NCBI RefSeq assembly: GCF_053078305.1 | Contig: NZ_CP166879.1 | Length of the DNA: 64,000 nucleotides | Direction: 5' to 3' (one strand) | Part shown: positions 1 through 64,000 of the stretch, one piece after another | Layout: each line of letters begins with the position of its first letter | Position numbering within the stretch: position 1 is the first letter of the stretch | The notes under the pieces: model-generated | Told to the model about the DNA's origin: nothing | The model's input: only the letters and a program-made list of their open reading frames with translations | Databases searched by the model: none | Made by a program: the position numbers and the translations under genes

Positions 1-1016
1 ATCTCGATGCCATCAGTGCGCAATCCTTGCGGCTGGTGCGCTCAATTTTGATGTTGATCGCCCTGCTTTCGGTCATTGTGCTGTGGTCAGAAATCCATTC
101 CGCTTTCGGCTTCCTCGAAAATATTTCGCTGTGGGATGTCACTTCCACGGTACAGGGCGTGGAAAGTCTGGAGCCGATTACCCTCGGTGCGGTGCTGATT
201 GCCATTCTGGTGTTTATCATCACCACGCAGCTGGTGCGCAACCTGCCCGCGCTGCTGGAACTGGCGATTTTGCAGCACCTGGATTTAACGCCGGGTACGG
301 GTTACGCCATCACCACCATCACCAAATATTTGCTGATGCTGATTGGCGGGCTGGTCGGCTTCTCAATGATTGGTATTGAGTGGTCGAAATTGCAGTGGCT
401 GGTTGCCGCGCTCGGTGTTGGTCTCGGTTTTGGTTTGCAGGAAATTTTCGCCAACTTTATCTCTGGCCTGATCATCCTGTTCGAAAAACCGATTCGCATT
501 GGCGATACGGTAACGATCCGCGATCTTACTGGTAGCGTGACAAAAATTAACACCCGCGCCACCACCATCAGCGACTGGGACCGTAAAGAGATAATCGTGC
601 CGAACAAGGCGTTTATTACCGAGCAGTTTATCAACTGGTCGCTCTCTGACTCGGTCACGCGCGTGGTGTTGACGATTCCGGCCCCTGCCGATGCCAACAG
701 TGAAGAAGTGACGGAAATCCTGCTCACCGCAGCGCGTCGCTGCTCGCTGGTGATCGACAACCCGGCACCGGAAGTCTTCCTGGTGGATCTGCAACAGGGG
801 ATTCAGATTTTCGAGCTGCGTATTTACGCCGCTGAGATGGGTCACCGTATGCCGCTACGCCATGAGATCCACCAGCTGATTCTGGCTGGCTTCCATGCCC
901 ACGGTATCGATATGCCATTCCCGCCCTTCCAGATGCGTCTGGAAAGCCTCAACGGTAAACAAACGGGGAGAACGCTGACGTCTGCGGGCAAAGGTCGTCA
1001 GGCGGGAAGTTTGTAA
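1..1016 (+). CDS. mscM: Mechanosensitive channel MscM (YjeP), C-terminal portion; 5' end lies upstream of window
   Basis: Frame is open from the window edge (no stop before 27); translation shows MscS-family channel domain (GLQEIFANFISGLIILFEKPIRIGDTVTI); position next to yjeM/epmA matches K-12 synteny. Confidence 0.75.
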   Translation, partial: LDAISAQSLRLVRSILMLIALLSVIVLWSEIHSAFGFLENISLWDVTSTVQGVESLEPITLGAVLIAILVFIITTQLVRNLPALLELAILQHLDLTPGTGYAITTITKYLLMLIGGLVGFSMIGIEWSKLQWLVAALGVGLGFGLQEIFANFISGLIILFEKPIRIGDTVTIRDLTGSVTKINTRATTISDWDRKEIIVPNKAFITEQFINWSLSDSVTRVVLTIPAPADANSEEVTEILLTAARRCSLVIDNPAPEVFLVDLQQGIQIFELRIYAAEMGHRMPLRHEIHQLILAGFHAHGIDMPFPPFQMRLESLNGKQTGRTLTSAGKGRQAGSL

Positions 1017-1166
1017 TGCATGAAGCTGCCAAATGATGTCAACGTGGCTCATTTAGCAGCTTAACATCATCTTCAGTTATCACCGGCCCTGGAGAGTATC
1101 ATCCATACGCATTACTTCCTGACAACTCATCGCCGGAGAGACGATGAGTTGCAGGATTTCATATGA

Positions 1167-2669
1167 TCAGTCGAGAGCTAACTCAGGTTTATTCGCCATG
1201 CGACTGCAATAGTTCTGGTAAATCGCCATCGCTAACAGCGAGAAGAAGACAGGGCCGCCAATCATCCACAATGTGCTGTCCCAGTCTCCGGCTTCAACCA
1301 CAGGCTGAATAATGGTGAAGACGTTCGCAAATGTCACCACCAGAACGACAACCACCGTCGCAATCATTGCCGACATACGCGTTTTGAAAATCACAAATGG
1401 TCTGTCGAGATCCTGACGTGCTTTAAAGAATGGGAAAGCCAGCGCGAGGAACAGGTAAGGAAGCGTCATAGACACGTTCGCCATCAGCGTCAGCTTGTTA
1501 AAGAACGCCGATGCGGTACCGCCACCAAACGAAACCAGCAGGATGAAGACAGTAACCAACCCGCACTGCATCCACATGGCGATAGACGGCATCCCCATCG
1601 CATTCAGGCGCGTCATCGGTTCCGGCCACAACGCTTTCGGCGTCCCCTGGATGATGGCTTTCAGCGGTGAATAGCAAAGCGTAAAGAACGCACCGGTATA
1701 AGCGAGGAACATCGAAAGTCCGGTAATACGCGCAAACCATACGCCCAGCGACAATGACGCTTCAGGAGACAAATGCAGTGCGTTACCCAGCGTCACCCCG
1801 AGGCTCTTCATCAGCACATAGGTAATATTGCCGAGGTTAACGGAACCATTACTTAATACCTGCTGCCAGTTTGTGCTGACGCCCCATAAAAATATTGCCA
1901 GCGAATAACCGATTGAAATAACAATAGCGGCAAAAACAATACCTTTGGCAAAGTTCTTTTCTGGATTTTCCGTTTTATCGACCAGACCACCAACCGCTTC
2001 AATTCCGCCATAGGCAAAAATAGCAAATACCACAAACGATAACATTGCCAGACCGGACTGATAACCTGGGTTCGGTGATGTAAGGAAATTAATATCCTGC
2101 GCGAAATGCCCACCATTTAATAACAAAATAGTAATGCTTACTAACAGCAATACTAAATTCAGACACATTACTGCAATACCGCCCACCGCAGTAATGCGGG
2201 CAATTTTATTAATCCCCTTAGAAGCAACGACGGTGACCAGAATCATCCATGCCACTGCCAGCAGACCAACCACCTGCGTAGGCTCCAGTCCGGCAATACG
2301 CCAGTGCTGGGTCATGTCGCTACCATAGAGGAATGTTGAGAACGGTACCCAAACTTTCGCGGAGGTACTCACCATCCAGATGATATAAGAGGAAAACCAC
2401 ATAAACGTACCAATGAAGGCAAAACGTGGTCCGACACTATTATTCATCCAGGAATAGATACCACCTTCTTCTTTGCGATAAGCAGCTCCCATTTCAGCCA
2501 TCATTAAGGCGAATGGAATAAAGAATAACAATGCAGAAAATATATAAAAGGGAATCGCACTATAACCCATTAAGTAATAAGCCGATGGGCTATTGGCAAA
2601 TCCAAATACGGAAGTAAAGATCATCAATATGAGTCCTATCAGACTCATCTTTTTTATCGTGTGAGGCAT
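1167..2669 (-). CDS. yjeM: APC-family amino acid/polyamine transporter YjeM
   Basis: Long multi-pass membrane protein ORF (track 1167..2711); start placed at MPHTIKKMSLIG (ATG 2669) giving about 500 aa; synteny between mscM and epmA. Confidence 0.8.
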   Translation of the reverse strand: MPHTIKKMSLIGLILMIFTSVFGFANSPSAYYLMGYSAIPFYIFSALLFFIPFALMMAEMGAAYRKEEGGIYSWMNNSVGPRFAFIGTFMWFSSYIIWMVSTSAKVWVPFSTFLYGSDMTQHWRIAGLEPTQVVGLLAVAWMILVTVVASKGINKIARITAVGGIAVMCLNLVLLLVSITILLLNGGHFAQDINFLTSPNPGYQSGLAMLSFVVFAIFAYGGIEAVGGLVDKTENPEKNFAKGIVFAAIVISIGYSLAIFLWGVSTNWQQVLSNGSVNLGNITYVLMKSLGVTLGNALHLSPEASLSLGVWFARITGLSMFLAYTGAFFTLCYSPLKAIIQGTPKALWPEPMTRLNAMGMPSIAMWMQCGLVTVFILLVSFGGGTASAFFNKLTLMANVSMTLPYLFLALAFPFFKARQDLDRPFVIFKTRMSAMIATVVVVLVVTFANVFTIIQPVVEAGDWDSTLWMIGGPVFFSLLAMAIYQNYCSRMANKPELALD

Positions 2670-2887
2670 GAAACCATCCTTCATTTCAGCGCGTGTATAA
2701 AACGCGCCCACTGAACTGCACTGCCCAACATTGAGCGGGCAGCGTAAAAACCAATACAGAATTGATACCTGGATGATATCAAATATCCAGTCTTAAATTG
2801 TGGCCTTTAGCGGAAAAATGAAAACATATGCTACAGAATGGCGCTTATCACGCCATTCTTCGCTGTTAATTCAGTAATTTTTCAGAA

Positions 2888-3865
2888 TTATGCCCGGTCA
2901 ACGCTAAAGGCGATGACTTCAGCCAGTGTCTCCGCACCCAGCGCCAACATCACCAGACGATCAACGCCCAATGCCACGCCGGAACAGTCAGGCATACCGA
3001 CTTTCAAGGCTTCAATCAGATTCTGGTCAATGGGGTGCTGCGGCAAACCACGCGCCGCGCGCTTACGGTTATCTTGTTCAAAGCGTTGTTGCTGCTCACG
3101 GGCATCCGTCAATTCATGGAAACCATTCGCCAGCTCAATACCTTTATAATAAACCTCAAAGCGTTCAGCGACCCGATGATCTTCGGTACTGATTTGCGCC
3201 AGTGATGCCTGGCTGGCTGGAAAGTGGTACACAAAGGTCGGTTTTTCTTTACCAATATTTGGCTCTACGCCAAAGGTAAACAGCAATTGTAGCAACGTGT
3301 CGCGGTCTTCTTCGGTATCAGCAACATTGCTCAAATCCAGTTTCGCTGCCACTTCCCGCAGTTGCGTTTTGTCGGCAGAGAGTGGGTCAATTTCCAGATA
3401 ACGCAAGAAAGCTTGTTGATAAGAAAGGCTTTCTGCTGCCGGGCAGTCCAGCACCTGTTGTAAGAGATCGTCCACCTCGTTCATCAACCGGTACATATCA
3501 TAGTGCGGTCGATACCACTCCAGCATAGTGAACTCAGGGTTGTGATAACGCCCCATCTCTTCATTACGAAAGCTGCGGCACAGCTGGAATACCGGCCCAC
3601 AACCGGCAACCAGCAGGCGTTTCATATGGTATTCCGGGCTGGTCATTAACCAGAGATTCATCCCCTGCGAATGCCCGGGGCCAACGAAACGTGTCTCAAA
3701 CGGGACCAAATGAATATCGGTTACCGTCGCCTGGCTCATACAAGGCGTCTCCACCTCCAGCACTCCACGATCGGCAAAGAAACGACGGATCTCCGCCATA
3801 ATCGCCGCGCGTTTTAATAAGTTAGGAATGGATGCGCTCGGCTGCCAGGATGCCGTTTCGCTCAT
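2888..3865 (-). CDS. epmA: EF-P lysine-34 lysyltransferase EpmA (PoxA/YjeA), class II aaRS-like
   Basis: Translation [30 protein letters not shown] with LysRS-like catalytic core; start at ATG 3865 (track ORF has a 15-codon upstream extension); divergent from frdA. Confidence 0.9.
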
Positions 3866-4042
3866 AGTTAAATCTCCAGTTTTTGACAAGGGCACGAAGT
3901 CTACTCGCAACGCGACGGCGAGACAAATTTTACGCAGGAATCAAACAACGGTGGGCAGTGACTAAAAAAAGCACGATCTGATGGTTTAGTAATTAAATTA
4001 ATCATCTTCAGTGATAATTTAGCCCTCTTGCGCACTAAAAAA

Positions 4043-4058
4043 ATCGATCTCGTCAAAT
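4043..4058 (+). promoter_or_regulatory. Candidate FNR binding site of the frdA promoter (TCGATctcgTCAAA)
   Basis: Dyad resembling the FNR consensus TTGAT-N4-ATCAA about 140 bp upstream of the frdA GTG; frd is a known FNR-activated operon. Confidence 0.4.
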
Positions 4059-4189
4059 TTCAGACTTATCCATCAGACTATACTGTTGTACCTATAAAGG
4101 AGCAGTGGAATAGCGTTCGCAGACCGTAACTTTCAGGCACTTACCCTGAAGTACGGGGCTGTGGGATAAAAACAATCTGGAGGAATGTC

Positions 4190-5990
4190 GTGCAAACCTT
4201 TCAAGCCGATCTTGCCATTGTAGGCGCCGGTGGCGCGGGATTACGTGCTGCAATTGCTGCCGCGCAGGCAAATCCAAATGCAAAAATCGCACTAATCTCA
4301 AAAGTATACCCGATGCGTAGCCATACCGTTGCTGCAGAAGGGGGCTCCGCCGCTGTCGCGCAGGATCATGACAGCTTCGAATATCACTTTCACGATACAG
4401 TAGCGGGTGGCGACTGGTTGTGTGAGCAGGATGTCGTGGATTATTTCGTCCACCACTGCCCAACCGAAATGACCCAACTGGAACTGTGGGGGTGCCCATG
4501 GAGCCGTCGCCCGGATGGTAGCGTCAACGTACGTCGCTTCGGCGGCATGAAAATCGAGCGTACCTGGTTCGCCGCCGATAAGACCGGCTTCCATATGCTG
4601 CACACGCTGTTCCAGACCTCTCTGCAATTCCCGCAGATCCAGCGTTTTGACGAACATTTCGTGCTGGATATTCTGGTTGATGATGGTCATGTTCGCGGCC
4701 TGGTAGCAATGAACATGATGGAAGGCACGCTGGTGCAGATCCGTGCTAACGCGGTCGTTATGGCTACTGGCGGTGCGGGTCGCGTTTATCGTTACAACAC
4801 CAACGGCGGCATCGTTACCGGTGACGGTATGGGTATGGCGCTAAGCCACGGCGTTCCGCTGCGTGACATGGAATTCGTTCAGTATCACCCAACCGGTCTG
4901 CCAGGTTCCGGTATCCTGATGACCGAAGGTTGCCGCGGTGAAGGCGGTATTCTGGTCAACAAAAATGGCTACCGTTATCTGCAAGATTACGGCATGGGCC
5001 CGGAAACTCCGCTGGGCGAGCCGAAAAACAAATATATGGAACTGGGTCCACGCGACAAAGTTTCTCAGGCCTTCTGGCACGAATGGCGTAAAGGCAACAC
5101 CATCTCCACGCCGCGTGGTGATGTGGTTTATCTCGACCTGCGTCACCTCGGCGAGAAAAAACTGCATGAACGTCTGCCGTTCATCTGCGAACTGGCGAAA
5201 GCGTACGTTGGCGTCGATCCGGTTAAAGAACCGATTCCGGTACGTCCGACCGCACACTACACCATGGGCGGTATCGAAACCGATCAGAACTGTGAAACCC
5301 GCATTAAAGGTCTGTTCGCCGTGGGTGAATGTTCCTCTGTTGGTCTGCACGGTGCAAACCGTCTGGGTTCTAACTCCCTGGCGGAACTGGTGGTCTTCGG
5401 CCGTCTGGCCGGTGAACAAGCGACAGAGCGTGCAGCAACTGCCGGTAATGGCAACGAAGCGGCAATTGAAGCGCAGGCAGCTGGCGTTGAACAACGTCTG
5501 AAAGATCTGGTTAACCAGGATGGCGGCGAAAACTGGGCGAAGATCCGCGACGAAATGGGCCTGGCTATGGAAGAAGGCTGCGGTATCTACCGTACGCCGG
5601 AACTGATGCAGAAAACCATCGACAAGCTGGCAGAGCTGCAGGAACGCTTCAAGCGCGTGCGCATCACCGACACTTCCAGCGTGTTCAACACCGACCTGCT
5701 CTACACCATTGAACTGGGCCACGGTCTGAACGTTGCTGAATGTATGGCGCACTCCGCAATGGCACGTAAAGAGTCCCGCGGCGCACACCAGCGTCTGGAC
5801 GAAGGTTGCACCGAGCGTGACGACGTCAACTTCCTCAAACACACCCTCGCCTTCCGCGATGCTGATGGCACGACTCGCCTGGAGTACAGCGACGTGAAGA
5901 TTACTACGCTACCGCCAGCTAAACGCGTTTACGGTGGCGAAGCGGATGCAGCCGATAAGGCGGAAGCAGCCAATAAGAAGGAGAAGGCGA

Positions 5991-5998
<8 letters not shown>
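4190..5998 (+). CDS. frdA: Fumarate reductase flavoprotein subunit FrdA
   Basis: 602-aa ORF with GTG start; N-terminal FAD-binding motif [15 protein letters not shown]; followed by frdBCD. Confidence 0.95.
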
Positions 5999-7131
<1,133 letters not shown>

Positions 7132-7141
7132 GGAGCCTGAG

Positions 7142-8697
<1,556 letters not shown>

Positions 8698-8707
8698 AAT
8701 TTCATCG

Positions 8708-8730
8708 GGTCCGAATTTTCGGACCTTTTC
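8708..8730 (+). terminator. Rho-independent terminator after ampC
   Basis: GGTCCG-aatttt-CGGACC followed by TTTTC. Confidence 0.5.
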
Positions 8731-8785
8731 TCCGCTTTTCCTTGCTGTCATCTACACTTAGAAAAAAACCAGTAAGGAAACATTT

Positions 8786-9319
8786 ATGCGCCTGCTCCCT
8801 CTCGTTGCCGCAGCGACAGCTGCATTTCTGGTCGTTGCCTGCAGTTCTCCTACGCCGCCGCGTGGCGTGACCGTAGTGAATAATTTCGACGCCAAACGTT
8901 ATCTCGGTACCTGGTATGAGATTGCCCGTTTTGATCACCGCTTTGAACGTGGACTGGAAAAAGTCACCGCAACATACAGCCTGCGTGATGACGGCGGCCT
9001 GAATGTCATTAATAAAGGCTATAACCCTGACAGAGAAATGTGGCAGCAGAGTGAAGGGAAAGCGTACTTTACCGGCGCACCAACTCGCGCTGCGCTGAAA
9101 GTGTCATTCTTTGGTCCTTTCTATGGCGGTTATAACGTTATTGCACTCGATCGGGAATACCGCCATGCGCTGGTTTGCGGTCCGGACCGCGACTACCTGT
9201 GGATACTCTCCCGCACGCCAACCATTTCTGACGAAGTGAAACAGGAGATGCTGGCAGTCGCGACCCGGGAAGGGTTTGATGTCAGTAAGTTTATTTGGGT
9301 ACAGCAGCCCGGTAGTTAG
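8786..9319 (+). CDS. blc: Outer-membrane lipocalin Blc
   Basis: Lipoprotein signal with lipobox LVVAC; lipocalin motif [11 protein letters not shown]; synteny next to ampC. Confidence 0.9.
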
Positions 9320-9633
9320 TGAGTGCTGAGTTTCAGACCAATAATCCCCAATACGATTAACGCCAGACTCGCCAGACGCATCGGGTTAGCGGACTCACCG
9401 AGCAGCACAATGCCGGTGATGGCCGCGCCGACTGCGCCAATACCCGTCCACACGGCATAAGCCGTCCCTACTGGTAACGCTTTCATCGCCCAGGCAAGTA
9501 GCGCCATACTGACAATCATCGCCGTCACGGTAATAACACTCGGCGTCAAACGACTAAAGCCGTGGGTATATTTCAGGCCAACGGCCCATACCACTTCCAG
9601 CAGACCAGCAATAACTAAGATAATCCAGGACAT
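9316..9633 (-). CDS. gdx: SMR-family guanidinium exporter Gdx (SugE)
   Basis: 105-aa four-helix SMR protein starting [14 protein letters not shown] (ATG 9633); convergent with blc with a 4-bp overlap. Confidence 0.9.
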
Positions 9634-9813
9634 ATCAGGCTCCGGAGAATTGGGGCCGTCCCCGGTGAAAAGAGGCGTTTGCAGGTCGTCCTGCAAAGCT
9701 GATGGTTGAACGGATATTTTGCCAGGTGGCAGAGGAATTTCAACTATTACCTTTGTGACTATCGCAAAAAAACAAACGGCACGACACAGCTGTCGTACCG
9801 TTATTGCTTATTG

Positions 9814-9960
9814 CTATTGCTGCGCTTTCGTTGCTGCGCCAGAAATCGCGTTACCGCCATCAGAAATGTCTTCACCAACGCCACGCGTGGTGTTGCAGGC
9901 AGTTAATACTGTTGAAAGCACCAGAACAGAAAAGATCGCTGCAATTGTCTTCTTCACCAT
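9814..9960 (-). CDS. ecnB: Entericidin B lipoprotein
   Basis: Hand-translated 48 aa: [48 protein letters not shown]; too short for the ORF track. Confidence 0.8.
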
Positions 9961-10070
9961 AACGTCTTCCTTTTAGGTAATGTTATTTATGTTTGCCTAT
10001 AGCAAATTAATAATAGACAACATCGCCAAAAATGATGGAAATCTGATGATTTTTCGGAAGAGAAGAAAAA

Positions 10071-10196
10071 TTAGCTGGCAGCGCGGGAGATGGAGTTGCC
10101 GAGATGTTTGATGTCTTCGCCGAAACCGCGAGCGGTGTTACAGCCCGTGAGCAGCGTGCTGGCAAGCAAAACAAGAACGATAAGGCGTTTCATCAT
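10071..10196 (-). CDS. ecnA: Entericidin A lipoprotein
   Basis: Hand-translated 41 aa: [41 protein letters not shown]; between efp and ecnB. Confidence 0.8.
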
Positions 10197-10247
10197 CTCT
10201 GACCTGAATAAGTGATGGTGCAGCCTGCAGGCCGCACCACAACCGCA

Positions 10248-10814
10248 TTACTTCACGCGAGAGACGTATTCACCAGAGCGGGTATCCACTTTGATGACTT
10301 CGCCGATTTGTACGAACAGCGGAACTTTAACCACAGCGCCAGTAGACAGGGTAGCCGGTTTGCCGCCAGTACCTGCGGTATCACCTTTCAGGCCCGGATC
10401 GGTATCAACGATTTCCAGTTCAACGAAGTTCGGCGGAGTAACGGAGATCGGCTGACCATTCCACAGAGTTACGATACACTCTGCCTGATCCAGCAGCCAT
10501 TTAGCGTTGTCGCCAATTGCTTTTGCGTCAGCAGACAGCTGCTCGAAAGTTTCGTTGTTCATGAAGTGCCAGAACTCACCGTCGTTGTACAGGTAAGTCA
10601 GGTTCATATCGACAACATCAGCGCCTTCAGCGGAATCAGTAGATTTGAAGGTTTTTTCTACGCGAGTACCGGTCAGCAGACGACGCAGTTTAACGCGAGC
10701 AAATGCCTGGCCTTTACCCGGTTTTACGAATTCACTCGCTTCAACCGCGTAAGGTTCGCCGTCTAACATGATTTTAAGACCAGCACGAAAATCGTTGCTA
10801 TAGTACGTTGCCAT
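10248..10814 (-). CDS. efp: Translation elongation factor P
   Basis: 188 aa, [24 protein letters not shown] with the modified-lysine loop KPGKGQAF. Confidence 0.95.
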
Positions 10815-10855
10815 AAGGCCCTCTGAAATTTGTTAATTGGTAGCTAAGCCACAAA

Positions 10856-11884
10856 ATGGCGCATATTGTAACCCTAAATACCCCATCCAGAGAAGATTGG
10901 TTAACGCAACTTGCCGATGTTGTGACCGATCCTGATGAACTTCTGCGTCTTTTGAATATAGACGCGGAGGAAAAACTGTTGGCCGGACGCAGCGCCAAAA
11001 AGCTGTTTGCCCTGCGTGTGCCCCGCTCATTTATCGATCGAATGGAGAAAGGCAATCCGGACGATCCGCTTTTGCGTCAGGTACTTACCTCGCAAGATGA
11101 GTTTGCCATCGCGCCCGGATTCTCCACCGACCCGCTGGAAGAACAGCACAGCGTAGTGCCTGGTTTGTTGCATAAATACCACAACCGGGCGCTTTTGCTG
11201 GTCAAAGGCGGCTGCGCGGTAAATTGCCGCTATTGCTTCCGTCGCCACTTCCCCTATGCCGAAAATCAGGGCAACAAGCGTAACTGGCAAACTGCACTTG
11301 AGTATGTTGCTGCGCATCCGGAACTGGACGAGATGATTTTCTCCGGCGGCGATCCGCTGATGGCGAAAGATCACGAGCTGGACTGGTTGCTCACACAACT
11401 GGAAGCCATCCCGCATATCAAACGTCTGCGGATTCACAGCCGTCTGCCGATTGTGATCCCGGCACGTATCACCGAGGCGCTGGTTGAACGCTTTGCCCGT
11501 TCTACGCTGCAAATCTTGCTGGTGAATCACATCAATCATGCCAATGAGGTAGATGAAACATTCCGTCAGGCGATGGCTAAGTTGCGCCGGGTAGGCGTTA
11601 CTTTGCTGAACCAGAGCGTTCTGTTACGTGATGTGAACGATAACGCACAAACGCTGGCAAACCTGAGTAATGCGTTGTTCGATGCCGGCGTAATGCCGTA
11701 TTACCTGCATGTGCTCGATAAAGTACAGGGCGCGGCGCATTTTATGGTGAGTGATGACGAAGCACGGCAGATTATGCGTGAGTTGCTGACACTGGTGTCG
11801 GGATATCTGGTGCCGAAACTGGCGCGAGAAATTGGCGGCGAACCCAGCAAAACGCCGCTGGATCTCCAGCTACGCCAGCAGTAA
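10856..11884 (+). CDS. epmB: EF-P beta-lysylation enzyme EpmB (lysine 2,3-aminomutase-like radical SAM)
   Basis: 342 aa with radical-SAM cysteine motif CAVNCRYCFRRHF; divergent from efp. Confidence 0.9.
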   Translation: MAHIVTLNTPSREDWLTQLADVVTDPDELLRLLNIDAEEKLLAGRSAKKLFALRVPRSFIDRMEKGNPDDPLLRQVLTSQDEFAIAPGFSTDPLEEQHSVVPGLLHKYHNRALLLVKGGCAVNCRYCFRRHFPYAENQGNKRNWQTALEYVAAHPELDEMIFSGGDPLMAKDHELDWLLTQLEAIPHIKRLRIHSRLPIVIPARITEALVERFARSTLQILLVNHINHANEVDETFRQAMAKLRRVGVTLLNQSVLLRDVNDNAQTLANLSNALFDAGVMPYYLHVLDKVQGAAHFMVSDDEARQIMRELLTLVSGYLVPKLAREIGGEPSKTPLDLQLRQQ

Positions 11885-11916
11885 CTGATTAAACAGGGAA
11901 GTCAAACATTAAAATT

Positions 11917-12016
<100 letters not shown>

Positions 12017-12278
12017 AGAGCAACAAACGCAAGTACAGCAACCTGTCATTAAACAGGGAAGTTTAATCTTTGCCCGTTGCATAACCTTTAATTATTCATA
12101 TGCATTGCTGTTGTTACTCTTTATATAACTAACACCAATAATTAACCTTTCTTTTCTGTTTATATAGAGTGAGTACGGCTATTTATGTTATTTTAACAAC
12201 TATTACTACCAAGCCCATTTATCTGGCTTATAAATTAAAATTAATTATTTAATTGAGAAATGGTTAGGGAGAACCTAC

Positions 12279-13148
12279 ATGGCCATAAGCATCAAGGGTG
12301 TTAATACCGGTGTTATTCGCAAGAGTAATAATTTCATTGCACTGGCGCTGAAAATTAAAGAACCTCGCAATAAAGAATCGTTGTTCTTTATGTCTGTCAT
12401 GGAACTGCGCGACCTGCTGATTGCGCTGGAAAGTCGTCTGCATCAAAAGCATAAACTGGATGCTGCTGCACGCCTTCAGTATGAGCAAGCTCGCGATAAA
12501 GTCATTAAGAAAATGGCAGAAAACATCCCAGAAATTCTGGTTGATGAGCTTAAAAATGCCGATATTAATCGTCGGGTTAACACGCTGGAACTTACCGATA
12601 ATCAAGGCGAAAATCTTACCTTCGTATTAACGCTACATGACGGTAGCAAATGTGAGTTAGTCGTCAATGAGTTGCAGATTGAAATGCTGGCGCGAGCAAT
12701 CATTCATGCAATTAATAATGCGGAAATGCGTGAACTGGCATTACGTATTACCTCACTGTTAGATTTCCTGCCGTTATATGACGTTGACTGCCAGCAAAAT
12801 GGCAATCTGGAATATGACACCTATTCCCAACCGGAATGGAAACATAACTTGTTCGACCATTATCTGGCGGTGCTTTACCGCTTTAAAGATGAAAGTGGCA
12901 AAGAACAATTTAGCGGCGCAGTGGTGAAAACGCGTGAAGCAACGCCGGGTAAAGAAATAGAGGCGATCACTCGCCGAATGCTTGATTTCAGCCCACGACT
13001 GAAAAAACTCGTGGGTGTGCCATGTCAGGTCTATGTTCGCACCGTAGCGGCGAATAACGCCCAACCGCTAACCCAGGATCAATGCTTACGCGCGCTGCAT
13101 CACTTACGTGTTCAATCCACCAGCAAAACTGCACCACAGGCGAAATAA
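12279..13148 (+). CDS. yjeJ: Uncharacterized protein YjeJ
   Basis: 289-aa ORF in the position YjeJ occupies between epmB and yjeI in K-12; AT-rich upstream region. Confidence 0.65.
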   Translation: MAISIKGVNTGVIRKSNNFIALALKIKEPRNKESLFFMSVMELRDLLIALESRLHQKHKLDAAARLQYEQARDKVIKKMAENIPEILVDELKNADINRRVNTLELTDNQGENLTFVLTLHDGSKCELVVNELQIEMLARAIIHAINNAEMRELALRITSLLDFLPLYDVDCQQNGNLEYDTYSQPEWKHNLFDHYLAVLYRFKDESGKEQFSGAVVKTREATPGKEIEAITRRMLDFSPRLKKLVGVPCQVYVRTVAANNAQPLTQDQCLRALHHLRVQSTSKTAPQAK

Positions 13149-13167
13149 TCTCATCTTTGCTAATGCG

Positions 13168-13313
<146 letters not shown>

Positions 13314-13340
13314 GGCAATTATACGTTTGTCACCATCACA

Positions 13341-13694
13341 TCAGTTCGGGCACTTATATACCTGGCCGATAATCTGGCTATCCGTCGGGACAAAACTGGA
13401 CAACATTCCCTGCGACGGGCTACTGATGCCATAAATCACGTTACCGCCCATTGCAGCCGCCTGGTTGCGCAGATCGTTTGCTGCGCCGCGCATAGAACCG
13501 CCTTCTTCTCCGTGTTGCCCGGAAAGCCAGTTGCTTTGCTTACCTGTCGCAGTACCAATCAGCTGGCACTCTGCGCCTGGCTGCTCGTCCACAATGCGTA
13601 CACTCTGACCGGCAGCACTCAATTCGTTGCTGGAGCTACAACCCGCCATCAGTAGCGCGGCACCGACAATCCCTGCTAAGTATTTTACGTGCAT
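13341..13694 (-). CDS. yjeI: DUF4156-type lipoprotein YjeI
   Basis: Start MHVKYLAGIVGAALLMAGCSSS (lipobox); 117 aa; the track ORF 13341..13727 has an upstream extension. Confidence 0.75.
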   Translation of the reverse strand: MHVKYLAGIVGAALLMAGCSSSNELSAAGQSVRIVDEQPGAECQLIGTATGKQSNWLSGQHGEEGGSMRGAANDLRNQAAAMGGNVIYGISSPSQGMLSSFVPTDSQIIGQVYKCPN

Positions 13695-13772
13695 GTTATT
13701 CCCCATAATCAATGAGCTGGACGCCACTCGCGTCGTCCGTGTCTGAATCTTATACTAGAAAGATGACCAAAA

Positions 13773-13806
13773 GAAAAACCCCCAGACATTTCTGCCCGGG
13801 GGTTTG
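13773..13806 (-). terminator. Rho-independent terminator of the groESL operon
   Basis: On the minus strand: CCCCCGGGCAGAAATGTCTGGGGG hairpin followed by a T run, immediately 3' of groEL. Confidence 0.6.
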
Positions 13807-13831
13807 TTTATTTCTGCGAGGTGCAGGGCAA

Positions 13832-15490
<1,659 letters not shown>

Positions 15491-15521
15491 TTAAATTCGT
15501 ATGTTCAGTGTCGTGCGAGGA

Positions 15522-15866
<345 letters not shown>

Positions 15867-15892
15867 TTACGTGGTTTCCCGGCTGGTGACCA

Positions 15893-15926
15893 GAGAAATG
15901 GGGATGAGGCTTCGCCCCTTCAAGGG
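15893..15926 (-). promoter_or_regulatory. Sigma-32 heat-shock promoter of groESL
   Basis: Minus-strand sequence CCCCCTTGAAGGGGCGAAGCCTCATCCCCATTTCTC carries the sigma-32 -35 (CTTGAA) and -10 (CCCCATTT) elements upstream of groES. Confidence 0.7.
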
Positions 15927-16090
15927 GGAAAAAGAAAAAAAATTCTGATCAGCACAAAATCGGGTGAAAACCCTGATTCACCTCACATTTCATCGCAATT
16001 TCTTCATCACCGTCATAAGCGAATCTGATTGTGCTACCATCGAAAATCTACGCAGTTGCCCAAAATTTGGGCGCAATCGGACATCAACCC

Positions 16091-17347
16091 ATGAGTGGAC
16101 TCAAACAAGAACTGGGGCTGGCCCAGGGCATTGGCCTGCTATCGACGTCATTATTAGGCACTGGCGTGTTTGCCGTTCCTGCGTTAGCTGCGCTGGTAGC
16201 GGGCAATAACAGCCTGTGGGCGTGGCCCGTTTTGATTATCTTAGTGTTCCCGATTGCGATTGTGTTTGCGATTCTGGGTCGCCACTATCCCAGTGCAGGC
16301 GGCGTCGCGCACTTCGTCGGTATGGCGTTTGGTTCGCGGCTTGAGCGAGTCACCGGCTGGCTGTTTTTATCGGTCATTCCCGTGGGTTTGCCTGCCGCGC
16401 TACAAATTGCTGCCGGATTCGGCCAGGCAATGTTTGGCTGGCATAGCTGGCAACTGTTGTTGGCAGAACTCGGTACGCTGGCGTTGGTGTGGTATATCGG
16501 TACTCGCGGTGCCAGTTCCAGTGCAAATCTACAAACAGTTATTGCCGGACTTATCGTCGCGCTGATTGTCGCTATCTGGTGGGCGGGCGATATCAAACCT
16601 GCGAATATCCCCTTCCCGGCACCTGGTAATATCGAACTTACCGGGTTATTTGCTGCATTATCAGTGATGTTCTGGTGTTTTGTCGGTCTTGAAGCATTTG
16701 CCCATCTTGCCTCGGAATTTAAAAATCCAGTACGTGATTTTCCTCGTGCTTTGATGATTGGTCTGCTGCTGGCAGGATTAGTCTACTGGGGCTGTACGGT
16801 AGTCGTCTTACACTTCGACGCCTATGGTGAACAAATGGCGGCGGCAGCATCGCTTCCAAAAATTGTAGTGCAGTTGTTCGGTGTAGGAGCGTTATGGATT
16901 GCCTGCGTGATTGGCTATCTGGCCTGCTTTGCCAGTCTCAACATTTATATACAGAGCTTCGCCCGCCTGGTCTGGTCGCAGGCGCAACATAATCCTGACC
17001 ACTACCTGGCACGCCTCTCTTCTCGCCATATCCCGAATAATGCCCTCAATGCGGTGCTCGGCTGCTGCGTGGTGAGCACTTTGGTGATTCATGCTTTAGA
17101 GATCAATCTGGACGCTCTTATTATTTATGCCAATGGCATCTTTATTATGATTTATCTGTTATGCATGCTGGCAGGCTGTAAATTATTGCAAGGACGTTAT
17201 CGACTACTGGCGGTGGTTGGCGGGCTGTTATGCGTTCTGTTACTGACAATGGTCGGCTGGAAAAGTCTCTATGCGCTGATCATGCTGGCGGGGTTATGGC
17301 TGTTTCTGCCAAAACGAAAAACGCCGGAAAATGGCATAACCACATAA
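16091..17347 (+). CDS. yjeH: APC-family amino-acid exporter YjeH
   Basis: Start MSGLKQELGLAQGIGLLSTSLLGTGVF (ATG 16091); 418 aa multi-pass; the track ORF from 16031 is an extension. Confidence 0.85.
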   Translation: MSGLKQELGLAQGIGLLSTSLLGTGVFAVPALAALVAGNNSLWAWPVLIILVFPIAIVFAILGRHYPSAGGVAHFVGMAFGSRLERVTGWLFLSVIPVGLPAALQIAAGFGQAMFGWHSWQLLLAELGTLALVWYIGTRGASSSANLQTVIAGLIVALIVAIWWAGDIKPANIPFPAPGNIELTGLFAALSVMFWCFVGLEAFAHLASEFKNPVRDFPRALMIGLLLAGLVYWGCTVVVLHFDAYGEQMAAAASLPKIVVQLFGVGALWIACVIGYLACFASLNIYIQSFARLVWSQAQHNPDHYLARLSSRHIPNNALNAVLGCCVVSTLVIHALEINLDALIIYANGIFIMIYLLCMLAGCKLLQGRYRLLAVVGGLLCVLLLTMVGWKSLYALIMLAGLWLFLPKRKTPENGITT

Positions 17348-17362
17348 TCCGGCGTTTCGACA

Positions 17363-17839
17363 TTAATCCTGGCGATCGTCTTTATGATCAAGGCGGTCGC
17401 GCTCATCATCCTTTCGCTGGTACTCACCATCAAAAGTATTACCGCCACCGGTCCCGGCGCTAAAACCGCCGCCTGGCATACGAGAAAAGCGCAAATGCGG
17501 CATCAACTTCACTGTCAGATGCTTTTGCACCGGCGGCAATAAAAGCAGAAGACCGAGGAAGTCGGTGAAAAAACCCGGTAATAAAAGCAGCAAACCGGCA
17601 ATGATCAGCGAAACACTTTTAATCATCTCCGCCGCAGGGTTTTCACCCGCCGCCATTTTTTGCTGCATCAGCACGAAATTCTTAAAGCCCTGGTTACGTA
17701 CCAGTGACATACCGATAACTGACGTGAATATAACCAGCACGAGGGTCAGCAATACCCCCAATACATGGGCAACCTGAATAAAGATTGAAATCTCAATATA
17801 GACATAAAGGAAAATGGCAATAAAAGGTAACCAGCGCAA
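17363..17839 (-). CDS. fxsA: Inner-membrane protein FxsA
   Basis: 158 aa, MRWLPFIAIFLYVYIEISIFIQVAHVLGVLLTLVLVIF; sits directly upstream of aspA as in K-12. Confidence 0.85.
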   Translation of the reverse strand: MRWLPFIAIFLYVYIEISIFIQVAHVLGVLLTLVLVIFTSVIGMSLVRNQGFKNFVLMQQKMAAGENPAAEMIKSVSLIIAGLLLLLPGFFTDFLGLLLLLPPVQKHLTVKLMPHLRFSRMPGGGFSAGTGGGNTFDGEYQRKDDERDRLDHKDDRQD

Positions 17840-18174
17840 AGGTTTCTCCTGTAATAGCAGCCGGTTAACCCGGCTACCTGAATGGGTTGCGAATCGCGTT
17901 CAGCTTATATTGTGGTCATTAGCAAAATTTCAAGATGTTTGCGCAACTATTTTTGGTAGTAATCCCAAAGCGGTGATCTATTTCACAAATTAATAATTAA
18001 GGGGTAAAAACCGACACTTAAAGTGATCCAGATTACGGTAGAAATCCTCAAGCAGCATATGATCTCGGGTATTCGGTCGATGCAGGGGATAATCGTCGGT
18101 CGAAAAACATTCGAAACCACATATATTCTGTGTGTTTAAAGCAAATCATTGGCAGCTTGAAAAAGAAGGTTCAC

Positions 18175-19611
18175 ATGTCAAACAACATTCGTATCGAAGA
18201 AGATCTGTTGGGTACCAGGGAAGTTCCAGCTGATGCCTACTATGGTGTTCACACTCTGAGAGCGATTGAAAACTTCTATATCAGCAACAACAAAATCAGT
18301 GATATTCCTGAATTTGTTCGCGGTATGGTAATGGTTAAAAAAGCCGCAGCTATGGCAAACAAAGAGCTGCAAACCATTCCTAAAAGTGTAGCGAATGCCA
18401 TCATTGCCGCATGTGATGAAGTCCTGAACAACGGAAAATGCATGGATCAGTTCCCGGTAGACGTCTACCAGGGCGGCGCAGGTACTTCCGTAAACATGAA
18501 CACCAACGAAGTGCTGGCCAATATCGGTCTGGAACTGATGGGTCACCAGAAAGGTGAATATCAGTACCTGAACCCGAACGACCATGTTAACAAATGTCAG
18601 TCCACTAACGACGCCTACCCGACCGGTTTCCGTATCGCAGTTTACTCTTCCCTGATTAAGCTGGTAGATGCGATTAACCAACTGCGTGAAGGCTTTGAAC
18701 GTAAAGCTGTCGAATTCCAGGACATCCTGAAAATGGGTCGTACCCAGCTGCAGGACGCAGTACCGATGACCCTCGGTCAGGAATTCCGCGCTTTCAGCAT
18801 CCTGCTGAAAGAAGAAGTGAAAAACATCCAACGTACCGCTGAACTGCTGCTGGAAGTTAACCTTGGCGCAACAGCAATCGGTACTGGTCTGAACACGCCG
18901 AAAGAGTACTCTCCGCTGGCAGTGAAAAAACTGGCTGAAGTTACTGGCTTCCCATGCGTACCGGCTGAAGACCTGATCGAAGCGACCTCTGACTGCGGCG
19001 CTTATGTTATGGTTCACGGCGCGCTGAAACGCCTGGCTGTGAAGATGTCCAAAATCTGTAACGACCTGCGCTTGCTCTCTTCTGGTCCACGTGCCGGCCT
19101 GAACGAGATCAACCTGCCGGAACTGCAGGCGGGCTCTTCCATCATGCCAGCTAAAGTAAACCCGGTTGTTCCGGAAGTGGTTAACCAGGTATGCTTCAAA
19201 GTCATCGGTAACGACACCACTGTTACCATGGCAGCAGAAGCAGGTCAGCTGCAGTTGAACGTTATGGAGCCGGTCATTGGCCAGGCCATGTTCGAATCCG
19301 TTCACATTCTGACCAACGCTTGCTACAACCTGCTGGAAAAATGCATTAACGGCATCACTGCTAACAAAGAAGTGTGCGAAGGTTACGTTTACAACTCTAT
19401 CGGTATCGTTACTTACCTGAACCCGTTCATCGGTCACCACAACGGTGACATCGTGGGTAAAATCTGTGCCGAAACCGGTAAGAGTGTACGTGAAGTCGTT
19501 CTGGAACGCGGTCTGTTGACTGAAGCGGAACTTGACGATATTTTCTCCGTACAGAATCTGATGCACCCGGCTTACAAAGCAAAACGCTATACTGATGAAA
19601 GCGAACAGTAA
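18175..19611 (+). CDS. aspA: Aspartate ammonia-lyase AspA
   Basis: Start [18 protein letters not shown] (ATG 18175); fumarase/aspartase signature [12 protein letters not shown]; the track ORF from 18130 is an extension. Confidence 0.95.
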
Positions 19612-19636
19612 TCGTACAGGGTAGTACAAATAAAAA

Positions 19637-19665
19637 AGGCACGTCAGATGACGTGCCTTTTTTCT
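19637..19665. terminator. Rho-independent terminator after aspA
   Basis: AGGCACGTC-agat-GACGTGCCT hairpin flanked by an A run upstream and a T run downstream. Confidence 0.7.
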
Positions 19666-19728
19666 TGTGAGCAGTAACTTAAAAATAACAATCTAATATC
19701 AACTTGTTAAAAAACAAGGAAGGCTAAT

Positions 19729-21030
19729 ATGCTAGTTGTAGAACTCATCATAGTTTTGCTGGCGATCTTCTTGGGCGCCAGATTGGGGGGAATAGGTATT
19801 GGTTTTGCAGGCGGATTGGGGGTGCTGGTTCTTGCCGCTATTGGCGTTAAACCCGGTAACATCCCATTCGATGTCATTTCCATTATCATGGCGGTTATCG
19901 CCGCTATTTCTGCCATGCAGGTTGCTGGCGGTCTGGACTATCTGGTTCATCAGACAGAAAAGCTGCTGCGCCGTAACCCGAAATACATCACGATCCTCGC
20001 ACCGATCGTGACCTATTTCCTGACTATCTTTGCTGGTACTGGCAACATCTCTCTGGCGACACTGCCAGTTATCGCTGAAGTTGCGAAGGAACAAGGCGTT
20101 AAACCTTGCCGTCCGCTGTCTACTGCAGTGGTATCCGCGCAGATTGCGATCACCGCATCGCCAATCTCAGCGGCAGTGGTTTACATGTCTTCCGTGATGG
20201 AAGGTCATGGCATCAGCTACCTCCATCTGCTCTCCGTGGTCATCCCGTCCACCCTGCTGGCGGTTCTGGTGATGTCCTTCCTGGTCACTATGCTGTTCAA
20301 CTCCAAACTCTCTGACGATCCGATTTATCGCAAGCGTCTGGAAGAGGGCCTGGTTGAACTGCGCGGTGAAAAGCAGATTGAAATCAAATCCGGTGCAAAA
20401 ACGTCCGTCTGGCTGTTCCTGCTGGGCGTAGTTGGCGTGGTTATCTATGCAATCATCAACAGCCCAAGCATGGGTCTGGTTGAAAAACCGCTGATGAACA
20501 CCACCAACGCAATCCTGATCATCATGCTCAGCGTTGCAACTCTGACCACCGTTATCTGTAAAGTCGATACCGACAACATCCTCAACTCCAGCACCTTCAA
20601 AGCAGGTATGAGCGCCTGTATTTGTATCCTGGGTGTTGCGTGGCTGGGCGATACTTTCGTTTCCAACAACATCGACTGGATCAAAGATACCGCTGGTGAA
20701 GTGATTCAGGGTCATCCGTGGCTGCTGGCCGTCATCTTCTTCTTTGCTTCTGCTCTGCTGTACTCTCAGGCTGCAACCGCAAAAGCACTGATGCCGATGG
20801 CTCTGGCACTGAACGTTTCTCCGCTGACCGCTGTTGCTTCTTTCGCTGCGGTGTCTGGTCTGTTCATTCTGCCGACCTACCCGACGCTGGTTGCTGCGGT
20901 ACAGATGGATGACACGGGTACTACCCGTATCGGTAAATTCGTCTTCAACCATCCGTTCTTCATCCCGGGTACTCTGGGTGTTGCCCTGGCCGTTTGCTTC
21001 GGCTTCGTGCTGGGTAGCTTCATGCTGTAA
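19729..21030 (+). CDS. dcuA: Anaerobic C4-dicarboxylate transporter DcuA
   Basis: 433-aa multi-pass membrane protein, MLVVELIIVLLAIFLGARLGGIGIGFAGGLGVLVLA; aspA-dcuA arrangement. Confidence 0.95.
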   Translation: MLVVELIIVLLAIFLGARLGGIGIGFAGGLGVLVLAAIGVKPGNIPFDVISIIMAVIAAISAMQVAGGLDYLVHQTEKLLRRNPKYITILAPIVTYFLTIFAGTGNISLATLPVIAEVAKEQGVKPCRPLSTAVVSAQIAITASPISAAVVYMSSVMEGHGISYLHLLSVVIPSTLLAVLVMSFLVTMLFNSKLSDDPIYRKRLEEGLVELRGEKQIEIKSGAKTSVWLFLLGVVGVVIYAIINSPSMGLVEKPLMNTTNAILIIMLSVATLTTVICKVDTDNILNSSTFKAGMSACICILGVAWLGDTFVSNNIDWIKDTAGEVIQGHPWLLAVIFFFASALLYSQAATAKALMPMALALNVSPLTAVASFAAVSGLFILPTYPTLVAAVQMDDTGTTRIGKFVFNHPFFIPGTLGVALAVCFGFVLGSFML

Positions 21031-21039
21031 TGACCAATC

Positions 21040-21066
21040 GCGGGGCGTTCACGCCCCGCTTTCTTT
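21040..21066 (+). terminator. Rho-independent terminator after dcuA
   Basis: GCGGGGCG-ttca-CGCCCCGC followed by TTTCTTT. Confidence 0.65.
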
Positions 21067-21145
21067 CCCGCCGACTAACATCCTTCCCCCGTCCGTTGTA
21101 TAGTGACCTCTCTCTTGCGGTTCCATCTGTTCTTGCGAGGTGTTT

Positions 21146-21484
21146 ATGCTTGATGAAAAAAGTTCGAATACCGCGTCTGTCGTGGTGCTATGTACCGCAC
21201 CGGATGAAGCGACAGCCCAGGATTTAGCCGCCAAAGTGCTGGCGGAAAAACTGGCGGCCTGCGCGACCTTGATCCCCGGCGCTACCTCTCTCTATTACTG
21301 GGAAGGTAAGCTGGAGCAAGAATACGAAGTGCAGATGATTTTAAAAACTACCGTATCTCACCAGCAGGCACTGCTGGAATGCCTGAAGTCTCATCATCCA
21401 TATCAAACCCCGGAACTTCTGGTTTTACCTGTTACACACGGAGACACAGATTACCTCTCATGGCTCAACGCATCTTTACGCTGA
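21146..21484 (+). CDS. cutA: Divalent-cation tolerance protein CutA
   Basis: Start [32 protein letters not shown] (ATG 21146); 112 aa; overlaps the dsbD start. Confidence 0.9.
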
Positions 21485-23157
21485 TCCTGCTACTTTGCAG
21501 CACTTCCGTTTTTGCCGGATTATTCGACGCGCCGGGACGTTCACAATTTGTCCCCGCGGATCAAGCCTTTGCTTTTGATTTTCAGCAAAACCAACATGAC
21601 CTTAATCTGACCTGGCAGATCAAAGACGGTTACTACCTCTACCGTAAACAGATCCGCATTACGCCGGAACACGCGAAAATTGCCGACGTGCAGTTGCCGC
21701 AAGGCGTCTGGCATGAAGATGAGTTTTACGGCAAAAGCGAGATTTACCGCGATCGGCTGACGCTTCCCGTAACCATCAACCAGGCGAGTGCGGGAGCGAC
21801 GTTAACTGTCACCTACCAGGGCTGTGCTGATGCCGGTTTCTGTTATCCGCCAGAAACCAAAACCGTTCCGTTAAGCGAAGTGGTCGCCAACAACGCAGCG
21901 TCACAGCCTGTGTCTGTTCCGCAGCAAGAGCAGCACACCGCGCAATTGCCCTTTTCCGCGCTCTGGGCGTTGTTGATCGGTATTGGTATCGCCTTTACGC
22001 CATGCGTGCTGCCAATGTACCCACTGATTTCTGGCATCGTGCTGGGTGGTAAACAGCGGCTCTCCACTGCCAGAGCATTGTTGCTGACCTTTATTTATGT
22101 GCAGGGGATGGCTCTGACTTACACGGCGCTGGGTCTGGTAGTTGCCGCCGCAGGGTTACAGTTCCAGGCGGCGCTACAGCACCCATACGTGCTCATTGGC
22201 CTCGCCATCGTCTTTACCTTGCTGGCGATGTCAATGTTTGGCTTGTTTACTCTACAACTCCCCTCCTCGCTGCAAACGCGCCTCACGCTGATGAGCAATC
22301 GCCAACAGGGCGGCTCACCCGGCGGAGTGTTTATTATGGGGGCGATTGCCGGACTGATCTGTTCACCATGCACCACCGCACCGCTTAGCGCGATTCTGCT
22401 GTATATCGCCCAAAGCGGGAACATGTGGCTGGGCGGCGGCACGCTTTATCTCTATGCGTTGGGCATGGGCCTGCCGCTGATGCTAATTACCGTCTTTGGT
22501 AACCGCTTGCTGCCGAAAAGCGGCCCGTGGATGGAACAAGTCAAAACCGCGTTTGGTTTTGTGATCCTCGCACTGCCGGTCTTCCTGCTGGAGCGAGTGA
22601 TTGGTGATATATGGGGATTACGCTTGTGGTCGGCGCTGGGTGTCGCATTCTTTGGCTGGGCCTTTATCACCAGCCTACAGGCCAAACGCGGCTGGATGCG
22701 CGTGGTGCAAATAATCCTGCTTGCAGCGGCATTGGTTAGCGTGCGCCCACTTCAGGATTGGGCATTTGGTGCGACGCATACCGCGCAAACTCAGACGCAT
22801 CTCAACTTTACACAAATCAAAACGGTAGATGAGTTAAATCAGGCGCTCGTTGAAGCCAAAGGCAAACCGGTGATGTTAGATCTTTATGCCGACTGGTGCG
22901 TCGCCTGTAAAGAGTTTGAGAAATACACCTTCAGCGACCCGCAGGTGCAAAAAGCGTTAGCAGACACGGTCTTACTTCAGGCCAACGTCACGGCCAACGA
23001 CGCACAAGATGTGGCGCTGTTAAAGCATCTTAATGTCCTTGGCCTACCGACAATTCTCTTTTTTGACGGACAAGGCCAGGAGCATCCACAAGCACGCGTC
23101 ACGGGCTTTATGGATGCTGAAACCTTCAGCGCACATTTGCGCGATCGCCAACCGTGA
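21460..23157 (+). CDS. dsbD: Thiol:disulfide interchange protein DsbD
   Basis: Start [19 protein letters not shown] (ATG 21460); 565 aa; C-terminal thioredoxin CVAC motif ([16 protein letters not shown]); the track ORF from 21379 is an extension. Confidence 0.95.
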
Positions 23158-23193
23158 ACGACACTTGCAGTGGGAAAGACGGAGGAAAATAGC

Positions 23194-23769
23194 GTGCAAC
23201 GTGAAGATGTACTGGGAGAAGCCCTGAAATTATTAGAATTACAAGGGATTGCCAACACCACGCTGGAGATGGTTGCTGAACGTGTGGATTATCCACTGGA
23301 CGAGCTACGCCGCTTCTGGCCAGACAAAGAGGCAATCCTCTACGATGCGCTGCGTTATCTTAGCCAACAGATAGATATCTGGCGTCGTCAGCTGATGCTG
23401 GACGAAACGCAAACCGCCGAACAAAAGCTGCTGGCACGTTATCAGGCGTTATCGGAGTGCGTTAAAAACAACCGCTATCCGGGCTGTCTATTTATCGCTG
23501 CCTGTACGTTTTATCCCGATCCTGGCCACCCTATTCATCAACTGGCCGATCAGCAAAAAAGCGCGGCCTACGATTTCACCCACGAACTGTTAACCACGTT
23601 GGAAGTTGACGATCCGGCGATGGTAGCAAAGCAGATGGAACTGGTGCTGGAAGGCTGTTTAAGCCGAATGCTGGTAAATCGTAGCCAGGCGGATGTCGAC
23701 ACTGCACATCGGCTGGCGGAAGATATCCTGCGCTTCGCCCGCTGCCGCCAGGGTGGCGCATTGACCTGA
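23194..23769 (+). CDS. yjdC: TetR-family transcriptional regulator YjdC
   Basis: In-frame GTG at 23194 gives 191 aa ([31 protein letters not shown], helix-turn-helix N-terminus); the track start 23170 is also a GTG, so the start is uncertain by 8 codons. Confidence 0.8.
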
Positions 23770-23875
23770 CAGAAACACAGAAAAGAAGCGATTTGCCGCA
23801 ATCTTAAGCAGTTGAATCGCTTTTACTGAAATTAGGTTGACGAGATGTGCAGATTACGGTTTAATGCGCCCCGTT

Positions 23876-23951
23876 GCCCGGATAGCTCAGTCGGTAGAGC
23901 AGGGGATTGAAAATCCCCGTGTCGGTGGTTCGATTCCGCCTCCGGGCACCA
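23876..23951 (+). tRNA. pheU: tRNA-Phe (anticodon GAA), pheU-type locus
   Basis: 76 nt: GCCCGGA acceptor stem pairing with TCCGGGC, D-arm AGCTCAGTCGGTAGAGC, anticodon loop ATTGAAAAT (GAA), T-loop TTCGATT, 3' CCA; followed directly by an integrase gene. Confidence 0.95.
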
Positions 23952-24146
23952 TATACCAGAACACGCTGGTTAAGGGATGAGATCCTTGACGGGCGGTTAA
24001 TACAGGATGCGGCATCAAAGGGTCTCCGTTTGTGTAAGTTGTGGTTACACTGATTGAGTTCGGTATCGTATCCTCAAACAGGGTCTCTTTTGCAGAGACG
24101 CCCTGTTCTCGTTAACACTGTATGCTTACATTGCTGATTCAGCCTG

Positions 24147-25184
24147 TCAAGATTTATTCCCCCCTTTGCAAATCTTGCTCACTGTGCGCTCATCTGTATA
24201 CAAACTCAGGGCATCTTCCAGTGTCTGCGCTGCAGACTCCATACAGACATCAACATACCCCATGGTCGTTGTAAGACTCCTGTGTCCCAGTATGGATTTG
24301 ACCAGATGTAAATTACGTTCAGGATATTTCATCAGTCTGGTTGCCAGCGTATGTCTGAAACGATGTGGTGAAACAGGAAAACCACATTCTCGCGAAAGTC
24401 GCCGGAAAAATGAACGTACGGTCTGATGCGCCCGAACGGGACAGTACTGATATCTGTCGGCAGAGATCGGCTCACTGAAACGACAGACGTCAAAAAGATA
24501 GTCATCATCACCTGCCCCGCACTGACGGGCCCGCTCCAGCAGTTTTTCCATCGATACCTTCAGGGGAGCCACCAGAGGAACGCCCCATTCCCTGTGAGTT
24601 TTACTTCCCTCCAGCTTAAGATCAATTATGCTTTCATCCGGACAGACATCCCTCACACGGATATGCTTCAGTTGATTAAAGCGCATTCCGGTATAACGCA
24701 GAACATCCAGAACTGTCAGCCAGTACCAGGCAGGGTATATAGCATTGCGTCGACGACTATTCACCATGTTCTGCTCTTCCGCTTCTGCAAACCTCTGCAC
24801 AACCAGGTAAACCCTGAGCATCTGATTGTCACTCAGTGTCTTTTTCTTTTTTTCAGTACTCGCAACTGATGCTTCCACCAACGGGTTTTCTGTCTGAGGC
24901 AGCAGTTTCATCTTGATCCCGAATCCCATAATTGCCCGCAAGTGGGCCACCTTGTTATTCCAGGTCACCTCCCTGCGCTTCTGCTCTTTCAGGACATAAC
25001 GCCGGTATCGCTGAACATCACGGACAGTCACCTCCCCCGGCAAAATATCACCGATAAATTCCCTGAATACCCTGACAACTTTGCAGTAGCTCCACTCTGT
25101 ATCCGGCCGAAGATTCTTTGAAAAAAAGTACTCTTCCAGCAGTTGTTCCCAGGTGATTTTTGTGACGGAATCGTCATTCTGCAT
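24147..25184 (-). CDS. Tyrosine-type site-specific integrase (island integrase)
   Basis: Start MQNDDSVTKITWEQLL (ATG 25184); catalytic signatures TGMRFNQL, HRFRHTLATRL and LGHRSLTTTMGYV; adjacent to the tRNA 3' end. Confidence 0.85.
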   Translation of the reverse strand: MQNDDSVTKITWEQLLEEYFFSKNLRPDTEWSYCKVVRVFREFIGDILPGEVTVRDVQRYRRYVLKEQKRREVTWNNKVAHLRAIMGFGIKMKLLPQTENPLVEASVASTEKKKKTLSDNQMLRVYLVVQRFAEAEEQNMVNSRRRNAIYPAWYWLTVLDVLRYTGMRFNQLKHIRVRDVCPDESIIDLKLEGSKTHREWGVPLVAPLKVSMEKLLERARQCGAGDDDYLFDVCRFSEPISADRYQYCPVRAHQTVRSFFRRLSRECGFPVSPHRFRHTLATRLMKYPERNLHLVKSILGHRSLTTTMGYVDVCMESAAQTLEDALSLYTDERTVSKICKGGNKS

Positions 25185-25251
25185 TATATATTCCCCTTGT
25201 TTACTGTGCTCCCGCACTCTCCGGTCAAATTCTGCACATCATCGCCTTTAC

Positions 25252-26739
25252 TCACCCGAAAACAATAAGCGGGCTGTCTCCGGGAACCGTAATATTCCCG
25301 TACAGAAACCTGCCCTTAACCAGATATCCCGAAACCATTTTGTAACGTCCGGAATGTTCTGCGTCACTATAAAGACGGGCCTGAAAAAAACGCTCTCCTG
25401 AACGTACCTTATGGATACCTGCCCGTTCAAAGAGCGACTGAACATAACGACGATCCTGCCCGGAACCACTCTCCTTCAGAAAACGATAAAAAATCCCCGG
25501 GGCACACAGAAAAACATATCCGGAAACAACATGAACATTTGAATCAACGCTGTTAACCGAAAGTGAACCCTCCCTCAGCCCCTCTTTTAACCATCTGATA
25601 AATTCACTCTCTACCCTGCTATCCTCTGTCAGGGAAAACTCTGCCGTTTTTTCCACTGTTTCCGGGATACGGTTTCCCTGATTTTCTGTTACACATCCGC
25701 TCTCTTCCGGTAACTCAATACCGCTTTCTTTATCCGGCGGCACGCCTGACGCTATCTGCCCTCCCTCATCCGACAAATCAGCAGCAGAAAACAGCGTAAG
25801 GAGCATTCCGGTATCAGCATCAGTTTCGTTCCCCTCATCCACCTCCTGTTCCGCTGTCCGGCCCTCATTTTCGGCATCCTCCACTGGCGACTGTACAACC
25901 GGCAACGGCTGAATGACGCTTTCTGCTGAAATTGCTGCTGACTGCAGCAGTACCGGAACAACCTCAGCCACCGGAACTTCGGCCACATCTCCTGCAGCGA
26001 GGGGACTCACGACTTCCTCCATAGCTTCCTGTAATACTGTACGTATCAGTGCCATTTCAGGATGCTGATGCCAGACTGCTCCGGCAAGATTCTGTAATGC
26101 CCCCGGGACAGTGGCAAGCCAGGCTCCCGCCTCTCCGGGCAGCAGTTGTCCCGCCATCAGGGCTGCCAGTTGCCGTCCCTCCGTTCCCTGGCAGGGCATC
26201 TTCCTGAACCGGAACCGGTATACGCCCTCAGGTACAGATATCCCCGGCTGCCAGCATCTGCCGTCGGCCTGTTCGCCTTCCAGTTCCGCCAGCAACGGCA
26301 GGTGATAAAACAGAGCCGACCAGAACACCACCATGTTCCACACACTCCCCTGCGCGGCCTGCTCTTCTGCTGTCGCTCCCGGTGGAAACATTCTGCCTCT
26401 GGCCAGCCGGACAGCATACGTCGTGAACTGCAGGGTCAGGTCACCAAAACCACCGGTGTAACCCCAGCGACCTTCTGCTGTGGCCGGCAGATTCTGACTG
26501 ACAGACAACAACTGATGCACAGGATCAAGACAAAGGCGCTGATACATATCCACCGGCATGGAACTGTTTTCCCATAACTGTTTCAGACACCTTTTCCTGA
26601 ACGGTGTGGATACCAGTACATCAGCCGGCAATGGTGTAAAATACCCCTCCGGCACCGTTTCCCCGGGAATATCCGTCCGGACATCAGAACATTCTGTCTT
26701 CACAGGAAATAACCTTTTCAGGCGTTCAAGCATGCCCAT
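25252..26739 (-). CDS. Hypothetical protein (495 aa) with an acidic low-complexity central region; operon partner of the helicase
   Basis: Long ORF whose start overlaps the stop of the upstream helicase gene by 14 nt; no motif I can assign. Confidence 0.5.
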   Translation of the reverse strand: MGMLERLKRLFPVKTECSDVRTDIPGETVPEGYFTPLPADVLVSTPFRKRCLKQLWENSSMPVDMYQRLCLDPVHQLLSVSQNLPATAEGRWGYTGGFGDLTLQFTTYAVRLARGRMFPPGATAEEQAAQGSVWNMVVFWSALFYHLPLLAELEGEQADGRCWQPGISVPEGVYRFRFRKMPCQGTEGRQLAALMAGQLLPGEAGAWLATVPGALQNLAGAVWHQHPEMALIRTVLQEAMEEVVSPLAAGDVAEVPVAEVVPVLLQSAAISAESVIQPLPVVQSPVEDAENEGRTAEQEVDEGNETDADTGMLLTLFSAADLSDEGGQIASGVPPDKESGIELPEESGCVTENQGNRIPETVEKTAEFSLTEDSRVESEFIRWLKEGLREGSLSVNSVDSNVHVVSGYVFLCAPGIFYRFLKESGSGQDRRYVQSLFERAGIHKVRSGERFFQARLYSDAEHSGRYKMVSGYLVKGRFLYGNITVPGDSPLIVFG

Positions 26740-28216
26740 TCTCCTGAACCCGACCTGATGTGTCGTACCCGGTCCCCCGCAGACCTTCAGTTTTCTGCTG
26801 TTCTTCTGCCAGTTGGTGCATCAGGTCATTCAGTACCAGCGTCCTGAGGGCCCGGGTGACAGCCACATATAACAGACAGGTTTCATCATGACGCTCGGCC
26901 TCCGTCATCAGCGGAACCGTGATATCCTGGAAATCCTCATCCAGCATTACAACCGGCCACTCCAGCCCCTTGCTCCGGTGTGCCGTTGACACCGTGATAT
27001 CTGCATCCTGCTCATTCGTTACCGTATACTGCCGGAGAAGTTCCAGTTTTTTCGGTAACGGAAAACACAACTCCAGAAGCCGAAGGGACTGATTCATCTC
27101 CACATCCTTCGTGGATTTTGCAATATATTTATATTCTTCAAAATTCCTGTAGTCCCGGCGCAGCCTGTCTGAATGCATCCGTTCCGGCATATCAACCTGG
27201 AACCAGTAGAGATCCTCAAGTTCCCCGGTCCTGTAACCTTCGATTCCCCCCACCCAGTAAACCTTTTGCCCTTTCATTGCCGCCATCAGCGCAGTACCAA
27301 TCACACCCGCGACAGTACGACTGAGTACCGTGTAATGCCCCTGCAGATGTTCACGCGCATGGCATTTCAGCAATACCTCATCATCACCACCACAACCTTT
27401 CACCTCTCGTGTTTCACCTTCACGCTGCAGAAGCAGATTTGCCATACGAGCCACCGCCGGACCAAAACGGAAACTCTGTGTCAGCCACAACCGGTCCGCA
27501 TTCTTCAGTGCAGGATGGGAAAGCGCATTATTCGCACCCCGAAAGCGGTAAATCTGTTGATAACAATCTCCAACAAGGACCACCCGACACTTCTGCCCCA
27601 GAACCAGAGCAGTGGTCACCGGATTCGCATCCTGCGCCTCATCAAACAGGATGGTGTCCCATCGGTGAGACAGGTCTGCACCGGACAACTGGAAGAGTTT
27701 CAGATAAGTATCGTGCGTCACCGGGAACGTCCCCCCGGGGTTGCTCATTTCGTTCCAGAGCAACTGCACCGCCCGAAGCGCATCTGCTGGCGGAACACCC
27801 CGCATCTCATCCTTATCCGGCAGGTGATGCAGGCCCGGTACCGCATCAGCAGAACAGATAAAATGATTCAGCCCCGTCCCTGCCACCCGTGCCAGAGCCC
27901 AGTATCGTGTATTCAGCTTTCTCGCCACATCAGTAATACGTAATCCCGGAACCAGCCGATGACGGTAGTGTCTTCCAACCCGGGCATACGCCAGCTGATG
28001 TGACGTTCTGCATTCCACGTTAAAGGGAAATTTACGCTCTGCCTCATCACGTATTGCCCGGTTATAGGCAAGATAGAGCATACGGCTGTCCGGACTGGCC
28101 CGGGCAAACTGCACCAGCGTACTCGTCTTCCCTGTGCCGGAAAACGCATTCACAACCAGTTGCTGCCCCTGCCAGTTAATAATGGCGTACTGTTCATCTG
28201 TGGGATTAAAAGACAT
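26726..28216 (-). CDS. UvrD/Rep-like superfamily 1 DNA helicase
   Basis: Start MSFNPTDEQYAIINWQ (ATG 28216); Walker A GTGKTS, motif II FDEAQD, C-terminal VAVTRA-type motif. Confidence 0.8.
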   Translation of the reverse strand: MSFNPTDEQYAIINWQGQQLVVNAFSGTGKTSTLVQFARASPDSRMLYLAYNRAIRDEAERKFPFNVECRTSHQLAYARVGRHYRHRLVPGLRITDVARKLNTRYWALARVAGTGLNHFICSADAVPGLHHLPDKDEMRGVPPADALRAVQLLWNEMSNPGGTFPVTHDTYLKLFQLSGADLSHRWDTILFDEAQDANPVTTALVLGQKCRVVLVGDCYQQIYRFRGANNALSHPALKNADRLWLTQSFRFGPAVARMANLLLQREGETREVKGCGGDDEVLLKCHAREHLQGHYTVLSRTVAGVIGTALMAAMKGQKVYWVGGIEGYRTGELEDLYWFQVDMPERMHSDRLRRDYRNFEEYKYIAKSTKDVEMNQSLRLLELCFPLPKKLELLRQYTVTNEQDADITVSTAHRSKGLEWPVVMLDEDFQDITVPLMTEAERHDETCLLYVAVTRALRTLVLNDLMHQLAEEQQKTEGLRGTGYDTSGRVQENGHA

Positions 28217-28447
28217 GTATTCTCTTCTCCGGAAAAACATTTCCGTAATCTGATGCATCAGGGGTATGCCCACCACAAATAACTCTGTACAGCAACAGAA
28301 AAATTTCCCTGGTCATATGATGAATTAATCATCGCCATCACACCGGATGCTTCTCATCCTGTCCTCAGAAAGACAGGTGGTCTCCTGTCTGCCGCGCTTA
28401 TCCAGGATACCGGGACCTGAAAGGTCATAATCTGGCAGGAAAAAATA

Positions 28448-30124
28448 ATGTCCGAAGTAAAAAAACACGTTTCTTATTCATTAACAGTTGCAGCTATGCT
28501 GTCAGCCGCCATCGTCTGTCAGACAGCACATGCTGATATCAACACACCGAACATCACCGGAGAAAAAAACAATACAACAACACGATTCTCCGGAAATATT
28601 TACGGCAGTGAAAATACTGTCACATCAGAGTCAAACAGTCTGGTTGTGGGTAACAGTAATTCCGTGGAGGGAGGGTATAACAACATTGTTATTGGTAATT
28701 CCTCCACGGTCAAAGCTTCCGGTTTGATCAGAAAAGTGGGCGAAGATATTGTGCTGGATGGTTACAGCGTCAGCCTCGGTAATGCCACCAGAATTAACGG
28801 TGATTCATCTGTTGCCATAGGTCTGACATCGTCCGTAACCGGGAACGACTCCGTGGCACTGGGCAGTCATTCCAGTGCTAACGGAAACAATATCGTATCC
28901 GTCGGCTCTGACACACTGAAACGCCGCATCACAAATCTGGCACAGGGGAAAGATGACCATGATGCGGTAAATCTGATGCAGATGACCAGTGCTGTTAACC
29001 GGGAAGCTGGAGAAAGAATAAAATCAACAAACAACCTGCAGAATCAGCTTAATACCCTCTCTGGTCAGGTCATAACTGAAACCAGGGCCCGAACAGAAGG
29101 TGATGCAGCAGCGCTGGCTGCAGCCAGAGCCCACAGCGATGAAAACGACAAAAGAACACTGGTCAGTGCGAATACCTATGCTGACCAGAAAGAAACCGCC
29201 ATCAATAACCGTACTGACGGATTACTGACGACCGAACGCCAGGCACGCACCGCAGGCGATACTGCAACTCTGGCTGCTGCCAGAACGCACAGCGATGAAA
29301 ACAACAAAAGAACACTGATCAGTGCGAATACCTATGCTGACCAGAAAGAAACCGCCATCAATAACCGTACTGACGGATTACTGGCTACAGAACGCCAGGC
29401 ACGCACCGCAGGCGATACTGCAACTCTGGCTGCTGCCAGAACGCACAGCGATGAAAACAACAAAAGAACACTGGTCAGTGCGAATACTTATGCTGACCAG
29501 AAAGAAACCGACATCAATAACCGTACTGACGGATTACTGGCTACAGAACGCCAGGCACGCACCGCAGGCGATACTGCAACTCTGGCTGCTGCCAGAACGC
29601 ACAGCGATGAAAACAACAAAAGAACACTGATCAGTGCGAATACCTATGCTGACCAGAAAGAAACCGCCATCAATAACCGTACTGACGGATTACTGACGAC
29701 CGAACGCCAGGCACGCATCGCAGGTGATGCCGCAACTCTGGCAACAGCAGCGGCATACAGTGACGCCGGGGATTCACTGACACTGAAACAGGCAACAGCC
29801 TACAGCGATATCAGTACCCGCCGGGCACTGTCAGAGGCCAATCGTTATACCGACAACAAATTCAGAAACCTGAGCAATAAAATTGAACGGGCAGAAAAAA
29901 GACTTAATGCAGGCATCGCCGGAGTGACAGCAATATCCTCCATCCCCTATGTGGCTGAAAATTCTTTTTCATACGGGATCGGCGTGGGTAACTATCAGAA
30001 CGCTAATGCTGTGGCCGCAGGCATTCAGTATAAAACATCACGTAATACCAATATACGCCTCAACATCTCCTGGGACTCATCTCATAACACCGCGATTGGT
30101 GCAGGGGTTGCCGGCGGCTGGTAA
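28448..30124 (+). CDS. Trimeric autotransporter adhesin (YadA-like; Eib/Saa-like size class)
   Basis: Signal peptide (AAMLSAAIVCQTAHA); head repeats (NSVEGGYNNIVIGNSS, SVAIGLTSSVTGNDSVALG); coiled-coil stalk with tandem repeats; C-terminal YadA anchor ending NISWDSSHNTAIGAGVAGGW. Confidence 0.8.
   Translation: MSEVKKHVSYSLTVAAMLSAAIVCQTAHADINTPNITGEKNNTTTRFSGNIYGSENTVTSESNSLVVGNSNSVEGGYNNIVIGNSSTVKASGLIRKVGEDIVLDGYSVSLGNATRINGDSSVAIGLTSSVTGNDSVALGSHSSANGNNIVSVGSDTLKRRITNLAQGKDDHDAVNLMQMTSAVNREAGERIKSTNNLQNQLNTLSGQVITETRARTEGDAAALAAARAHSDENDKRTLVSANTYADQKETAINNRTDGLLTTERQARTAGDTATLAAARTHSDENNKRTLISANTYADQKETAINNRTDGLLATERQARTAGDTATLAAARTHSDENNKRTLVSANTYADQKETDINNRTDGLLATERQARTAGDTATLAAARTHSDENNKRTLISANTYADQKETAINNRTDGLLTTERQARIAGDAATLATAAAYSDAGDSLTLKQATAYSDISTRRALSEANRYTDNKFRNLSNKIERAEKRLNAGIAGVTAISSIPYVAENSFSYGIGVGNYQNANAVAAGIQYKTSRNTNIRLNISWDSSHNTAIGAGVAGGW
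29132..29755 (+). repeat. Four tandem copies of a 156-bp (52-codon) in-frame repeat inside the adhesin stalk
   Basis: Unit starts at 29132, 29288, 29444 and 29600 (CACAGCGATGAAAAC...), near-identical; encodes HSDENNKRTL(V/I)SANTYADQKETAINNRTDGLL(T/A)TERQARTAGDTATLAAART. Confidence 0.9.
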
Positions 30125-30363
30125 ATAATCTTGCGTACATACGGCATTATGGTATTCCATAATCACATTAATTCAGTACGCAACACAGCCCCATCCGGAA
30201 CAGACCACTGGACTGAGCGGGATAATCAAGGAAAAAGGGCGCGCAGTGAGGTCAGCCTTCACAACAATCCGGCGGCAGATTTCCTGCCGCCGTGTTGCCC
30301 GTTAACATTTAACTTCGTGGGCTGACGTTGCCACAAGCACCGTATTTCCCTGATTTATTCTGT

Positions 30364-30852
30364 TTATTTTATTGTGGATAATGATGCCAATGGCATGAAT
30401 AAAGTTCTTCCGGACTCCGGGAACGCCATAAAGCCATAATGTTTGTAAAATGCGACTGCCGTGTCATCTTTTGCATCAACAATAAGCGCATATGCTGCAA
30501 TTTCAGATGTGTATGCACGATATAGCGCATCAGCTAAAAGTGCTCCCCCAAGCCCCGTTCCTTTTGATGACAGACTTACTGCCAGTCGTCCCATACGAAT
30601 AGCCGGAATAGTGGGATATCGCGGAAGCTTTTTTCTCAAATGCTCAGGTAAGTCAGTTAATAATATACTGGCCGCTGATAACGTATAGTATCCGATGATA
30701 TGATGATCGTTATCTACAGCGACAAAACAGGCCGCGATGCGTCGTCGAATATCCTGTGTGACATGCTCTTTTATGTAACGGTCCAGAGCATCAGAGCCAC
30801 ATAAAAATGAGGTTCTGTCATATGTGCTGTTAAATGGTGTCAGTTGAAACAT
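30364..30852 (-). CDS. GNAT-family acetyltransferase toxin (TacT/KacT/ItaT-like type II toxin)
   Basis: 162 aa with GNAT acetyl-CoA motif GTGLGGALLADAL; immediately downstream of, and co-oriented with, a DUF1778-type antitoxin gene (5-bp gap). Confidence 0.75.
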   Translation of the reverse strand: MFQLTPFNSTYDRTSFLCGSDALDRYIKEHVTQDIRRRIAACFVAVDNDHHIIGYYTLSAASILLTDLPEHLRKKLPRYPTIPAIRMGRLAVSLSSKGTGLGGALLADALYRAYTSEIAAYALIVDAKDDTAVAFYKHYGFMAFPESGRTLFMPLASLSTIK

Positions 30853-30857
30853 TATAT

Positions 30858-31139
30858 TTATTTTGTGTACAGCATATTATTACGGCGTTTAAAGGCCCGT
30901 TTAAGCGCATCATTCGGCTCTGTTGGTGACAGTAATGCCTGAGCAAAAATTTCCTGATCTGTCCGGGACAGTCGGATTATATCGGTTTGTTCGATAGCGC
31001 GTTGGGCCGCATCCTGAACGGCAGCAATGATAAAATCGGTCATAGTGCGCCCCTGGATTTCTGCAGCGCGCTTCAGCATGGCATGTAGTTCTGTGCTGAT
31101 CCTTGCTTCCAGTCGGGCAGTTTGTGTTGCAGATGGCAT
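30858..31139 (-). CDS. DUF1778-type ribbon-helix-helix antitoxin (TacA/KacA-like)
   Basis: 93 aa, RLEARISTELHAMLKRAAEIQGRTMTDFIIAAV (RHH fold), upstream partner of the GNAT gene. Confidence 0.75.
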   Translation of the reverse strand: MPSATQTARLEARISTELHAMLKRAAEIQGRTMTDFIIAAVQDAAQRAIEQTDIIRLSRTDQEIFAQALLSPTEPNDALKRAFKRRNNMLYTK

Positions 31140-31157
31140 GATTTGTACCTCCTGAAT

Positions 31158-31184
31158 ACACTGTACGGCAAATTGCCGTATTGT
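31158..31184. promoter_or_regulatory. Palindromic candidate operator upstream of the toxin-antitoxin operon
   Basis: TACGGCAA-a-TTGCCGTA perfect 8-bp arms (31164-31180) inside a longer imperfect dyad, about 25 bp upstream of the antitoxin start. Confidence 0.45.
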
Positions 31185-31556
31185 GCAAATTACACTCTGA
31201 CACCGGGACGGCAGACAGACATTCTGCCTGAAAAGAAAAATCAGATTCAGACAAAACTATCCGGGGGATGTTAACGCCACGATCTTTGACCATTGCATAC
31301 AGATAAAAGCTCAGATTATTTACCAGCAGTGACATCCGGAGTACACCGGGATTTTATCTGTGAGTGAACATACCCGGGCAAAAAAATCCCCCGAATTCAG
31401 GGGGGTGTCAAAGAGGAATTATGTATATTGGTTATTATAATGAGCACGCCTCCGGTATTCCGCGACGAATGTTCACGTGGTGGCATGAACGGCCCGGAAA
31501 CGTGCTCTTCTGATTTTTAACGTAAATTTACACTAAAGGCAACTCTGATACTGCCT

Positions 31557-32132
31557 TCACCGGATATAGGAGAAGGCCGTCGTGACCCGCTTCACTCCGC
31601 TCACCCTACTGGCAACATCTGCTGCCGCTCGCCCTTCCTGCTCTGTAACCAGGCCCAGTAAAAAGACTTCGCTGTTTTCTGTCACCACCTTGACACTGGA
31701 TGATTTGACACGGGCACTTGTGAGTAACTGAGAACGAATTTTTGTCGTAAGCCAGGCATCACCTGCCATTATGACCGGACTGACGGGTGTCCCCTGCCGG
31801 ATTTCATTATAGACCTCCTGAACACCATCGACACCGAGTGCTATCTGACGGGCACGGGCAGATAATTCACGGCCCGGAGACTGACCGATCAGCAGCACGC
31901 GTCCCTGATATGCAATCTCACTGATACGTGCTTCTTTTCTGATTTGTTCATCTTTTGAAAGTGCACTGCTGACCCTCAGCTCCAGCACTTCATCATCCAC
32001 CTGCGCTCCGACACTGCGTGGGTCGGTTGCTGCCTTTGTCCCGACAGCAGCTGTACCCACCACAGCGGCAGCCACGCACCCCTGTAACAATAAGGCTGAA
32101 GTAAGGACAACAGCAGAATATAATAAACGCAT
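31557..32132 (-). CDS. BON-domain outer-membrane lipoprotein, DolP/YraP paralog
   Basis: 191 aa; lipobox LLLQGC then VAAAVVGTAAVGTKAATDPRSVG and two BON-like segments ending VSGVKRVTTAFSYIR; closely resembles core DolP but sits in the island. Confidence 0.8.
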   Translation of the reverse strand: MRLLYSAVVLTSALLLQGCVAAAVVGTAAVGTKAATDPRSVGAQVDDEVLELRVSSALSKDEQIRKEARISEIAYQGRVLLIGQSPGRELSARARQIALGVDGVQEVYNEIRQGTPVSPVIMAGDAWLTTKIRSQLLTSARVKSSSVKVVTENSEVFLLGLVTEQEGRAAADVASRVSGVKRVTTAFSYIR

Positions 32133-32438
32133 ATCTCCCCCGGAATTGTTTTGATTTTTACTTCATATTCCCGGAATTTATCGTACAAAAAGTTTACCTT
32201 CAGTGAAACAAAACAAGCTACAGACTGTTATTATCCTCCGGCACAGCCGGAAACAGCGGATGCGTTACGTGGCATATCTGTATCTGTCAGACGGAAAGAT
32301 TTATATCGGATATGGATGTACTGGAATTTAATATTGATCATGTTTTTTGCACGAAAACTTTGATACCGTCGTAAAGATTCTTTTTTTAACTATCTGGTTC
32401 GCTGAACAGGATCTCCTTTTCGTTATACACAGGCTGAA

Positions 32439-32467
32439 AGGCACCGTGGAGCCCCCGGTGCCTTTTT
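32439..32467. terminator. Hairpin with T tract downstream of the ydcH-like gene (possibly bidirectional)
   Basis: GGCACCG-tggagcccc-CGGTGCC followed by TTTTTC on the plus strand. Confidence 0.35.
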
Positions 32468-32509
32468 CATAAAACAGAGAAAACACGTCTTTGAATATAC
32501 CGTTTATGA

Positions 32510-32737
32510 TTACCGTTCGCCCTTTTCTGACTCATCTTCAAGGATTTTCTGGATTTCTCTTTTGATCTCAAGTTTTTCAAGCTTCAGCCTGACCACTTTC
32601 GTCGAATACGCTGAACCAAATTCATCTTCAATTCTTTTTATTTCGTGATCAAGTTTATTATGCTTTTCAAATAAAGAATCAAAGCGTTTATGATTTCCTT
32701 TCAATGCTGAAATCAGTTCTCTGTACTCCGGGAACAT
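32510..32737 (-). CDS. YdcH-family (DUF465) small protein
   Basis: 75 aa, MFPEYRELISALKGNHKRFDSLFEKHNKLDHEIKRIEDE, resembles E. coli YdcH. Confidence 0.7.
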   Translation of the reverse strand: MFPEYRELISALKGNHKRFDSLFEKHNKLDHEIKRIEDEFGSAYSTKVVRLKLEKLEIKREIQKILEDESEKGER

Positions 32738-33846
32738 TGTTTTTATCTCCTTTCATCAACACTGTAACAATACATATAAACATTAATATTATTAAAGATT
32801 CTCACCATCAATATTCGCAGTGAATAATGCAGCATCTCATATTCACATCCTGCAGAGAAAACCCCTCCGGAGAGGGGTGAGTGTAGCGTAATGGAGTGTT
32901 ATGTAGCATGGTGCCGGGTGCCTCCCGGTGAGTTCAGTATCAGCACCTGAACCCGCACAGATAAGGGATGTGACCAAACACCTACGATACTGATATGCCC
33001 CGCCGCTCAGGGGGATTCACCATGCAGTATTTTTTTAACAAATATCCCGTAAGACCGACAATAATCCACTGACTGAACTGTGAGGTATTTAACATTTACA
33101 GATGACTGACTGTGGTGATCAGAGGTATTACAGTCATCCCCCTGTGGCTGCAGTCCGACCATACCATAACCAGCCATACGTCTTACCCGGAAAGCAAATG
33201 GAGCTTTTTGCCATAAACAACACTCTCCGGCTTCAACAAATGGAGCAGAGAATATCTTCAGAAAGTAACAATCAGTTAAAAACAGATCTTTTTTGTATTC
33301 CGTAAATTTTTCAGAAGAGAAAAAGAATTAATTGTCGCCAACGCCTTCAACAGATCGCATCATCAACGAATGATAACAACCTGAAGGATACCGCGATGGA
33401 GTTGACTGTAGACCTGCTAAAAAACCTTAACAACATCAGACAAAATGCTACTATATATGTTCACGCATACCACTATACTGATGATGAAAAATGCGTTATG
33501 GTGCCACGGATATCTTTACCATCACTGAAATTAACTCCGTTGCAATCAGAAATAATTATTCTGACATCTTCTTAATGGAGTCAATTATATAAGGCACGAC
33601 GGGTATGTTCAGGGATATGAAGAAAAAAATGTGGCAACTTTCACAATACAGGAGGAGGGACACCATCGTTTCAAAGCAGACTTATCACAAAATGGGGAAA
33701 GTGATATAGCCAGCAATGTACTAAATCACTGGCTACATCGTATACATAAAACAGATATCATTGTTCTGTCTGTTGTTCTTACAGAATAAATCCTGTTACC
33801 TCCTGAATGTTACAAGGTTTTATATTTATCCTATGAGCATACGTAC

Positions 33847-34128
33847 GTGAAAACTAATAAAAAAGGCACAACATGGCACATTTTTTACCGTGAAAATTCA
33901 GGCGCGGAAGTTTTGCTTGAAATACCATCATTTCGGGAATGTCTTTCAGTATCTAAAGAATTAATGACCCCATCAAATTACATGATATGCATAGAAAAAA
34001 ATGGCGAAAGAATAAAACGCCGGGACAGGGAAATCATCGCTGGCTCTAACAAATGGATTAACTGCCCACCTGATAACTTCGAAATATCAGGTGAGCTAAT
34101 AACCATTAACAGAATTATTAAAAAGTAA
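33847..34128 (+). CDS. Hypothetical small protein (AT-rich region)
   Basis: 93-aa ORF only; no recognisable motif. Confidence 0.25.
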   Translation: MKTNKKGTTWHIFYRENSGAEVLLEIPSFRECLSVSKELMTPSNYMICIEKNGERIKRRDREIIAGSNKWINCPPDNFEISGELITINRIIKK

Positions 34129-34250
34129 CTCCGGATTCAGACAATGCATTAAGCAAGGCACTATAACAAGCAACGGGTTCATTTTTTGCGGGAGAATGCC
34201 TGTAAGATATCTCTGTGCCAGCACTACCCCTCTATTTTTATAAAACACCT

Positions 34251-34751
34251 TTAACAAACCTCGTCATTCTGATAAACAGAAGCATTCTCCTCATGATGTA
34301 ATTCACCACAGACAGCCCCTTTCCTGTTTAATTTTGCCTGATAGTGTAAATCTGGATATAACTTCACAATATATCGAAGAAACACGGAGTAAGATATATG
34401 ACTGAATAACGCCTCATGCACATTTTTCAGCAAACAACCGGAATTAACCATGAGAGCCATCTCAGAATGTTGTTTCTGCATAAATACAGCAACAGTACTG
34501 CGATTAAAAAGAGCATTTTCATGTAACTCACTTGCATCACGTCTCAGTGAAAATACAAAACCATTCTGTGAAAACGTCAGTTCCGGGTGTTTTTCCTTCA
34601 GTAATCTGTAAATATCTGGCAGTCTCATTCCATCCTTAATCCAGAGTGCAATGGCGTCACGCTCCTGGTTGATTAAGTTTTTTATCTTATTTTTTTCTGG
34701 TATAATCTTACCTTTCATATTATCTCCCTCAGGAACAACAAAGAAGTTCAC
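34251..34751 (-). CDS. Hypothetical protein (AT-rich region upstream of the Type III R-M locus)
   Basis: 166-aa ORF; alternative start MKGKIIPEK; no recognisable motif. Confidence 0.3.
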   Translation of the reverse strand: MNFFVVPEGDNMKGKIIPEKNKIKNLINQERDAIALWIKDGMRLPDIYRLLKEKHPELTFSQNGFVFSLRRDASELHENALFNRSTVAVFMQKQHSEMALMVNSGCLLKNVHEALFSHISYSVFLRYIVKLYPDLHYQAKLNRKGAVCGELHHEENASVYQNDEVC

Positions 34752-34893
34752 ATATACAGAACCAGCTTTGTCTACATACCCGGAATTCAGTAAAGAAACA
34801 TAATCTATAAGACTTACTCACTTTAACAAAACAACATTCCTGGATAAAATAATATCCGATGAAATAATCTCCGCATAAATACATGAGGCTGCC

Positions 34894-35118
34894 ATGACAC
34901 GCAACGCAACGCAACGCAACGCAACGCAACGCAACGCAACGCAACGCAACGCAACGCAACGCAACGCAACGCAACGCAACGCAACGCAACGCAACGCAAC
35001 GCAACAATATGCTCGCCTGAACTCTCTCCGTCAAGTACCTCTACCTCCGTGCTTTCTGGAGGTACTGTATGAATATACGCAACAATCATCTACCGGGAAC
35101 AGAAACTCTTTTTTCTGA
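34894..35118 (+). CDS. Candidate leader ORF containing the pentanucleotide tract and overlapping the mod start
   Basis: ATG 34894 preceded by GAGG (34885-34888); reads MT(RNATQ)x7 through the repeat and ends at 35118, 50 nt beyond the mod ATG; coding status unproven. Confidence 0.35.
   Translation: MTRNATQRNATQRNATQRNATQRNATQRNATQRNATQQYARLNSLRQVPLPPCFLEVLYEYTQQSSTGNRNSFF
34899..35005 (+). repeat. Perfect pentanucleotide simple-sequence repeat (GCAAC)21
   Basis: 21 uninterrupted GCAAC units at 34901-35005 (tract with partial unit starts 34899), ending 63 bp upstream of the mod ATG. Confidence 0.97.
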
Positions 35119-37105
35119 AACTGAAACTGCGAACAGTAAACAACTTGCTGTTTTGAAAACTAACTTTCCACAGTGTTTCGATAAAAACGGAGCTTTCATT
35201 CAGGAAAAGCTGCTTGAGATCATCAGAGCATCAAATGTTGAAATCTCTAAAGAGTCATACTGCTTAAACTGGCTTGGCAAATCCTATGCTCGCCTGCTGG
35301 CTAACCTACCACCAACGACATTGCTGTCAGAAGATAAAGACCATAACCGACGTGAAGAGAACAAGAACAGTCAAAATCTGTTAATCAAAGGGGATAACCT
35401 TGAGGTATTAAAGCATATGGTTAATGCTTATTCTGAAAAGGTTAAAATGATTTATATCGATCCGCCATATAACACGGGTTCTGATGGGTTCGCCTATAAT
35501 GATGATCGCAAATTTACACCAGAACAGCTTTCTGATCTGGCGGGTATCGATCTTGATGAGGCTAAACGTATACTTGAATTTACCACGAATGGTTCAAGCA
35601 GCCATAGCGCATGGTTAACGTTCATTTATCCTCGTTTATATATTGCTCGTGAGCTTCTACGTGAAGATGGTGTGATATTTATTTCGATTGACGAAAATGA
35701 ATTAAATCAACTTAAAACTATTTGTGATGAAATTTTTGGCGAAGCAAATTTCATAGAAAATATTGTATGGAATAAACGTATCCCTAAAAATGATAAGGGT
35801 ATTGGTAATATCCATGAGTACATCCTTGCTTATGCGAAGAATAACGAAATAAGTAAAGAATTTTTAATGCGGAAAGATGGTATTGATGATGTATATCAGT
35901 TTATTGAAAAGTTAAAAAAGGAAAAGGTGCCATTAGATAAAGCAGAGCAGCAACTCAAAAAATTCTACAGCTCCAACGGATATGATCGTGGAATTACTCT
36001 TTACAACGGTTTGAACGAGGATTATAGGCCATGGGGTAAAATTAATATGAGTTGGCCTAATGCAGATTCATTTGGACCCACGTATGAAGTATTGCACCCT
36101 TTGACTAATAACCCTGTCAAAATCCCAGACAGAGGCTGGCGTTGGAAAGAAGGCACTTTTAATCATATTGCAAAAAGAATAGATGGAAAGTATGCAGATA
36201 TCAAAAAACTACATGATGGTAGCGTTATTTGTGGTGGAATTTGGTTTGCCCGTACAGAAAAAACCCAACCCAGTTCGGTTAAATTTTTAGATGAAGTTGA
36301 AGAGTTTTTACTAAGATCAATTATTTCAACTAAAAGTGATGGTGGTGTTGAGGTTGAAAATCTTTTTGGTGGGAAAGGATATTTCTCCTACCCGAAGCCA
36401 ACAAGTTTAATAAAAACACTATTTGGTTCAGTAAGAACCGAAGATAAAGACATTTATCTTGACTTTTTTGCTGGCTCTGGAACTACAGCTCATGGTATTC
36501 TGGAGTTAAATATTGAAGACGGCAGGAAAAGAAACTTCATCTGTGTTCAATTAGATGAAGAAACAGATAAAAAGAAACAAGCCTATAAAGAAGGGTATAA
36601 ATCCATCTTCAATATAACAAAAGACAGAATTATTAAGGCAGGAAAAAAGCTGAAAAAAGATAATCCTAATTATAATGGAGATTTGGGATTTAAAATATTT
36701 GAAACAGTTCATGATTTTCGAGCGAAAGATGAGTCTGAACTTACGCTTTCTAATCTTAGTTTCTTTGACGATGCTGTATTGACACCAGAGCAGTATGACA
36801 CTCTATTGACGACATGGTGCGTGTATGATGGCAGCTTGCTAACAACACCAATTGAAGATATTGACCTTAATGGCTACAAAGCACACTTGTGCGATGGTCG
36901 GCTATATCTAATTGCGCCTAATTTCACAAGTGAGGCTTTGAAAGCTTTACTTCAAAAGCTGGATGCAGACAAAGACTTTGCCCCTAACAAAGTTGTATTT
37001 TATGGCAGCAACTTCGAAAGTGCGAAACAGATGGAACTCAATGAAGCACTAAAAAGTTATGCTAATAAAAAATCTATTGATTTAGATTTGGTGGTAAGGA
37101 ACTAA
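35069..37105 (+). CDS. mod: Type III restriction-modification methyltransferase Mod (N6-adenine)
   Basis: 678 aa; GGAGG Shine-Dalgarno at 35058-35062; motif IV IYIDPPYNTG, motif I FFAGSGTTAHG; followed 2 bp later by res. Confidence 0.9.
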   Translation: MNIRNNHLPGTETLFSETETANSKQLAVLKTNFPQCFDKNGAFIQEKLLEIIRASNVEISKESYCLNWLGKSYARLLANLPPTTLLSEDKDHNRREENKNSQNLLIKGDNLEVLKHMVNAYSEKVKMIYIDPPYNTGSDGFAYNDDRKFTPEQLSDLAGIDLDEAKRILEFTTNGSSSHSAWLTFIYPRLYIARELLREDGVIFISIDENELNQLKTICDEIFGEANFIENIVWNKRIPKNDKGIGNIHEYILAYAKNNEISKEFLMRKDGIDDVYQFIEKLKKEKVPLDKAEQQLKKFYSSNGYDRGITLYNGLNEDYRPWGKINMSWPNADSFGPTYEVLHPLTNNPVKIPDRGWRWKEGTFNHIAKRIDGKYADIKKLHDGSVICGGIWFARTEKTQPSSVKFLDEVEEFLLRSIISTKSDGGVEVENLFGGKGYFSYPKPTSLIKTLFGSVRTEDKDIYLDFFAGSGTTAHGILELNIEDGRKRNFICVQLDEETDKKKQAYKEGYKSIFNITKDRIIKAGKKLKKDNPNYNGDLGFKIFETVHDFRAKDESELTLSNLSFFDDAVLTPEQYDTLLTTWCVYDGSLLTTPIEDIDLNGYKAHLCDGRLYLIAPNFTSEALKALLQKLDADKDFAPNKVVFYGSNFESAKQMELNEALKSYANKKSIDLDLVVRN

Positions 37106-37107
37106 TC

Positions 37108-40020
37108 ATGTCTAAAGGGTTCACATTCGAAAAAAATTTACCTCATCAAAAGGCTGGCGTTGATTCGGTAATGAATGTCTTTGTATCCGCCATACCTCAT
37201 CAGACGGATCATGTTGCAATTCGCCTGTTAGCTAATCCAGAACTGAATCTATCTGAACAACAATACTACAACAACATAAAAAATGTTCAGGAGTTCAATG
37301 GTATTGAGCACTCAAAAGATAATTACGATGCTAAAAGCAACGTAATTGATGTTTCTATGGAGACAGGTACAGGTAAAACTTATACTTACACCAAAACAAT
37401 TTTTGACCTGAACAAATCATTTGGTATTAACAAATTTATCATCATTGTTCCTACCCTATCGATCAAAGCCGGAACCGTTAACTTTTTAAAAAGCGATGCT
37501 ATAAAAGAACACTTTCGAGATGATTACGAGCGTGAACTAAAGACTTACGTTGTTGAAAGTCAGAAAAGTTCGGGTAAAAATACAAAATCGTATATGCCTC
37601 AAGCTATCCATGATTTTGTTGAAGCAAGTAATTTCAATAAGAAATATATACACATTCTTGTGATCAACTCAGGGATGATTAACTCTAAGTCTTTAACTGA
37701 CACTTATGATGTTGGCTTGCTTGATAATCAGTTTGATACCCCATTTTCTGCACTTAGTGCGATAAAACCATTCATTATCATTGATGAGCCTCATAAATTT
37801 CCTACTGGTAAAAAGACATGGGAACATATTCAAAAATTTAATGCCCAATATATCATCCGCTATGGCGCAACCTTTAGTGAAGGCTATAAGAACTTAGTTT
37901 ATCGTCTTACAGCCGTAGATGCCTTCAATGAAGATCTTGTTAAAGGTATTGATGCATACATTGAGGATATAGTTGGTGATGGTAATGCCAACCTCAAGTT
38001 GGTCAAATCTGACGGAAAAGAAGCTACATTTGAACTGAACGAAAATAATAATAAAAAAATTTTTAAGTTAGCCAAAGGTGAATCACTATCTAAGACGCAT
38101 AGTGCGATCCATGATTTAACTCTTGATGCTTTAAATAAGAATACAGCAGTGTTGAGTAATGGTATTGAGCTAAAAATTGGTAGTTCGATAAACCCCTATT
38201 CTTACGATCAGACACTTGCTGATAACATGATGCGTAAAGCTGTCAAAGAACACTTTAAGTTAGAAAAAGAGTATCTGACACAAAGGCCACGCATAAAACC
38301 TCTTACTCTTTTCTTCATTGATGACATTGAAGGCTATCGTGATGGTAATGATATTGCAGGAAGCCTGAAAACTAAGTTCGAAGAATACGTTTTGGCAGAA
38401 GCAAATGAACTGTTAAAAACAGAGAAAGATGAGTTTTACAGAAACTACCTTGAAAAAACTGTTAAGGATATATCTTCTGTTCATGGTGGTTATTTTTCAA
38501 AAGATAATAGTGATAAAGATGATAAAATTGAGCAGGAAATCAACGAAATCCTTCATGATAAAGAGCTTCTATTGTCTTTAGAAAATCCTCGCCGTTTCAT
38601 TTTCTCTAAATGGACGTTGCGTGAGGGATGGGATAACCCAAATGTCTTTCAGATTTGTAAGCTCCGTTCGAGCGGTAGCACCACATCTAAACTTCAGGAG
38701 GTAGGGCGTGGTTTACGTCTTCCAGTGAATGAATACATGTGCCGTGTGAAAAACCGCGATTTTACTCTCAACTATTATGTTGATTTTACGGAAAAAGATT
38801 TTGTTGATTCTCTTGTAAAAGAGGTTAATGATAGTTCTTTCAAAGAAACTGTTCCAGGTAAGTTTACTCAAGAACTTAAGGATAAAATCTTATCTCAGTA
38901 TCCTGAGCTTTCATCCAGAACACTCATGAATGAGATCTTTGATGCTGAAATTATTGATGATAATGAAAACTTCAAAGATTCCGATGCCTATAGCCGTTTA
39001 AAAGCAAAATATCCGGCTGCATTCCCTACCGGGGTGAAACCAACAAAAATAAAAAAAGCCACGGATGGAAAAAAGCGTACTAAAATGCGTATTGGTAAGT
39101 TCAGTGAGTTGAAAGAACTATGGGATTTGATCAATCAAAAAGTAGTAATTGAGTATAAAATAAATAGTGAAAATGAATTCTTATCCATTTTCAAATCATT
39201 CATGATTGAAGAAACAGATAGATTTACTAAATCAGGTGTTCATACTCGCATTGATAGAATTTATATTCATAATGATACGGCGATGTCGAAAAGTATCGTC
39301 AGTGACGATGATAACTTTGCTAAACTAAACACAATGAGCTATCGGGAATTTCTTGATAACTTATCACAAACTATTTTTGCTAAACACGATACCTTACATA
39401 AGGTTTTTTGTGATATAAAAGACACTATCAATATCACCGACTACCTGAACATTCAGACAATCAGAAAGATTAAATCTGGGTTTAGCAAGTATTTGTTGAA
39501 CAATTCATTTAACAAATTCAGCCTTGGATATAATGTAATTTCAGGCTCAATTCATCCTACAAAATTCACTAATGCAGACGGTAATCACCTGCATGAGGTA
39601 TTATCAGGTGATCTTGGAGTATTACAGGATAATACAAAAGCCCCCCTAGACTCTTATCTTTTTGAAGAAGTTTTTTATGATTCAGAGCTTGAAAGACTCA
39701 ATATAACAGACGGAGAGATCCACTCTGTTGCTGTTTTTACAAAGATACCGAAAAACTCAATTAAAATTCCAGTGGCAGGTGGATACACATATTCTCCTGA
39801 CTTTGCTTATGTTGTAAAAACAACAAAGGGTGACTACCTTAACTTTATTATTGAAACAAAAAATGTCGAAGGTAAAGAAAGTTTACGTAAAGAAGAACTG
39901 GATAAAATAAAGCATGCACAAAAACTTTTCGAACAGGTAAGTAAATCTGTAAAAGTAACTTTTATAACTCAATTCTCAGGTGACAGAATCCATGATCTGA
40001 TAAAAAATGTGATTCAGTAA
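37108..40020 (+). CDS. res: Type III restriction enzyme Res subunit (SF2 helicase-like ATPase/nuclease)
   Basis: 970 aa; Walker A TGTGKTYT, DEAH-like IIIDEPHKF; tightly coupled to mod. Confidence 0.9.
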   Translation: MSKGFTFEKNLPHQKAGVDSVMNVFVSAIPHQTDHVAIRLLANPELNLSEQQYYNNIKNVQEFNGIEHSKDNYDAKSNVIDVSMETGTGKTYTYTKTIFDLNKSFGINKFIIIVPTLSIKAGTVNFLKSDAIKEHFRDDYERELKTYVVESQKSSGKNTKSYMPQAIHDFVEASNFNKKYIHILVINSGMINSKSLTDTYDVGLLDNQFDTPFSALSAIKPFIIIDEPHKFPTGKKTWEHIQKFNAQYIIRYGATFSEGYKNLVYRLTAVDAFNEDLVKGIDAYIEDIVGDGNANLKLVKSDGKEATFELNENNNKKIFKLAKGESLSKTHSAIHDLTLDALNKNTAVLSNGIELKIGSSINPYSYDQTLADNMMRKAVKEHFKLEKEYLTQRPRIKPLTLFFIDDIEGYRDGNDIAGSLKTKFEEYVLAEANELLKTEKDEFYRNYLEKTVKDISSVHGGYFSKDNSDKDDKIEQEINEILHDKELLLSLENPRRFIFSKWTLREGWDNPNVFQICKLRSSGSTTSKLQEVGRGLRLPVNEYMCRVKNRDFTLNYYVDFTEKDFVDSLVKEVNDSSFKETVPGKFTQELKDKILSQYPELSSRTLMNEIFDAEIIDDNENFKDSDAYSRLKAKYPAAFPTGVKPTKIKKATDGKKRTKMRIGKFSELKELWDLINQKVVIEYKINSENEFLSIFKSFMIEETDRFTKSGVHTRIDRIYIHNDTAMSKSIVSDDDNFAKLNTMSYREFLDNLSQTIFAKHDTLHKVFCDIKDTINITDYLNIQTIRKIKSGFSKYLLNNSFNKFSLGYNVISGSIHPTKFTNADGNHLHEVLSGDLGVLQDNTKAPLDSYLFEEVFYDSELERLNITDGEIHSVAVFTKIPKNSIKIPVAGGYTYSPDFAYVVKTTKGDYLNFIIETKNVEGKESLRKEELDKIKHAQKLFEQVSKSVKVTFITQFSGDRIHDLIKNVIQ

Positions 40021-40103
40021 ACACATGCATGATAACAAAGTGGAGGTGGTTTCACCCCCACTTTATAATTATACACACATCACAAAATTCGCAGGTGAGT
40101 TCA

Positions 40104-40802
40104 ATGACAACATGTTCTGAACTGAAGGAAAGAGCCCGTTTTGATGGTATGCATGATGCTTCTCTTGAAGTGGCATGGCAATTACTTATGACGAAAAGTG
40201 TATCCACTATTACTACTGAGATAATATCCGGTGCAGACATGTCCAATTTTTCAGTGATTATCAGGGAACGATATAAACATGCAATAGCAAAATCTCTTCT
40301 CAATCATTTATCTCCCGATGTTGTTTCTGACATCATCGGTTTATCTCATGATGAGTTCAATCAACAATATAAAGGCAATTTAACCAGACAACAACACCTG
40401 AGAGATATTGCTGTAAGTTTAACAGATAAAGGATTCACAGAATCATCTGCATGTAATATTGTCAACCTGGACCTAATGTTACTTCCTGAAGAAAACTGGT
40501 TACTTTATAAAGAAAATTACAATACAGGATATCAGGATGCACTTTATAAATCCGTATGGAGAATGCACACATACGAATATCCAACAGCAACCATCAGTTG
40601 TTTGACAAAATTAAATAATGAAAATATATTAAATATTATTACAGGTATAGAAGTAATACTCCTCGCAGCAAAAAAACCTGCATGTAAAGACAGAACAGAT
40701 AAAATTGCTGAAATGCTGAAAATACCATTCTCTGTCGTCAAAGAATTTATTGATGAACAGGCTTTATTGAACAAATCAAACATTCAGGGAACTGGCAGTT
40801 GA
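40104..40802 (+). CDS. Hypothetical protein immediately downstream of res
   Basis: ORF 40029..40802; preferred start ATG 40104 (MTTCSELKERARF) with AGGTGA Shine-Dalgarno; AT-rich like mod/res. Confidence 0.45.
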   Translation: MTTCSELKERARFDGMHDASLEVAWQLLMTKSVSTITTEIISGADMSNFSVIIRERYKHAIAKSLLNHLSPDVVSDIIGLSHDEFNQQYKGNLTRQQHLRDIAVSLTDKGFTESSACNIVNLDLMLLPEENWLLYKENYNTGYQDALYKSVWRMHTYEYPTATISCLTKLNNENILNIITGIEVILLAAKKPACKDRTDKIAEMLKIPFSVVKEFIDEQALLNKSNIQGTGS

Positions 40803-40848
40803 ACAAAACGCCAGTCCGAAGACTGGCGCAGTGATAAAACATTCTGCA

Positions 40849-41535
40849 TCATGCCACATTCTGCTCCTGAAGATGACGCAGACGATGGTCCCAGTTTCCC
40901 AGGTAATGCCCGGGCGTCAGCAGTACGCGGCGTCGCTCATTACAGAGCGAGTTACCAATCACCACTTCTCCGGCCACACCACACAACGACAGTTGTATAT
41001 ACGCCATGCCGGCTGCCAGCGGGTCAATATCCGTTGCCGACACCCACATCCTGCGATATGCCGGATACCCCGAACGGTTCAGGGTGTCAGCCATTGCCAG
41101 AATCATACTGCCGGCACCACAGGCAGGTTCACTGAGCGTGATAAAGGGTTTGTTCTCAAACAACGCCTTCACATCTCCCATCTGCATCTGTGCCATCATG
41201 CTGGCAACACTCCAGGGCGTGAAAAACTGACTCCGGTATTTATCCCCCAGTTCCAGTTGCATGAACACACTCCCCAGAAAATCACAGACTCCCTGCTCCA
41301 GTCCCTCAATGACATGAGCAAGCAAATGCGCAATGTGGATAACATCCTGCTTTTCATAACCACTGACGATCCGCAGATACTTCTGTTCCCGGGCCTCACT
41401 GAACTGAAGCCGGTTTTCCAAGGCAATCACACTACAGCTGACAAAGTCTTCAAACACCTTATGACGTTTGTGATAACAGGCTGTCCGGTTAAACAACGAA
41501 ATGAACTCCTTCTGATGGTCAGTCATGGTGGCCAT
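40849..41535 (-). CDS. N6-adenine DNA methyltransferase-like protein (HsdM-like fold, short, apparent degenerate motif IV)
   Basis: 228 aa; QFFTPWSV and SEPACGAGSM resemble the FxTP and AdoMet-binding motifs of HsdM-like methyltransferases; no canonical NPPF/DPPY seen. Confidence 0.55.
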   Translation of the reverse strand: MATMTDHQKEFISLFNRTACYHKRHKVFEDFVSCSVIALENRLQFSEAREQKYLRIVSGYEKQDVIHIAHLLAHVIEGLEQGVCDFLGSVFMQLELGDKYRSQFFTPWSVASMMAQMQMGDVKALFENKPFITLSEPACGAGSMILAMADTLNRSGYPAYRRMWVSATDIDPLAAGMAYIQLSLCGVAGEVVIGNSLCNERRRVLLTPGHYLGNWDHRLRHLQEQNVA

Positions 41536-41646
41536 GTTTTCTCCGTAAAAACAGGGAACACATGGCCCGGACAGGGGAACAGGTGTTCCCCTTCGGGTTG
41601 AAATGTTGATAAAACGGGCATCACGGACATGATACCCGGAGGTTAA

Positions 41647-42594
41647 TTACTGGGCTGAGACCAGAGGAACCGGTAAAGGTGCGGCTTTCGTCTGTTCTTC
41701 AGCGCACTCCTCCACCAGGTACAGTCGGGGCTGTGGAAGTGTTTCCCTGCCCGGCCATTCGGCCTGCAGATCACTGTCCGTATGCTCTCCGCCATCGTAA
41801 CAGTTGTAACCCTGTATACCGTGTACCGGCTCGCTGTACCAGTGTCGGACCTCGCAGTCAAACACCTTCGAGATCTCACCAACCAGTTCGCCTGAAGGCG
41901 GATACCAGGGCGTGTCGATCAGCAGCACCAGACTGCTCATCTCATCACGCGCATGGCGAACATTATTTCCTGACGGCCACTCCACACCGTATATCCGGCT
42001 GTAAAGGCTGGTCGTTGTGGAAATACCCTGCAGCAGTCCACCTGAACCATTCAGCTCTGTAGCCAGACGGGAGGGTATGACCATCAGCATGTCACAGGGC
42101 TGCGCCTGTTCCGGGTAATCCGACAACCAGCTCCAGCAGGCTTCTGCATCAATGTGTTCACTCAGCCCGGCCAGACCAAACCAGTCAGAATACTGACGGC
42201 TCATCAGCGTGGTGATGATCTCCCTGGCATTATCCGGCAGATTACCCCAGCGAACAGCGCCGATACATGACTGGTGATAAAGACGCTCAATGGTCTTTAT
42301 CGTTTCACCATCCAGAACGGCATTTTTTACCAGCAACCCCAGCCACTGCTCAAACGCCTGGTTAGCCGGAGATGACAACCCCGTTCCGTGACGAACCAGC
42401 GCCGGATATGGCGGATACTGCGTCGTCCGTGTGGGTTTTACCAGCCCTGCACAACCGGCCAGAAACAGCTGTATACTCTGCTGTATGGCATGACGGTAGC
42501 GCGGGGTCTCACGCCCTTCAATCCACTGTGTAAGTACATCAAGACAGACTGATTTACCGGTAATTTCAAAACGGTTTTTGCACCATTCAGACAT
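41647..42594 (-). CDS. Hypothetical protein (315 aa)
   Basis: ORF only; first in a same-strand run of genes. Confidence 0.5.
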   Translation of the reverse strand: MSEWCKNRFEITGKSVCLDVLTQWIEGRETPRYRHAIQQSIQLFLAGCAGLVKPTRTTQYPPYPALVRHGTGLSSPANQAFEQWLGLLVKNAVLDGETIKTIERLYHQSCIGAVRWGNLPDNAREIITTLMSRQYSDWFGLAGLSEHIDAEACWSWLSDYPEQAQPCDMLMVIPSRLATELNGSGGLLQGISTTTSLYSRIYGVEWPSGNNVRHARDEMSSLVLLIDTPWYPPSGELVGEISKVFDCEVRHWYSEPVHGIQGYNCYDGGEHTDSDLQAEWPGRETLPQPRLYLVEECAEEQTKAAPLPVPLVSAQ

Positions 42595-42677
42595 TGTTTA
42601 CGCTCCTCTTTTTTATACAGATGTAAAAAGAGGGCATTGTCCCGTGAGGTACAATGCCCTCACGGGAAAACGGGGTA

Positions 42678-42992
42678 TCACGCCCCGTTGTTGCGGATAA
42701 AACCCTGCAGCCAGGCAGTTCGCTCAGGGCCATACCGCCTGTTGACATTCATCAGTTCGTCTGCAGACGGATTGATGAAAAGGTTGTAGTACCAGAGCTC
42801 TTCCTTTAAATCCGCCAGGTTCCCCCTGCCGGTCCTGAGCCACTCCTGTACAACATCCCTGATTTCAGATGTGACATCTCCACGGTAATTTGACGTGATC
42901 GTAACATCTGCCAGTAATTCACTGATATTTCCTGCTATCAGACACGGTTCAGAGATCCCGTTACAGAACCAGACAAGGCATTTACCAGCCAT
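42678..42992 (-). CDS. Hypothetical protein (104 aa)
   Basis: ORF only; 3-bp gap to the upstream ORF. Confidence 0.4.
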   Translation of the reverse strand: MAGKCLVWFCNGISEPCLIAGNISELLADVTITSNYRGDVTSEIRDVVQEWLRTGRGNLADLKEELWYYNLFINPSADELMNVNRRYGPERTAWLQGFIRNNGA

Positions 42993-42995
42993 ACC

Positions 42996-43433
42996 TTACC
43001 TCCTGTATTTGCTGGTATTTATCCCGATCTCGTTTATGGCTACGGATATGTTGCCCGGAAAACGCGCTGTTTCAATCTTCTCCAGCTCGTTTTTCCGGTA
43101 ACGCTCCACGGTCACACTCAACGGGACGTTCCCCTGTCCGTACTCTTTACGAAGGCGATCAATACACTCCTGTACCAGTTCATCGCTGAAATAACGGGAT
43201 TCAAGCACAGACAGCAGCCCGTCTTTATTCTCAAACCCCTCTGTGACAGAGCGTACTTCGGCCTCCGTTGGACCATCCAGCCAGCTCACCCACACATTGT
43301 TGAAAACTTTCGGGAAAGATGGATCGCATTTCCGCACAGAAAATTTCTGTCCCGGAAATGTATACGCCAGCACATCCCTGATACGGGCCACAACAGCATC
43401 GTCAACATCAACCAGTGCGTTATCGTTCATCAC
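42996..43433 (-). CDS. Hypothetical protein (145 aa)
   Basis: ORF only; same strand, tightly spaced. Confidence 0.45.
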   Translation of the reverse strand: MMNDNALVDVDDAVVARIRDVLAYTFPGQKFSVRKCDPSFPKVFNNVWVSWLDGPTEAEVRSVTEGFENKDGLLSVLESRYFSDELVQECIDRLRKEYGQGNVPLSVTVERYRKNELEKIETARFPGNISVAINEIGINTSKYRR

Positions 43434-43539
43434 TCAGTTCCTCTGTAATCCTGAAATAACAGAGAGCACTGCCCCGTGAGGGACAATGCCCTCACGGGAT
43501 AAATGGCGGTCAGGTTATAACCGCCACCGGTAGTAAAAA

Positions 43540-44517
43540 TTATGCTGCGCACTCCTGCGAAGTTCGCCGCGTCAGTAAATACTCTGATGCTTCACGTGCC
43601 TGCCGGCAGGCGCGAAACAGCGCTTTTTTGTCAGACTTCAGAACCTTAAGCCATCCGTCAATATAACTTTCGTGCTGTACGTCACCGGCAATCCCGAGAT
43701 GTGCACACAGAAAAGCACTGCCCATCTCGGCAATCAGCTCTTCAAACGCATATTCCGGGCTTTTGCGACCGGTAAAGGTACTTATCCCCACCCGCCGCAG
43801 GCGCTTTTCATGACCGGTACTGTGTACCAGCTCATGCAGCAGGGTGGCCTGGTAATCAGCCACCTGGTCAAACTGCGACGACAGTGGCATCACGATACGG
43901 TCAAGATCAGGCCGGTAGAATGCCCTGTCCTGTGGAAGTGACGAGACGCTGACGCCGCTGCCATTCAGTACCTGCAGCACCCGCTCACTGAAGGTATCTG
44001 CCGGCAGTGCATCCGCGCTGCCTTCCGCCTTCACCATCAGATGTTCAGGTAAACCGTCACACTGCCCCACATTAAACAGAGGATTCGATTTCAGTACCGG
44101 TACGATTTCCATGAGAGGCTCCCCCTCACTGTCCGTCAGCCGGTTACCGTGTTCATCCACAGCCTGTTTTTTCCAGTCTTTGTAAATCACCGCCAGCGTG
44201 GCCACCTCCCCTTTACGGACGTGGCCACCCAGTTGTTGCGCCTGACGGTACGTCAGCCAGTCATTGCTGACATACCCGGCTTCATCCGCGGCCAGCCACA
44301 GCAACAGGACGTTCACCCCTGTATAAGGCTTCCCGGTCAGGGCATTTGCCGGCATCATCTCCGGAAGCCCCACGCCATTACGCGCAGAGCGCCAGGGACG
44401 TTTCCAGGGTGGCACACCATTTTCAATGGCCGTAACAACCCTGTCGGTCACAAGCTGATACAGGTCACGTTCCGGAGTTTTAATCGCGGTACGTGAAGTA
44501 TGTTTTTTCGTTTTCAT
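43540..44517 (-). CDS. ArdC-like anti-restriction protein (N-terminal ssDNA-binding domain plus zincin metalloprotease domain)
   Basis: Start MKTKKHTSRTAIKTPE (ATG 44517); HExxH zinc-protease motif in LLHELVHSTGH; architecture typical of conjugative-element ArdC. Confidence 0.7.
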   Translation of the reverse strand: MKTKKHTSRTAIKTPERDLYQLVTDRVVTAIENGVPPWKRPWRSARNGVGLPEMMPANALTGKPYTGVNVLLLWLAADEAGYVSNDWLTYRQAQQLGGHVRKGEVATLAVIYKDWKKQAVDEHGNRLTDSEGEPLMEIVPVLKSNPLFNVGQCDGLPEHLMVKAEGSADALPADTFSERVLQVLNGSGVSVSSLPQDRAFYRPDLDRIVMPLSSQFDQVADYQATLLHELVHSTGHEKRLRRVGISTFTGRKSPEYAFEELIAEMGSAFLCAHLGIAGDVQHESYIDGWLKVLKSDKKALFRACRQAREASEYLLTRRTSQECAA

Positions 44518-44609
44518 AAGAGCATGCCCCCTGAAAAAGATGCACGCTCCCTGTACGGTGAGAGTGCACCGTACAGTTAAATTAATAACGAAAATCAGAC
44601 TGGCCAGAA

Positions 44610-45029
44610 TTACCACAACGCCAGCATCACCAGTGAACGACGCTCAAAATCAAACGTCTTCAGCGTATTGCTGACCCACGCTTTTACGTCATCCACGTCA
44701 TACCAGTAATCACCGGCATAATCTTCCCCCCGTAAACACGAGCCTGTGACATAAGGAAACAGCCTGTGGCAGTTCCCCGGTGTCAGCATACTGAGGTCGC
44801 GCAATAATGCAGCCAGTGAACTGCGGGTTACAGGGAAAGCATGCTGCTCATCTGAAGCACCGGTATGTTCACGAAACCATGTCAGAAGAGGTTTCACCTT
44901 ACGGAAAGCCCCCACCTCCTGATGTTCCTGTGTTCCCACAACGGCACCACTGTGATGGTTATCACGAGCCAGAAAGTAAATATCGAGTCCCATAACAATT
45001 CTCCTGAATAAAGCCGGGACTCTCCCCAC
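44610..45029 (-). CDS. Hypothetical protein (139 aa; may start at the internal MGLDIYF)
   Basis: ORF only. Confidence 0.35.
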   Translation of the reverse strand: MGRVPALFRRIVMGLDIYFLARDNHHSGAVVGTQEHQEVGAFRKVKPLLTWFREHTGASDEQHAFPVTRSSLAALLRDLSMLTPGNCHRLFPYVTGSCLRGEDYAGDYWYDVDDVKAWVSNTLKTFDFERRSLVMLALW

Positions 45030-45108
45030 AGGGATATGTCCCTGCCGGGTGATATAATGACGGAATACGTGATGACGTTATTCCGGATAAAGAAACTACG
45101 GCGTTCTG

Positions 45109-45768
45109 TTACCGCCCACCGGCAAGAGCCCGCAGCCAGTAAAGCTGATATTCGGCCTCTTCCAGTGCTGCCCAGTCATCCGGGGATAACTGTCGCCCCT
45201 GACCGGACAAAAACTGCAGCAGTAAGCTGTCAAACACATCTCCCCTTACCAGGGTGGTTAATACAGACTCCGGAGCAGAAAAATTCTCATGCCCCAGGTA
45301 CCGTTTTATCCATTTCAGCGGCAGCGACCAGCTGGCACCACCGACAGTGGAATGAATACGAAAACAGTCCGGACACAGATTGTGCAACAGCACAAAGACT
45401 GTACGGGCAAAGAAATCTCCCGGCTGACGTCCGAAATTCAGCTCATTAAGAGCCAGAATATTCCGGCTGTGCTCCCGCTCAATAGTGACATTCACCGACC
45501 ACAGCCCGTCGGCAGACCGGCAGTAAAACGCCAGCGTGTCCGTTACCGGAAACAACTCTGACGCCCGGGTCAGGGAGCCGAAATACGCATTCTGCGGCCG
45601 TAACGCCTCCGGCAACTGCCAGAAGGTTTCAGTGGCAGCCAGAACAAAAGCATGCCACTGCTTTTCCGGTATTGTGGAAACCTGCTCAAGGGTATATACC
45701 ACCGGCTCACGGGCCGGACGTGAAGATAACTCAGACATGGAACATTCCTCATGGTTAAAACGAAACAA
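45109..45768 (-). CDS. Hypothetical protein (219 aa)
   Basis: ORF only; same strand as ArdC-like gene. Confidence 0.45.
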   Translation of the reverse strand: MFRFNHEECSMSELSSRPAREPVVYTLEQVSTIPEKQWHAFVLAATETFWQLPEALRPQNAYFGSLTRASELFPVTDTLAFYCRSADGLWSVNVTIEREHSRNILALNELNFGRQPGDFFARTVFVLLHNLCPDCFRIHSTVGGASWSLPLKWIKRYLGHENFSAPESVLTTLVRGDVFDSLLLQFLSGQGRQLSPDDWAALEEAEYQLYWLRALAGGR

Positions 45769-45819
45769 CGGGGAATGTCTCCCGGACGGAGAACTCCCCC
45801 GTCAGGGTCAGGTCATGAA

Positions 45820-46197
45820 TTACATCATGTCGTGCCGGGCAAAATATTCATCCGCTCCGGCCACCATCTTTCCGGTACTGATACTGTCAGCCCAGATTTC
45901 ATGATTAATTTCACGCCCCAGAGCCATCAGACTGTCGAGTGCCTGACGGGCCTGAATTCCCGGTGCGGAAATCTCCTCCTGCTCCAGGTCATACAACAGC
46001 CAGCCCAGCGCCTCGCCGGTATCCCACAGATACACGTATACCAGTGAAGGCTCCGTCTCATCATCCGGCTCCGGGGTAATACCCAGCCGTTGCCAGGCTC
46101 GTAACCGCATCAGCTCGCCTTCCATCTGACTGATATGAGCCAGCAGAGCAGACTGCGTCTGAAGCGCTGAATAATGAGCAATTAAAGGTGAATACAT
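45820..46197 (-). CDS. Hypothetical protein (125 aa)
   Basis: ORF only. Confidence 0.4.
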   Translation of the reverse strand: MYSPLIAHYSALQTQSALLAHISQMEGELMRLRAWQRLGITPEPDDETEPSLVYVYLWDTGEALGWLLYDLEQEEISAPGIQARQALDSLMALGREINHEIWADSISTGKMVAGADEYFARHDMM

Positions 46198-46954
46198 GAT
46201 GACCTCCGTCTCTTAAAGGAAGTCCTGTCCCTGACGGAACAAAACTCCCGTCAGGGAAAACACCGGCGCAAAAACACGGTGCAGTAAGTAAAAGAAAAAC
46301 CGTTACGGGAGCAAAACAGCCATCATTGCAAAATGGCAGTTGCATCGCTCACGATTTGACATCCTTCCTGTGACTGACTGGCATCCTGCCCGTCAGTCTG
46401 CGTCGGAAAATTCAATACAGGCCTGCTTCAGGAGCCCGGCTATACGTTGATTCAGACATTCCGTCCAGCCATCGTTCCATCCACGCTCCCATGGATTGCA
46501 GACATCCTCCTATGGATTGCAGACATCGTTACAGCCATTCTTCCATGTCTTCCATGCCTCCATCTCCATGACAGCCCCCAGCCTGTGGCCTTTCACACGT
46601 ATATGCCACAGAAACGGCCGGAAAAGTCCTGATTTCAGTTGGTCACCACCGCTTTTGTAGCCCAGATGACATGCAACACTTTCAGTATATTCAAATGCAT
46701 CATTCTGCATTCCAGCCGCCTTAGCCAGCGAGCTGTACGCATCACGAAGTATCGTCATACCTTCCAGTTGATACTCACACCACGCACGGACAGCCGACAC
46801 TGGTGCGATTACCCGAAGAATGGTGCAGGGACGCCATACAACAATGTAAAGGAGTATTAACAGACTATGCATGTGTTCACCTCAGATACAAAAAATAACG
46901 GGAACACACCTGCCTTGCGGGAAGCGTGTTCCCGACAGGGTAATAAATGATAAA

Positions 46955-47515
46955 TCAGCAGGGCTGTGCGACGATTCCATCACCCTGCAGACCAAACCGG
47001 TAACGCAGGGTGGTCAGTTGCTCCGCCATACGGCAGGCAGCATGCCATGTCCTGCGACGGGATATCCGTCCGGTAAACCGGTTCAGATAAATGACCTCAC
47101 GCGGTAACGGCTGATACCATCCTGTGTACTCGTTGCGATACATTCCCTGCCGGTAATACAGGCAGGGTGTCCAGACACCGCCACGACGGAACATACAGAC
47201 CCGCACGCTCAGATTGCCGGCCGGATTAGTGTACCAGCGACTGTAATATGACAGGTTATTGCGGGAAAAAAACACCCGCAACTGAGCCGTCATTCGCCGG
47301 AAAAAAGAAGAGATGCCCGGTTCAGGGCACAAAATAAACGTTGACATAAAGACTCCTGTAAAAAAACGGGAGCCTTCGCCCCGACGGACAAAAACTCCCG
47401 TCAGGGTTAAAACACCACCAGTACAGCATGGTGTTGCTGTCAGAAAAAGCCCGTTAATAAAGGGCGCAGTTATAAAGAAACCTTCATCGTCATGACTGAC
47501 GATATCTGCTCTCAA
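46955..47515 (-). CDS. Hypothetical protein; 5' part overlaps the left direct repeat so true start is uncertain
   Basis: 186-aa ORF; alternative start MSTFILCPEPG; possibly a prophage-remnant family but not confirmed. Confidence 0.3.
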   Translation of the reverse strand: MRADIVSHDDEGFFITAPFINGLFLTATPCCTGGVLTLTGVFVRRGEGSRFFTGVFMSTFILCPEPGISSFFRRMTAQLRVFFSRNNLSYYSRWYTNPAGNLSVRVCMFRRGGVWTPCLYYRQGMYRNEYTGWYQPLPREVIYLNRFTGRISRRRTWHAACRMAEQLTTLRYRFGLQGDGIVAQPC

Positions 47516-47773
47516 AGGTGGGCAGATTTACCACCACCAGAAACATCCTGGCTGCACATCCCCTTTCAGGTTACGGGGGTGTTGATCACCCGAAGGCGTT
47601 CCTCTCAGATCAACGGAACATTGGTGCCCACCGAAGCGGGATGTGGTCACCCGAAGGCGCTCCTCTCAGACCACTTATGGAGCATTGGTGGTCGCCGAAG
47701 CGACATGTAGCCACCCGAAGGCGCTCCTCTCAGGCCACTTGTGGAGCATTGGTGGTCGCCGGAGCGACATATA
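47449..47773. repeat. Direct repeat copy 1 (about 325 bp) with three degenerate tandem ~63-bp sub-units
   Basis: Near-identical to 49782-50038 over about 255 bp; sub-units begin CACCCGAAGGCG(C/T)TCCTCTCAG at about 47584, 47647 and 47711. Confidence 0.9.
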
Positions 47774-47812
47774 AGCCTGTATATTTTTAAATCACAAAAG
47801 ATGAATGTCAAG

Positions 47813-48136
47813 TTATTCAACATCAATCCAAAGAGGAATATTATGTATTCCCTTAACGGGTTCTCCCAGAGGAAAAACACAGGTCCCTTTAATCAGTATT
47901 TTTCTTCCCGACCATCTGACATCACAGTTAAAATCTCCCACCACATCAAAATAATCCGCAATGGATTCATAGATGTCCCATTCATCATAGATATCCCATT
48001 TATCTGCTGTTCCTTCACATTCAAACTCGGCCTGATATCCGGAATCAACATATCGCGCCAGATAGTGTGACCACAAAGGCGAATTTTTTGTAATCTCTTT
48101 TACAGAGATTATTTTCAGCAAAATAGTACAATCCAT
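47813..48136 (-). CDS. Hypothetical small protein inside the repeat-flanked segment
   Basis: 107-aa ORF only. Confidence 0.25.
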   Translation of the reverse strand: MDCTILLKIISVKEITKNSPLWSHYLARYVDSGYQAEFECEGTADKWDIYDEWDIYESIADYFDVVGDFNCDVRWSGRKILIKGTCVFPLGEPVKGIHNIPLWIDVE

Positions 48137-48168
48137 AATATTTACCCGTACGAAATCGCCATGAGTTA

Positions 48169-49086
48169 TTACTCATAGCCTAACAACTGACAATAAACCT
48201 GTTCAATATATCGTCCTCTGCCATCACCATGACCAAGATCAATTGATGTCAGTGCAAGTGCCTCCTTATAACTGTAACCGTTCATAATATGATATTTCAT
48301 GGCACTTGCAGCGTAACTGTACCGAAAACTGTGTGCAGTCTCATCTCTGCCTTTCAGTTCTCCATAACGACGTAATGTATTAAGATAATAATCCATTGCC
48401 GACTTAAGATTATCTCTGTCTATAAGACGTCCATTATGTTCACTGGCATATTTGAGTGCATAATTAACAGCATCAAGAACGTTATCCCGGTCAACAACCG
48501 TTGTCATTCTTTCCCGTCCCCCTTTCGTACCAAAAATCACTCTTATTTTTTCATCTCCCCGTTGTAACGCTTTTTTCCAGGTTCGTAATGATTTGGCCGA
48601 CTGGATAGCTTCTTCATTTCTCAGACCGAGGTAACGTGACAGTTTAACAACAGCAGCCACCCCTTTATCTTTTGCTTCCACACGCTGAAGAATCTCCCGA
48701 AAACGCTCATCCGTGATTAATTTTTTTGTTCCCTTACGACTGGAGCCGGAAATGCCTAACGCTTTATTGCTGAGACGAGGATGTTCGGGATCAGCCATCT
48801 TATATTTACCTGCCTGACGTAACATAACCCGTATTGCAGACATTTCATTTTCCCTTGTTCGCCCAGAAACATTATTCCGGCTTCTCATATATAGCTCAAT
48901 ATGCCGGACTTTTACCTGCGCGGCAGAACTGATCTGTACATTCATTTTTGCCAGACTTTCAGCAAAGCGGTGCATGATCCTGGTGTAATCACTCAGCTTC
49001 TTGAAGCTGCCTTTGTCTTTTCGAATGTGAGCAACCAGATCCTGTTTCAGTAATTTTTCACGTCTGGACATCAACTTCTCCTGCAC
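48169..49086 (-). CDS. Putative tyrosine-type site-specific recombinase
   Basis: 305 aa; C-terminal AHSFRYSYAASAM (H-x-x-R box) and LGHGDGRGRYIEQVY (His...Tyr) resemble tyrosine recombinase catalytic motifs; flanked by long direct repeats. Confidence 0.5.
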   Translation of the reverse strand: MQEKLMSRREKLLKQDLVAHIRKDKGSFKKLSDYTRIMHRFAESLAKMNVQISSAAQVKVRHIELYMRSRNNVSGRTRENEMSAIRVMLRQAGKYKMADPEHPRLSNKALGISGSSRKGTKKLITDERFREILQRVEAKDKGVAAVVKLSRYLGLRNEEAIQSAKSLRTWKKALQRGDEKIRVIFGTKGGRERMTTVVDRDNVLDAVNYALKYASEHNGRLIDRDNLKSAMDYYLNTLRRYGELKGRDETAHSFRYSYAASAMKYHIMNGYSYKEALALTSIDLGHGDGRGRYIEQVYCQLLGYE

Positions 49087-49120
49087 ATAATAATTTTTAC
49101 CTTAAACAGCTGTACGTTCG

Positions 49121-49171
49121 GCAGATGAGTTTTTCTGTTGTGCCGTGAACACAACAGAAAAACTCATCTGC
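49121..49171. other. Perfect 22-bp-stem hairpin 35 bp upstream of the recombinase start
   Basis: GCAGATGAGTTTTTCTGTTGTG - ccgtgaa - CACAACAGAAAAACTCATCTGC, arms exactly complementary. Confidence 0.85.
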
Positions 49172-49781
49172 ATTTCTCCCTGACGACACGGTTAAACGTT
49201 GCGATCCTTCGGGTAGTGACTGCCTGTGCGCCAGGGTAGCGCAGATTGTTTAGGTATTGAGGGGTAACAAATCGGTGTTGCACACCGACTGCAGCATTTG
49301 CTGTACCTGTCTCCAGGTCGCCCCCGACACCACCTCTAATAAGTGGTATCGCCGATTCGGCATCTCACTACATAAAACTCCTTAAAAAAACAATTGATTC
49401 TGCAAAAAACCATTTATGGACGTTATTCACAAAATCGTCCGTAAATTTGCAGAAGAGGTTGAAAAAACACTCTCACGCCGGGTCACTTCTTCAAATGTTA
49501 AAAAACATCACGTGAAACGGCAGTTCGTGCGGGTTCGTTAAGCAGACGCGCGTGCGTCACTTTGTCATCGTGACACGCTGACGAAAGTGACGCCGCGCAG
49601 CTTCAGACGCCAGATACACGCGTAAGCGACCAAATTTCAAATGGTCTTATACAGCGCGCACAGTCGCAGGAAGTGCTGGCAAACAAATGAAAAGAATAAA
49701 AGAAGTCAATACCGCCATTACGCAGTAAGAACATTCCGGCATCACCGGATGGATAAGGATCACACAACCACTGCTGTGTAT

Positions 49782-50038
49782 TGCCCGTAATAAAGGGCGC
49801 GGTTAAAAGAAACCTTCATCGTCATGACTGACGATATCTGCTCTCAAAGGTGGGCAGATTTACCACCACCAGAAACATCCTGGCTGCACATCCCCTTTCA
49901 GGTTACGGGGGTGTTGATCACCCGAAGGCGTTCCTCTCAGATCAACGGAACATTGGTGCCCACCGAAGCGGGATGTGGTCACCCGAAGGCGCTCCTCTCA
50001 GACCACTTATGGAGCATTGGTGGTCGCCGAAACGACAG
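49782..50038. repeat. Direct repeat copy 2 (about 255 bp, two ~63-bp sub-units)
   Basis: Matches 47449-47705 nearly base for base; diverges after GGTCGCCGAA. Confidence 0.9.
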
Positions 50039-50385
50039 ATAATGTATTCTGAGCATATCAGAGCGCATAAAAGGCGTCAATTATCCATGCTCCCTCACGA
50101 AACAGAAGCTGAACTCTTAACACCTGCTATCGGAACTCACTGAATAAACAACTAAAAAGGACATTGTGAAAATTAACATCAACAGTATGTAAAGTGATTT
50201 GTTTTGTCTTAAATGGGTGAATGTAAAAAAATATTCTATACAATCCACACATCCTTGTATCATATATCAAGTAAACATCCACAGAGATAACAGCTTATTT
50301 CAAATAAGCAGATTCTGTTTGATACTTCAGAAAAATAGTATATGCTCCTGATTTACTGATGTTATAAGTTATACAGGATAGTTAA

Positions 50386-51342
50386 ATGTGTGATTTTATA
50401 AAATCATGTTATGCAGCACCAAGAATTAACAAAATGGCTGATTTTTTCTCATCAACAGCATCTGGAGTAAAACATAAACCTTTGAAGCATGTAAAAATTG
50501 ATAACAGGCTTTTCCCATCTCCTGAGTATATAATTTTTTCTGACTATCTTACGAAAAACAGTGGTCCATTTGTTAACCACTACTTTTGCAGTATTCCATA
50601 CAGCAAAGAAGAAGAATGCAGGCTGGGTGTGACTATTATGAAATATGCAAGCCATCGAAATAAGCCATTGAGCTTATGGTGTCTTGGAATGGCAGAAGGA
50701 GCCATGGCCAGAACAATTTCTCAACTATCAAAAGGACAGGTTTTATCATTAACAACCAGCCCAACAAAAGAAAATGAACCTGTATTCTTTAGTCATGGTT
50801 CTCATATTCACTCTTACTTTATTTGCTCCCCATTCTTTCTTGTTCATGAAGAAATAAAAAATAACAACCCTGAACTATTTCCTCATGGTTTTGATATTAT
50901 AATAGAAGATACAACGTTTCAGATGTATTCTCCCGACAGAGAACAACAAATAAAACATGTAAAAAAAACATTAAAATACGATGGTATTTTCATTTTCACA
51001 GAGAAATTTTCCACCTCCACAAAAGAATATCAGATTAGAGAATATCAAAAAGATTTTTCATTTAAACAAAGATATTTTTCACAAGATGAAATAGACGCAA
51101 AAAAAGAAAACGTTCTTAATATCATGAATTTAAATGAAGTAACTCTCGAAAGAATGATTACAGCCATTAAGTCACATTTTAAATATTATTCTGTCTACTG
51201 GAATAGTGGTAATTTCTATTCAATAGCTGCCAGCAATTCGCAAAAAAACATTTCTGACTTTATAATGTTGCTTCCTGAGGCAGCCATACCTATGGAGTAT
51301 GTTTATTTTAAGGTTCCAACCAGAATAACAGGAGTTATATAA
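50386..51342 (+). CDS. Hypothetical protein with possible class I SAM-dependent methyltransferase fold (low-GC islet)
   Basis: 318 aa; glycine-rich LWCLGMAEGAM, acidic FDIIIED and DGIFIF segments are consistent with a Rossmann methyltransferase but weakly; AGGA Shine-Dalgarno; very AT-rich. Confidence 0.4.
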   Translation: MCDFIKSCYAAPRINKMADFFSSTASGVKHKPLKHVKIDNRLFPSPEYIIFSDYLTKNSGPFVNHYFCSIPYSKEEECRLGVTIMKYASHRNKPLSLWCLGMAEGAMARTISQLSKGQVLSLTTSPTKENEPVFFSHGSHIHSYFICSPFFLVHEEIKNNNPELFPHGFDIIIEDTTFQMYSPDREQQIKHVKKTLKYDGIFIFTEKFSTSTKEYQIREYQKDFSFKQRYFSQDEIDAKKENVLNIMNLNEVTLERMITAIKSHFKYYSVYWNSGNFYSIAASNSQKNISDFIMLLPEAAIPMEYVYFKVPTRITGVI

Positions 51343-51346
51343 TCCC

Positions 51347-51922
51347 ATGGACTTCTCAACATTAATAACATTCTCTATTATAACCTTATCACAAACAGTA
51401 TCGATTGGTCCGGGGGTGGCATTAATCATATCTGAAAGTCTGACATATGGTGCAAAAAAAGCAATAACGACAAGTATATATATAAGATTTGGCGAAATTG
51501 TTGTCATGCTAGTCACACTATTTTCTATAGCACTGGCAATCAATTTAGAAAAACATCTTGACACAATAAAAACTTGTGGTGGTGGATATCTGATTTTTCT
51601 TGGTATTACTCGTCTCATCAAGAGAAAAGGATCTAAAGGAAACAAAGCAAATATCCCTTTTTTAATACCGATGCTCAATCCAAAGGCCTTTTTGTTCTTT
51701 GCTGCATTTATGCCATCATTCATAAAAAACAACAGTAACTTTAATACTGACTTTTTGTTACTTTGTATCATTTTTATAATTGTGTCATTACTCACTGACT
51801 TAATATATATATGTATATGTTTAACTATAAGAGGGCGTATAAATTCATCATTTTCAAAATATGTTAATTTTATCAGCTCTTTATTTATACTTTTAACTGG
51901 CGCATATCTGGTTTTTTTATGA
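51347..51922 (+). CDS. LysE/RhtB-family small-molecule exporter
   Basis: 191 aa, six predicted helices, SIGPGVALIISESL and NPKAFLFFAAFMP family motifs; starts 5 bp after the preceding gene. Confidence 0.7.
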   Translation: MDFSTLITFSIITLSQTVSIGPGVALIISESLTYGAKKAITTSIYIRFGEIVVMLVTLFSIALAINLEKHLDTIKTCGGGYLIFLGITRLIKRKGSKGNKANIPFLIPMLNPKAFLFFAAFMPSFIKNNSNFNTDFLLLCIIFIIVSLLTDLIYICICLTIRGRINSSFSKYVNFISSLFILLTGAYLVFL

Positions 51923-52070
51923 TATGCCGTCAGGGTGTGCTTCCTTACATATCACGCCCTCTTCCAGACGTCGCTGGTCGTCGCCCTCTGCGTCCCTTAC
52001 TTTCAGCCCCTCTGAGCATAATCGCCCCTCCAGAGGAGCCCATCACAACGACAATGCCAGCGGGTTAATT

Positions 52071-52643
52071 TTATCTGACCCGGCCTTCAGCCACATCCTT
52101 CACACGTTTAACTAATGGCTCAATAAATTTATCTTTCAGATGCCCCGGTGCCGGAGATGCATACGTTATATATATCCGACTTCCTTTGCCATTTTTTTCA
52201 AGTTCAAGCGTCAGATGATCATCAAACTCGCCACCATCCCAGTCACTGCCCATTTTATAATAACTACCGGGCATGGCATCCCACATATGCCCGTTCTGAC
52301 TTATTGCTGCTGCGGCCCACTTCCCGTTCGCATGTCCGTTATTACGAATCGCATCGACTTCTTCATTTGAATAAAACTTATAGTACCGTTTCAGTCTTCC
52401 CGCAGCTGTATCCACATCAACAGGGACTTCTATGACATGATCACGTTTCTCTCTTTTTGCCCGGGGTGCCTGAGACAGATATTTGAGATCATCATCTGCC
52501 TGGTTTACACCTACGTTCAGTACTTTTGTCACAGCAAATGCACCGTCACTTATCTGCCTGTTCAGCTCTGCAATTTCCTGTGCAGAACAGGCACTCAGCG
52601 CAACACACGAAGCACAAACGAGTAACATTTTTTTAGTCAGCAT
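52071..52643 (-). CDS. Putative lipoprotein of unknown function
   Basis: 190 aa; signal peptide with lipobox ALSAC. Confidence 0.55.
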   Translation of the reverse strand: MLTKKMLLVCASCVALSACSAQEIAELNRQISDGAFAVTKVLNVGVNQADDDLKYLSQAPRAKREKRDHVIEVPVDVDTAAGRLKRYYKFYSNEEVDAIRNNGHANGKWAAAAISQNGHMWDAMPGSYYKMGSDWDGGEFDDHLTLELEKNGKGSRIYITYASPAPGHLKDKFIEPLVKRVKDVAEGRVR

Positions 52644-53601
52644 GTCTTCATCCTCATCAGCAGCTCTTCAGTGGATAACATCCACAGTTACACCTGCATT
52701 TACGCGCAACAAAAACACCAGATGAAGATTTTATTCATTCAGCTCCGCTAAAAATTAATCTTGCTGTGGAATATCGGGAAAACAGGAAGTTACGTTAAAA
52801 GCCGAAGGAAAAACTCACAATCCCTTCTTCAATCAGCCTCTGAAAATCGGCTTTTCAGCATGTCTTCCCCCATTGTTCGTATACCCTGTTCGATGGATTA
52901 TTATTGATCCATATGATCGCTTCACGTAAACACGATTCTGGCTCCACACCATTCTGGACGCGATTGTTACCAAAAAAGACAACCATCACAAGACGTCACA
53001 GACGGTGCGTGCGCTTACTCCTGTATATCTGGCGCAACAGAATCTACCAGTGTAAACTCTCTATGCTTTTGCGCAGAAGCAGTGGGCCTGGGTTCGCTTA
53101 TGTCCTGCATCTACAAGCGAATGACTGACCAGAGACTCCCATATCTGGTCAGTCGCCCATTTTTATTTTCCCTATACACTCAGACTACAATAGCCGTAAC
53201 AAACAGCATACCCCCAGTCATAGTGGCCCCTTTATCTTCTTATGGCTTGTCTGTGGTACTGGAGATAGAGCAACTGTGGGAGTACTGTTATGGCCCCCGG
53301 TAAGAAAAACTCTTGCTTAATGTACAGCAGAACTGTTCCCAGAAAGAAGCCTGTGCATATTTTCATAGAAGGAGATCACCCATAACGGCGTTTTTCACGG
53401 TAATACACGCCAGGTAAAGAATGCTGGATTATCAATCAAAGCTCCGCACAGGAAGCGCTTATGCCGTAGAGCGCCCTCTGGAGAAAAGTGCTACTTCTTG
53501 TCGATTCAGACTAGTTCAGGAAATTATACGAAAATATTACCTGAATGAGCTAAATGTTATTTACCTTCCTTTCTGTTCATTGTAAATTTTTTCTTGCTAA
53601 C

Positions 53602-53620
53602 GCAAATCATTATCATTACG
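53602..53620. promoter_or_regulatory. Candidate Fur box upstream of the TonB-dependent receptor gene
   Basis: GCAAATCATTATCATTACG: three NAT(A/T)AT-like hexamers (AATCAT TATCAT TACGAT) matching the Fur consensus GATAATGATAATCATTATC core, 21 bp upstream of the start. Confidence 0.5.
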
Positions 53621-53640
53621 ATTTTAGAAAAGGGAAATTT

Positions 53641-55689
53641 ATGAAGAACAAATATATCATTGCTCCGGGCATTGCCGTGATATGTTCTGCAGTCATATCA
53701 TCAGGTTATGCCAGTTCTGATAAAAAAGAAGATACGCTTGTTGTTACTGCCTCCGGCTTCACTCAGCAACTCAGAAATGCACCGGCCAGTGTTTCAGTCA
53801 TTACTTCAGAGCAACTGCAAAAAAAACCGGTTTCAGACCTGGTCGATGCGGTAAAAGATGTTGAAGGGATTAGTATCACCGGTGGGAATGAAAAACCGGA
53901 TATCAGTATACGTGGGTTAAGTGGCGATTATACATTGATTCTGGTCGATGGACGACGTCAGAGTGGTCGGGAATCCAGACCAAACGGCAGCGGCGGTTTT
54001 GAAGCCGGATTTATCCCTCCTGTGGAAGCAATTGAGCGTATTGAAGTTATACGTGGCCCTATGTCTTCCCTGTATGGTTCCGATGCTATCGGAGGAGTTA
54101 TTAATATCATAACCAAACCTGTTAATAACCAGACATGGGATGGCGTACTTGGGCTTGGGGGAATTATTCAGGAACATGGGAAATTTGGTAACTCAACCAC
54201 GAATGACTTCTACCTGTCAGGCCCATTGGTTAAGGATAAACTTGGTCTTCAGTTATATGGAGGAATGAACTATCGCAAGGAAGATAGTATCTCTCAGGGA
54301 ACACCAGCAAAAGATAATAAGAATATAACGGCAACACTCCAGTTTACTCCGACTGAAAGCCAGAAGTTTGTTTTTGAATACGGAAAAAATAACCAGGAAC
54401 ATACATTAACACCTGGTGATTCTCTTGATGCCTGGACTATGCGGGGAAATCTTAAACAACCAAACAGTAAAAGAGAAACACATAACTCACGTAGTCACTG
54501 GGTAGCAGCATGGAATGCCCAGGGCGAAATACTGCATCCTGAAATTGCTGTTTATCAGGAGAAAGTTATTCGTGAGGTTAAATCTGGTAAAAAAGATAAA
54601 TATAATCATTGGGATCTTAATTACGAGTCAAGAAAACCGGAAATAACCAACACGATCATAGATGCAAAAGTGACGGCATTTCTGCCGGAAAATGTGCTGA
54701 CCATCGGAGGTCAATTTCAGCATGCAGAACTCCGTGATGACTCAGCCACAGGTAAAAAAACGACAGAAACACAGTCTGTTTCAGTTAAACAGAAAGCTGT
54801 TTTTATAGAAAATGAATATGCTGCAACGGATTCTCTCGCCCTGACTGGAGGGCTGCGCCTCGATAACCATGAAATCTATGGCAGTTACTGGAATCCAAGA
54901 TTGTATGCTGTTTATAACCTGACCGATAATCTCACTCTCAAAGGAGGGATCGCAAAAGCATTTCGGGCCCCTTCGATTCGTGAGGTCAGTCCTGGATTTG
55001 GAACACTGACGCAGGGTGGTGCCTCTATTATGTATGGAAACAGGGACCTGAAACCGGAGACCAGTGTAACCGAAGAGATCGGTATTATTTATAATAATGA
55101 CAGTGGTTTTTCAGCAAGCGCGACTCTGTTTAATACAGATTTTAAAAATAAGCTGACCAGTTACGATATAGGCACAAAAGATCCAGTCACTGGGCTAAAC
55201 ACTTTTATTTATGATAATGTGGGTGAGGCAAATATCAGAGGTGTGGAGCTTGCAACTCAGATTCCTGTGTATGATAAATGGCGTGTATCTGCAAACTATA
55301 CATTCACTGACTCCCGTCGAGAAAGCGATGACGAAAGTCTCAATGGCAAGTCGCTGAAAGGGGAACCTCTGGAAAGAACTCCCAGACATGCAGCCAATGC
55401 AAAACTGGAATGGGATTACACTCAGGATATTACATTTTATTCATCTCTGAATTATACAGGAAAACAAATCTGGGCAGCACAAAGAAATGGTGCCAAGGTT
55501 CCCCGTGTTCGTAATGGATTCACTTCTATGGATATTGGTATGAATTACCAGTTCCTGCCAGGCACGCTGATTAATTTTGCCGTACTTAACGTCACAGACA
55601 GAAAGAGCGAAGATATCGATACCATTGATGGTAACTGGCAGGTCGATGAAGGACGTCGTTACTGGGCTAATGTAAGAATATCCTTCTGA
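53641..55689 (+). CDS. TonB-dependent outer-membrane siderophore receptor (IrgA/Iha/CirA-like)
   Basis: Start MKNKYIIAPGIAVICSA (ATG 53641, AAGGGAAA upstream); TonB box DTLVVTAS; plug motifs IRGPMSSLYGSDAIGGVINIIT; C-terminal aromatic residue (RYWANVRISF). Confidence 0.9.
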   Translation: MKNKYIIAPGIAVICSAVISSGYASSDKKEDTLVVTASGFTQQLRNAPASVSVITSEQLQKKPVSDLVDAVKDVEGISITGGNEKPDISIRGLSGDYTLILVDGRRQSGRESRPNGSGGFEAGFIPPVEAIERIEVIRGPMSSLYGSDAIGGVINIITKPVNNQTWDGVLGLGGIIQEHGKFGNSTTNDFYLSGPLVKDKLGLQLYGGMNYRKEDSISQGTPAKDNKNITATLQFTPTESQKFVFEYGKNNQEHTLTPGDSLDAWTMRGNLKQPNSKRETHNSRSHWVAAWNAQGEILHPEIAVYQEKVIREVKSGKKDKYNHWDLNYESRKPEITNTIIDAKVTAFLPENVLTIGGQFQHAELRDDSATGKKTTETQSVSVKQKAVFIENEYAATDSLALTGGLRLDNHEIYGSYWNPRLYAVYNLTDNLTLKGGIAKAFRAPSIREVSPGFGTLTQGGASIMYGNRDLKPETSVTEEIGIIYNNDSGFSASATLFNTDFKNKLTSYDIGTKDPVTGLNTFIYDNVGEANIRGVELATQIPVYDKWRVSANYTFTDSRRESDDESLNGKSLKGEPLERTPRHAANAKLEWDYTQDITFYSSLNYTGKQIWAAQRNGAKVPRVRNGFTSMDIGMNYQFLPGTLINFAVLNVTDRKSEDIDTIDGNWQVDEGRRYWANVRISF

Positions 55690-55702
55690 GAGAATATAGA
55701 TA

Positions 55703-55725
55703 ACCTGAGGCCGTGCGCCTCAGGT
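55703..55725 (+). terminator. Weak hairpin after the receptor gene (no clear U tract)
   Basis: ACCTGAGGC-cgtgc-GCCTCAGGT. Confidence 0.3.
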
Positions 55726-56362
55726 ACCAGTATAGTAATCAGTAACGTCAGCTTCCAGGTTGTAATGCTTTTAATTTTGATAAAAATAAACTTAATAAAT
55801 TACATTTGTTAAATATTGATAATTTTAATTTGGTTTTATTACTCCAGTTATACTCACACTCTATCTTTACACAATTCATCACCATTACACCTCCATAGCC
55901 TGTTGATTTAAAAGATTTAATTTCCTGTGAAACAATCAGGCCTGTATGAACCTGATTATACCACAGAATCTTTTAAGTTATTTAAATTTAACTCTCGGGC
56001 TTTTCTGTCAGTAAAATCAGAAAAATTGCAGGATTTCGTTTTTTTTGCTGCGAAGTGAAATGTATCTCATTTTTACTGCCTTCGCCAGTGCGTCAGGCAA
56101 TGGCAGGTAGTGTACCTGCATTCTGCTGTAACGCGTAATGTCGGGTAGTTTACTTAAACTTAATATGTTTTATGTTTGCATTATTATAAATCACTTTATT
56201 GCCTTTTGTCTGCTTTTTAATGGTTCCCGTTTTGTTCACTTCTGGCTTTATAAAAAATGGATGCTGAAGAAATGAAGGTAGTCCACCTTACATAATATTC
56301 ATGCATGATTTTTATGCTATTCCGACTGAGTGGAAGAAAATAAAGGAGAAAAGAGGGTATAT

Positions 56363-59300
56363 ATGAACCTCAGAAAAAAACATATCTGTATAGCCATATC
56401 ACTTGTTCTTAATCCGGCATCCATATCACAGGTCAGTGCTCAGGCAGATACAAATAAGTTAACTGTTGAAGTTGATGAAACCAGCCTTGGCCATGATGTC
56501 TATGGCGATGACTGGAAGAGCATTGAAATAGGTACAACGAAATTTACAGCAAAAGATGAATCAAAGGGAATTAATTTCGACCATAAATCACCGGTGGCTG
56601 AAGGACGTAACTCTATCGCGATTGGTACCAGTGCAGAGGCTGGAGGTGACATTAGCACGAAGGAAGGTTTGTACACAGGCGAGTCTATTGCGATAGGAGC
56701 GAAAACGAAAGCAACTAAAGAACAGTCAATTGCAATAGGTGGCGATACCAAAGCTACCGGATGGGGGGCTATTGTTATTGGTGGGGATGATTTAACTCCT
56801 TTGCATGGTAAGACTTATGGTCGGGAAAAAATAGAGAATGGCTATCTTGCATCGGAAGCGCAGGGGGATGGCAGTATTGCGCTGGGCAGCAGAACTTTTG
56901 CTAAAGGCGAATTGTCAGTATCGCTTGGTTCGGTGAGTTCTGCTGAGGGGATGGCCTCGAATGCAATTGGAGCCACGGCGGAAGCTAAAGGGGATATGGC
57001 GACTGCGGTTGGTTTTAATGCGCTGGCTAATGCCGGTAATGCTCTGGCCGTTGGTAGTCAGTCCTCTGCAAATAAAAACGATGCTCTTGCTGTTGGTTCA
57101 GAGGCAAATGCCGCTCAGAATGAAACGGTTGCCCTGGGGCATGGAGCAACCGTTACTGTCGCAAAGGGGAACGTGTCCATCGGCGCTGACTCCAGGGATA
57201 AGCAGGCACAAAAAGTAACAGAGGCTAAGGTCAGAACTAAAAGAGGCGCGGAAGTCACATATAGTGGCTTTGCCGGAAATAACGCAGCATCAGTAGTATC
57301 TGTTGGTGATGCGGGTAAAGAGCGTCAGATTGTTAACGTGGGGGCGGGTGCGATTTCTGACACAAGTACAGATGCCATTAACGGTAGTCAGTTATATGCG
57401 ATAGCGAAGACACTGAAAGATGACCTTGATGCCATTAATCCGACGTGGACGCTAAAGGATGATAAGGGAGGTTCTGCGACTATTAATGGTGGGAAGGATA
57501 ATAAGAATGGTAACACTTTAACTGTTAAAGGTGATGGAGATATTGCAGTTACTGTTAATGATAAAGGAATGACGATTGACGGAACAACGCTGAAAAATGA
57601 AATAAAAAATGATGCCATCAAAATTAAAGGTGGAGATGGTAAGACGCTGACGAAGAGTCTTGGTGACAATGTCGAAATCACTGGCAAAGGCCCAATAAAA
57701 ACCCAGGTGGCTGGAGATAAACTGGAGATTTCAGCAGAGACAGCTTCGTTGCCTGTAAATGGTGGTAACGGGAAGATTACAGTAAACAATGGTGATGGCG
57801 ATAAACTTGTTACTGCGAAAAACATTGCTGATGCCATAAACCAGTCTGGCTGGAAAATTAAAGCGGATAAAGATACCGGTGGTGTTATCGAGGGAAATGG
57901 TCAGGGAACAGAAACACTGATAAAACCCGGTGATATGGTTACGCTGAAAGCCGGTAAAAATCTCAGCGTGAAACAAAGTGGTGGTGATTTTACATTCTCT
58001 GTTATTGATACTCCGTCATTCAGCAGTGTTCAGCTGAATGGAAAAGGAAATAACGGAAGTGTAACGCTCTCATCCGAAGGTAATAAGCTGACATTGTCAG
58101 GCGGTAATGGTGCCGGACAAAATGGTGTTGTTATCAGTGGTGTGGCAAGTGGACTGGAAGGTAAGGAACTTTCGACGTTAACGAATACTGATAAAGAGAT
58201 GAAAAATGCCGCCAGTGTTGCAGACCTGAAAACGGCAATTGATGGTGTGTCCTCCAGTATGCAGGGTGCAGGTTTCGCACTGAAAGACTCTGATGATAAG
58301 GAAGTGAAACAGTCTCTTGGGCAGGCGATTAAAGTATCCGGGGACAGCAATATCACCACCACAGCCATCACCAATGGGGATAAGGGGTTAAAAATATCCC
58401 TGAATAATGACCTGAGCGTTGGGAGCAATAATACTCCCGGCAGCATCAAAGTTAACGGGGCTGATGGTAAGGAGGCTGTGAGTCTGAATGGTCAGGATGG
58501 CACGATTAAACTGACATCCTCGCCTGCTGCGGGTGGAAAGTCTGCGTCAGCAACCATTGCTGTTAATGCAGGCAAAGGTGGATTAACAGATGCTGCCGGT
58601 ACCACGAAGACACGTCTGACTTATACCCCGGATGGAAAATCACCGGCAGAAGAGCTGGCGACCATGAATGACGGTCTTTCTTTTGAGGGTGATGACGGAA
58701 AGGTTATTCATAAAAAACTGAATGAAAAACTGACCATCAAAGGTGGTGCAGAGAAGAATGCTGAAGTGACTGACGGCAATATCCGGGTTGATAATGATAA
58801 TGGCGGGCTTCTGGTGAGGATGACCAGAAACCTCCGTGATTTGGCCAGCGCGGTTTTTGGTACAGGTGGGCAGATAACAACAGTTAATGATAAAGGCATC
58901 ACAATCACAACACCTGCTGCGGGCGGTGGTCAGGGGAATACGGTTTCCCTTACCGGCTCCGGCCTGAATAACGGTGGAAATCAGATAACCAGTGTGGCCA
59001 GTGGTCTGAACGGCACTGCGCTTGCTGACGCCGGTGGAGATGTTCTGAATAATGCGGCCAATATCGGTGACCTGAAAAATGCTCTCCGTGACAGCAGTGC
59101 GGCACTGGTGAATACCGGCTTTGGTCTGCAGGCGGATGACGGAAGCAAGGTGAACACGTCTCTCGGGAAGCATATCACGGTTGGTGGTGACGGGCAGAAT
59201 ATCAGCACGACTGTTCAGAACGGGAGCCTGACGGTCAGACTCGCTGATAACATTCGCCTGGGAGATGACGGCAGTGTTTCTGTCGGCGGAACCCGGATGG

Positions 59301-60694
59301 ATAAAAACGGACTGACCATCAAGGATGGCCCGTCAGTGACTGTGAACGGTATTGATGCGGCTGGCCGGGTTATTTCCGGCGTGAAAGACGGGGTGAATGA
59401 CCAGGACGCCGTTAACGTTTCACAACTGAACCGTGAAATCAGTCAGGCAACGGCAGCAACGACCTGGGCACTGAAGACTGAATCCGGTGATGAGGCTGTT
59501 GCTGTTTCCTCCCAGACGGTTGAAGTCCGTCACGGACAGAATACCCGGGTTTCAGCCATCAGTAAGGATGATAAGGGAAATTACAGCTATGAGATTGATG
59601 TGACGGGGATTCCGGTGGAGTACACCGACAGCCAGGGGAACCCGCTTGTCAATATTGGTGGTCGTTTTTACACACAGACCGAAGATGCTGCGACCGGGAA
59701 ACTGACAATGACGCCGGCTGAGCCGGCCCGTGTCAGAATAAGCAGTGAGCAGCCTCTTGTTCTGACAAATGTGGCGGCCGGAAATGTGTCACCGGTATCC
59801 ACGGATGCGGTTAACGGGAGCCAGCTGGCATCTGCAGCCAGAATTGCTGGCGGTGATAATGTTGTCTGGAAAGACGGAAAAGCAGCGCTGGCTCCTGACA
59901 CCTTCAGTGAGCTGACAACTGCAGGTGGCGGTAAGACAACGGTGAATGGTGGTGTACATAAAACACCGGATAATGTGGCTGATGCAGTGAATATGCTGAA
60001 CCGTGAAGGCACGAAGTATTTTAAAGCTGCCTCTTCCGGTCAGGCAGCAAAAGCGGAAGGGCGTGACAGTATTGCTGTCGGACAGGGGGCCGTTTCCCGG
60101 GGACAAAACAGCATTGCCATGGGTAATGGTGCTGAAGTCACGCGTCAGGCTGCTGCCGGCTCTGTTGCAGTTGGCAGCCATGCCCGTGCTGGCCGCGCGA
60201 ATACCGGGACTTATGCCCTGAACGGTCAGGCTGTTGCGGGACGTACCGGAAGTGATACTGCGGTGGTTTCTTTTGGTCAGCCGGGACAGGAGCGTCAGCT
60301 GCAGTCAGTGGCACCGGGTGTGTTGTCTGCGAATTCAACGGATGCCGTCAATGGCAGTCAGTTGCATGCAACTAACCGTCAGGTTGCCGGAAATACACAG
60401 GCGATAAACACCCTCGGGAATAAATTCAGTCAGCTGAGCTACCGGGTGGAAGAGCTTAACCGGGATATCCGTGGTGTTGGTGCATCGGCTGCGGCCATGA
60501 GCGGGATACCTCAGGCCTATCTGCCGGGTAAAAGTCTGATGGGGCTGGGTGTCGGTGGATATGGTGGTGAAAGCGCCATTGCAATAGGGGTGTCCCGAAT
60601 CTCCGATAACGGTAAGATGATAATGAAACTGAATGCAGGTCAGAACACCCGGGGTAATTTCTCCGTCGGTGCCGGTGTGGGCTGGCAGTGGTAA
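56363..60694 (+). CDS. Large trimeric autotransporter adhesin (UpaG/EhaG-like)
   Basis: Start MNLRKKHICIAISLVLNPASISQVSAQA (ATG 56363); many head/neck repeats (SIAIGTSAEA, AVGFNALANAGNALAVGSQSSA, NAIGATAEA); C-terminal YadA anchor ending GAGVGWQW. Confidence 0.85.
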   Translation: MNLRKKHICIAISLVLNPASISQVSAQADTNKLTVEVDETSLGHDVYGDDWKSIEIGTTKFTAKDESKGINFDHKSPVAEGRNSIAIGTSAEAGGDISTKEGLYTGESIAIGAKTKATKEQSIAIGGDTKATGWGAIVIGGDDLTPLHGKTYGREKIENGYLASEAQGDGSIALGSRTFAKGELSVSLGSVSSAEGMASNAIGATAEAKGDMATAVGFNALANAGNALAVGSQSSANKNDALAVGSEANAAQNETVALGHGATVTVAKGNVSIGADSRDKQAQKVTEAKVRTKRGAEVTYSGFAGNNAASVVSVGDAGKERQIVNVGAGAISDTSTDAINGSQLYAIAKTLKDDLDAINPTWTLKDDKGGSATINGGKDNKNGNTLTVKGDGDIAVTVNDKGMTIDGTTLKNEIKNDAIKIKGGDGKTLTKSLGDNVEITGKGPIKTQVAGDKLEISAETASLPVNGGNGKITVNNGDGDKLVTAKNIADAINQSGWKIKADKDTGGVIEGNGQGTETLIKPGDMVTLKAGKNLSVKQSGGDFTFSVIDTPSFSSVQLNGKGNNGSVTLSSEGNKLTLSGGNGAGQNGVVISGVASGLEGKELSTLTNTDKEMKNAASVADLKTAIDGVSSSMQGAGFALKDSDDKEVKQSLGQAIKVSGDSNITTTAITNGDKGLKISLNNDLSVGSNNTPGSIKVNGADGKEAVSLNGQDGTIKLTSSPAAGGKSASATIAVNAGKGGLTDAAGTTKTRLTYTPDGKSPAEELATMNDGLSFEGDDGKVIHKKLNEKLTIKGGAEKNAEVTDGNIRVDNDNGGLLVRMTRNLRDLASAVFGTGGQITTVNDKGITITTPAAGGGQGNTVSLTGSGLNNGGNQITSVASGLNGTALADAGGDVLNNAANIGDLKNALRDSSAALVNTGFGLQADDGSKVNTSLGKHITVGGDGQNISTTVQNGSLTVRLADNIRLGDDGSVSVGGTRMDKNGLTIKDGPSVTVNGIDAAGRVISGVKDGVNDQDAVNVSQLNREISQATAATTWALKTESGDEAVAVSSQTVEVRHGQNTRVSAISKDDKGNYSYEIDVTGIPVEYTDSQGNPLVNIGGRFYTQTEDAATGKLTMTPAEPARVRISSEQPLVLTNVAAGNVSPVSTDAVNGSQLASAARIAGGDNVVWKDGKAALAPDTFSELTTAGGGKTTVNGGVHKTPDNVADAVNMLNREGTKYFKAASSGQAAKAEGRDSIAVGQGAVSRGQNSIAMGNGAEVTRQAAAGSVAVGSHARAGRANTGTYALNGQAVAGRTGSDTAVVSFGQPGQERQLQSVAPGVLSANSTDAVNGSQLHATNRQVAGNTQAINTLGNKFSQLSYRVEELNRDIRGVGASAAAMSGIPQAYLPGKSLMGLGVGGYGGESAIAIGVSRISDNGKMIMKLNAGQNTRGNFSVGAGVGWQW

Positions 60695-60718
60695 CAGGGA
60701 AAAGCAAGGAGAAATGTA

Positions 60719-61498
60719 ATGTTATTTAGTCGAATGATGATGACGGGTGTGCTGTCCCTGATGCTTGCAGGATGTGGAAATCTGAGTCATGTCACGGATG
60801 AAGGAACGACGGAAGAAGTGGTATGGCCTTCTCCGGAGAAGGTGATGTTTAATCATGACGGAACACAGAAAGGTTCGTGGCCACTGCCAGAAAAGTTACG
60901 TCAGATAAAGGCGGGTATGAATAAGGACCAGATTTATCAGCTGGCGGGGAGACCACACTTTGCTGAAGGGATGTCTGGTGTAAGGGAATGGGATTACCTG
61001 TTCAACTTTACCGGACCGGAGGGGGATTATACCTGCCAGTACAAGATACTGTTTGACCGGAACATGGATGCCCGCTCTTTCTACTGGAAGCCGGAAAACT
61101 GTCTGCCGGAGGCAGAGACAGCAGAATACAGGGAGTCAGTCCCCGGTGATATATTATTTGATTTTGATTCATGGACTCTGACAGAGAGGGGGCGTGATGC
61201 GCTTTCCCGTGTGGCAGAGAAGTTTCAGGCGGGTCATGTTGTCGGGGTGAAGATAGAAGGATTTACGGACCATCTTGGCGGGCAGGCGTATAACCGGCTC
61301 CTGTCAGAGAAACGGGCGGAATCAGTCAGGGGGTGGTTTATTGCCCGGGGATTCAGGGCTGAAAGGATACATGCAACGGGCCGTGGATATGATGCACCAG
61401 TGGTGTTCTGCCCGGATGTGGAGGGCGAAGCACTGAAGGAATGTCTGCGCCCCAACCGCAGGGTTGAAATAACCGGGGAAACATCAGTGACTGATTAA
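60719..61498 (+). CDS. OmpA-C-domain lipoprotein (peptidoglycan-binding), co-oriented 24 bp downstream of the adhesin
   Basis: Lipobox LMLAGC; C-terminal OmpA-like domain (ILFDFDSWTL, FTDHLGGQAYNRLLSEKRAESV, RPNRRVEI). Confidence 0.8.
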   Translation: MLFSRMMMTGVLSLMLAGCGNLSHVTDEGTTEEVVWPSPEKVMFNHDGTQKGSWPLPEKLRQIKAGMNKDQIYQLAGRPHFAEGMSGVREWDYLFNFTGPEGDYTCQYKILFDRNMDARSFYWKPENCLPEAETAEYRESVPGDILFDFDSWTLTERGRDALSRVAEKFQAGHVVGVKIEGFTDHLGGQAYNRLLSEKRAESVRGWFIARGFRAERIHATGRGYDAPVVFCPDVEGEALKECLRPNRRVEITGETSVTD

Positions 61499-61522
61499 CA
61501 ATAAAGTGCCCCGGGAACTAAT

Positions 61523-61555
61523 GCCAGTCAGTTCAGCAACTGACTGGCTCTTTTT
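61523..61555 (+). terminator. Rho-independent terminator after the adhesin-lipoprotein pair
   Basis: GCCAGTCAGTT-cagc-AACTGACTGGC followed by TCTTTTT. Confidence 0.7.
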
Positions 61556-61612
61556 CGGGGCTGTGGGGTATTTCCAGGGAGCCTGTTTAGGAATCTGTGT
61601 AAATGCCTTTTC

Positions 61613-62134
61613 TCAGAAGTGACCGTCCAGGCGGTCACCGAACTCGATAATAAAGCGGCTCATTGCCATTCGCCGGTTTTGCCATTCTACAACCTGCTCC
61701 ATCACGGCATCGGTGACCTTTGATATCAGTGCCGGTGAAACATCTGCGTCATACAGCTCTTTGAACGCAGCAGCGATCTCACGGGTGGTCATCCCTTTGG
61801 CATACAACGAGAAGATCTGGTTATCCATCCCAGTAATACGGGTCTGATTTTTCTTTACCAGTTGTGGTTCGAAGGTACCGTCACGATCGCGCGGAGTACG
61901 CAGTTCCAGTGGACCGTCGCCTGTGATAACGGTCTTTGTGGAATAACCGTTGCGGGAGTTAGTTCCCGGTTTGGACTGATTTTTCTCATACCCAAGATGG
62001 TGTGTCATCTCTGCATTGAGAGCGGCTTCAACGCTGATCTTTTTCAGTAGACGGTCAAACTGGCTGAGGTCTTCAGGGGTTTTGAGGTTTTTGGCCAGTT
62101 CGTTAGCCAGAGCCTGTAACTGTTTTTCGTCCAT
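61613..62134 (-). pseudogene. Truncated IS256-family (mutator-type) transposase, N-terminal fragment only
   Basis: 173 aa matching an IS256-family N-terminus (NGYSTKTVITGDGPLELRTPRDRDGTFEPQLVKKNQTRI, YAKGMTTREI) then terminating; the catalytic DDE region is absent. Confidence 0.7.
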
Positions 62135-62182
62135 AAATTAACCTTCATTTGATGCTTGATTGAACATATCAAAATCAGGCAA

Positions 62183-63560
62183 TTACACAAATCTATGTAC
62201 AGGCTCTTTCCAAGGCCTCTCCTTTACCACTCTCGGGAAGCCCCTTTCCCTTCTTGTCGGTAATTTCACAAGTTGTCCCATACTTGCAAGATCGCGCATC
62301 AGCCCCGGTATACGTCCCGGTGAAGCGCCCTGCAATGTCATCACCATTCCGCATGATTCTGAGAAACTCAGTTGATTCGGCCAGTAACCTTTCAGATGTT
62401 CCGCCATTTTAATCATCTGACATCTTACCAGATTATAAGCCAGTAAGACACCCCACAGCTCTTGCTCCACAAGCTCCGGCTTTTTACAGCGTCAGCCTGC
62501 TCAGTTGCATCGTCTGTTTTATCTCCCTGTATCCCAGTTCAATTTCCCGGCGATGACTGTACAGATCCGCCATTTCTCCCCCGGGGAAGCGCATGGCGTC
62601 CGTCATCGACGTCAGCAGATGGCAGACTTCTCCTTTGCGCGTCACGGTCAGCAGGCGGGCTGTCACCTCATTTCCCAGTCCCGGCCACTTTTTTCGTGCC
62701 TGCGGGCTGGTTTTCAGCTTCACCAGATGATCGCCTTTACCCAGTTTTCTGATCTCTTCATATTGCGCTCCCTTTCTGAGAGGGATCATCCAGTGGCGGT
62801 GTTCTCCCACCAGGCTCCAGGCATTTAACAGTCCCAGTGAGTAATAACCTTTATCCATTAACGTCAGGGTGTTATCGCCGGTTTGTTCTATAAGTTGCTC
62901 AGCAAGCTCATTTTCGCTGTTCTTCATCGTGCCGAAGGCTCAGCCGTAAGCAGATGGCTGGTCAGTTCCATCTGGCAGACTATTTTGACCTGCGGGTAGA
63001 GCGCCGGGTTGCCGGCATGTATCTGGCGGGGGAAGGCTGCATCGTTCTCTGGTGTATCCGGTGTGCGCCAGAACATACCATCGATGGCCAGCAGGGTCAG
63101 GCCGCATCAGTGCGGATGCGGCGTGGCGTTATGCCAGAGCTGCGCTGTTTTCGTGAACACGCGGCGGACAGCCTCACTTCCCAGGTGCTGGCGGGCCTGA
63201 ATAACGGCACTGGGGGCAACGAAGGGGCGATTGCCGGCAGCATGATGTCCAGGCGATTCACAATCTGGTGAAGGGGCTCTTTACGCTCAAGCGCCATGCC
63301 AACAATACACCAGACCATCATTTCGAGGGGAAGACGGCGCTTGCGTAGCGTTACCGTACCTGATTCGGCAAGGCAACGAGAGATGAGTTCGGGGTCGAGG
63401 TAATCCCCCAGAGAAGCCAGTGGGTTACGCAGAGAATCGTAACGGGATACCAGATCAAGGGCCTGTCCAGTGTGCATAAAAAATCCGGAAACGAGTGAGC
63501 GTTTCCGGATTCTTACACAACCACTGGATCGGTCAACTGATCCTTAACCGATCGGCATTA
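62183..63560 (-). mobile_element. IS4 insertion sequence copy with a disrupted transposase
   Basis: Transposase split across 63097..63477 (MHTGQALDLVSRYDSLRNPL), 62484..62927 (DKGYYSLGLLNAW) and 62183..62470; IS4-type terminal sequence CCTTAACCGATCGGCATTA at 63542-63560; the other end not identified. Confidence 0.75.
63478..63510 (-). terminator. Terminator-like hairpin inside the IS4 end, upstream of its transposase start
   Basis: ATCCGGAAACG-agtgag-CGTTTCCGGAT with an A run on the plus strand (T run on minus). Confidence 0.45.
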
Positions 63561-63590
63561 CGGCATTGCCGGGGTCAGACTAAGCATCTT

Positions 63591-64000
63591 TTAGACGTTG
63601 ACGCCGTGCTGGGAAGCAAGCGCTGACAGGCCACCGGAAAAACCCTGACCGACAGCTTTAAACTTCCACTCAGCGCCATGGCGATACAGTTCACCGAAGA
63701 CCATTGCGGTTTCAGTTGAGGCGTCTTCAGACAGATCGAAACGGGCAATTTCCGCGCCGTTATCGTTGTTGTAAACGCGCATGAAGCTGTTGCTCACCAT
63801 GCCGAAATTTTGTTTACGCGCTTCTGCATCATAGATGGTAACGGCAAATACCAGTTTTTTGACGTCAACTGAGACTTTTGCCAGATCGATTTTAATTTGC
63901 TCATCGTCACCATCGCCTTCACCGGTACGGTTGTCACCCTGGTGCTCTACTGCGCCATCAGGGCTGGTTTTATTATTGAAGAAAATGAAATGGGCATCTG
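63591..64000 (-). CDS. TerD-family tellurium-resistance/stress protein, 3' portion; 5' end beyond window
   Basis: Frame open to the window edge; C-terminus [83 protein letters not shown] is characteristic of TerD/TerE/TerZ. Confidence 0.8.

What the first reader, a model, noticed from the sequence alone, without database searches (positions are those of the whole stretch)
50100..52643. Very AT-rich islet encoding a methyltransferase-fold protein, a LysE-type exporter and a lipoprotein
From about 50100 to 51920 the composition drops sharply to AT-rich sequence, distinct from the flanks. It holds a 318-aa protein with weak class I SAM-methyltransferase-like segments, followed 5 bp later by a LysE/RhtB-family exporter, with a convergent lipoprotein gene next to it. 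A modifying enzyme coupled to a dedicated exporter suggests production and export of a small modified metabolite, or a resistance module. I do not recognise this pair as a characterised system.
Basis: partly seen in the sequence, partly recalled or inferred. Interest (0 to 1): 0.6.

Follow-up and report, generated by a model that had tools for sequence, protein, structure and literature searches.

The report
Mobile enzyme-plus-exporter gene pair
A foreign, AT-rich two-gene operon on an E. coli conjugative element pairs an uncharacterised CmoA-like methyltransferase-fold enzyme with its own LysE-type amino-acid exporter, and most likely makes and secretes an unknown small amino-acid-like compound.

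Summary
Window 50040-51922 is about 31-33% GC against about 50% flanks. It holds an intact operon: a 318-aa enzyme (50386-51342) and a 191-aa LysE/RhtB-type exporter (51347-51922). The convergent lipoprotein gene is not part of it.

The pair is co-inherited across phyla (Enterobacteria, Firmicutes, some Rhizobiales), with gaps of -11 to +24 nt and correlated divergence (r=0.90). It is always AT-rich relative to proteobacterial hosts and is the only cargo of a ~5.7 kb E. coli/Salmonella mobilizable plasmid.

Elsewhere the same enzyme pairs with an MFS efflux pump plus a BshC-like ligase, or is fused to an EamA transporter, a class II LysRS or an adenylation domain. A sister clade sits inside phage polyvalent proteins.

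Best reading: synthesis and export of an amino-acid-like metabolite, possibly lysine-related. The chemistry is unproven, and this clade lacks the canonical SAM-contact acids.

The parts
50038..50385 (+). AT-rich upstream spacer of the operon. Its left junction follows the STAXI repeat copy that ends at 50037. It contains one sigma-70-like match (50319-50346) and an AGGA ribosome-binding site before the ATG.
   Evidence: GC 0.327. Promoter-like sites are not more frequent than in shuffles, so no promoter is demonstrated. Sequence read. STAXI match at 49872-50037.
50386..51342 (+). 318-aa enzyme: class I methyltransferase fold, CmoA-like core plus a ~90-aa N-terminal helical lid. It is a member of an unnamed family. 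All 41 family-invariant residues are present.
51347..51922 (+). 191-aa LysE/RhtB-family transporter, probably translationally coupled to the enzyme gene (4-nt spacer).
   Evidence: NCBIfam TIGR00949 E=4e-16 and RhtB PRK10520 E=1.7e-10, both below equivalog cut-offs. Orthologues carry PF01810 LysE. Alignment A2. Identity co-varies with the enzyme, r=0.90.
51923..52070 (.). GC-richer spacer between the operon and the lipoprotein gene. The right-hand junction of the acquired segment lies somewhere in here.
   Evidence: Genomes that have only the lipoprotein gene match the window from position 52071 onward (query 1972 of 50100-52700). GC recovers immediately after the LysE stop codon.

Best explanation
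The islet is a self-contained, horizontally mobile two-gene operon. The first product is a cytoplasmic enzyme of a previously undescribed CmoA-like branch of the class I methyltransferase fold. I infer that it converts a central metabolite into a small amino-acid-like product. The substrate is probably SAM and/or a basic amino acid, possibly lysine. The second product, a LysE/RhtB-type exporter that has co-evolved with the enzyme, pumps that product out of the cell. The module would then act as a secreted-metabolite trait (antimetabolite or allelochemical, less likely a signal) carried as cargo by ICEs and plasmids.

Shown: the fold, the family, the operon structure, co-inheritance, mobility, and recurrent coupling to exporters and to amino-acid-activating enzymes.

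Inferred: the direction of transport, the amino-acid-like nature of the product, the lysine link and the ecological role.
For: 1. The operon is tight and ancient. LysE lies immediately downstream (-11 to +24 nt) in every enterobacterial and Firmicute locus sampled and in 3 Rhizobiales loci. This covers 17 of the first 95 loci fetched (L001-L095). Pairwise identities of the two proteins correlate with r=0.90.

2. The transporter partner can be swapped.
- In 57-61 rhizobial loci the enzyme gene faces an AraC regulator and an EntS/DHA3-like MFS efflux gene.
- P0125 is a physical fusion of two EamA repeats with the enzyme domain.
- Three unrelated transporter families are therefore linked to one enzyme.

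3. The enzyme is linked to amino-acid activation.
- A class II LysRS is fused to a domain that is 45% identical to the window protein.
- That fusion sits in a cluster with a true class I LysRS and a WelO5-like oxygenase.
- An ANL adenylation domain is fused to the enzyme domain in P0146.

4. The pair is sufficient as cargo. It is the only non-backbone content of a ~5.7 kb MOBQ plasmid found in about 30 E. coli/Salmonella PLSDB records.

5. The closest structural relatives (CmoA, BelI/CysG) act on small carboxylates.

6. There are precedents for LysE exporters and for CmoA-like enzymes in toxin pathways. From my own knowledge: MrsA/MrsC. From the literature read here: the MccS precedent.

7. 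The window copy keeps every invariant residue and is 99-100% identical in 7 genomes.
Against: - No product, substrate or phenotype is known.
- The window clade has lost both canonical SAM-contact acids. The motif I Asp is replaced by Cys/Ser/Thr, and the motif II Asp/Glu by Thr/Cys/Ser/Asn. SAM use is therefore not assured.
- No self-resistance gene other than the exporter is present.
- No regulator is adjacent in E. coli, and the AT-rich DNA may be silenced.
- The sister clade sits in phage polyvalent proteins, where a secreted metabolite makes little sense.
- An enzyme-transporter link is also compatible with detoxification.
Confidence: 0.5

Rival explanations
1. Anti-defence or host-takeover function. 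The enzyme consumes or converts SAM (or another host metabolite) to blunt SAM-dependent restriction, BREX or signalling when the element enters a new cell, as phage SAM lyases do. The RhtB-like exporter removes a toxic by-product such as homoserine lactone.
For: - A sister clade (HHalign probability 100%, E=5e-53) is embedded in phage polyvalent proteins. There it sits next to ART-PolyVal, InPase, Radical_SAM, GGDEF and LPD domains.
- 114 viral stretches encode that clade.
- Polyvalent proteins are proposed to be injected with the DNA to counter host defences (PMC5512222).
- The window copy lies in an ICE next to ArdC, an N6 DNA methylase and STAXI motifs.
- The exporter's best named relatives are homoserine/homoserine-lactone exporters.
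- SAM depletion by CmoA-type enzymes has been raised as a possibility (PMC12783734).
Against: - The cellular clade, unlike the phage clade, has lost the SAM-contact acids.
- The rhizobial cassettes (AraC, MFS efflux, ligase) look biosynthetic or metabolic, not like anti-defence genes.
- In Pectobacterium the pair is chromosomal, next to gcvTHP.
- There is no PADLOC match.
- Free-standing copies are absent from viral contigs.
Confidence: 0.17
2. Resistance or detoxification module. The enzyme modifies (for example methylates) an incoming toxic amino-acid analogue or xenobiotic, and the exporter expels it.
For: - Enzyme-plus-efflux pairs on plasmids are typical of resistance traits.
- The pair is the sole cargo of a small plasmid that is widespread in clinical and animal isolates.
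- AraC-type regulators with efflux pumps in rhizobia fit xenobiotic responses.
Against: - Fusions and operons with LysRS, a BshC-like ligase and an adenylation domain point to building a molecule rather than neutralising one.
- Tight co-evolution of exporter and enzyme suggests the exporter handles the enzyme's own product.
- There is no similarity to known resistance methyltransferases beyond the shared fold.
Confidence: 0.15
3. Macromolecule modifier. The enzyme modifies tRNA (for example tRNA-Lys), DNA or a protein, and the LysE gene is only a passenger.
For: - The nearest family, CmoA, belongs to a tRNA-modification pathway.
- The enzyme is fused to a full LysRS that could bring tRNA-Lys to it.
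- The family has many invariant Lys/Arg residues.
- Polyvalent-protein domains often target macromolecules.
Against: - CmoA itself acts on small molecules, and the invariant basic residues align with CmoA's small-molecule site.
- Coupling to a transporter recurs independently with three transporter families, including a fusion. A passenger would not explain that.
Confidence: 0.08
4. Inert cargo: a silenced, functionless remnant of horizontal transfer in this strain.
For: - The islet is very AT-rich and has no adjacent regulator.
- No promoter signal stands out above shuffles, and no terminator was found.
- The islet is rare: 7 of 5426 complete E. coli genomes.
Against: - Both ORFs are intact.
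- All 41 invariant residues are kept.
- The islet is 99-100% conserved in seven genomes from Europe and Japan.
- The family is under clear purifying selection across phyla.
Confidence: 0.05

Closest known systems
CmoA (carboxy-S-adenosyl-L-methionine synthase; PDB 4gek/4iwn/1im8)
   Same: - It is the only significant sequence relative.
- Shared features: a GxxxG loop, the EKF...K...K...M helical insertion, the Q of motif IV and the C-terminal NF motif.
- CmoA is a methyltransferase-fold enzyme that does not transfer a methyl group and that binds a small dicarboxylate.
   Different: - Identity is only 12-16%.
- The score against TIGR00740 is 21 bits, against a cut-off of 193.
- The window protein has about 90 extra N-terminal residues carrying their own invariant motifs.
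- CmoA D89 (ribose contact) is replaced.
- The position of CmoA R199 (cxSAM carboxylate) is variable.
- No CmoB or CmoX partner is present; the partner is a transporter.
MrsA/MrsC of Pseudomonas syringae (3-methylarginine toxin: SAM methyltransferase plus LysE-family exporter); similar LysE exporters occur in the AMB and FVG clusters
   Same: It follows the same logic: a SAM-dependent enzyme makes a non-proteinogenic amino acid that a dedicated LysE-family exporter secretes as an antimetabolite. This rests on my own knowledge. The FVG preprint that mentions LysE and 3-methylarginine surfaced but was not read.
   Different: - There is no dedicated aminotransferase (MrsB) here.
- Sequence relatedness to MrsA was not tested, because I had no sequence for it.
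AZE synthases AzeJ/VioH (methyltransferase-fold enzymes that cyclise SAM to azetidine-2-carboxylate)
   Same: - Class I methyltransferase fold with GxxxG instead of GxGxG.
- An N-terminal lid.
- The concept of a one-enzyme route from SAM to a toxic amino acid (PMC11794875).
   Different: - The signature motifs FY, PFNxxGN and RxxYYxxC are absent.
- The ribose-binding Asp is absent.
- AzeJ is not among the top structural or sequence matches.
BelI/CysG (metal-dependent carboxyl O-methyltransferases of belactosin/cystargolide) and MM_2633
   Different: - Identity is 12-15%.
- Their His-His-Asp metal motif was not identified in this family.
- They are embedded in large biosynthetic clusters and are not paired with an exporter.
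Polyvalent proteins of phages and conjugative elements (Iyer et al. 2017)
   Same: A sister clade of the same domain is one module of these giant proteins. Twenty core residues are shared.
   Different: - The window protein is free-standing, cellular and coupled to an exporter.
- My term searches of the 2017 paper found only DNA adenine methylases and no description of this domain.
MccS/MccB system of Bacillus amyloliquefaciens (CmoA homologue supplying cxSAM for a microcin-C-like aaRS inhibitor)
   Same: A CmoA-like enzyme is used to build a secreted antibiotic that targets an aminoacyl-tRNA synthetase. The citation was seen; the details come from my own knowledge.
   Different: That pathway needs a peptide precursor and the MccB adenylyltransferase, and none of these is present here. 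The relation is an analogy and was not tested for homology.

Membership tests
Class I SAM-dependent methyltransferase superfamily | Rossmann-like seven-stranded alpha/beta fold | tested here: met
   [not shown]
Class I SAM-dependent methyltransferase superfamily | Glycine-rich motif I after beta-1 (GxGxG or GxxxG) | tested here: met
   LGMAEG (G101...G105) in the window protein. The Phyllobacterium clade has the canonical LGAGAG.
Class I SAM-dependent methyltransferase superfamily | Acidic residue at the end of beta-2 that binds the SAM ribose, and an acidic residue preceding motif I | tested here: not met
   The window clade has C/S/T before motif I and T/C/S/N at the beta-2 end. The phage clade keeps D-I-G-x-S-E-G and hhh(D/E)PN.
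Class I SAM-dependent methyltransferase superfamily | Binds SAM and transfers a methyl group | not testable with these tools
   This needs binding or activity assays, or ligand co-folding.
CmoA (cxSAM synthase) equivalog | Score above the curated cut-off of TIGR00740 / PRK15451 | tested here: not met
   21.2 bits against 193.3, and 19 bits against 285.
CmoA (cxSAM synthase) equivalog | Arg199 (cxSAM carboxylate) and Asp89 (ribose) conserved | tested here: not met
   The R199 column is variable (K/R/E/Q/S/N), although the adjacent K239 is invariant. D89 is replaced by Thr or Cys. The E. coli CmoA sequence used was recalled from memory. It matched PDB 4gek in the stretches shown.
AZE synthase (AzeJ/VioH) | Signature motifs 17-FY-18, 133-PFNxxGN-139 and 172-RxxYYxxC-179 | tested here: not met
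   Motifs taken from PMC11794875. A regex search of four representative family members, including the window protein, found neither PFNxxGN nor RxxYYxxC. The FY motif was not searched separately. AzeJ does not appear in the profile-versus-PDB search at E<=1.
LysE/RhtB transporter family (the 191-aa protein) | Match to LysE-family profiles, and a small multi-pass membrane protein | tested here: met
   TIGR00949 E=4e-16 over residues 21-185. Orthologues carry PF01810. RefSeq names it 'LysE family translocator'.
Named LysE-family exporters (RhtB, RhtC, LeuE, EamB) | Score above the equivalog cut-offs | tested here: not met
   40.8 bits against 209 (RhtB), 31.5 against 165 (LeuE), 22.4 against 288 (RhtC) and 13.3 against 193. 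The substrate therefore cannot be transferred by homology.
MrsA/MrsB/MrsC-type antimetabolite cluster | Methyltransferase plus LysE exporter plus dedicated aminotransferase | tested here: not met
   Only the enzyme and the exporter are conserved. No aminotransferase was found in any of the 17 LysE-type loci.
LuxI-independent autoinducer synthase paired with a LuxR | The enzyme is the only candidate signal synthase next to a LuxR-type receptor | tested here: not met
   The adjacent LuxR is a bona fide TraR (406 bits against a cut-off of 250). A canonical traI lies nearby in S. meliloti pSymA. There is no LuxR in the E. coli loci.
Polyvalent protein (phage/ICE injected effector) | Several disparate domains in one large polypeptide | tested here: not met
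   The window protein is a single-domain 318-aa ORF. Only the sister clade is embedded: reading frames of at least 485 aa, and 19 of 47 open across the whole 6.9 kb locus.
Known anti-phage defence systems (PADLOC) | Match to any PADLOC model | tested here: not met
   No match at E<=0.1 for the enzyme, the exporter or the lipoprotein.

The most novel reading that the evidence does not exclude
The family carries out non-methylating, CmoA/AzeJ-style chemistry. It makes a new non-proteinogenic (lysine-like) amino acid that poisons lysyl-tRNA synthetase or lysine metabolism in competitors. The E. coli/Salmonella 5.7 kb plasmid and this ICE islet would then be small-molecule 'colicin' modules, with the co-evolved LysE exporter serving as both secretion and immunity. 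The phage-embedded sister domain would use the same reaction inside infected cells to sabotage host metabolism or defence.
Probability: 0.2. Interest if true: 0.85.

Novelty: new variant of a known kind. Interest (0 to 1): 0.62.

Why it matters
If the reading is right, a two-gene cassette is enough to make and secrete a bioactive amino-acid-like compound. That cassette circulates on ICEs and small plasmids of E. coli (including STEC), Salmonella, Klebsiella, Pectobacterium, gut Firmicutes and, with other partners, on hundreds of rhizobial plasmids. The cassette is small, so it is directly testable by cloning and metabolomics.

The same catalytic domain is a frequent but undescribed module of phage polyvalent proteins. 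Solving its chemistry would therefore assign a function to hundreds of phage effectors. It would also explain the odd fusions to lysyl-tRNA synthetase, an adenylation domain and an EamA transporter.

It would also define a new, currently unnamed branch of the methyltransferase fold, one that has dispensed with the canonical SAM-binding acids.

Tried and rejected
- Duplicated ORF translations at 47492-47790 and 49824-50143 suggested tRNA genes. ARAGORN found none. They are STAXI RNA-motif repeats.
- Lipoprotein as a third member of the module: rejected. It has a different GC content and is present alone in 10 genomes. It has no Pfam match. It is not homologous to the convergent 238-aa ORF of the small plasmid.
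- Novel autoinducer synthase, suggested by LuxR, agr and AfsA neighbours: rejected for TraR, because a canonical TraI is present. The other adjacencies are single cases.
- AZE synthase: the PFNxxGN and RxxYYxxC signatures are absent in the members checked.
- True CmoA: the score is far below the cut-off and key residues are not conserved.
- Giant carriers as NRPS/PKS: the two tested had no NCBIfam adenylation or KS hits. Two others (P0212, P0230) and relatives of a third carry polyvalent-protein domains.
- Defence system: no PADLOC hit.
- Free-standing copies in phages: none found in IMG/VR with two peptide patterns.
- The BshC-like ligase profile was not found in any fusion protein.
- The promoter/terminator scan gave nothing above shuffles.
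- Literature searches by accession number and by gene-pair names found nothing relevant.
- The downstream 179-aa ORF in Agrobacterium/Rhizobium plasmids is not a LysE protein.
Full report
**Observation**

The window is E. coli DNA. The 2.6 kb query is 99-100% identical to seven complete chromosomes out of 5426 genomes. In these it lies inside an integrating conjugative element with TIGR037xx transfer genes, ArdC, an N6 DNA methylase and an integrase-domain gene.

Sliding-window GC falls from about 0.51 to 0.27-0.38 between roughly 50040 and 51922, then recovers at once. The two genes are 32% and 31% GC with GC3 of about 0.25, against 47.6% for the window.

- 50386-51342 (+, 318 aa)
- 51347-51922 (+, 191 aa)
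- 52071-52643 (-, 190 aa, lipobox LSAC)

The lipoprotein gene is 45% GC. It also occurs without the pair in ten other genomes, whose homology begins exactly at window 52071. The acquired unit is therefore the two-gene operon plus its upstream spacer, not all three genes. On the left the islet abuts the second copy of a 232-nt perfect direct repeat that is a STAXI RNA motif.

**The enzyme**

Pfam gives nothing significant. The only sequence relatives with a name are CmoA proteins, at marginal E-values. With a 36-sequence alignment the AlphaFold model is confident (pLDDT 93, pTM 0.92).

The family is distinctive in three ways:
- It has a ~90-residue N-terminal helical extension with its own invariant motifs (FF..TA.G, SIPY..EEECRLG).
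- It has an EDTTFQMY block after beta-4 and a WNSGNF block near the C-terminus.
- The motif I glycines are kept, but the acidic residue before motif I and the acidic residue at the end of beta-2 (CmoA D89) are replaced by Cys/Ser/Thr/Asn. The CmoA R199 position is variable, next to an invariant Lys.

The AZE-synthase signature motifs published for AzeJ/VioH are absent from the family members checked. The fold claim is therefore solid, but 'methyltransferase' as an activity is not.

**Co-conservation with the exporter**

The 191-aa protein is a LysE/RhtB-family transporter. It scores far below any equivalog cut-off, so its substrate cannot be read off by homology. I examined 95 loci encoding the enzyme family (L001-L095).

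A LysE gene lies immediately downstream in:
- every enterobacterial locus: the E. coli ICE, the E. coli/Salmonella small plasmid, the Pectobacterium chromosome and a Klebsiella ICE
- every Firmicute locus: Niallia, Blautia and Streptococcus equinus
- three Rhizobiales loci

Intergenic distances run from -11 to +24 nt. The pairwise identities of enzyme and exporter correlate with r=0.90 over 45 comparisons, down to 40% and 25% identity. The pair has therefore been inherited as a unit across phyla.

The pair is 31-33% GC in E. coli and Pectobacterium, similar to its native-looking composition in Firmicutes. Even in Rhizobiales it is 13-15 points below its flanks.

Most strikingly, a ~5.7 kb MOBQ plasmid carries only rep, traD, mobA, one small ORF and this pair. 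About 30 E. coli and Salmonella PLSDB records carry this 70%-identical paralogue, most of them this plasmid; a few are larger plasmids.

**What replaces LysE elsewhere**

In most rhizobial loci the enzyme gene faces:
- an AraC regulator (61 loci)
- an MFS transporter (57 loci)
- a ~476-aa protein (49 loci)

The LuxR-type neighbour seen in 11 loci is a genuine TraR, and a canonical TraI lies nearby. I therefore dropped the idea that the enzyme is a new autoinducer synthase.

**The wider family**

A profile search of 1.84 billion representative proteins found 608 members. Besides free-standing proteins there are informative fusions:
- A class II lysyl-tRNA synthetase fused to a domain that is 45% identical to the window protein. 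It lies in a cluster with a true class I LysRS, a WelO5-like 2OG oxygenase, AdoMet decarboxylase, a pyruvoyl arginine decarboxylase and an ABC exporter.
- An ANL adenylation domain fused to the enzyme domain.
- A two-repeat EamA transporter fused to the enzyme domain.

So one enzyme family is coupled, independently, to three unrelated transporter families and to three unrelated classes of carboxylate-adenylating enzymes. That is the main basis for inferring that its product is a small amino-acid-like molecule that is either exported directly or first ligated and then exported. The lysine connection (LysRS twice, a LysRS-like fold, and the LysE family) is suggestive, not proven.

**The phage branch**

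Forty of the listed representatives are proteins of 1400-5600 aa that carry the domain once. Two that I tested have no NRPS/PKS hits in NCBIfam. Others are polyvalent proteins on phage contigs:
- P0212 combines the domain with InPase, Radical_SAM, ART-PolyVal, LPD23 and LPD38, next to P22-type portal and capsid genes.
- P0230 combines it with GGDEF and LPD38.
- Relatives of a third carrier carry the same set of polyvalent-protein Pfam families.

The embedded and free-standing clades are one family (HHalign probability 100%, E=5e-53). They share 20 core residues: H65, S69-I70-P71, D170, E174, F178-Q179, R185, G200, K207, E219, K222, K227, K239, M247, F265, W272 and N276-F277.

IMG/VR holds 114 stretches of the embedded clade, always inside long reading frames, and none of the free-standing clade. 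The phage clade keeps the canonical SAM-contact acids that the cellular clade has lost. In the parts of the 2017 polyvalent-protein paper that my term searches returned, this domain is not described.

**Mechanism**

I commit to the following, at about 0.5 confidence. The operon encodes a cytoplasmic enzyme that turns a central metabolite into an amino-acid-like compound, and a dedicated exporter that secretes it. This gives the carrier element a competitive (antimetabolite) or, less likely, a signalling trait.

The steps that are shown are the fold, the operon, co-inheritance, mobility and the partner spectrum. The steps that are inferred are the direction of transport, the nature of the product and the ecological role.

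The rivals are:
- an anti-defence, SAM-perturbing role with export of a toxic by-product (0.17), favoured by the phage branch and the ICE neighbourhood
- a detoxification or resistance pair (0.15)
- a macromolecule modifier (0.08)
- inert cargo (0.05)

**Comparison with known systems and novelty**

In logic the module works like the MrsA/MrsC or AMB/FVG type of antimetabolite-plus-LysE systems. In fold the enzyme looks like CmoA. It fails the membership tests for the CmoA equivalog, for AZE synthases, for the Mrs cluster (no aminotransferase) and for named LysE exporters.

No paper mentions the proteins by accession. I rate it a new variant of a known kind. It has an unnamed enzyme family with unusual cofactor-site changes, a minimal mobile enzyme-exporter cassette, and an unexpected sister clade in phage polyvalent proteins.

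Interest is 0.62. The finding is directly testable and potentially reveals new chemistry, but the function is still inferred from context alone.

Noticed in passing
window 47476-47641 (-), 49872-50037 (-); direct repeat 47474-47705 / 49806-50037; extra 96-nt units at 47615-47774: Two strong STAXI RNA-motif matches (75.7 and 91 bits, gathering score 40.5) lie within a 232-nt, 100% identical direct repeat. The repeat brackets the integrase-domain gene (48169-49086) at a spacing of 2332 nt. The AT-rich islet starts right after the second copy.
   Followed up: partly
window 49214-49371 (-): An EFASI RNA motif (53.2 bits, just above the gathering score of 51.2) lies upstream of the integrase-domain gene. 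A perfect 22-nt inverted repeat with a 7-nt loop at 49121-49171 lies between the two.
   Followed up: no
window 52071-52643 (-): A 190-aa predicted lipoprotein (lipobox LSAC) with no Pfam, NCBIfam, PADLOC or PHROG match. It is 45% GC and is found in at least 10 other E. coli genomes without the enzyme-exporter pair.
   Followed up: partly
window 35069-40020 (+): A second AT-rich block (GC 0.34-0.40) encodes a complete type III restriction-modification system. Mod is 678 aa (PADLOC MTase_III, 775 bits). Res is 970 aa (NCBIfam PRK15483, 1073 bits against a cut-off of 564). Two unannotated ~257-aa ORFs follow at 40029-41601.
   Followed up: partly
window 53554-55689 (+) and 56330-60694 (+): An IreA-type TonB-dependent siderophore receptor (named from the RefSeq annotation of the matching genome) and a 1454-aa trimeric autotransporter adhesin (EmaA/YadA-like). 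Both are virulence-type cargo directly downstream of the islet.
   Followed up: partly
L013 (Klebsiella michiganensis ICE) 287-4469: Next to the enzyme-LysE pair lies an AfsA (butyrolactone synthase)-ACP-ketosynthase-aldo/keto reductase-MFS cluster. That is unusual for Enterobacteria. A GGDEF gene lies on the other side.
   Followed up: no
L099 (metagenome contig Ga0556724_000565): A biosynthetic-looking cluster holds both a class I and a class II LysRS (the latter fused to the enzyme domain), a WelO5-like 2OG oxygenase, AdoMet decarboxylase, a pyruvoyl ArgDC, a guanidinoacetate-N-methyltransferase-like gene, NUDIX and an ABC exporter. It could make a lysine/arginine-derived product with aaRS self-resistance.
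   Followed up: partly
Proteins P0105 (N-terminal ~495 aa) and P0114 (C-terminal ~495 aa); P0109 N-terminus: Further fusions of the enzyme domain. One partner is an unknown ~300-aa region shared by P0105 and P0114 (26% identity, E=1e-23), placed on either side of the domain. Another is a P-loop, sulfotransferase-like N-terminus in P0109 (weak).
   Followed up: partly
L096 (E. coli plasmid NZ_AP022820.1) 2861-3577: The only other non-backbone ORF of the 5.7 kb plasmid is a 238-aa hypothetical protein directly after mobA. It has no family match and is not related to the window's lipoprotein.
   Followed up: partly

Follow-up and report, generated by a model that had tools for sequence, protein, structure and literature searches.

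A composite Fur operator very probably represses, in an iron-dependent manner, the ireA gene carried on a genomic island in the window, by which we mean the whole stretch of 64,000 nucleotides that was analysed. Among extraintestinal pathogenic E. coli, ireA is recognised as a virulence-associated gene for an iron-regulated receptor, and the receptor is also a vaccine antigen. The IreA of these strains was reportedly described by Russo et al. in 2001 (Infect Immun 69:6209). Fur control of ireA is already known, since published work on the uropathogenic strain CFT073 shows that Fur binds the identical 19-mer and that ireA is derepressed when fur is mutated, and the iron-repressed, Fur-dependent expression proposed in the initial annotation therefore holds as a mechanism (PMC7157518). 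By analogy with CFT073, we infer the same Fur binding and repression in the strain from which the window comes. Beyond correct annotation, that is, the change of name from iha to ireA and the exact coordinates of the operator, the importance of this result is small. Our analysis adds that the operator is part of a mobile ireA cassette of 2.3 kb, and that the IreA family of the Morganellaceae and their relatives has conserved Fur control.

Judged by its sequence, the gene is ireA, coding for an island-borne TonB-dependent outer-membrane receptor from the CirA/IrgA branch of catecholate receptors. The window protein scores 1513.8 bits against the NCBIfam IreA equivalog profile (cut-off 1197), with residues 1-682 matching profile positions 1-682 of 682, and it is identical to the IreA of CFT073 at 670 of 682 residues (98%) without gaps. 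All other receptor profiles remained below their own cut-offs for this protein, including the CirA equivalog profile (399 vs a cut-off of 745) and PRK13486, a receptor profile of 696 positions (377 vs 924). The close DNA matches of the gene are all annotated as ireA, and in the DNA search this annotation was found in 445 of 5426 complete E. coli genomes (about 8%), in both chromosomal and plasmid copies. The longest open reading frame over the gene starts at position 53554 and ends at 55689, the end given in the initial annotation. The ATG at 53641 is the biologically supported start, given the AAGGG located 6 nt upstream and the 682-residue product, which matches the IreA profile over all of its 682 positions.

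The initial annotation had named the receptor "IrgA/Iha-like", which is correct for the receptor branch and incorrect if read as iha. A rival reading would go further and make the gene the iha of an island resembling the tellurite-resistance and adherence island of O157:H7. Iha, the siderophore receptor and adhesin of O157:H7 and uropathogenic E. coli, shares the receptor superfamily branch of IreA, as the BLASTP match between the two (E 3e-110) reflects; it is likewise Fur-regulated, island-borne and a reported adhesin, in CFT073 Fur also targets Iha directly (PMC7157518), and a TerD-family gene lies downstream of the receptor in the window. However, the window protein shares only 34% identity, with 12% gaps, with an annotated Iha, a protein of 695 residues as against 682 for IreA, and this falls short of the high full-length identity expected of an Iha orthologue. 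No Iha-type profile scores above its cut-off, PRK13486 included, while the IreA profile is passed; moreover, the close DNA matches point to ireA and the island sits at tRNA-Phe. With the IreA equivalog passed, and with 98% identity to the IreA of CFT073 set against 34% to Iha, we consider the iha identity refuted and its remaining probability negligible. The link to adhesion that had been drawn through Iha survives in part, as a role in adhesion has been described for IreA too (PMC4988017), although the identity with Iha on which it was based does not.

The protein has the features of a TonB-dependent receptor, namely a Plug and a barrel domain (Table 1), a TonB box close to the N-terminus of the mature protein and, at the C-terminus, an aromatic residue, the chain ending in ...RISF with a terminal phenylalanine. 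Read from the translation, the signal peptide would end at about ...GYA (residue 24), N-terminal of the TonB box. This box, DTLVVTA, resembles those of FepA and CirA. CirA (2hdf) is the nearest solved structure to the window protein (E 5e-103), and the CirA of E. coli K-12 shares with IreA the plan of a Plug and a 22-strand barrel at about 35% identity. CirA is a classical Fur-repressed gene and belongs to the core genome, whereas ireA is accessory. The suggested placement of IreA among the catecholate receptors reflects kinship to CirA at the level of sequence and fold only. IreA itself has been described as less well characterised (PMC7157518).

Table 1. Coordinates of the features discussed, as positions in the window
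Feature	Position	Strand	Basis or remark
tRNA-Phe, island attachment site	23876..23951	+	ARAGORN; core genes to left
ireA cassette, about 95% identity to ireA loci in CFT073 and plasmids, otherwise unrelated contexts	53514..55832	+	BLAST edges
Promoter zone, three weak sigma-70 candidates (8/12 each)	53560..53622	+	own enumeration
27-bp invariant block TTGCTAACGCAAATCATTATCATTACG, probably the complete Fur operator (four hexamers)	53594..53620	.	allele alignment
Primary Fur box GCTAACGCAAATCATTATC, 15/19 to consensus	53596..53614	+	PWM 14.1 bits
Second, overlapping Fur-box register GCAAATCATTATCATTACG, 14/19, 6 bp downstream	53602..53620	-	14.9 bits, best minus-strand PWM score
String of the initial annotation AATCATTATCATTACGAT	53605..53622	+	overlaps operator; one base out of classical phase
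Shine-Dalgarno-like AAGGG, 6 nt 5' of ATG	53630..53634	+	sequence; kept in all aligned E. coli alleles
ireA coding sequence, 682 aa, intact	53641..55689	+	NCBIfam NF010011 IreA equivalog
TonB box DTLVVTA (aa 31-37)	53731..53751	+	translation, judged by eye against known TonB boxes
Plug domain (aa 44-153)	53770..54099	+	Pfam PF07715, E 9.8e-29
TonB-dependent receptor beta-barrel (aa 208-651)	54262..55593	+	Pfam PF00593, E 3.1e-54
GC-rich 9-bp hairpin, 14 nt after stop codon	55703..55725	+	-21.5 kcal/mol, z = -4.4
TerD-family tellurium-resistance gene, 3' part (136 codons), runs off window	63591..64000	-	99.8% identical to JNEC-KY171

A sequence resembling a Fur box had been noticed in front of the receptor start, and this string, AATCATTATCATTACGAT, does occur once in the window, 19-36 bp upstream of the ATG. 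Its division into the hexamers AATCAT TATCAT TACGAT located a Fur site but not its frame: the phase is one base off, the hexamer TACGAT is not conserved, and the operator extends 9 bp further upstream than this string. In the consensus phase the operator reads GCTAAC GCAAAT C ATTATC ATTACG, with hexamers that score 4/6, 4/6, 6/6 and 4/6. When both strands were scanned, GCTAACGCAAATCATTATC was the single best match in the 64 kb to the 19-bp consensus GATAATGATAATCATTATC, and it is overlapped by the second register on the opposite strand. The best consensus and PWM matches fall 21-45 bp upstream of the ireA ATG. A 19-bp Fur box match in the promoter region, one of the marks of a direct Fur target, is present at ireA in two registers.

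How much weight this match can bear depends on where it is looked for. As the initial annotation had suggested, the site was scored with a Fur position weight matrix, which we built from the 12 other distinct Fur motifs under CFT073 ChIP-seq peaks with ireA left out (Table S5B, PMC7157518), and which is partly circular, since the original authors had chosen these training sites through consensus matching. The two top scores of the window, 14.9 and 14.1 bits, are both at the ireA operator. The training sites, each scored with itself left out, range from 11.1 to 24.7 bits, which places the ireA site at the low end, as a weak-to-middling one, and 36% of Markov-simulated random 64-kb sequences (128,000 positions) reach its score. 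The operator also matches 11 of 14 positions of the 7-1-7 Fur model, and this is not distinctive, as 12 such matches occur in the window. Because the PWM score is not significant window-wide, we used position-restricted tests instead. For a single such site in a 100-bp promoter stretch, P is 0.0015-0.003, and for two sites 6 bp apart in a stretch of that length P is at most 5e-5.

It could be argued that the Fur-like sequence arose by chance in AT-rich promoter DNA, that it has no regulatory role in this strain, and that any iron regulation is indirect; a G+C content of 29% in the 150 bp upstream, the lack of window-wide significance and the dozen matches to the 7-1-7 model would all agree with this. 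However, composition-matched shuffles of these same 150 bp reach the observed score in only 0.2% of cases, a strong Fur ChIP-seq peak of CFT073 covers the identical 19-mer and has its summit within the motif, the block is invariant amid variable flanks, and orthologous promoters retain a box despite changed sequence. We consider a chance origin very improbable on this evidence. The score alone is middling; it is position, overlap and conservation that, as features of the sequence, make the Fur site convincing.

Evidence of binding comes from the work of Banerjee et al. (mBio 2020), who combined Fur ChIP-seq in CFT073 with RNA-seq and proteomics, and counted ireA among the direct Fur targets located in pathogenicity islands (PMC7157518). 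Their Fur peak of c5174 (ireA) has its summit at 4,935,947 and a height of 1485, and the motif listed under it is GCTAACGCAAATCATTATC, at positions 157-175 of NC_004431.1:4935789-4936098, which correspond to 4,935,945-4,935,963 (Table S5B, PMC7157518). Our own scan of the CFT073 ireA locus placed GCTAACGCAAATCATTATC at the same coordinates, with the peak summit inside the motif, and this ChIP-bound 19-mer is letter for letter the primary box of the window. In the fur mutant of CFT073, ireA RNA and protein increase strongly, with table entries of about 39 for RNA and about 185 for protein (PMC7157518). Two studies in APEC together describe iron-responsive expression of ireA, which was 6.5-fold higher under iron depletion (PMC6979363), an interaction of TonB with IreA seen by pull-down (PMC6979363) and an adhesion phenotype (PMC4988017). 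Similarly, the ireA homologue of Proteus mirabilis is up-regulated on iron limitation (PMC11026637).

The comparison of alleles indicates which part of the upstream DNA has been kept. We aligned the window allele with those of CFT073, of the nearly identical genome JNEC-KY171 and of two plasmids, with four E. coli alleles sampled. In these alleles the 27-bp block with both Fur-box registers is invariant, and the bases directly on both sides vary. Specifically, the CFT073 class reads TACGCC where the initial annotation had its third hexamer, so that the last two bases of AATCATTATCATTACGAT are not conserved; relative to CFT073, the window shows a change of GCC to GAT at 53620-53622 as well as a 1-bp deletion and further changes at 53587-53593. 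The CFT073 gene (c5174) has the 682 residues and the 27-bp operator block found in the window, while differing in the bases that flank the operator and sharing about 95% DNA identity over the cassette. The allele class of the window is the minority one, with 20 records at 99% identity or more vs 319 in the 90-95% class (5' part). Continuous homology between ireA contexts runs from 53514 to about 55750-55832 amid unrelated neighbours, and the unit that moves is thus a cassette of 2.3 kb in which 127 bp of upstream DNA accompany ireA. A search for an exact 23-mer of the operator gave no match in 100,044 species-representative genomes, and this exact sequence seems confined to the E. coli cassette.

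In the sigma-70 consensus scan, no match of 9/12 or better overlapped the operator, and occlusion is therefore assumed rather than shown. Our own enumeration gave three weaker candidates. The first, TTTACC-17-TAAATT (53560/53583), is kept in both allele classes and would put the operator at about +1 to +25; the second, TTTTCT-16-TATCAT (53589/53611), would put it over the spacer and the -10; and the third, TTGCTA-17-TACGAT (53594/53617), lies wholly inside the operator, with its -10 destroyed in the CFT073 class (TACGCC). Fur bound at the 27-bp block would, from this layout, interfere with initiation from any of the three. In the mechanism we propose, the short private promoter region that begins at about 53514 carries the composite operator, and under iron sufficiency Fe2+-Fur dimers would occupy the overlapping 19-bp boxes, where they would either block RNA polymerase at the overlapped promoter or sit just 3' of the start site. 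When iron becomes scarce, Fur would be released and ireA would be transcribed. The exact geometry of repression in this scheme is inferred.

The third candidate raises the question of whether the two allele classes behave alike. The operator could be functional in both, and the flank substitutions that create TTGCTA-17-TACGAT could nevertheless alter the level of expression or the tightness of repression relative to CFT073. This promoter scores 8/12 in the window, the CFT073 class lacks the final T of its -10, and the window belongs to the minority class; on the other hand, there are two other 8/12 candidates, one of them kept in both classes, and the differences may be neutral. Such an allele effect seems to us highly unlikely. 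The related idea, that the operator-embedded promoter of the minority allele, if it is used at all, could change either derepressed strength or the tightness of iron control, is a speculative one to which the sequence gives a small chance. If it were true, it would provide a small natural example of the co-evolution of promoter and operator in a mobile virulence cassette, and the effect of the flank substitutions on promoter use in the minority allele may be the only loose end here with any novelty. For the locus as a whole, repression by Fur from the conserved block is the reading we retain.

We also looked at the promoters of IreA orthologues, which we retrieved from species-representative genomes with a degenerate pattern for the IreA-specific peptide RESRPNGSGG. 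This gave 39 loci, nearly all of them in Proteus, Providencia and Morganella, with others in Budvicia, Leminorella, a Citrobacter and Advenella, and the proteins are 45-68% identical to IreA. The promoter test covered the 34 of these 39 loci for which the start codon and 80 bp or more of upstream DNA were available. When the top Fur-PWM score in the 150 bp preceding the ATG was compared with shuffled sequence, no more than 1% of shuffles reached it in 28 of these 34 promoters, and in 21 promoters the score was 14 bits or higher. Many of the 28 come from closely related species, which makes the number of independent events smaller than these counts suggest. Six of the 34 promoters have no convincing Fur box. 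None of the 150-bp coding controls reaches 14 bits, their maximum being 12.3.

The boxes differ from lineage to lineage, GATAATATTAATCATTCTC being found in Proteus, GATAATGATAATCATAATG in Providencia, GCAAATGAAAATTATTATC in Morganella and GGTAATGATAATTATTAGC in Citrobacter sp. Since the sequence of the box changes and yet the box persists, the site has been kept by function, not merely inherited unchanged. The Morganellaceae orthologues, such as the ireA of Proteus mirabilis, are 56-68% identical to the window IreA over the full length, and their Fur boxes lie 19-110 nt before the ATG and have sequences unlike that of the window. The presence of a Fur box in the Morganellaceae and their relatives supports Fur control as an ancestral trait of the IreA family rather than a gain made in E. 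coli. In addition, because an orthologue was retrieved from most Morganellaceae species representatives, ireA appears to be resident there, in contrast with its presence in about 8% of complete E. coli genomes.

The surroundings of the gene fit the acquired, island-borne receptor of siderophore type that the initial annotation had expected, in that a TonB-dependent receptor lies on an island at tRNA-Phe. Core chromosome occupies positions 1-23875, from frd by way of groL and aspA to dsbD. To the right of the tRNA gene come a tyrosine recombinase, a relaxase of the PFGI-1 class of ICEs and a helicase, and further right a short trimeric autotransporter and a type III restriction-modification system precede ireA. 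Beyond ireA there are a YadA-like adhesin of 1454 residues, a TpgA-like protein of the OmpA family, fragments of IS256 and IS4 and, 8 kb downstream of the receptor, the TerD-family gene, whose counterpart in JNEC-KY171 carries the TerD-family annotation and stands at the head of a full ter cluster. In CFT073, too, the island with ireA is located at a phenylalanine tRNA gene, pheU (PMC7545054), but the neighbours of ireA there are pap genes and IS elements, whereas those in the window are the YadA-like adhesin, the TpgA-like protein and ter genes. Among the complete E. coli genomes of the collection, none spans at least 80% of positions 40000-64000 in one piece, which makes this mosaic an uncommon one.

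The co-location with ter genes mentioned in the initial annotation is therefore real as far as the partial TerD-family gene goes: a neighbourhood of ter and receptor genes exists, with ireA in the place of iha. The association of iha with ter in the islands of O157:H7 concerns a different gene, as the receptor is ireA. Instead of the iha and ter operon that define the tellurite-resistance and adherence island of the O157:H7 type, the window has ireA, a tRNA-Phe site and ICE-type genes.

Finally, we considered the transcript and the DNA that follows it. An Rfam scan of 52600-56400 returned two sub-threshold chance matches, both to eukaryotic families, and the region thus holds no known leader RNA. 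Separate Fur control of the downstream adhesin gene was considered and dropped: the 676-bp AT-rich spacer before that gene (55690-56365) has no Fur-like site beyond chance, its best one being equalled by 80% of shuffles. Shortly after the ireA stop codon lies a GC-rich hairpin, which was flagged on the minus strand in the scan and has no U tract on the plus strand; from its position and predicted stability, it probably ends or stabilises the ireA transcript.

The mobile unit of ireA, which encodes a TonB-dependent outer-membrane receptor, is a 2.3-kb cassette (53514-55832) with sharp homology edges. Immediately upstream, 310 bp in the window (53204-53513) correspond to an unrelated 158 bp in E. 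coli CFT073, where the cassette adjoins pap genes and IS elements. On plasmids, it is flanked by IS66, IS21 and IS2 elements. IreA-type receptors (45-68% identical) occur in most species representatives of Proteus, Providencia and Morganella, while ireA is found in only ~8% of complete E. coli genomes, and the G+C content of the E. coli cassette is 43%, versus 51% in the adjoining core. Together, these data suggest that E. coli acquired ireA from a Morganellaceae-like or related donor. No donor more than 70% identical to E. coli IreA was found among the IreA-type loci retrieved from species-representative genomes (L008-L045).

Downstream of the receptor, the island carries the gene for a large YadA-like trimeric autotransporter adhesin, followed after 24 bp by one for an OmpA-family protein. 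The top match of the latter is TpgA (119 bits, under the 350 cut-off), a peptidoglycan-anchoring protein that partners a trimeric autotransporter adhesin. The two genes look like an adhesin-plus-anchor pair, linked here with the minority ireA allele. A second, shorter trimeric autotransporter gene of the YadA type lies on the same island (see table below).

No complete E. coli genome of the collection holds 40000-64000 at 80% or more in one place; the best coverage is 73% in Z1323MEC0001 and 64% in JNEC-KY171. Among finished genomes, these island modules are seldom found in this combination.

Island features in the window
Feature	Coordinates	Strand	Remark
Tyrosine recombinase	24147-25217	-
PFGI-1-class ICE relaxase	25252-26739	-
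UvrD-like helicase	26726-28276	-
YadA-type trimeric autotransporter	28448-30124		558 aa
Type III restriction-modification pair	35069-40020
YadA-like trimeric autotransporter adhesin	56366-60694		1454 aa
OmpA-family protein	60719-61498
IS256 (truncated) and IS4 (degraded) transposase genes	61613-63477		between adhesin module and TerD-family gene
TerD-family gene	63591-64000	-	partial; continues past the window's right end

The mobility-type genes of the island adjoin tRNA-Phe, within 23952-28276. Since a tyrosine recombinase, a relaxase of the PFGI-1 ICE class and a UvrD-like helicase are found together at this tRNA gene, the island appears to be left over from an integrative conjugative or mobilisable element. 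In the restriction-modification pair, the type III endonuclease scores 1073 bits against a cut-off of 564, and the 678-aa methyltransferase-like protein encoded upstream of it has weak matches only. Towards the right end, the IS256 copy lacks ~690 bp relative to JNEC-KY171.

The third-ranked window match to the Fur matrix, which was built from 12 other ChIP-supported CFT073 sites, is GATAAACAGAAGCATTCTC (34271-34289, 14.0 bits). Its position is the 3' end of a 166-aa ORF that carries no annotation (34251-34751, minus strand), and the match is probably due to chance.

Follow-up and report, generated by a model that had tools for sequence, protein, structure and literature searches.

The arrangement of a trimeric autotransporter adhesin (TAA) gene followed by a gene for a peptidoglycan-associated partner has already been published as the taa-tpgA cassette (Ishikawa et al. 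2016, cited by PMC12523085 and PMC8151025). In Acinetobacter, TpgA is encoded downstream of the TAA AtaA and co-transcribed with it, and the protein binds both AtaA and peptidoglycan (PMC8151025, PMC12523085). It is a soluble periplasmic protein according to the published papers (PMC13082670). TpgA binds the AtaA barrel 3:3, and the complex, which is stable enough to be purified and crystallised as A3B3, has had a crystal structure since 2025 (PDB 9VNJ). The interface residues are K64/D65 of TpgA and K3576/D3601 of AtaA, a TpgA F81A mutation weakened the complex, and conservation of the interface Asp does not extend to YadA, BadA and UpaG, which are non-cassette TAAs (PMC12523085). Surface display of AtaA drops without TpgA (PMC8151025), and the simulated extraction force was about doubled with TpgA-N bound (PMC13082670). 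TpgA is described as not crucial for membrane insertion, and is still termed a helper protein for secretion in the literature. TpgA homologues adjoining TAA genes number 644 (bioRxiv 10.64898/2026.01.22.700529); homologues are found across the Proteobacteria, and Escherichia is among the genera named (PMC12523085). Another accessory lipoprotein encoded beside a TAA gene, SadB of Salmonella, improves the surface display of SadA. SadB is encoded upstream and is a trimeric inner-membrane lipoprotein without a BamE or OmpA domain, and a stable SadB-SadA complex was not detected (PMC8151025).

The window analysed here (the whole stretch of 64,000 nt) contains an intact two-gene cassette, with both ORFs full-length on the + strand, in an E. 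coli genomic island. Judged from its sequence, this locus is an uncharacterised example of the taa-tpgA arrangement. An earlier note had described a 1443-aa YadA-type adhesin followed 24 bp on by a lipoprotein with an OmpA C-domain, and the coordinates and lengths were confirmed; its view that a downstream OmpA-domain partner is a different arrangement did not hold, as this is the published cassette (PMC12523085, PMC8151025, PDB 9VNJ). The TAA gene occupies 56363..60694, with an ATG start at 56363 and a stop codon ending at 60694; inspection of the sequence showed an alternative in-frame GTG start at 56330 (+11 aa). The 1443-aa product has an N-terminal Sec signal peptide of about 28 aa, YadA head repeats (Pfam YadA_head, aa 79-262 and 1226-1274), stalk/neck motifs (Pfam YadA_stalk, aa 322-358, 1004-1034, 1134-1163 and 1316-1354) and a YadA-type membrane anchor (aa 1383-1443; 60509..60691; Pfam YadA_anchor, E-value: 2.6e-19). 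It gave partial matches in NCBIfam, to EmaA, Ata and BimA, and is 98% identical to a "YadA-like family protein" on STEC plasmid p_STEC435_1. Four strands of the anchor per monomer would form a 12-stranded barrel. In the PDB, the anchor matched Hia (E-value: 9e-25) and also AtaA-TM (9VNJ_A), and in the alignment the Lys of "PGK" and the Asp of "SDNGK" correspond to the TpgA-contacting AtaA residues K3576 and D3601. The adhesin differs from AtaA in size (1443 aa versus 3630 aa), and its anchor is nearer to that of Hia than to that of AtaA.

The TpgA-like lipoprotein gene (60719..61498) encodes 259 aa, beginning with a signal peptide (60719..60775) that ends in the lipobox L-A-G-C19. C19, G20, N21, L22 and S23 are invariant in a family alignment (A3); in a deeper alignment (A5), C19, G20 and S23 are invariant and N21 and L22 are nearly so. 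In the Lol pathway the residue at +2 decides the destination of a lipoprotein, and the Gly at this position predicts sorting to the outer membrane. Two Pfam domains were identified and none beyond these: a BamE-like N-domain (60878..61102; Pfam BamE, E-value: 5e-14) and an OmpA-like peptidoglycan-binding domain (aa 143-252; 61145..61474; Pfam OmpA, E-value: 4e-16). [quoted passage not shown] When the N-domain was compared with all PDB chains at E ≤ 0.01, the sole match was TpgA-N (9VNJ_B, E-value: 1.6e-11); no BamE chain was matched, despite the many BamE structures there. An Acinetobacter TpgA-like protein aligned to the N-domain with a score of 60.8 bits, compared with 30.4 bits for a manually entered E. 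coli BamE sequence. The C-domain carries the conserved TD...YN..LS..RA motif (including D184 and R199), with columns invariant in the family alignments, and a Cys231/Cys242 pair like that of enterobacterial OmpA. It matched OmpA C-domains in the PDB (E-value: 3e-18), and Foldseek superimposed the AF2 C-domain on that of Salmonella OmpA (4RHA) with a TM score of 0.89 and an rmsd of 1.4 Å.

This locus thus resembles AtaA-TpgA of Acinetobacter sp. Tol 5 and Ata-TpgA of A. baumannii in having the TAA gene followed by its partner on the same strand, and the partner resembles TpgA in having a BamE/SmpA-OmlA-like N-domain (alpha-alpha-beta-beta-beta) and an OmpA_C-like peptidoglycan-binding domain. 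Both the best NCBIfam match and the best PDB match of the N-domain are TpgA. The NCBIfam match (NF047726) covers residues 4-252 against model positions 5-267 of 268, but because its 119 bits are far under the equivalog cutoff of 350 bits, the lipoprotein is not an orthologue of Acinetobacter TpgA. Over the aligned N-terminal 120 residues, the two are approximately 30% identical. The protein here has a lipobox (Cys19), whereas the retrieved Acinetobacter TpgA-like N-termini have type-I signal peptides and no lipobox. The cassette also differs from the Acinetobacter cassettes in its location, as it is found in Shiga-toxin-producing E. coli, on IS-flanked islands and plasmids. In the alignment, TpgA K64/D65 map to K69/D70 and L80/F81 to M85/S86. 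All four residues of the two AtaA-TpgA salt bridges are conserved in this pair, while the aromatic F81 position is Ser here and Phe or Ala in other E. coli alleles. The N-domain fold is common to BamE, and the peptidoglycan-binding domain to Pal, OmpA, YiaD and YfiB, but none of these proteins combines both domains and none of their genes is TAA-linked. The lipoprotein shows no similarity to SadB.

The 24-nt spacer between the two genes (60695..60718) contains a Shine-Dalgarno sequence, AAGGAG, at 60707-60712, and the same spacing recurs in other E. coli copies of the cassette, both plasmid and chromosomal. Scans of the + strand found no promoter-like site from 59053 up to the lipoprotein start codon, and terminator-like sites were likewise absent from 59118 to 60826; fold prediction of the spacer showed no terminator either. 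Upstream, an AT-rich intergenic region (55690..56362, + strand, 36-37% G+C) separates ireA from the adhesin gene; it contains several weak sigma-70-like sites and is presumed to be the promoter/regulatory region of the cassette.

The 3' end of the cassette has been rearranged. Homology to the common E. coli cassette stops at 61477 and is followed by 41 lineage-specific nt (61478..61518), also present and identical in strain JNEC-KY171, that cover the final 6 codons of the lipoprotein gene with its stop codon, plus a further 20 nt. The C-terminal residues are consequently ETSVTD rather than the QSVR or QRVR of other E. coli copies, and this altered tail falls beyond the end of the OmpA domain. 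The next segment (61519..61579) is the left end of an IS4 element with the inverted repeat TAATGCCAGTCAGTT..., identified by megablast, in which it matched IS4 ends in >3000 E. coli genomes, and by alignment to IS4 of strain SCU-172; the opposite end is at 63560. The earlier note had placed a strong terminator after the lipoprotein gene. A hairpin with a T-run does exist at 61523-61548 (fold -34.8 kcal/mol, z -6.7), but it was rejected as the cassette's own terminator because it sits within the IS4 copy starting at 61519; it may nonetheless stop the cassette transcript. In IS-free E. coli copies, the stop codon is followed after about 12 nt by another, canonical terminator (CCCCGGAATGTCCGGGGCTTTTTT), in a region replaced at this locus by the IS4 end. 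As this native terminator is at the same relative position, the inference of an operon survives.

Linkage to a TAA gene recurs in other genomes. Residues 1-253 of the lipoprotein are identical to plasmid and chromosomal E. coli copies, and alleles 76% and 62% identical sit 24 and 20 nt behind a TAA gene, such that the adjacency is seen in three divergent E. coli alleles. Among these alleles, the best-conserved parts flank the junction (TAA anchor 88-99%, BamE-like domain 81-99%), while the TAA head (11-50%) and OmpA domain (54-78%) are less conserved. When 80 species-representative homologue loci were surveyed, a TAA anchor ORF was found to end 16-206 nt upstream on the same strand in 22, and no TAA anchor was found elsewhere within 5 kb. 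This adjacency, seen also in the three E. coli alleles, is far beyond chance. In the remaining 58 loci the homologue is stand-alone, therefore the lipoprotein fold alone does not imply a TAA partner. The E. coli lipoproteins form an all-TAA-linked group with Alcaligenaceae copies in 99.5% of 200 NJ bootstraps. The K/D pair (K69/D70 here) is near-invariant (84/87 homologues), and each of the 26 TAA anchors encoded ahead of a homologous lipoprotein retains the Asp.

Outside E. coli, the closest relatives are the PlpD/Plp4 proteins of the Pasteurellaceae (about 48% identity), most of which are without TAA linkage. Those of Mannheimia, Pasteurella, Avibacterium and Aggregatibacter (names from sequence sources) have 42-50% full-length identity to the lipoprotein and share its lipobox, CGNLS start, two-domain layout and Cys pairs, but have a C-terminal AG..GPAPLY tail that is missing here. 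Most occur as a single stand-alone copy in a conserved housekeeping neighbourhood, following recJ/dsbC in the Pasteurellaceae copies examined. A minority are directly behind TAA genes, in Aggregatibacter segnis (an EmaA-like adhesin), Testudinibacter, Spirabiliibacterium and Pasteurella testudinis; the sources covered attach no TAA-related function to PlpD/Plp4.

Gene order, domain content, homology to TpgA, conserved contact residues and recurrent linkage were all observed in this analysis, and we consider it probable that the cassette is of the taa-tpgA type, encoding a fibre-like TAA and a dedicated periplasmic clamp. Complex formation, peptidoglycan binding, lipidation and phenotype are inferred by analogy; the co-transcribed, dedicated anchoring or biogenesis partner suggested in the earlier note is supported here by homology, contact residues and gene order, its experimental demonstration being that of the homologous AtaA-TpgA. 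By that analogy, a promoter within the AT-rich stretch preceding 56363 would drive both genes on one mRNA. Sec would export the adhesin, whose C-terminal 60-95 residues would trimerise into a 12-stranded outer-membrane barrel displaying the passenger. The lipoprotein would acquire its lipid at Cys19 and be delivered to the inner leaflet of the outer membrane, where three copies of the BamE-like N-domain per trimer may dock at the periplasmic rim of the barrel through two salt bridges (K69 with the Asp of "SDNGK", D70 with the Lys of "PGK") together with a small hydrophobic tip (M85/S86). The OmpA-like C-domain would bind peptidoglycan non-covalently through D184 and R199, bolting the adhesin anchor to the cell wall. 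Such a clamp, if true, would keep more adhesin on the surface and improve resistance to pull-out under shear.

It is doubtful that the lipoprotein is instead a general tether of the outer membrane to peptidoglycan, like Pal, YiaD or PlpD/Plp4, hitch-hiking on a mobile island without a specific adhesin interaction. The many stand-alone homologues fit such a role, as do the nearest relatives, PlpD/Plp4: the Mannheimia haemolytica and Actinobacillus pleuropneumoniae copies have housekeeping neighbours and lack a TAA within 8 kb, and a related copy in Pelistega (Alcaligenaceae) is likewise in housekeeping context without a TAA. The OmpA domain by itself accounts for many database matches and, because the K/D and hydrophobic-aromatic motifs are also kept in stand-alone proteins, they are not diagnostic of TAA linkage. 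However, a TAA gene ends 20-24 nt before the lipoprotein gene in every E. coli allele examined, regardless of replicon and flanking IS, and the E. coli clade groups solely with TAA-linked copies. The adhesin anchor and BamE-like domain are conserved together over the junction while the OmpA domain drifts, and general tethering in E. coli is already provided by Pal, OmpA, Lpp and YiaD. Furthermore, the salt-bridge Asp retained in every cognate anchor is not conserved in YadA, BadA or UpaG (PMC12523085).

The Pfam BamE domain, and the RefSeq label "outer membrane protein assembly factor BamE" on some copies, raise a second possibility, namely that the protein is mainly an assembly factor acting transiently with the BAM complex in insertion or trimerisation of the adhesin barrel. 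The reduced AtaA display upon TpgA loss (PMC8151025) and the description of TpgA as a secretion helper are in keeping with this. We think it unlikely, as the homologous complex purifies and crystallises as A3B3, TpgA is reported not to be crucial for membrane insertion, the N-domain matched TpgA-N and no BamE chain in the PDB, and a transient chaperone has no need of a peptidoglycan-binding domain. It is very improbable that the two genes are decaying leftovers on an island riddled with IS elements, with a partnership that no longer functions in this strain. A Ser does replace the aromatic contact residue, the lipoprotein 3' end and terminator are rearranged beside IS4 and IS256 debris, and the relative pSTEC17_183-a has both genes annotated as broken. 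Nevertheless, both ORFs here are intact, the sequence identity extends to residue 253 and the tail change follows the OmpA domain. Many further frameshifts in the pSTEC17_183-a assembly, one of them in ehxC, suggest sequencing errors, and the Ser allele is common to the three 98%-similar copies compared.

The first gene of the cassette is an ORF on the + strand that runs from an ATG at 56363 to a stop at 60694 and encodes a protein of 1443 aa. Pfam searches identified a YadA_head domain, four significant copies of YadA_stalk and a YadA_anchor (E-value: 2.6e-19), and the last 130 residues match Hia anchor structures in the PDB (E-value: 9e-25); these matches identify the protein as a trimeric autotransporter adhesin (TAA). 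It has the features of type Vc secretion, namely a signal peptide, YadA-like head repeats, stalk/neck motifs and a C-terminal YadA_anchor (taken as a region of approximately 60-70 aa ending in an aromatic residue), and its C terminus reads GVGWQW, with an aromatic last residue. The anchor is nearest to that of Hia, while the passenger resembles EmaA. If translation began at the in-frame GTG at 56330, the protein would be 11 residues longer. In titles and abstracts of the literature on ireA and trimeric autotransporters, no published name for this adhesin was apparent.

The second gene (60719-61498, + strand) encodes a 259-aa protein whose signal peptide ends in the lipobox MLFSRMMMTGVLSLMLAG followed by C19 (LAG before C19), fitting the pattern [LVI][ASTG][GA]C. 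The Cys is invariant in 56 homologues, and the protein is predicted to be lipidated by the Lgt/LspA/Lnt pathway; Gly at position +2 is presumably no inner-membrane retention signal. Pfam places a BamE domain at aa 54-115 (E-value: 5e-14) and an OmpA domain at aa 146-228 (E-value: 4e-16). The best NCBIfam family is NF047726 (TpgA), which aligns residues 4-252 with positions 5-267 of a 268-position model at 119.4 bits. Because this score lies below the equivalog cutoff of 350 bits, the lipoprotein is classed by sequence as a relative in the TpgA family and not as an orthologue of Acinetobacter TpgA. An AF2 model built from the 56 homologues has a mean pLDDT of 82.8. Its C-terminal domain superimposes on the OmpA C-domain of Salmonella (4RHA) in Foldseek (TM 0.89, rmsd 1.4 A), and D184 and R199 of the peptidoglycan-binding motif TD...YN..LS..RA are invariant in the family; an OmpA_C-like domain that binds peptidoglycan, as in TpgA, is thus the predicted C-terminal half.

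TpgA is the partner of the TAA AtaA in Acinetobacter sp. Tol 5. There, tpgA lies downstream of ataA and is co-transcribed with it, less AtaA is displayed when TpgA is missing, and TpgA binds both AtaA and peptidoglycan (PMC8151025; PMC12523085). [quoted passage not shown] In steered molecular-dynamics simulations, pulling out the anchor takes approximately twice as much force when the TpgA N-domain is bound (PMC13082670). TpgA-like proteins form a distinct cluster (cluster I) that spans genera including Escherichia; approximately 80% of its members have an OmpA_C domain and 91% are encoded downstream of a taa gene (PMC12523085). A 2026 preprint counts 644 TpgA homologues adjoining TAA genes in Gamma- and Betaproteobacteria (bioRxiv 10.64898/2026.01.22.700529). 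The E. coli gene, 24 nt 3' of a TAA gene on the same strand, has the gene order of this family. The earlier note had regarded an OmpA-domain partner downstream of the adhesin as a different arrangement, which it is not: it is the published taa-tpgA arrangement (PMC12523085, 9VNJ). The function proposed there, a dedicated anchoring or biogenesis factor, is supported by homology to AtaA-TpgA; the arrangement is not new. The gene also differs from the SadB type, which is an upstream gene for a trimeric coiled-coil inner-membrane lipoprotein, whereas the gene studied here is downstream and its product contains only BamE and OmpA domains.

The E. coli and Acinetobacter systems are not identical. 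The lipoprotein is approximately 30% identical to TpgA over the aligned N-terminal 120 residues. It has a lipobox, whereas Acinetobacter TpgA-like N termini have type-I signal peptides; no lipobox was present among these proteins, as judged from N-terminal fragments of up to 119 aa found with the TpgA-N segment of 9VNJ, and TpgA has been treated as a soluble protein (PMC13082670). A stable 3:3 complex, peptidoglycan binding and reduced display on deletion are known for AtaA-TpgA only.

By analogy with AtaA-TpgA, we consider it probable that the lipoprotein works as a TpgA-type clamp that would join the adhesin barrel to peptidoglycan, with a lipid anchor added. One alternative, suggested by the BamE domain, is that it serves as a transient BamE-like assembly factor. 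When its N-terminal 137 residues were searched against the PDB, the TpgA N-domain (9VNJ_B) was the sole chain at E ≤ 0.01 (E-value: 1.6e-11) and no BamE structure was matched at that threshold. BLASTP likewise gave 60.8 bits with an Acinetobacter TpgA-like protein and 30.4 bits with E. coli BamE (the BamE sequence being entered by hand). The predicted order of elements in the N-domain (H,H,E,E,E) is the topology reported for TpgA-N, so that sequence match and model both point to a TpgA-N-like fold. The whole-model Foldseek search of the PDB is uninformative on this domain, as the best 50 matches were all OmpA-type domains. Another alternative is that the pair is a decaying remnant. AtaA and TpgA are held by the salt bridges K64-D3601 and D65-K3576 and by a hydrophobic tip, L80/F81 (PMC12523085); K64A and F81A each weaken the complex (PMC12523085). 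Counting along HMMER alignments, TpgA K64/D65 correspond to K69/D70 of the lipoprotein, AtaA K3576 to the Lys of LPGK and AtaA D3601 to the Asp of SDNGK in the adhesin anchor. All are conserved, and the window pair has both partner residues of both salt bridges. The anchor Asp is found in 26 of 26 TAA anchors that precede a homologous lipoprotein, with Lys or His at the Lys position. The tip is where the pair departs from TpgA: L80/F81 correspond to M85/S86, the hydrophobic residue being kept and the aromatic contact (F81) replaced by Ser. The tip reads Leu-Phe, Met-Phe or Ile-Ala in other alleles of E. coli and Leu-Phe or Leu-Tyr in most of the remaining homologues.

The main rival to the clamp is that the lipoprotein is a general envelope tether, and it draws on a survey of homologues in which one genome was taken per species, giving 80 loci, and TAAs were sought with a small HMM built from anchors. 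At 58 of the 80 loci the homologue stands alone, so that the fold by itself is no proof of a TAA partner. The nearest relatives outside E. coli are the PlpD/Plp4 lipoproteins of the Pasteurellaceae (42-50% identity; names from sequence sources). Copies in Mannheimia haemolytica and Actinobacillus pleuropneumoniae follow recJ/dsbC in a housekeeping context, and a copy in Pelistega (Alcaligenaceae) stands alone after dsbA, in each case with no TAA nearby. The E. coli lipoprotein shares with PlpD/Plp4 this similarity over the full length, a CGNLS start at the lipobox and the BamE and OmpA domains, but lacks their C-terminal GPAPLY tail and their housekeeping context. For the remaining 22 loci, an ORF with a TAA anchor ends 16-206 nt upstream on the same strand, and the HMM detected no anchor in any other position within 5 kb of the 80 loci. 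By chance, well under one linked case would be expected (a rough figure that assumes at most 10 TAA genes among approximately 2000). In a neighbour-joining tree, stand-alone proteins make up the bulk of the Pasteurellaceae clade, whereas the E. coli proteins form a separate branch with TAA-linked Alcaligenaceae copies, a split with 99.5% support from 200 bootstraps. This puts the E. coli protein in a TAA-linked branch. A second clade, of Pasteurellaceae proteins that are all linked, has 83.5% bootstrap support, and the Aggregatibacter segnis copy lies directly behind an EmaA-like TAA. The stand-alone PlpD/Plp4 proteins keep the K/D pair of TpgA and a Leu-Tyr or Leu-Phe tip, and they might serve unlinked TAAs in trans.

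Three cassettes of a TAA and a lipoprotein gene each were seen in Testudinibacter aquarius, Spirabiliibacterium pneumoniae and Pasteurella testudinis, and two each in Spirabiliibacterium mucosae and Testudinibacter sp. TR-2022. Those of P. testudinis are clustered on a single contig within approximately 30 kb, a sign that the two-gene unit as a whole may have expanded in tandem.

Among E. coli alleles, identity is 88-99% in the TAA anchor (last 95 aa) and 81-99% in the BamE-like domain, as against 11-50% in the TAA head, 7-57% in the linker between the lipoprotein domains and 54-78% in the OmpA domain. The anchor and the BamE-like domain, which are predicted to touch, are thus the best conserved parts and are inherited together. 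This pattern is consistent with a co-adapted interface, although tight physical linkage alone would favour it as well. Recombination within the cassette is suggested by two comparisons. Between the window and strain JNEC-KY171 (compared at 56363-58200), the adhesin is a mosaic in which aa 90-600 (approximately) of the head have diverged and aa 600-1443 are almost identical. The whole adhesin is 98% identical to the copy on plasmid p_STEC435_1, but at its 3' end the lipoprotein gene follows the JNEC-KY171 type. A wider reading, which we put forward tentatively and consider rather unlikely as a whole, is that the E. coli proteins form a lipidated TpgA sub-type with three holds on the adhesin (by its acyl chain in the outer membrane, at the rim of the barrel and on peptidoglycan) and a relaxed aromatic contact, that anchor and BamE-like domain are one co-inherited module while heads and OmpA domains are swapped by recombination, and that, by extension, stand-alone PlpD/Plp4 are trans-acting clamps for TAAs encoded elsewhere. 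If so, this would explain why Hia, a TAA of the Pasteurellaceae without an adjacent tpgA, keeps the TpgA-contacting Asp, a noted exception (PMC12523085).

As the arrangement, the complex and the wide distribution have already been published, the cassette opens no new question. It adds to the TpgA system an E. coli example in a host with easy genetics, and supplies a function that has a name and can be tested for genes known in RefSeq just as "YadA-like family protein" and "OmpA family protein" (or, at times, "BamE"). Shiga-toxin-producing E. coli carry these genes on virulence plasmids and islands. Its further value is modest: a lipidated variant, a Ser at a contact that mutagenesis showed to be important in Acinetobacter, a conserved module of anchor and N-domain, and a large stand-alone PlpD clade.

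Re-derivation of both ORFs and of the 24-nt gap confirmed all coordinates of the earlier note. The spacer (60695-60718, + strand) carries an AAGGAG ribosome-binding site. Consensus scans of the + strand, which are not transcript evidence, detected neither a promoter-like site in 59053-60719, up to where the lipoprotein gene begins, nor a terminator-like one in 59118-60826. RNA at 60650-60760 is more stable than its shuffles (-37.3 kcal/mol, z -3.55). Hairpins form in the final adhesin codons and the lipoprotein gene start is enclosed in a stem, with no T-run after it; this fold could affect translational coupling or be incidental.

A strong terminator had also been reported after the lipoprotein gene. 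A hairpin with a T-run is indeed present at 61523-61548 (-34.8 kcal/mol, z -6.7), but it is part of IS4. A 171-nt query across it matches IS4 ends in more than 3000 E. coli genomes, and alignment to the annotated IS4 of strain SCU-172 places the inverted repeat (TAATGCCAGTCAGTT) at 61519. Only the first 61 nt of the IS4 copy (61519-63560; - strand transposase in ORF pieces at 62183-63477) precede the fragment of an IS256-family transposase (ORF 61613-62134) that interrupts it; in strain JNEC-KY171 a full IS256 occupies this place. Homology of the cassette to other E. coli copies stops at 61477, and the lipoprotein ends in ITGETSVTD in the window as against ITGQSVR or ITGQRVR elsewhere. IS-free copies have their own canonical terminator, CCCCGGAATGTCCGGGGCTTTTTT, approximately 12 nt past the stop, and a unit that ends after the lipoprotein gene therefore holds for the cassette generally. 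Insertion of IS4 into the terminator loop is a candidate event, since the flank GCCCCGGGAA is similar to the native terminator's left arm, but an 11-13-bp target duplication was absent at the other IS4 end. In the RNA fold this flank, just outside the IS4 end, pairs with the IS4-internal TTTTTCGGGGC. A similar flank (CCCTGGGGA) precedes IS4 in strain SCU-172, and such likeness may stem from a target preference of IS4.

The window-type cassette is rare, being found in 26 of 5426 complete E. coli genomes at a query coverage of at least 80%. Its carriers are Shiga-toxin-producing strains, where it occurs on ehx plasmids and chromosomes; the flanking IS elements vary, while the 24-nt spacer is constant. 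Lipoprotein alleles 76% and 62% identical to that of the window are also preceded by a TAA gene, at distances of 24 and 20 nt, respectively. On plasmid pSTEC17_183-a, RefSeq splits the lipoprotein into an "outer membrane protein assembly factor BamE" and an "OmpA family protein", which shows how annotation can hide a TpgA-type identity, and the adhesin gene is marked as frameshifted. Because the assembly has many other frameshifts, ehxC included, these breaks are probably sequencing errors, and we dropped joint breakage as a sign of functional coupling.

Directly upstream of the adhesin gene is ireA (53638-55689), for the TonB-dependent siderophore receptor IreA (NCBIfam equivalog, 1514 bits). 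This gene is beside the cassette in the chromosomal copies examined (STEC1590 and JNEC-KY171). It is missing from the two copies examined on ehx plasmids, in which the adhesin gene is preceded by an IS66 fragment. Further upstream are a type III restriction-modification endonuclease gene (37108-40020; NCBIfam equivalog, 1073 bits) and, before it, a 678-aa ORF (35069-37105) that may encode the methyltransferase. Matching islands of E. coli have annotated ArdC, DUF1281 and integrase genes, and with these the restriction-modification genes show that the window belongs to an integrative genomic island. On the - strand, tellurite-resistance genes of the TerD family begin at 63591.

Follow-up and report, generated by a model that had tools for sequence, protein, structure and literature searches.

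Nested dead insertion sequences, IS1414 within IS4, at the join of an adhesin module and a ter module in Escherichia coli

Results

We observed that positions 61519–63560 of the window, the whole 64,000-nucleotide stretch of DNA that was analysed, are a nested pair of dead insertion sequences, an IS1414 element inside an IS4 copy, placed between two convergent intact genes, an OmpA/TpgA-like gene on the plus strand and terE on the minus strand (Table 1). The IS4 copy has no target duplication and is flanked on each side by half a terminator hairpin, the two halves coming from different hairpins; these facts support the conclusion that it marks a rearrangement junction between an adhesin module and a ter module. 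IS1414 is nested in IS4 because the last 60 bp of IS4 (61519–61578) lie beyond its far side and, as this detached tail belongs to the same element, the feature starts at 61519 and not at 61613. The junctions recur in the independent complete genome of E. coli JNEC-KY171, the closest genome, and in 16 public contigs (NCBI, ENA, Logan), which excludes an assembly artefact. The original prediction, of two decayed insertion sequences side by side between the adhesin module and a TerD-family gene, was right about the decay and the placement and wrong about the anatomy.

Table 1. Features at the junction, in window coordinates
Feature	Position	Strand	Basis
OmpA-family gene (BamE + OmpA domains, TpgA-like), intact	60719..61498	+	Pfam, gene order
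Left IS4 flank, 20 bp past the OmpA/TpgA-like stop	61499..61518	+	comparison with Z1323MEC0001 allele
Decayed IS4 copy, both ends kept	61519..63560	-	KE41 IS4 alignment, ends read directly
Detached IS4 terminal segment, 60 bp	61519..61578	-	match to KE41 IS4 nt 1366–1426, 98.4%
Left 8-bp target duplication of IS1414, TTTCCAGG	61571..61578	.	comparison with uninterrupted IS4
IS1414-like element (IS256 family), 628 bp	61579..62206	-	KE41 IS1414 alignment; same site in JNEC-KY171
173-aa transposase-derived ORF	61613..62134	-	translation comparison, Pfam Transposase_mut
Right 8-bp target duplication of IS1414, TTTCCAAG	62207..62214	.	one G>A change
IS4 main body with decayed insG	62215..63560	-	global alignment, frame-repaired translation
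Right IS4 flank, 30 bp past the terE stop	63561..63590	-	comparison with O157 (Xuzhou21)
terE 3' part	63591..64000	-	Pfam TerD, identity to O157

The anatomy and the lesions of both elements were observed directly, using as references the intact IS4 copy of E. coli KE41 and the copy annotated as IS1414 by RefSeq in the same genome. The window segment 62207–63560 aligned with nt 1–1374 of KE41 IS4 at 96.1% identity and the segment 61519–61579 with nt 1366–1426 at 98.4%, IS1414 interrupting IS4 at nt 1358–1366. Without the nested element and one copy of its duplication, the IS4 is 1406 bp long (reference, 1426 bp). Its termini, TAATGCC...GGCATTA, were read directly; both terminal repeats are present, each with one substitution. 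Measured against the KE41 copies, neither insertion sequence is truncated at an end, and only IS1414 has a target duplication.

The transposase gene insG starts with an ATG at 63477, and its pieces lie in different minus-strand frames over 62183–63477; the fragments match the Pfam families Nterm_IS4 (E 4.7e-22) and DDE_Tnp_1 (E 8.2e-16). The gene carries three frameshifts in total and a nonsense mutation, W124*, from G>A at 63107; its deletions are of 1 bp at about 63236 and about 62941, of 5 bp at about 62488 and, in frame, of 12 bp at about 62344, and another 1-bp deletion lies 5' of the ATG at about 63484. The detached segment holds one IS4 inverted repeat and the final insG codons, and here the stop codon has been lost through T>G at 61534. 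Compared with KE41, the IS4 has 33 substitutions and five deletions (about 2.3% divergence), and the frame-repaired InsG differs from the 442-aa InsG by 15 missense changes, one nonsense change and the mutated stop codon. RefSeq labels the identical IS4 copy in JNEC-KY171 'frameshifted; internal stop'. Hence the predicted splitting of the IS4 transposase across frames held upon re-examination of the frameshifts, as did the decay. With these lesions and the IS1414 insertion, the IS4 copy is thoroughly dead and has no intact transposase frame.

IS1414 has kept both inverted repeats, GAGCCTGT...ACAGGCTC, which align at 61579 and 62206. Its 533 bp corresponding to nt 1–533 of KE41 IS1414 are 96.6% identical, and the 96 bp corresponding to nt 1220–1315 are 97.9% identical. 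Between them is an internal in-frame deletion of 687 bp, with its junction at 61674, that takes codons 154–382 and with them the DDE catalytic core and all of the astA region. From the translation comparison, the 173-aa ORF consists of transposase residues 1–153 joined, with the frame kept, to the last 20 residues of the native protein; it matches Pfam Transposase_mut (E 3.1e-37) only over profile positions 16–158 of 379, and the NCBIfam IS256 model at 126.9 bits, under the 150-bit cutoff. What had been taken for an IS256-family transposase cut to its N-terminal third is instead an element with an internal deletion, both ends and its native C-terminus.

Insertion sequences of the IS256 family are expected to make 8–9-bp target duplications. 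We found TTTCCAGG on the left of IS1414 and TTTCCAAG on the right, matching at 7 of 8 positions (one G>A, also present in JNEC-KY171), where the uninterrupted IS4 reads TATTTCCAGGGCCTC, with a single TTTCCAGG. IS1414 is a simple insertion within IS4 with its own 8-bp duplication and 60 bp of IS4 tail beyond it; it does not abut IS4, as had been proposed, and does not mark a junction of its own. In JNEC-KY171, the identical site holds an intact 1315-bp IS1414 with a 402-aa transposase and identical junctions (locus L001, 15180–16494). As this nearest relative keeps the intact element, the 687-bp deletion is recent and not old. Its junction and the exact ORF occur in no complete E. coli genome, and the IS1414 deletions of other genomes differ in size; among public contigs, the exact 173-aa ORF has one genomic context only.

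The IS1414 of KE41 encodes EAST1, with 37 of 38 residues matching; for that of JNEC-KY171 the match is 34 of 38, and the ATG start is missing. The astA (EAST1) ORF, which in IS1414 is embedded in the -1 frame of the transposase gene, is absent from the copy in the window, its region falling inside the 687-bp deletion. IS1414 is an IS256-family element with astA/EAST1 inside its transposase gene (McVeigh et al. 2000, cited in PMC12585946), and its copies are reported to be frequently decayed by deletion (PMC12585946).

The absence of an IS4 target duplication and the origin of each flank are likewise direct observations. The left flank ends in ...GCCCCGGGAAC and the right flank starts with CGGCATTGCCGGGG, and no duplication joins them; IS4 copies at seven other loci (L002, L007–L012) all have perfect duplications of 11–14 bp. 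The left flank ends in the left arm of the terminator hairpin of the OmpA/TpgA-like gene, AAAGTGCCCCGGGAAC, at the IS4 end, and the right arm is missing. In E. coli Z1323MEC0001 the allele, with which the left flank is collinear, is IS4-free and uninterrupted, GTGCCCCCGGAGCAATTCCGGGGGC; the hairpin is whole, with a 9-bp stem when folded, and is followed by MFS and iol genes. The right flank carries the beginning of the intrinsic terminator of terE, with its first arm and its loop, GACCCCGGCAATGCCG, and lacks the second arm and the U-run; the homologous place in O157 (Xuzhou21) reads GACCCCGGCAATGCCGGGGTTTTTTTT, a 9-bp stem then 8 U, and the right flank is collinear with it as far as the IS4 end. 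Both hairpins fold as strong stems. We read the missing duplication as a post-insertion rearrangement, and not as non-membership in IS4.

The other IS4 sites share a pattern, an A-run followed after 2–4 nt by a GC-rich palindrome inside the duplication, and both inferred targets match it. The fit of the left site is looser, as the flank stops at the hairpin loop, whereas the duplication is centred on the hairpin at four IS4 sites of the hairpin type, namely three from other genomes and the one inferred at terE. Similarity of 12–25 bp to the left flank at the IS4 loci H4, H5 and H12 was put down to shared target preference and not to shared ancestry. We also rejected foreign DNA as the source of 61477–61518: this allele occurs naturally at the 3' end of the gene and is uninterrupted in Z1323MEC0001.

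The OmpA/TpgA-like gene, whose best NCBIfam match is TpgA (E 1.5e-34, below cutoff), is the last of a module of ireA, a trimeric autotransporter gene and the OmpA gene, and the same gene order is also present in other genomes. On the other side, terE closes a terZABCDE operon whose other genes lie past the window end. As predicted, exactly 30 bp separate its stop codon (63591–63593) from the end of IS4 at 63560, and the gene itself runs off the window. We identified terE from Pfam (TerD, E 2.5e-61), synteny and DNA identity (94.3% to the O157 gene that immediately follows terD); NCBIfam gave no family at E ≤ 1e-5 for the full-length TerD and TerE proteins. The complete gene, found in the 100%-identical contig described next, encodes a TerD-family protein of 191 aa.

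The expectation of a ter cluster downstream was borne out. JPQG01000007.1, 100% identical to window 51613–64000, continues with terE, terD, terC, terB, terA and terZ in order (domains TerD, TerD, TerB, TerC, TerD, TerD, then ATPgrasp_Ter, PRTase and StiP), and JNEC-KY171 has the same ter gene order, plus terW. On these likenesses, terZABCDE is predicted to be a tellurite-resistance operon. There is no terF past terE at the window locus; this need not stem from the junction event, as terF of O157 is also truncated.

The left-flank allele was found in two complete genomes only. A 24-mer from the left flank, TGATTAACAATAAAGTGCCCCGGG, had no matches in a scan of one genome per species. In a search of PLSDB plasmids with 61380–61518, most alignments end at query position 97, with two extending to 98 and 100, just short of the 42-bp variant end; this end is therefore not plasmid-borne in PLSDB. 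Of 5,426 complete E. coli genomes, JNEC-KY171 alone has the IS4–terE junction, and no PLSDB plasmid has it. Consistent with this distribution, neither presumed parental IS4 insertion with a full duplication was recovered from the complete E. coli genomes or PLSDB.

Discussion

We consider it quite probable that the locus holds two dead insertion sequences, one nested in the other, at a module junction with a four-step history, of which a recombination route through two IS4 copies, and the order of events before the last step, are the most likely reading. Initially, IS4 copies would have entered GC-rich palindromes just downstream of A-runs, as is the usual habit of IS4, one in the terminator hairpin of the OmpA-like gene and another in that of terE. 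Homologous recombination between these directly oriented copies could then have joined the adhesin and ter modules; alternatively, an adjacent deletion mediated by an IS4 end of one copy would give the same outcome. Such a step would leave one hybrid IS4 with no duplication, mismatched half-terminators and no terF past terE, and the two-copy route implies parental AAAGTGCCCCGGGAAC-IS4-GCCCCGGGAACAATTCC... and AAAACCCCGGCATTGCCG-IS4-CGGCATTGCCGGGG arrangements. In a third step, an IS1414-like element would have inserted into insG at its 3' end with an 8-bp duplication, and IS4 would have gathered its inactivating mutations; the recombination, this insertion and the decay may have come in any order. 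Finally, and recently, the 687-bp in-frame deletion took out the catalytic core of IS1414 and the segment with astA, in the window lineage only. Recombination of direct IS copies with deletion of the DNA between them has been documented in E. coli (PMC5009759).

The chief competitor of the two-copy route is a single IS4 at one terminator, followed by a transposase-driven adjacent deletion or rearrangement in which its end attacked the other terminator. This explains the missing duplication and the mismatched flanks equally well, places the new joint at a sequence fitting the IS4 target pattern, and agrees with the failure to find a second parental insertion. The observations fit a one-copy adjacent deletion or inversion as well as they fit the two-copy route. 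We regard the one-copy reading as unlikely. IS4 transposition is rare, and mutation-accumulation lines gave 8 IS4 insertions and 0 recombinations (PMC5009759), although the strain used has a single IS4 copy.

It is extremely improbable that IS4 simply inserted into a pre-existing OmpA–terE junction and that point mutations later erased the duplication. The element is old enough to have gathered the substitutions and deletions counted against KE41, but that divergence is too low to erase an 11–13-bp repeat; the 13 bp that border IS4 on the left have no in-register resemblance to the 13 bp that border it on the right, each flank is collinear with one half of a known hairpin, a different one on each side, and lacks the second half, and seven other IS4 copies keep perfect duplications. 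A reading of two separate end-truncated remnants, each cut by recombination and left side by side, is very improbable as well. The ORF map, in which a 173-aa transposase fragment adjoins IS4 fragments, suggests it, as does the Pfam match, limited to the N-terminal 40% of the Mutator-type transposase; the alignments refute it, with both IS1414 inverted repeats and the native last 20 residues of the ORF present, an 8-bp duplication bracketing IS1414, and the missing IS4 end found at 61519–61578 on the other side. The idea that both remnants mark an old junction thus holds for IS4, with its two half-terminators and no duplication, and fails for IS1414, a simple insertion with a recent deletion.

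As proposed earlier, both elements are non-functional, IS4 through its lesions and IS1414 through loss of its catalytic core; neither can make an active transposase any longer, and the flanking genes are untouched. As both of these genes have lost half a terminator hairpin, transcripts from either side may enter the IS sequences. It is conceivable, though highly unlikely, that the 628-bp IS1414 could act as a non-autonomous, MITE-like element mobilised in trans by full-length IS1414, since both inverted repeats and an open 173-aa frame are kept; the protein made from it might attach to the ends of IS1414 and so curb IS1414/astA amplification. The retained N-terminal part of the transposase is presumed to be DNA-binding. 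No sign of mobility was seen, the exact ORF having a single context among public contigs and none in complete E. coli genomes.

The whole locus is ordinary mobile-element debris at the join of two E. coli genomic-island modules. Its importance beyond annotation is small. It gives exact coordinates for the joining of an adhesin module (ireA, trimeric autotransporter and OmpA/TpgA-like partner) to a tellurite-resistance module in a tRNA-Phe island of E. coli. It also illustrates that ORF fragments alone mislead, alignment to full IS references turning two truncated elements side by side into a nested pair. Two features, the 687-bp deletion and the hybrid IS4 without a duplication, are specific to the lineage and could be of use in strain typing.

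Compared with IS4 (insG) of E. coli K-12, the window copy has 96% DNA identity over the whole 1426 bp, the same TAATGCC termini, the same Nterm_IS4 and DDE_Tnp_1 domains and, in both flanks, A-run and GC-palindrome targets like those of other copies, but it lacks the 11–14-bp duplication, its frame is broken, its stop is lost and IS1414 is nested in it. The retained 629 aligned bp of IS1414 are 96.6–97.9% identical to the KE41 copy, with the same inverted repeats and an 8-bp duplication, whereas codons 154–382, the DDE core and astA are gone. The ter genes follow the order terZ-A-B-C-D-E of terZABCDEF in E. coli O157:H7 (OI-43/48) and IncHI2 plasmids, with the same divergently placed ATP-grasp/PRTase/HAD/StiP/terW set. 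Past terE, O157 has a truncated terF and then iha, whereas the window has a terminator split by IS4 and no terF. Together with its downstream 30 bp, terE is 94.3% identical to O157, and the window ter genes belong to a divergent lineage of alleles, with 94% identity to O157 and 91.6% to the plasmid copies.

Nested insertion elements beside the TerD-family gene

The ORF map of 61.5-64.0 kb contained three components, each on the minus strand, and together with the domain matches it established that the IS256-type transposase, IS4 and TerD-family objects named in the original prediction are real. As alignment references we used intact copies of IS1414 and IS4, which lie near one another in E. 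coli KE41 (locus L002). IS1414 retains both inverted repeats (GAGCCTGT...ACAGGCTC), with TTTCCAGG adjoining it on the left and TTTCCAAG on the right; the uninterrupted IS4 has a single TTTCCAGG. These flanking copies form an 8-bp target duplication in which one base has since been substituted. Because its ends split the IS4 segments and this target duplication surrounds it, IS1414 is nested inside IS4, into which it transposed 60 bp from the IS4 end, within the final codons of insG, the IS4 transposase gene. The predicted arrangement, in which an IS256-family remnant abuts IS4, was therefore replaced upon alignment to the intact KE41 copies, and the feature, thought to start at 61613, spans 61519-63560, starting ~94 bp further left. 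IS1414 is a plain insertion and marks no junction.

Features of the IS1414-IS4 region; IS4 nucleotides are numbered as in KE41, and transposase lesions are listed after frame repair
Feature	Window position	Strand	IS4 nt	Evidence or detail
173-aa ORF	61613-62134	-		Mutator/IS256-type transposase family, profile positions 16-158 of 379, E 3e-37
IS4-transposase fragments, several, differing frames	between 62183 and 63477	-		Nterm_IS4 E 5e-22; DDE_Tnp_1 E 8e-16
TerD-domain gene, crosses window end		-		E 2.5e-61
IS4 segment	62207-63560		1-1374	alignment
IS4 segment	61519-61579		1366-1426	alignment
IS1414 ends, between both IS4 segments	61579-62206			alignment
IS4 transposase lesion				W124* nonsense
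IS4 transposase lesions			327 and 623	1-bp deletions
IS4 transposase lesion			1077-1081	5-bp deletion
IS4 transposase lesion			1226-1237	12-bp deletion, in-frame
IS4 transposase lesions				missense changes, n=15
IS4 transposase lesion				stop codon mutated
IS4 transposase lesion			1358-1366	IS1414 insertion

KE41 (L002 6001-8752) has a second, independent IS1414-IS4 pairing, where the intact IS1414 extends exactly up to the 11-bp target duplication flanking the intact IS4; two pairings in all are too few to show a preference of IS1414 for IS4 ends.

Internal deletion of IS1414 and decay of IS4

The nearest complete genome is that of E. coli JNEC-KY171 (NZ_AP045167), with 99.0-99.8% identity across the region (98.96% over 61001-61674 and 99.83% over 61674-64000). 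At exactly identical junctions it carries an intact 1315-bp IS1414-like element with a 402-aa transposase (L001 15180-16494), compared with which the window copy is missing 687 bp, the junction being at 61674. The 173-aa product consists of transposase residues 1-153 and the native last 20 residues, joined in frame (...VVEWQNR followed by RMAMSRFIIEFGDRLDGHF). Lost with the deletion were the DDE core and the segment whose -1 frame in IS1414 encodes astA (EAST1), and no astA remnant is left in the window copy. When compared with EAST1, astA of the KE41 IS1414 matched at 37/38 and the homologous frame of the JNEC-KY171 IS1414 at 34/38; the latter is probably a non-expressed astA variant, because GGG (Gly) replaces its ATG start. 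According to a 2025 survey, most astA-associated IS1414 copies have decayed via deletions or mutations (PMC12585946).

The deletion junction of the window was found in no complete E. coli genome; four such genomes hold IS1414 with internal deletions of other sizes. The exact 173-aa ORF occurs in 16 public contigs; the window's genomic context recurs in all four of those whose sequence was retrieved. Because both ends and an open 173-aa N-terminal gene are retained, the 628-bp derivative could, though this is unlikely, act as a trans-mobilisable element or a transposition inhibitor; no sign of its mobility was found.

The window IS4 differs from that of KE41 by 33 substitutions and five deletions, has one substitution in each terminal repeat, and is thoroughly inactivated. 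Every lesion is common to JNEC-KY171 (0 gaps and 4 mismatches over 2327 bp), whose IS4 copy is annotated in RefSeq as 'frameshifted; internal stop'.

IS4 joins the halves of two terminators

At all seven other IS4 loci whose flanks were read (L002 and L007-L012), perfect 11-14-bp target duplications were present. The window IS4 has no target duplication; its left flank ends ...AATAAAGTGCCCCGGGAAC and its right flank starts CGGCATTGCCGGGGTCAGAC. The right flank is collinear with E. coli O157:H7 as far as the last base before IS4, and in O157:H7 the terE stop is followed by GACCCCGGCAATGCCGGGGTTTTTTTT, a 9-bp stem and then 8 U. The window IS4 lies inside this hairpin, the second arm and U-run of which are gone. 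On the other side, most other genomes are homologous to the adhesin module only as far as 61476, and the remaining 42 bp (61477-61518) represent a naturally occurring allele of the OmpA-like gene's 3' end. In E. coli Z1323MEC0001 this left-flank allele is uninterrupted (94.7% identity), and the hairpin GCCCCCGGAGCAATTCCGGGGGC comes after it, then MFS and iol genes; the window retains the left hairpin arm, before IS4, and has lost the right one. The two IS4 ends thus adjoin halves of different terminators, that of terE on the right and that of the OmpA-like gene on the left. Both inferred targets fit the pattern of the other sites, namely an A-run, 2-4 nt and a GC-rich palindrome within the duplication.

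An adjacent deletion mediated by IS4 would be an alternative route to this junction, and it is inseparable from recombination between two IS4 copies, because neither parental insertion is kept by any genome or plasmid in the collections searched. That two IS4 copies in direct orientation recombined is the simplest explanation, and events between directly oriented IS copies are a documented class in E. coli (PMC5009759).

Two alleles exist for the final 7 codons and terminator of the OmpA-like gene (window 61477-61518; comparison locus L017 8001-8057). The window allele (...GETSVTD*) is present in only 2/5,426 complete E. coli genomes. In the common allele (...GQSVR*) the hairpin is another one, GCCCCGGAATGTCCGGGGC, and a T-run comes after it. 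In three other genomes (L007, L008 and L009) IS4 lies within terminator-like hairpins between genes, and its duplication is centred on the hairpin loop, as in AAACCC[CGGCCATATGCCG]GGGTTTC between cgtA and dacB; the terE site (63561-63575) is of the same form. An older report is said to give AAA-N20-TTT as the IS4 target consensus.

The tellurite cluster continues beyond the window

Exactly 30 bp separate the terE stop codon (63591-63593) from the IS4 end, as had been predicted for the TerD-family gene. Contig JPQG01000007.1 (GCA_000736735.1) matches window 51613-64000 at 100% identity and extends past it through the remainder of terE (191 aa when complete) to terD, terC, terB, terA and terZ, followed by divergent ATPgrasp_Ter, PRTase and StiP genes; JNEC-KY171 has this gene order, plus terW. 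Since terD to terZ follow in both, inspection of the downstream sequence decided in favour of the anticipated ter cluster. No terF follows terE, and in O157:H7 terF is likewise just a fragment.

Island context

The window represents a tRNA-Phe island (tRNA at 23876-23951, with an integrase gene adjoining) that is largely collinear with the island of JNEC-KY171; the tRNA and the adjoining ORF are its attachment end. The ORF directly downstream of tRNA-Phe (GAA), 24147-25217, occupies the position of the JNEC-KY171 island tyrosine recombinase, after which TraI-domain and UvrD-helicase genes follow in that genome; the core genes upstream of the JNEC-KY171 island are cutA, dsbD and dicD.

The adhesin module comprises ireA, a 1454-aa YadA-like trimeric autotransporter, some relatives of which are annotated Sab, and an OmpA-family protein. 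The gene for the latter (60719-61498) encodes BamE and OmpA domains, and its best NCBIfam match, end-to-end, is TpgA (E 1.5e-34; 119 bits, below the 350-bit cutoff). TpgA is a peptidoglycan-binding partner of trimeric autotransporter adhesins, and the OmpA-family product is probably the anchoring partner of the adhesin.

In the large autotransporter gene ~500 bp (56796-57293) do not align to JNEC-KY171 and the rest is just 97% identical, with 21 gap openings, which suggests repeat or stalk variation in this adhesin. A second, shorter YadA-like autotransporter gene (28448-30124, 558 aa) has internal repeats of ~350 bp (29082-29742), their number unlike that in JNEC-KY171. A type III restriction-modification pair (35069-40020) consists of Mod (678 aa, PADLOC MTase_III E 1e-233) and Res (970 aa, REase_III E 0); both genes fall within a ~6.5-kb segment (34.2-40.7 kb) where JNEC-KY171 has subAB, for subtilase cytotoxin, and the sialic-acid cluster nan.

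Taken together, the IS debris was recognized correctly in the original prediction and its anatomy was partly misread. Both elements, IS4 and IS1414, are already known, as are the adjacent ter operon and the processes of nested insertion, internal deletion and IS-associated rearrangement.
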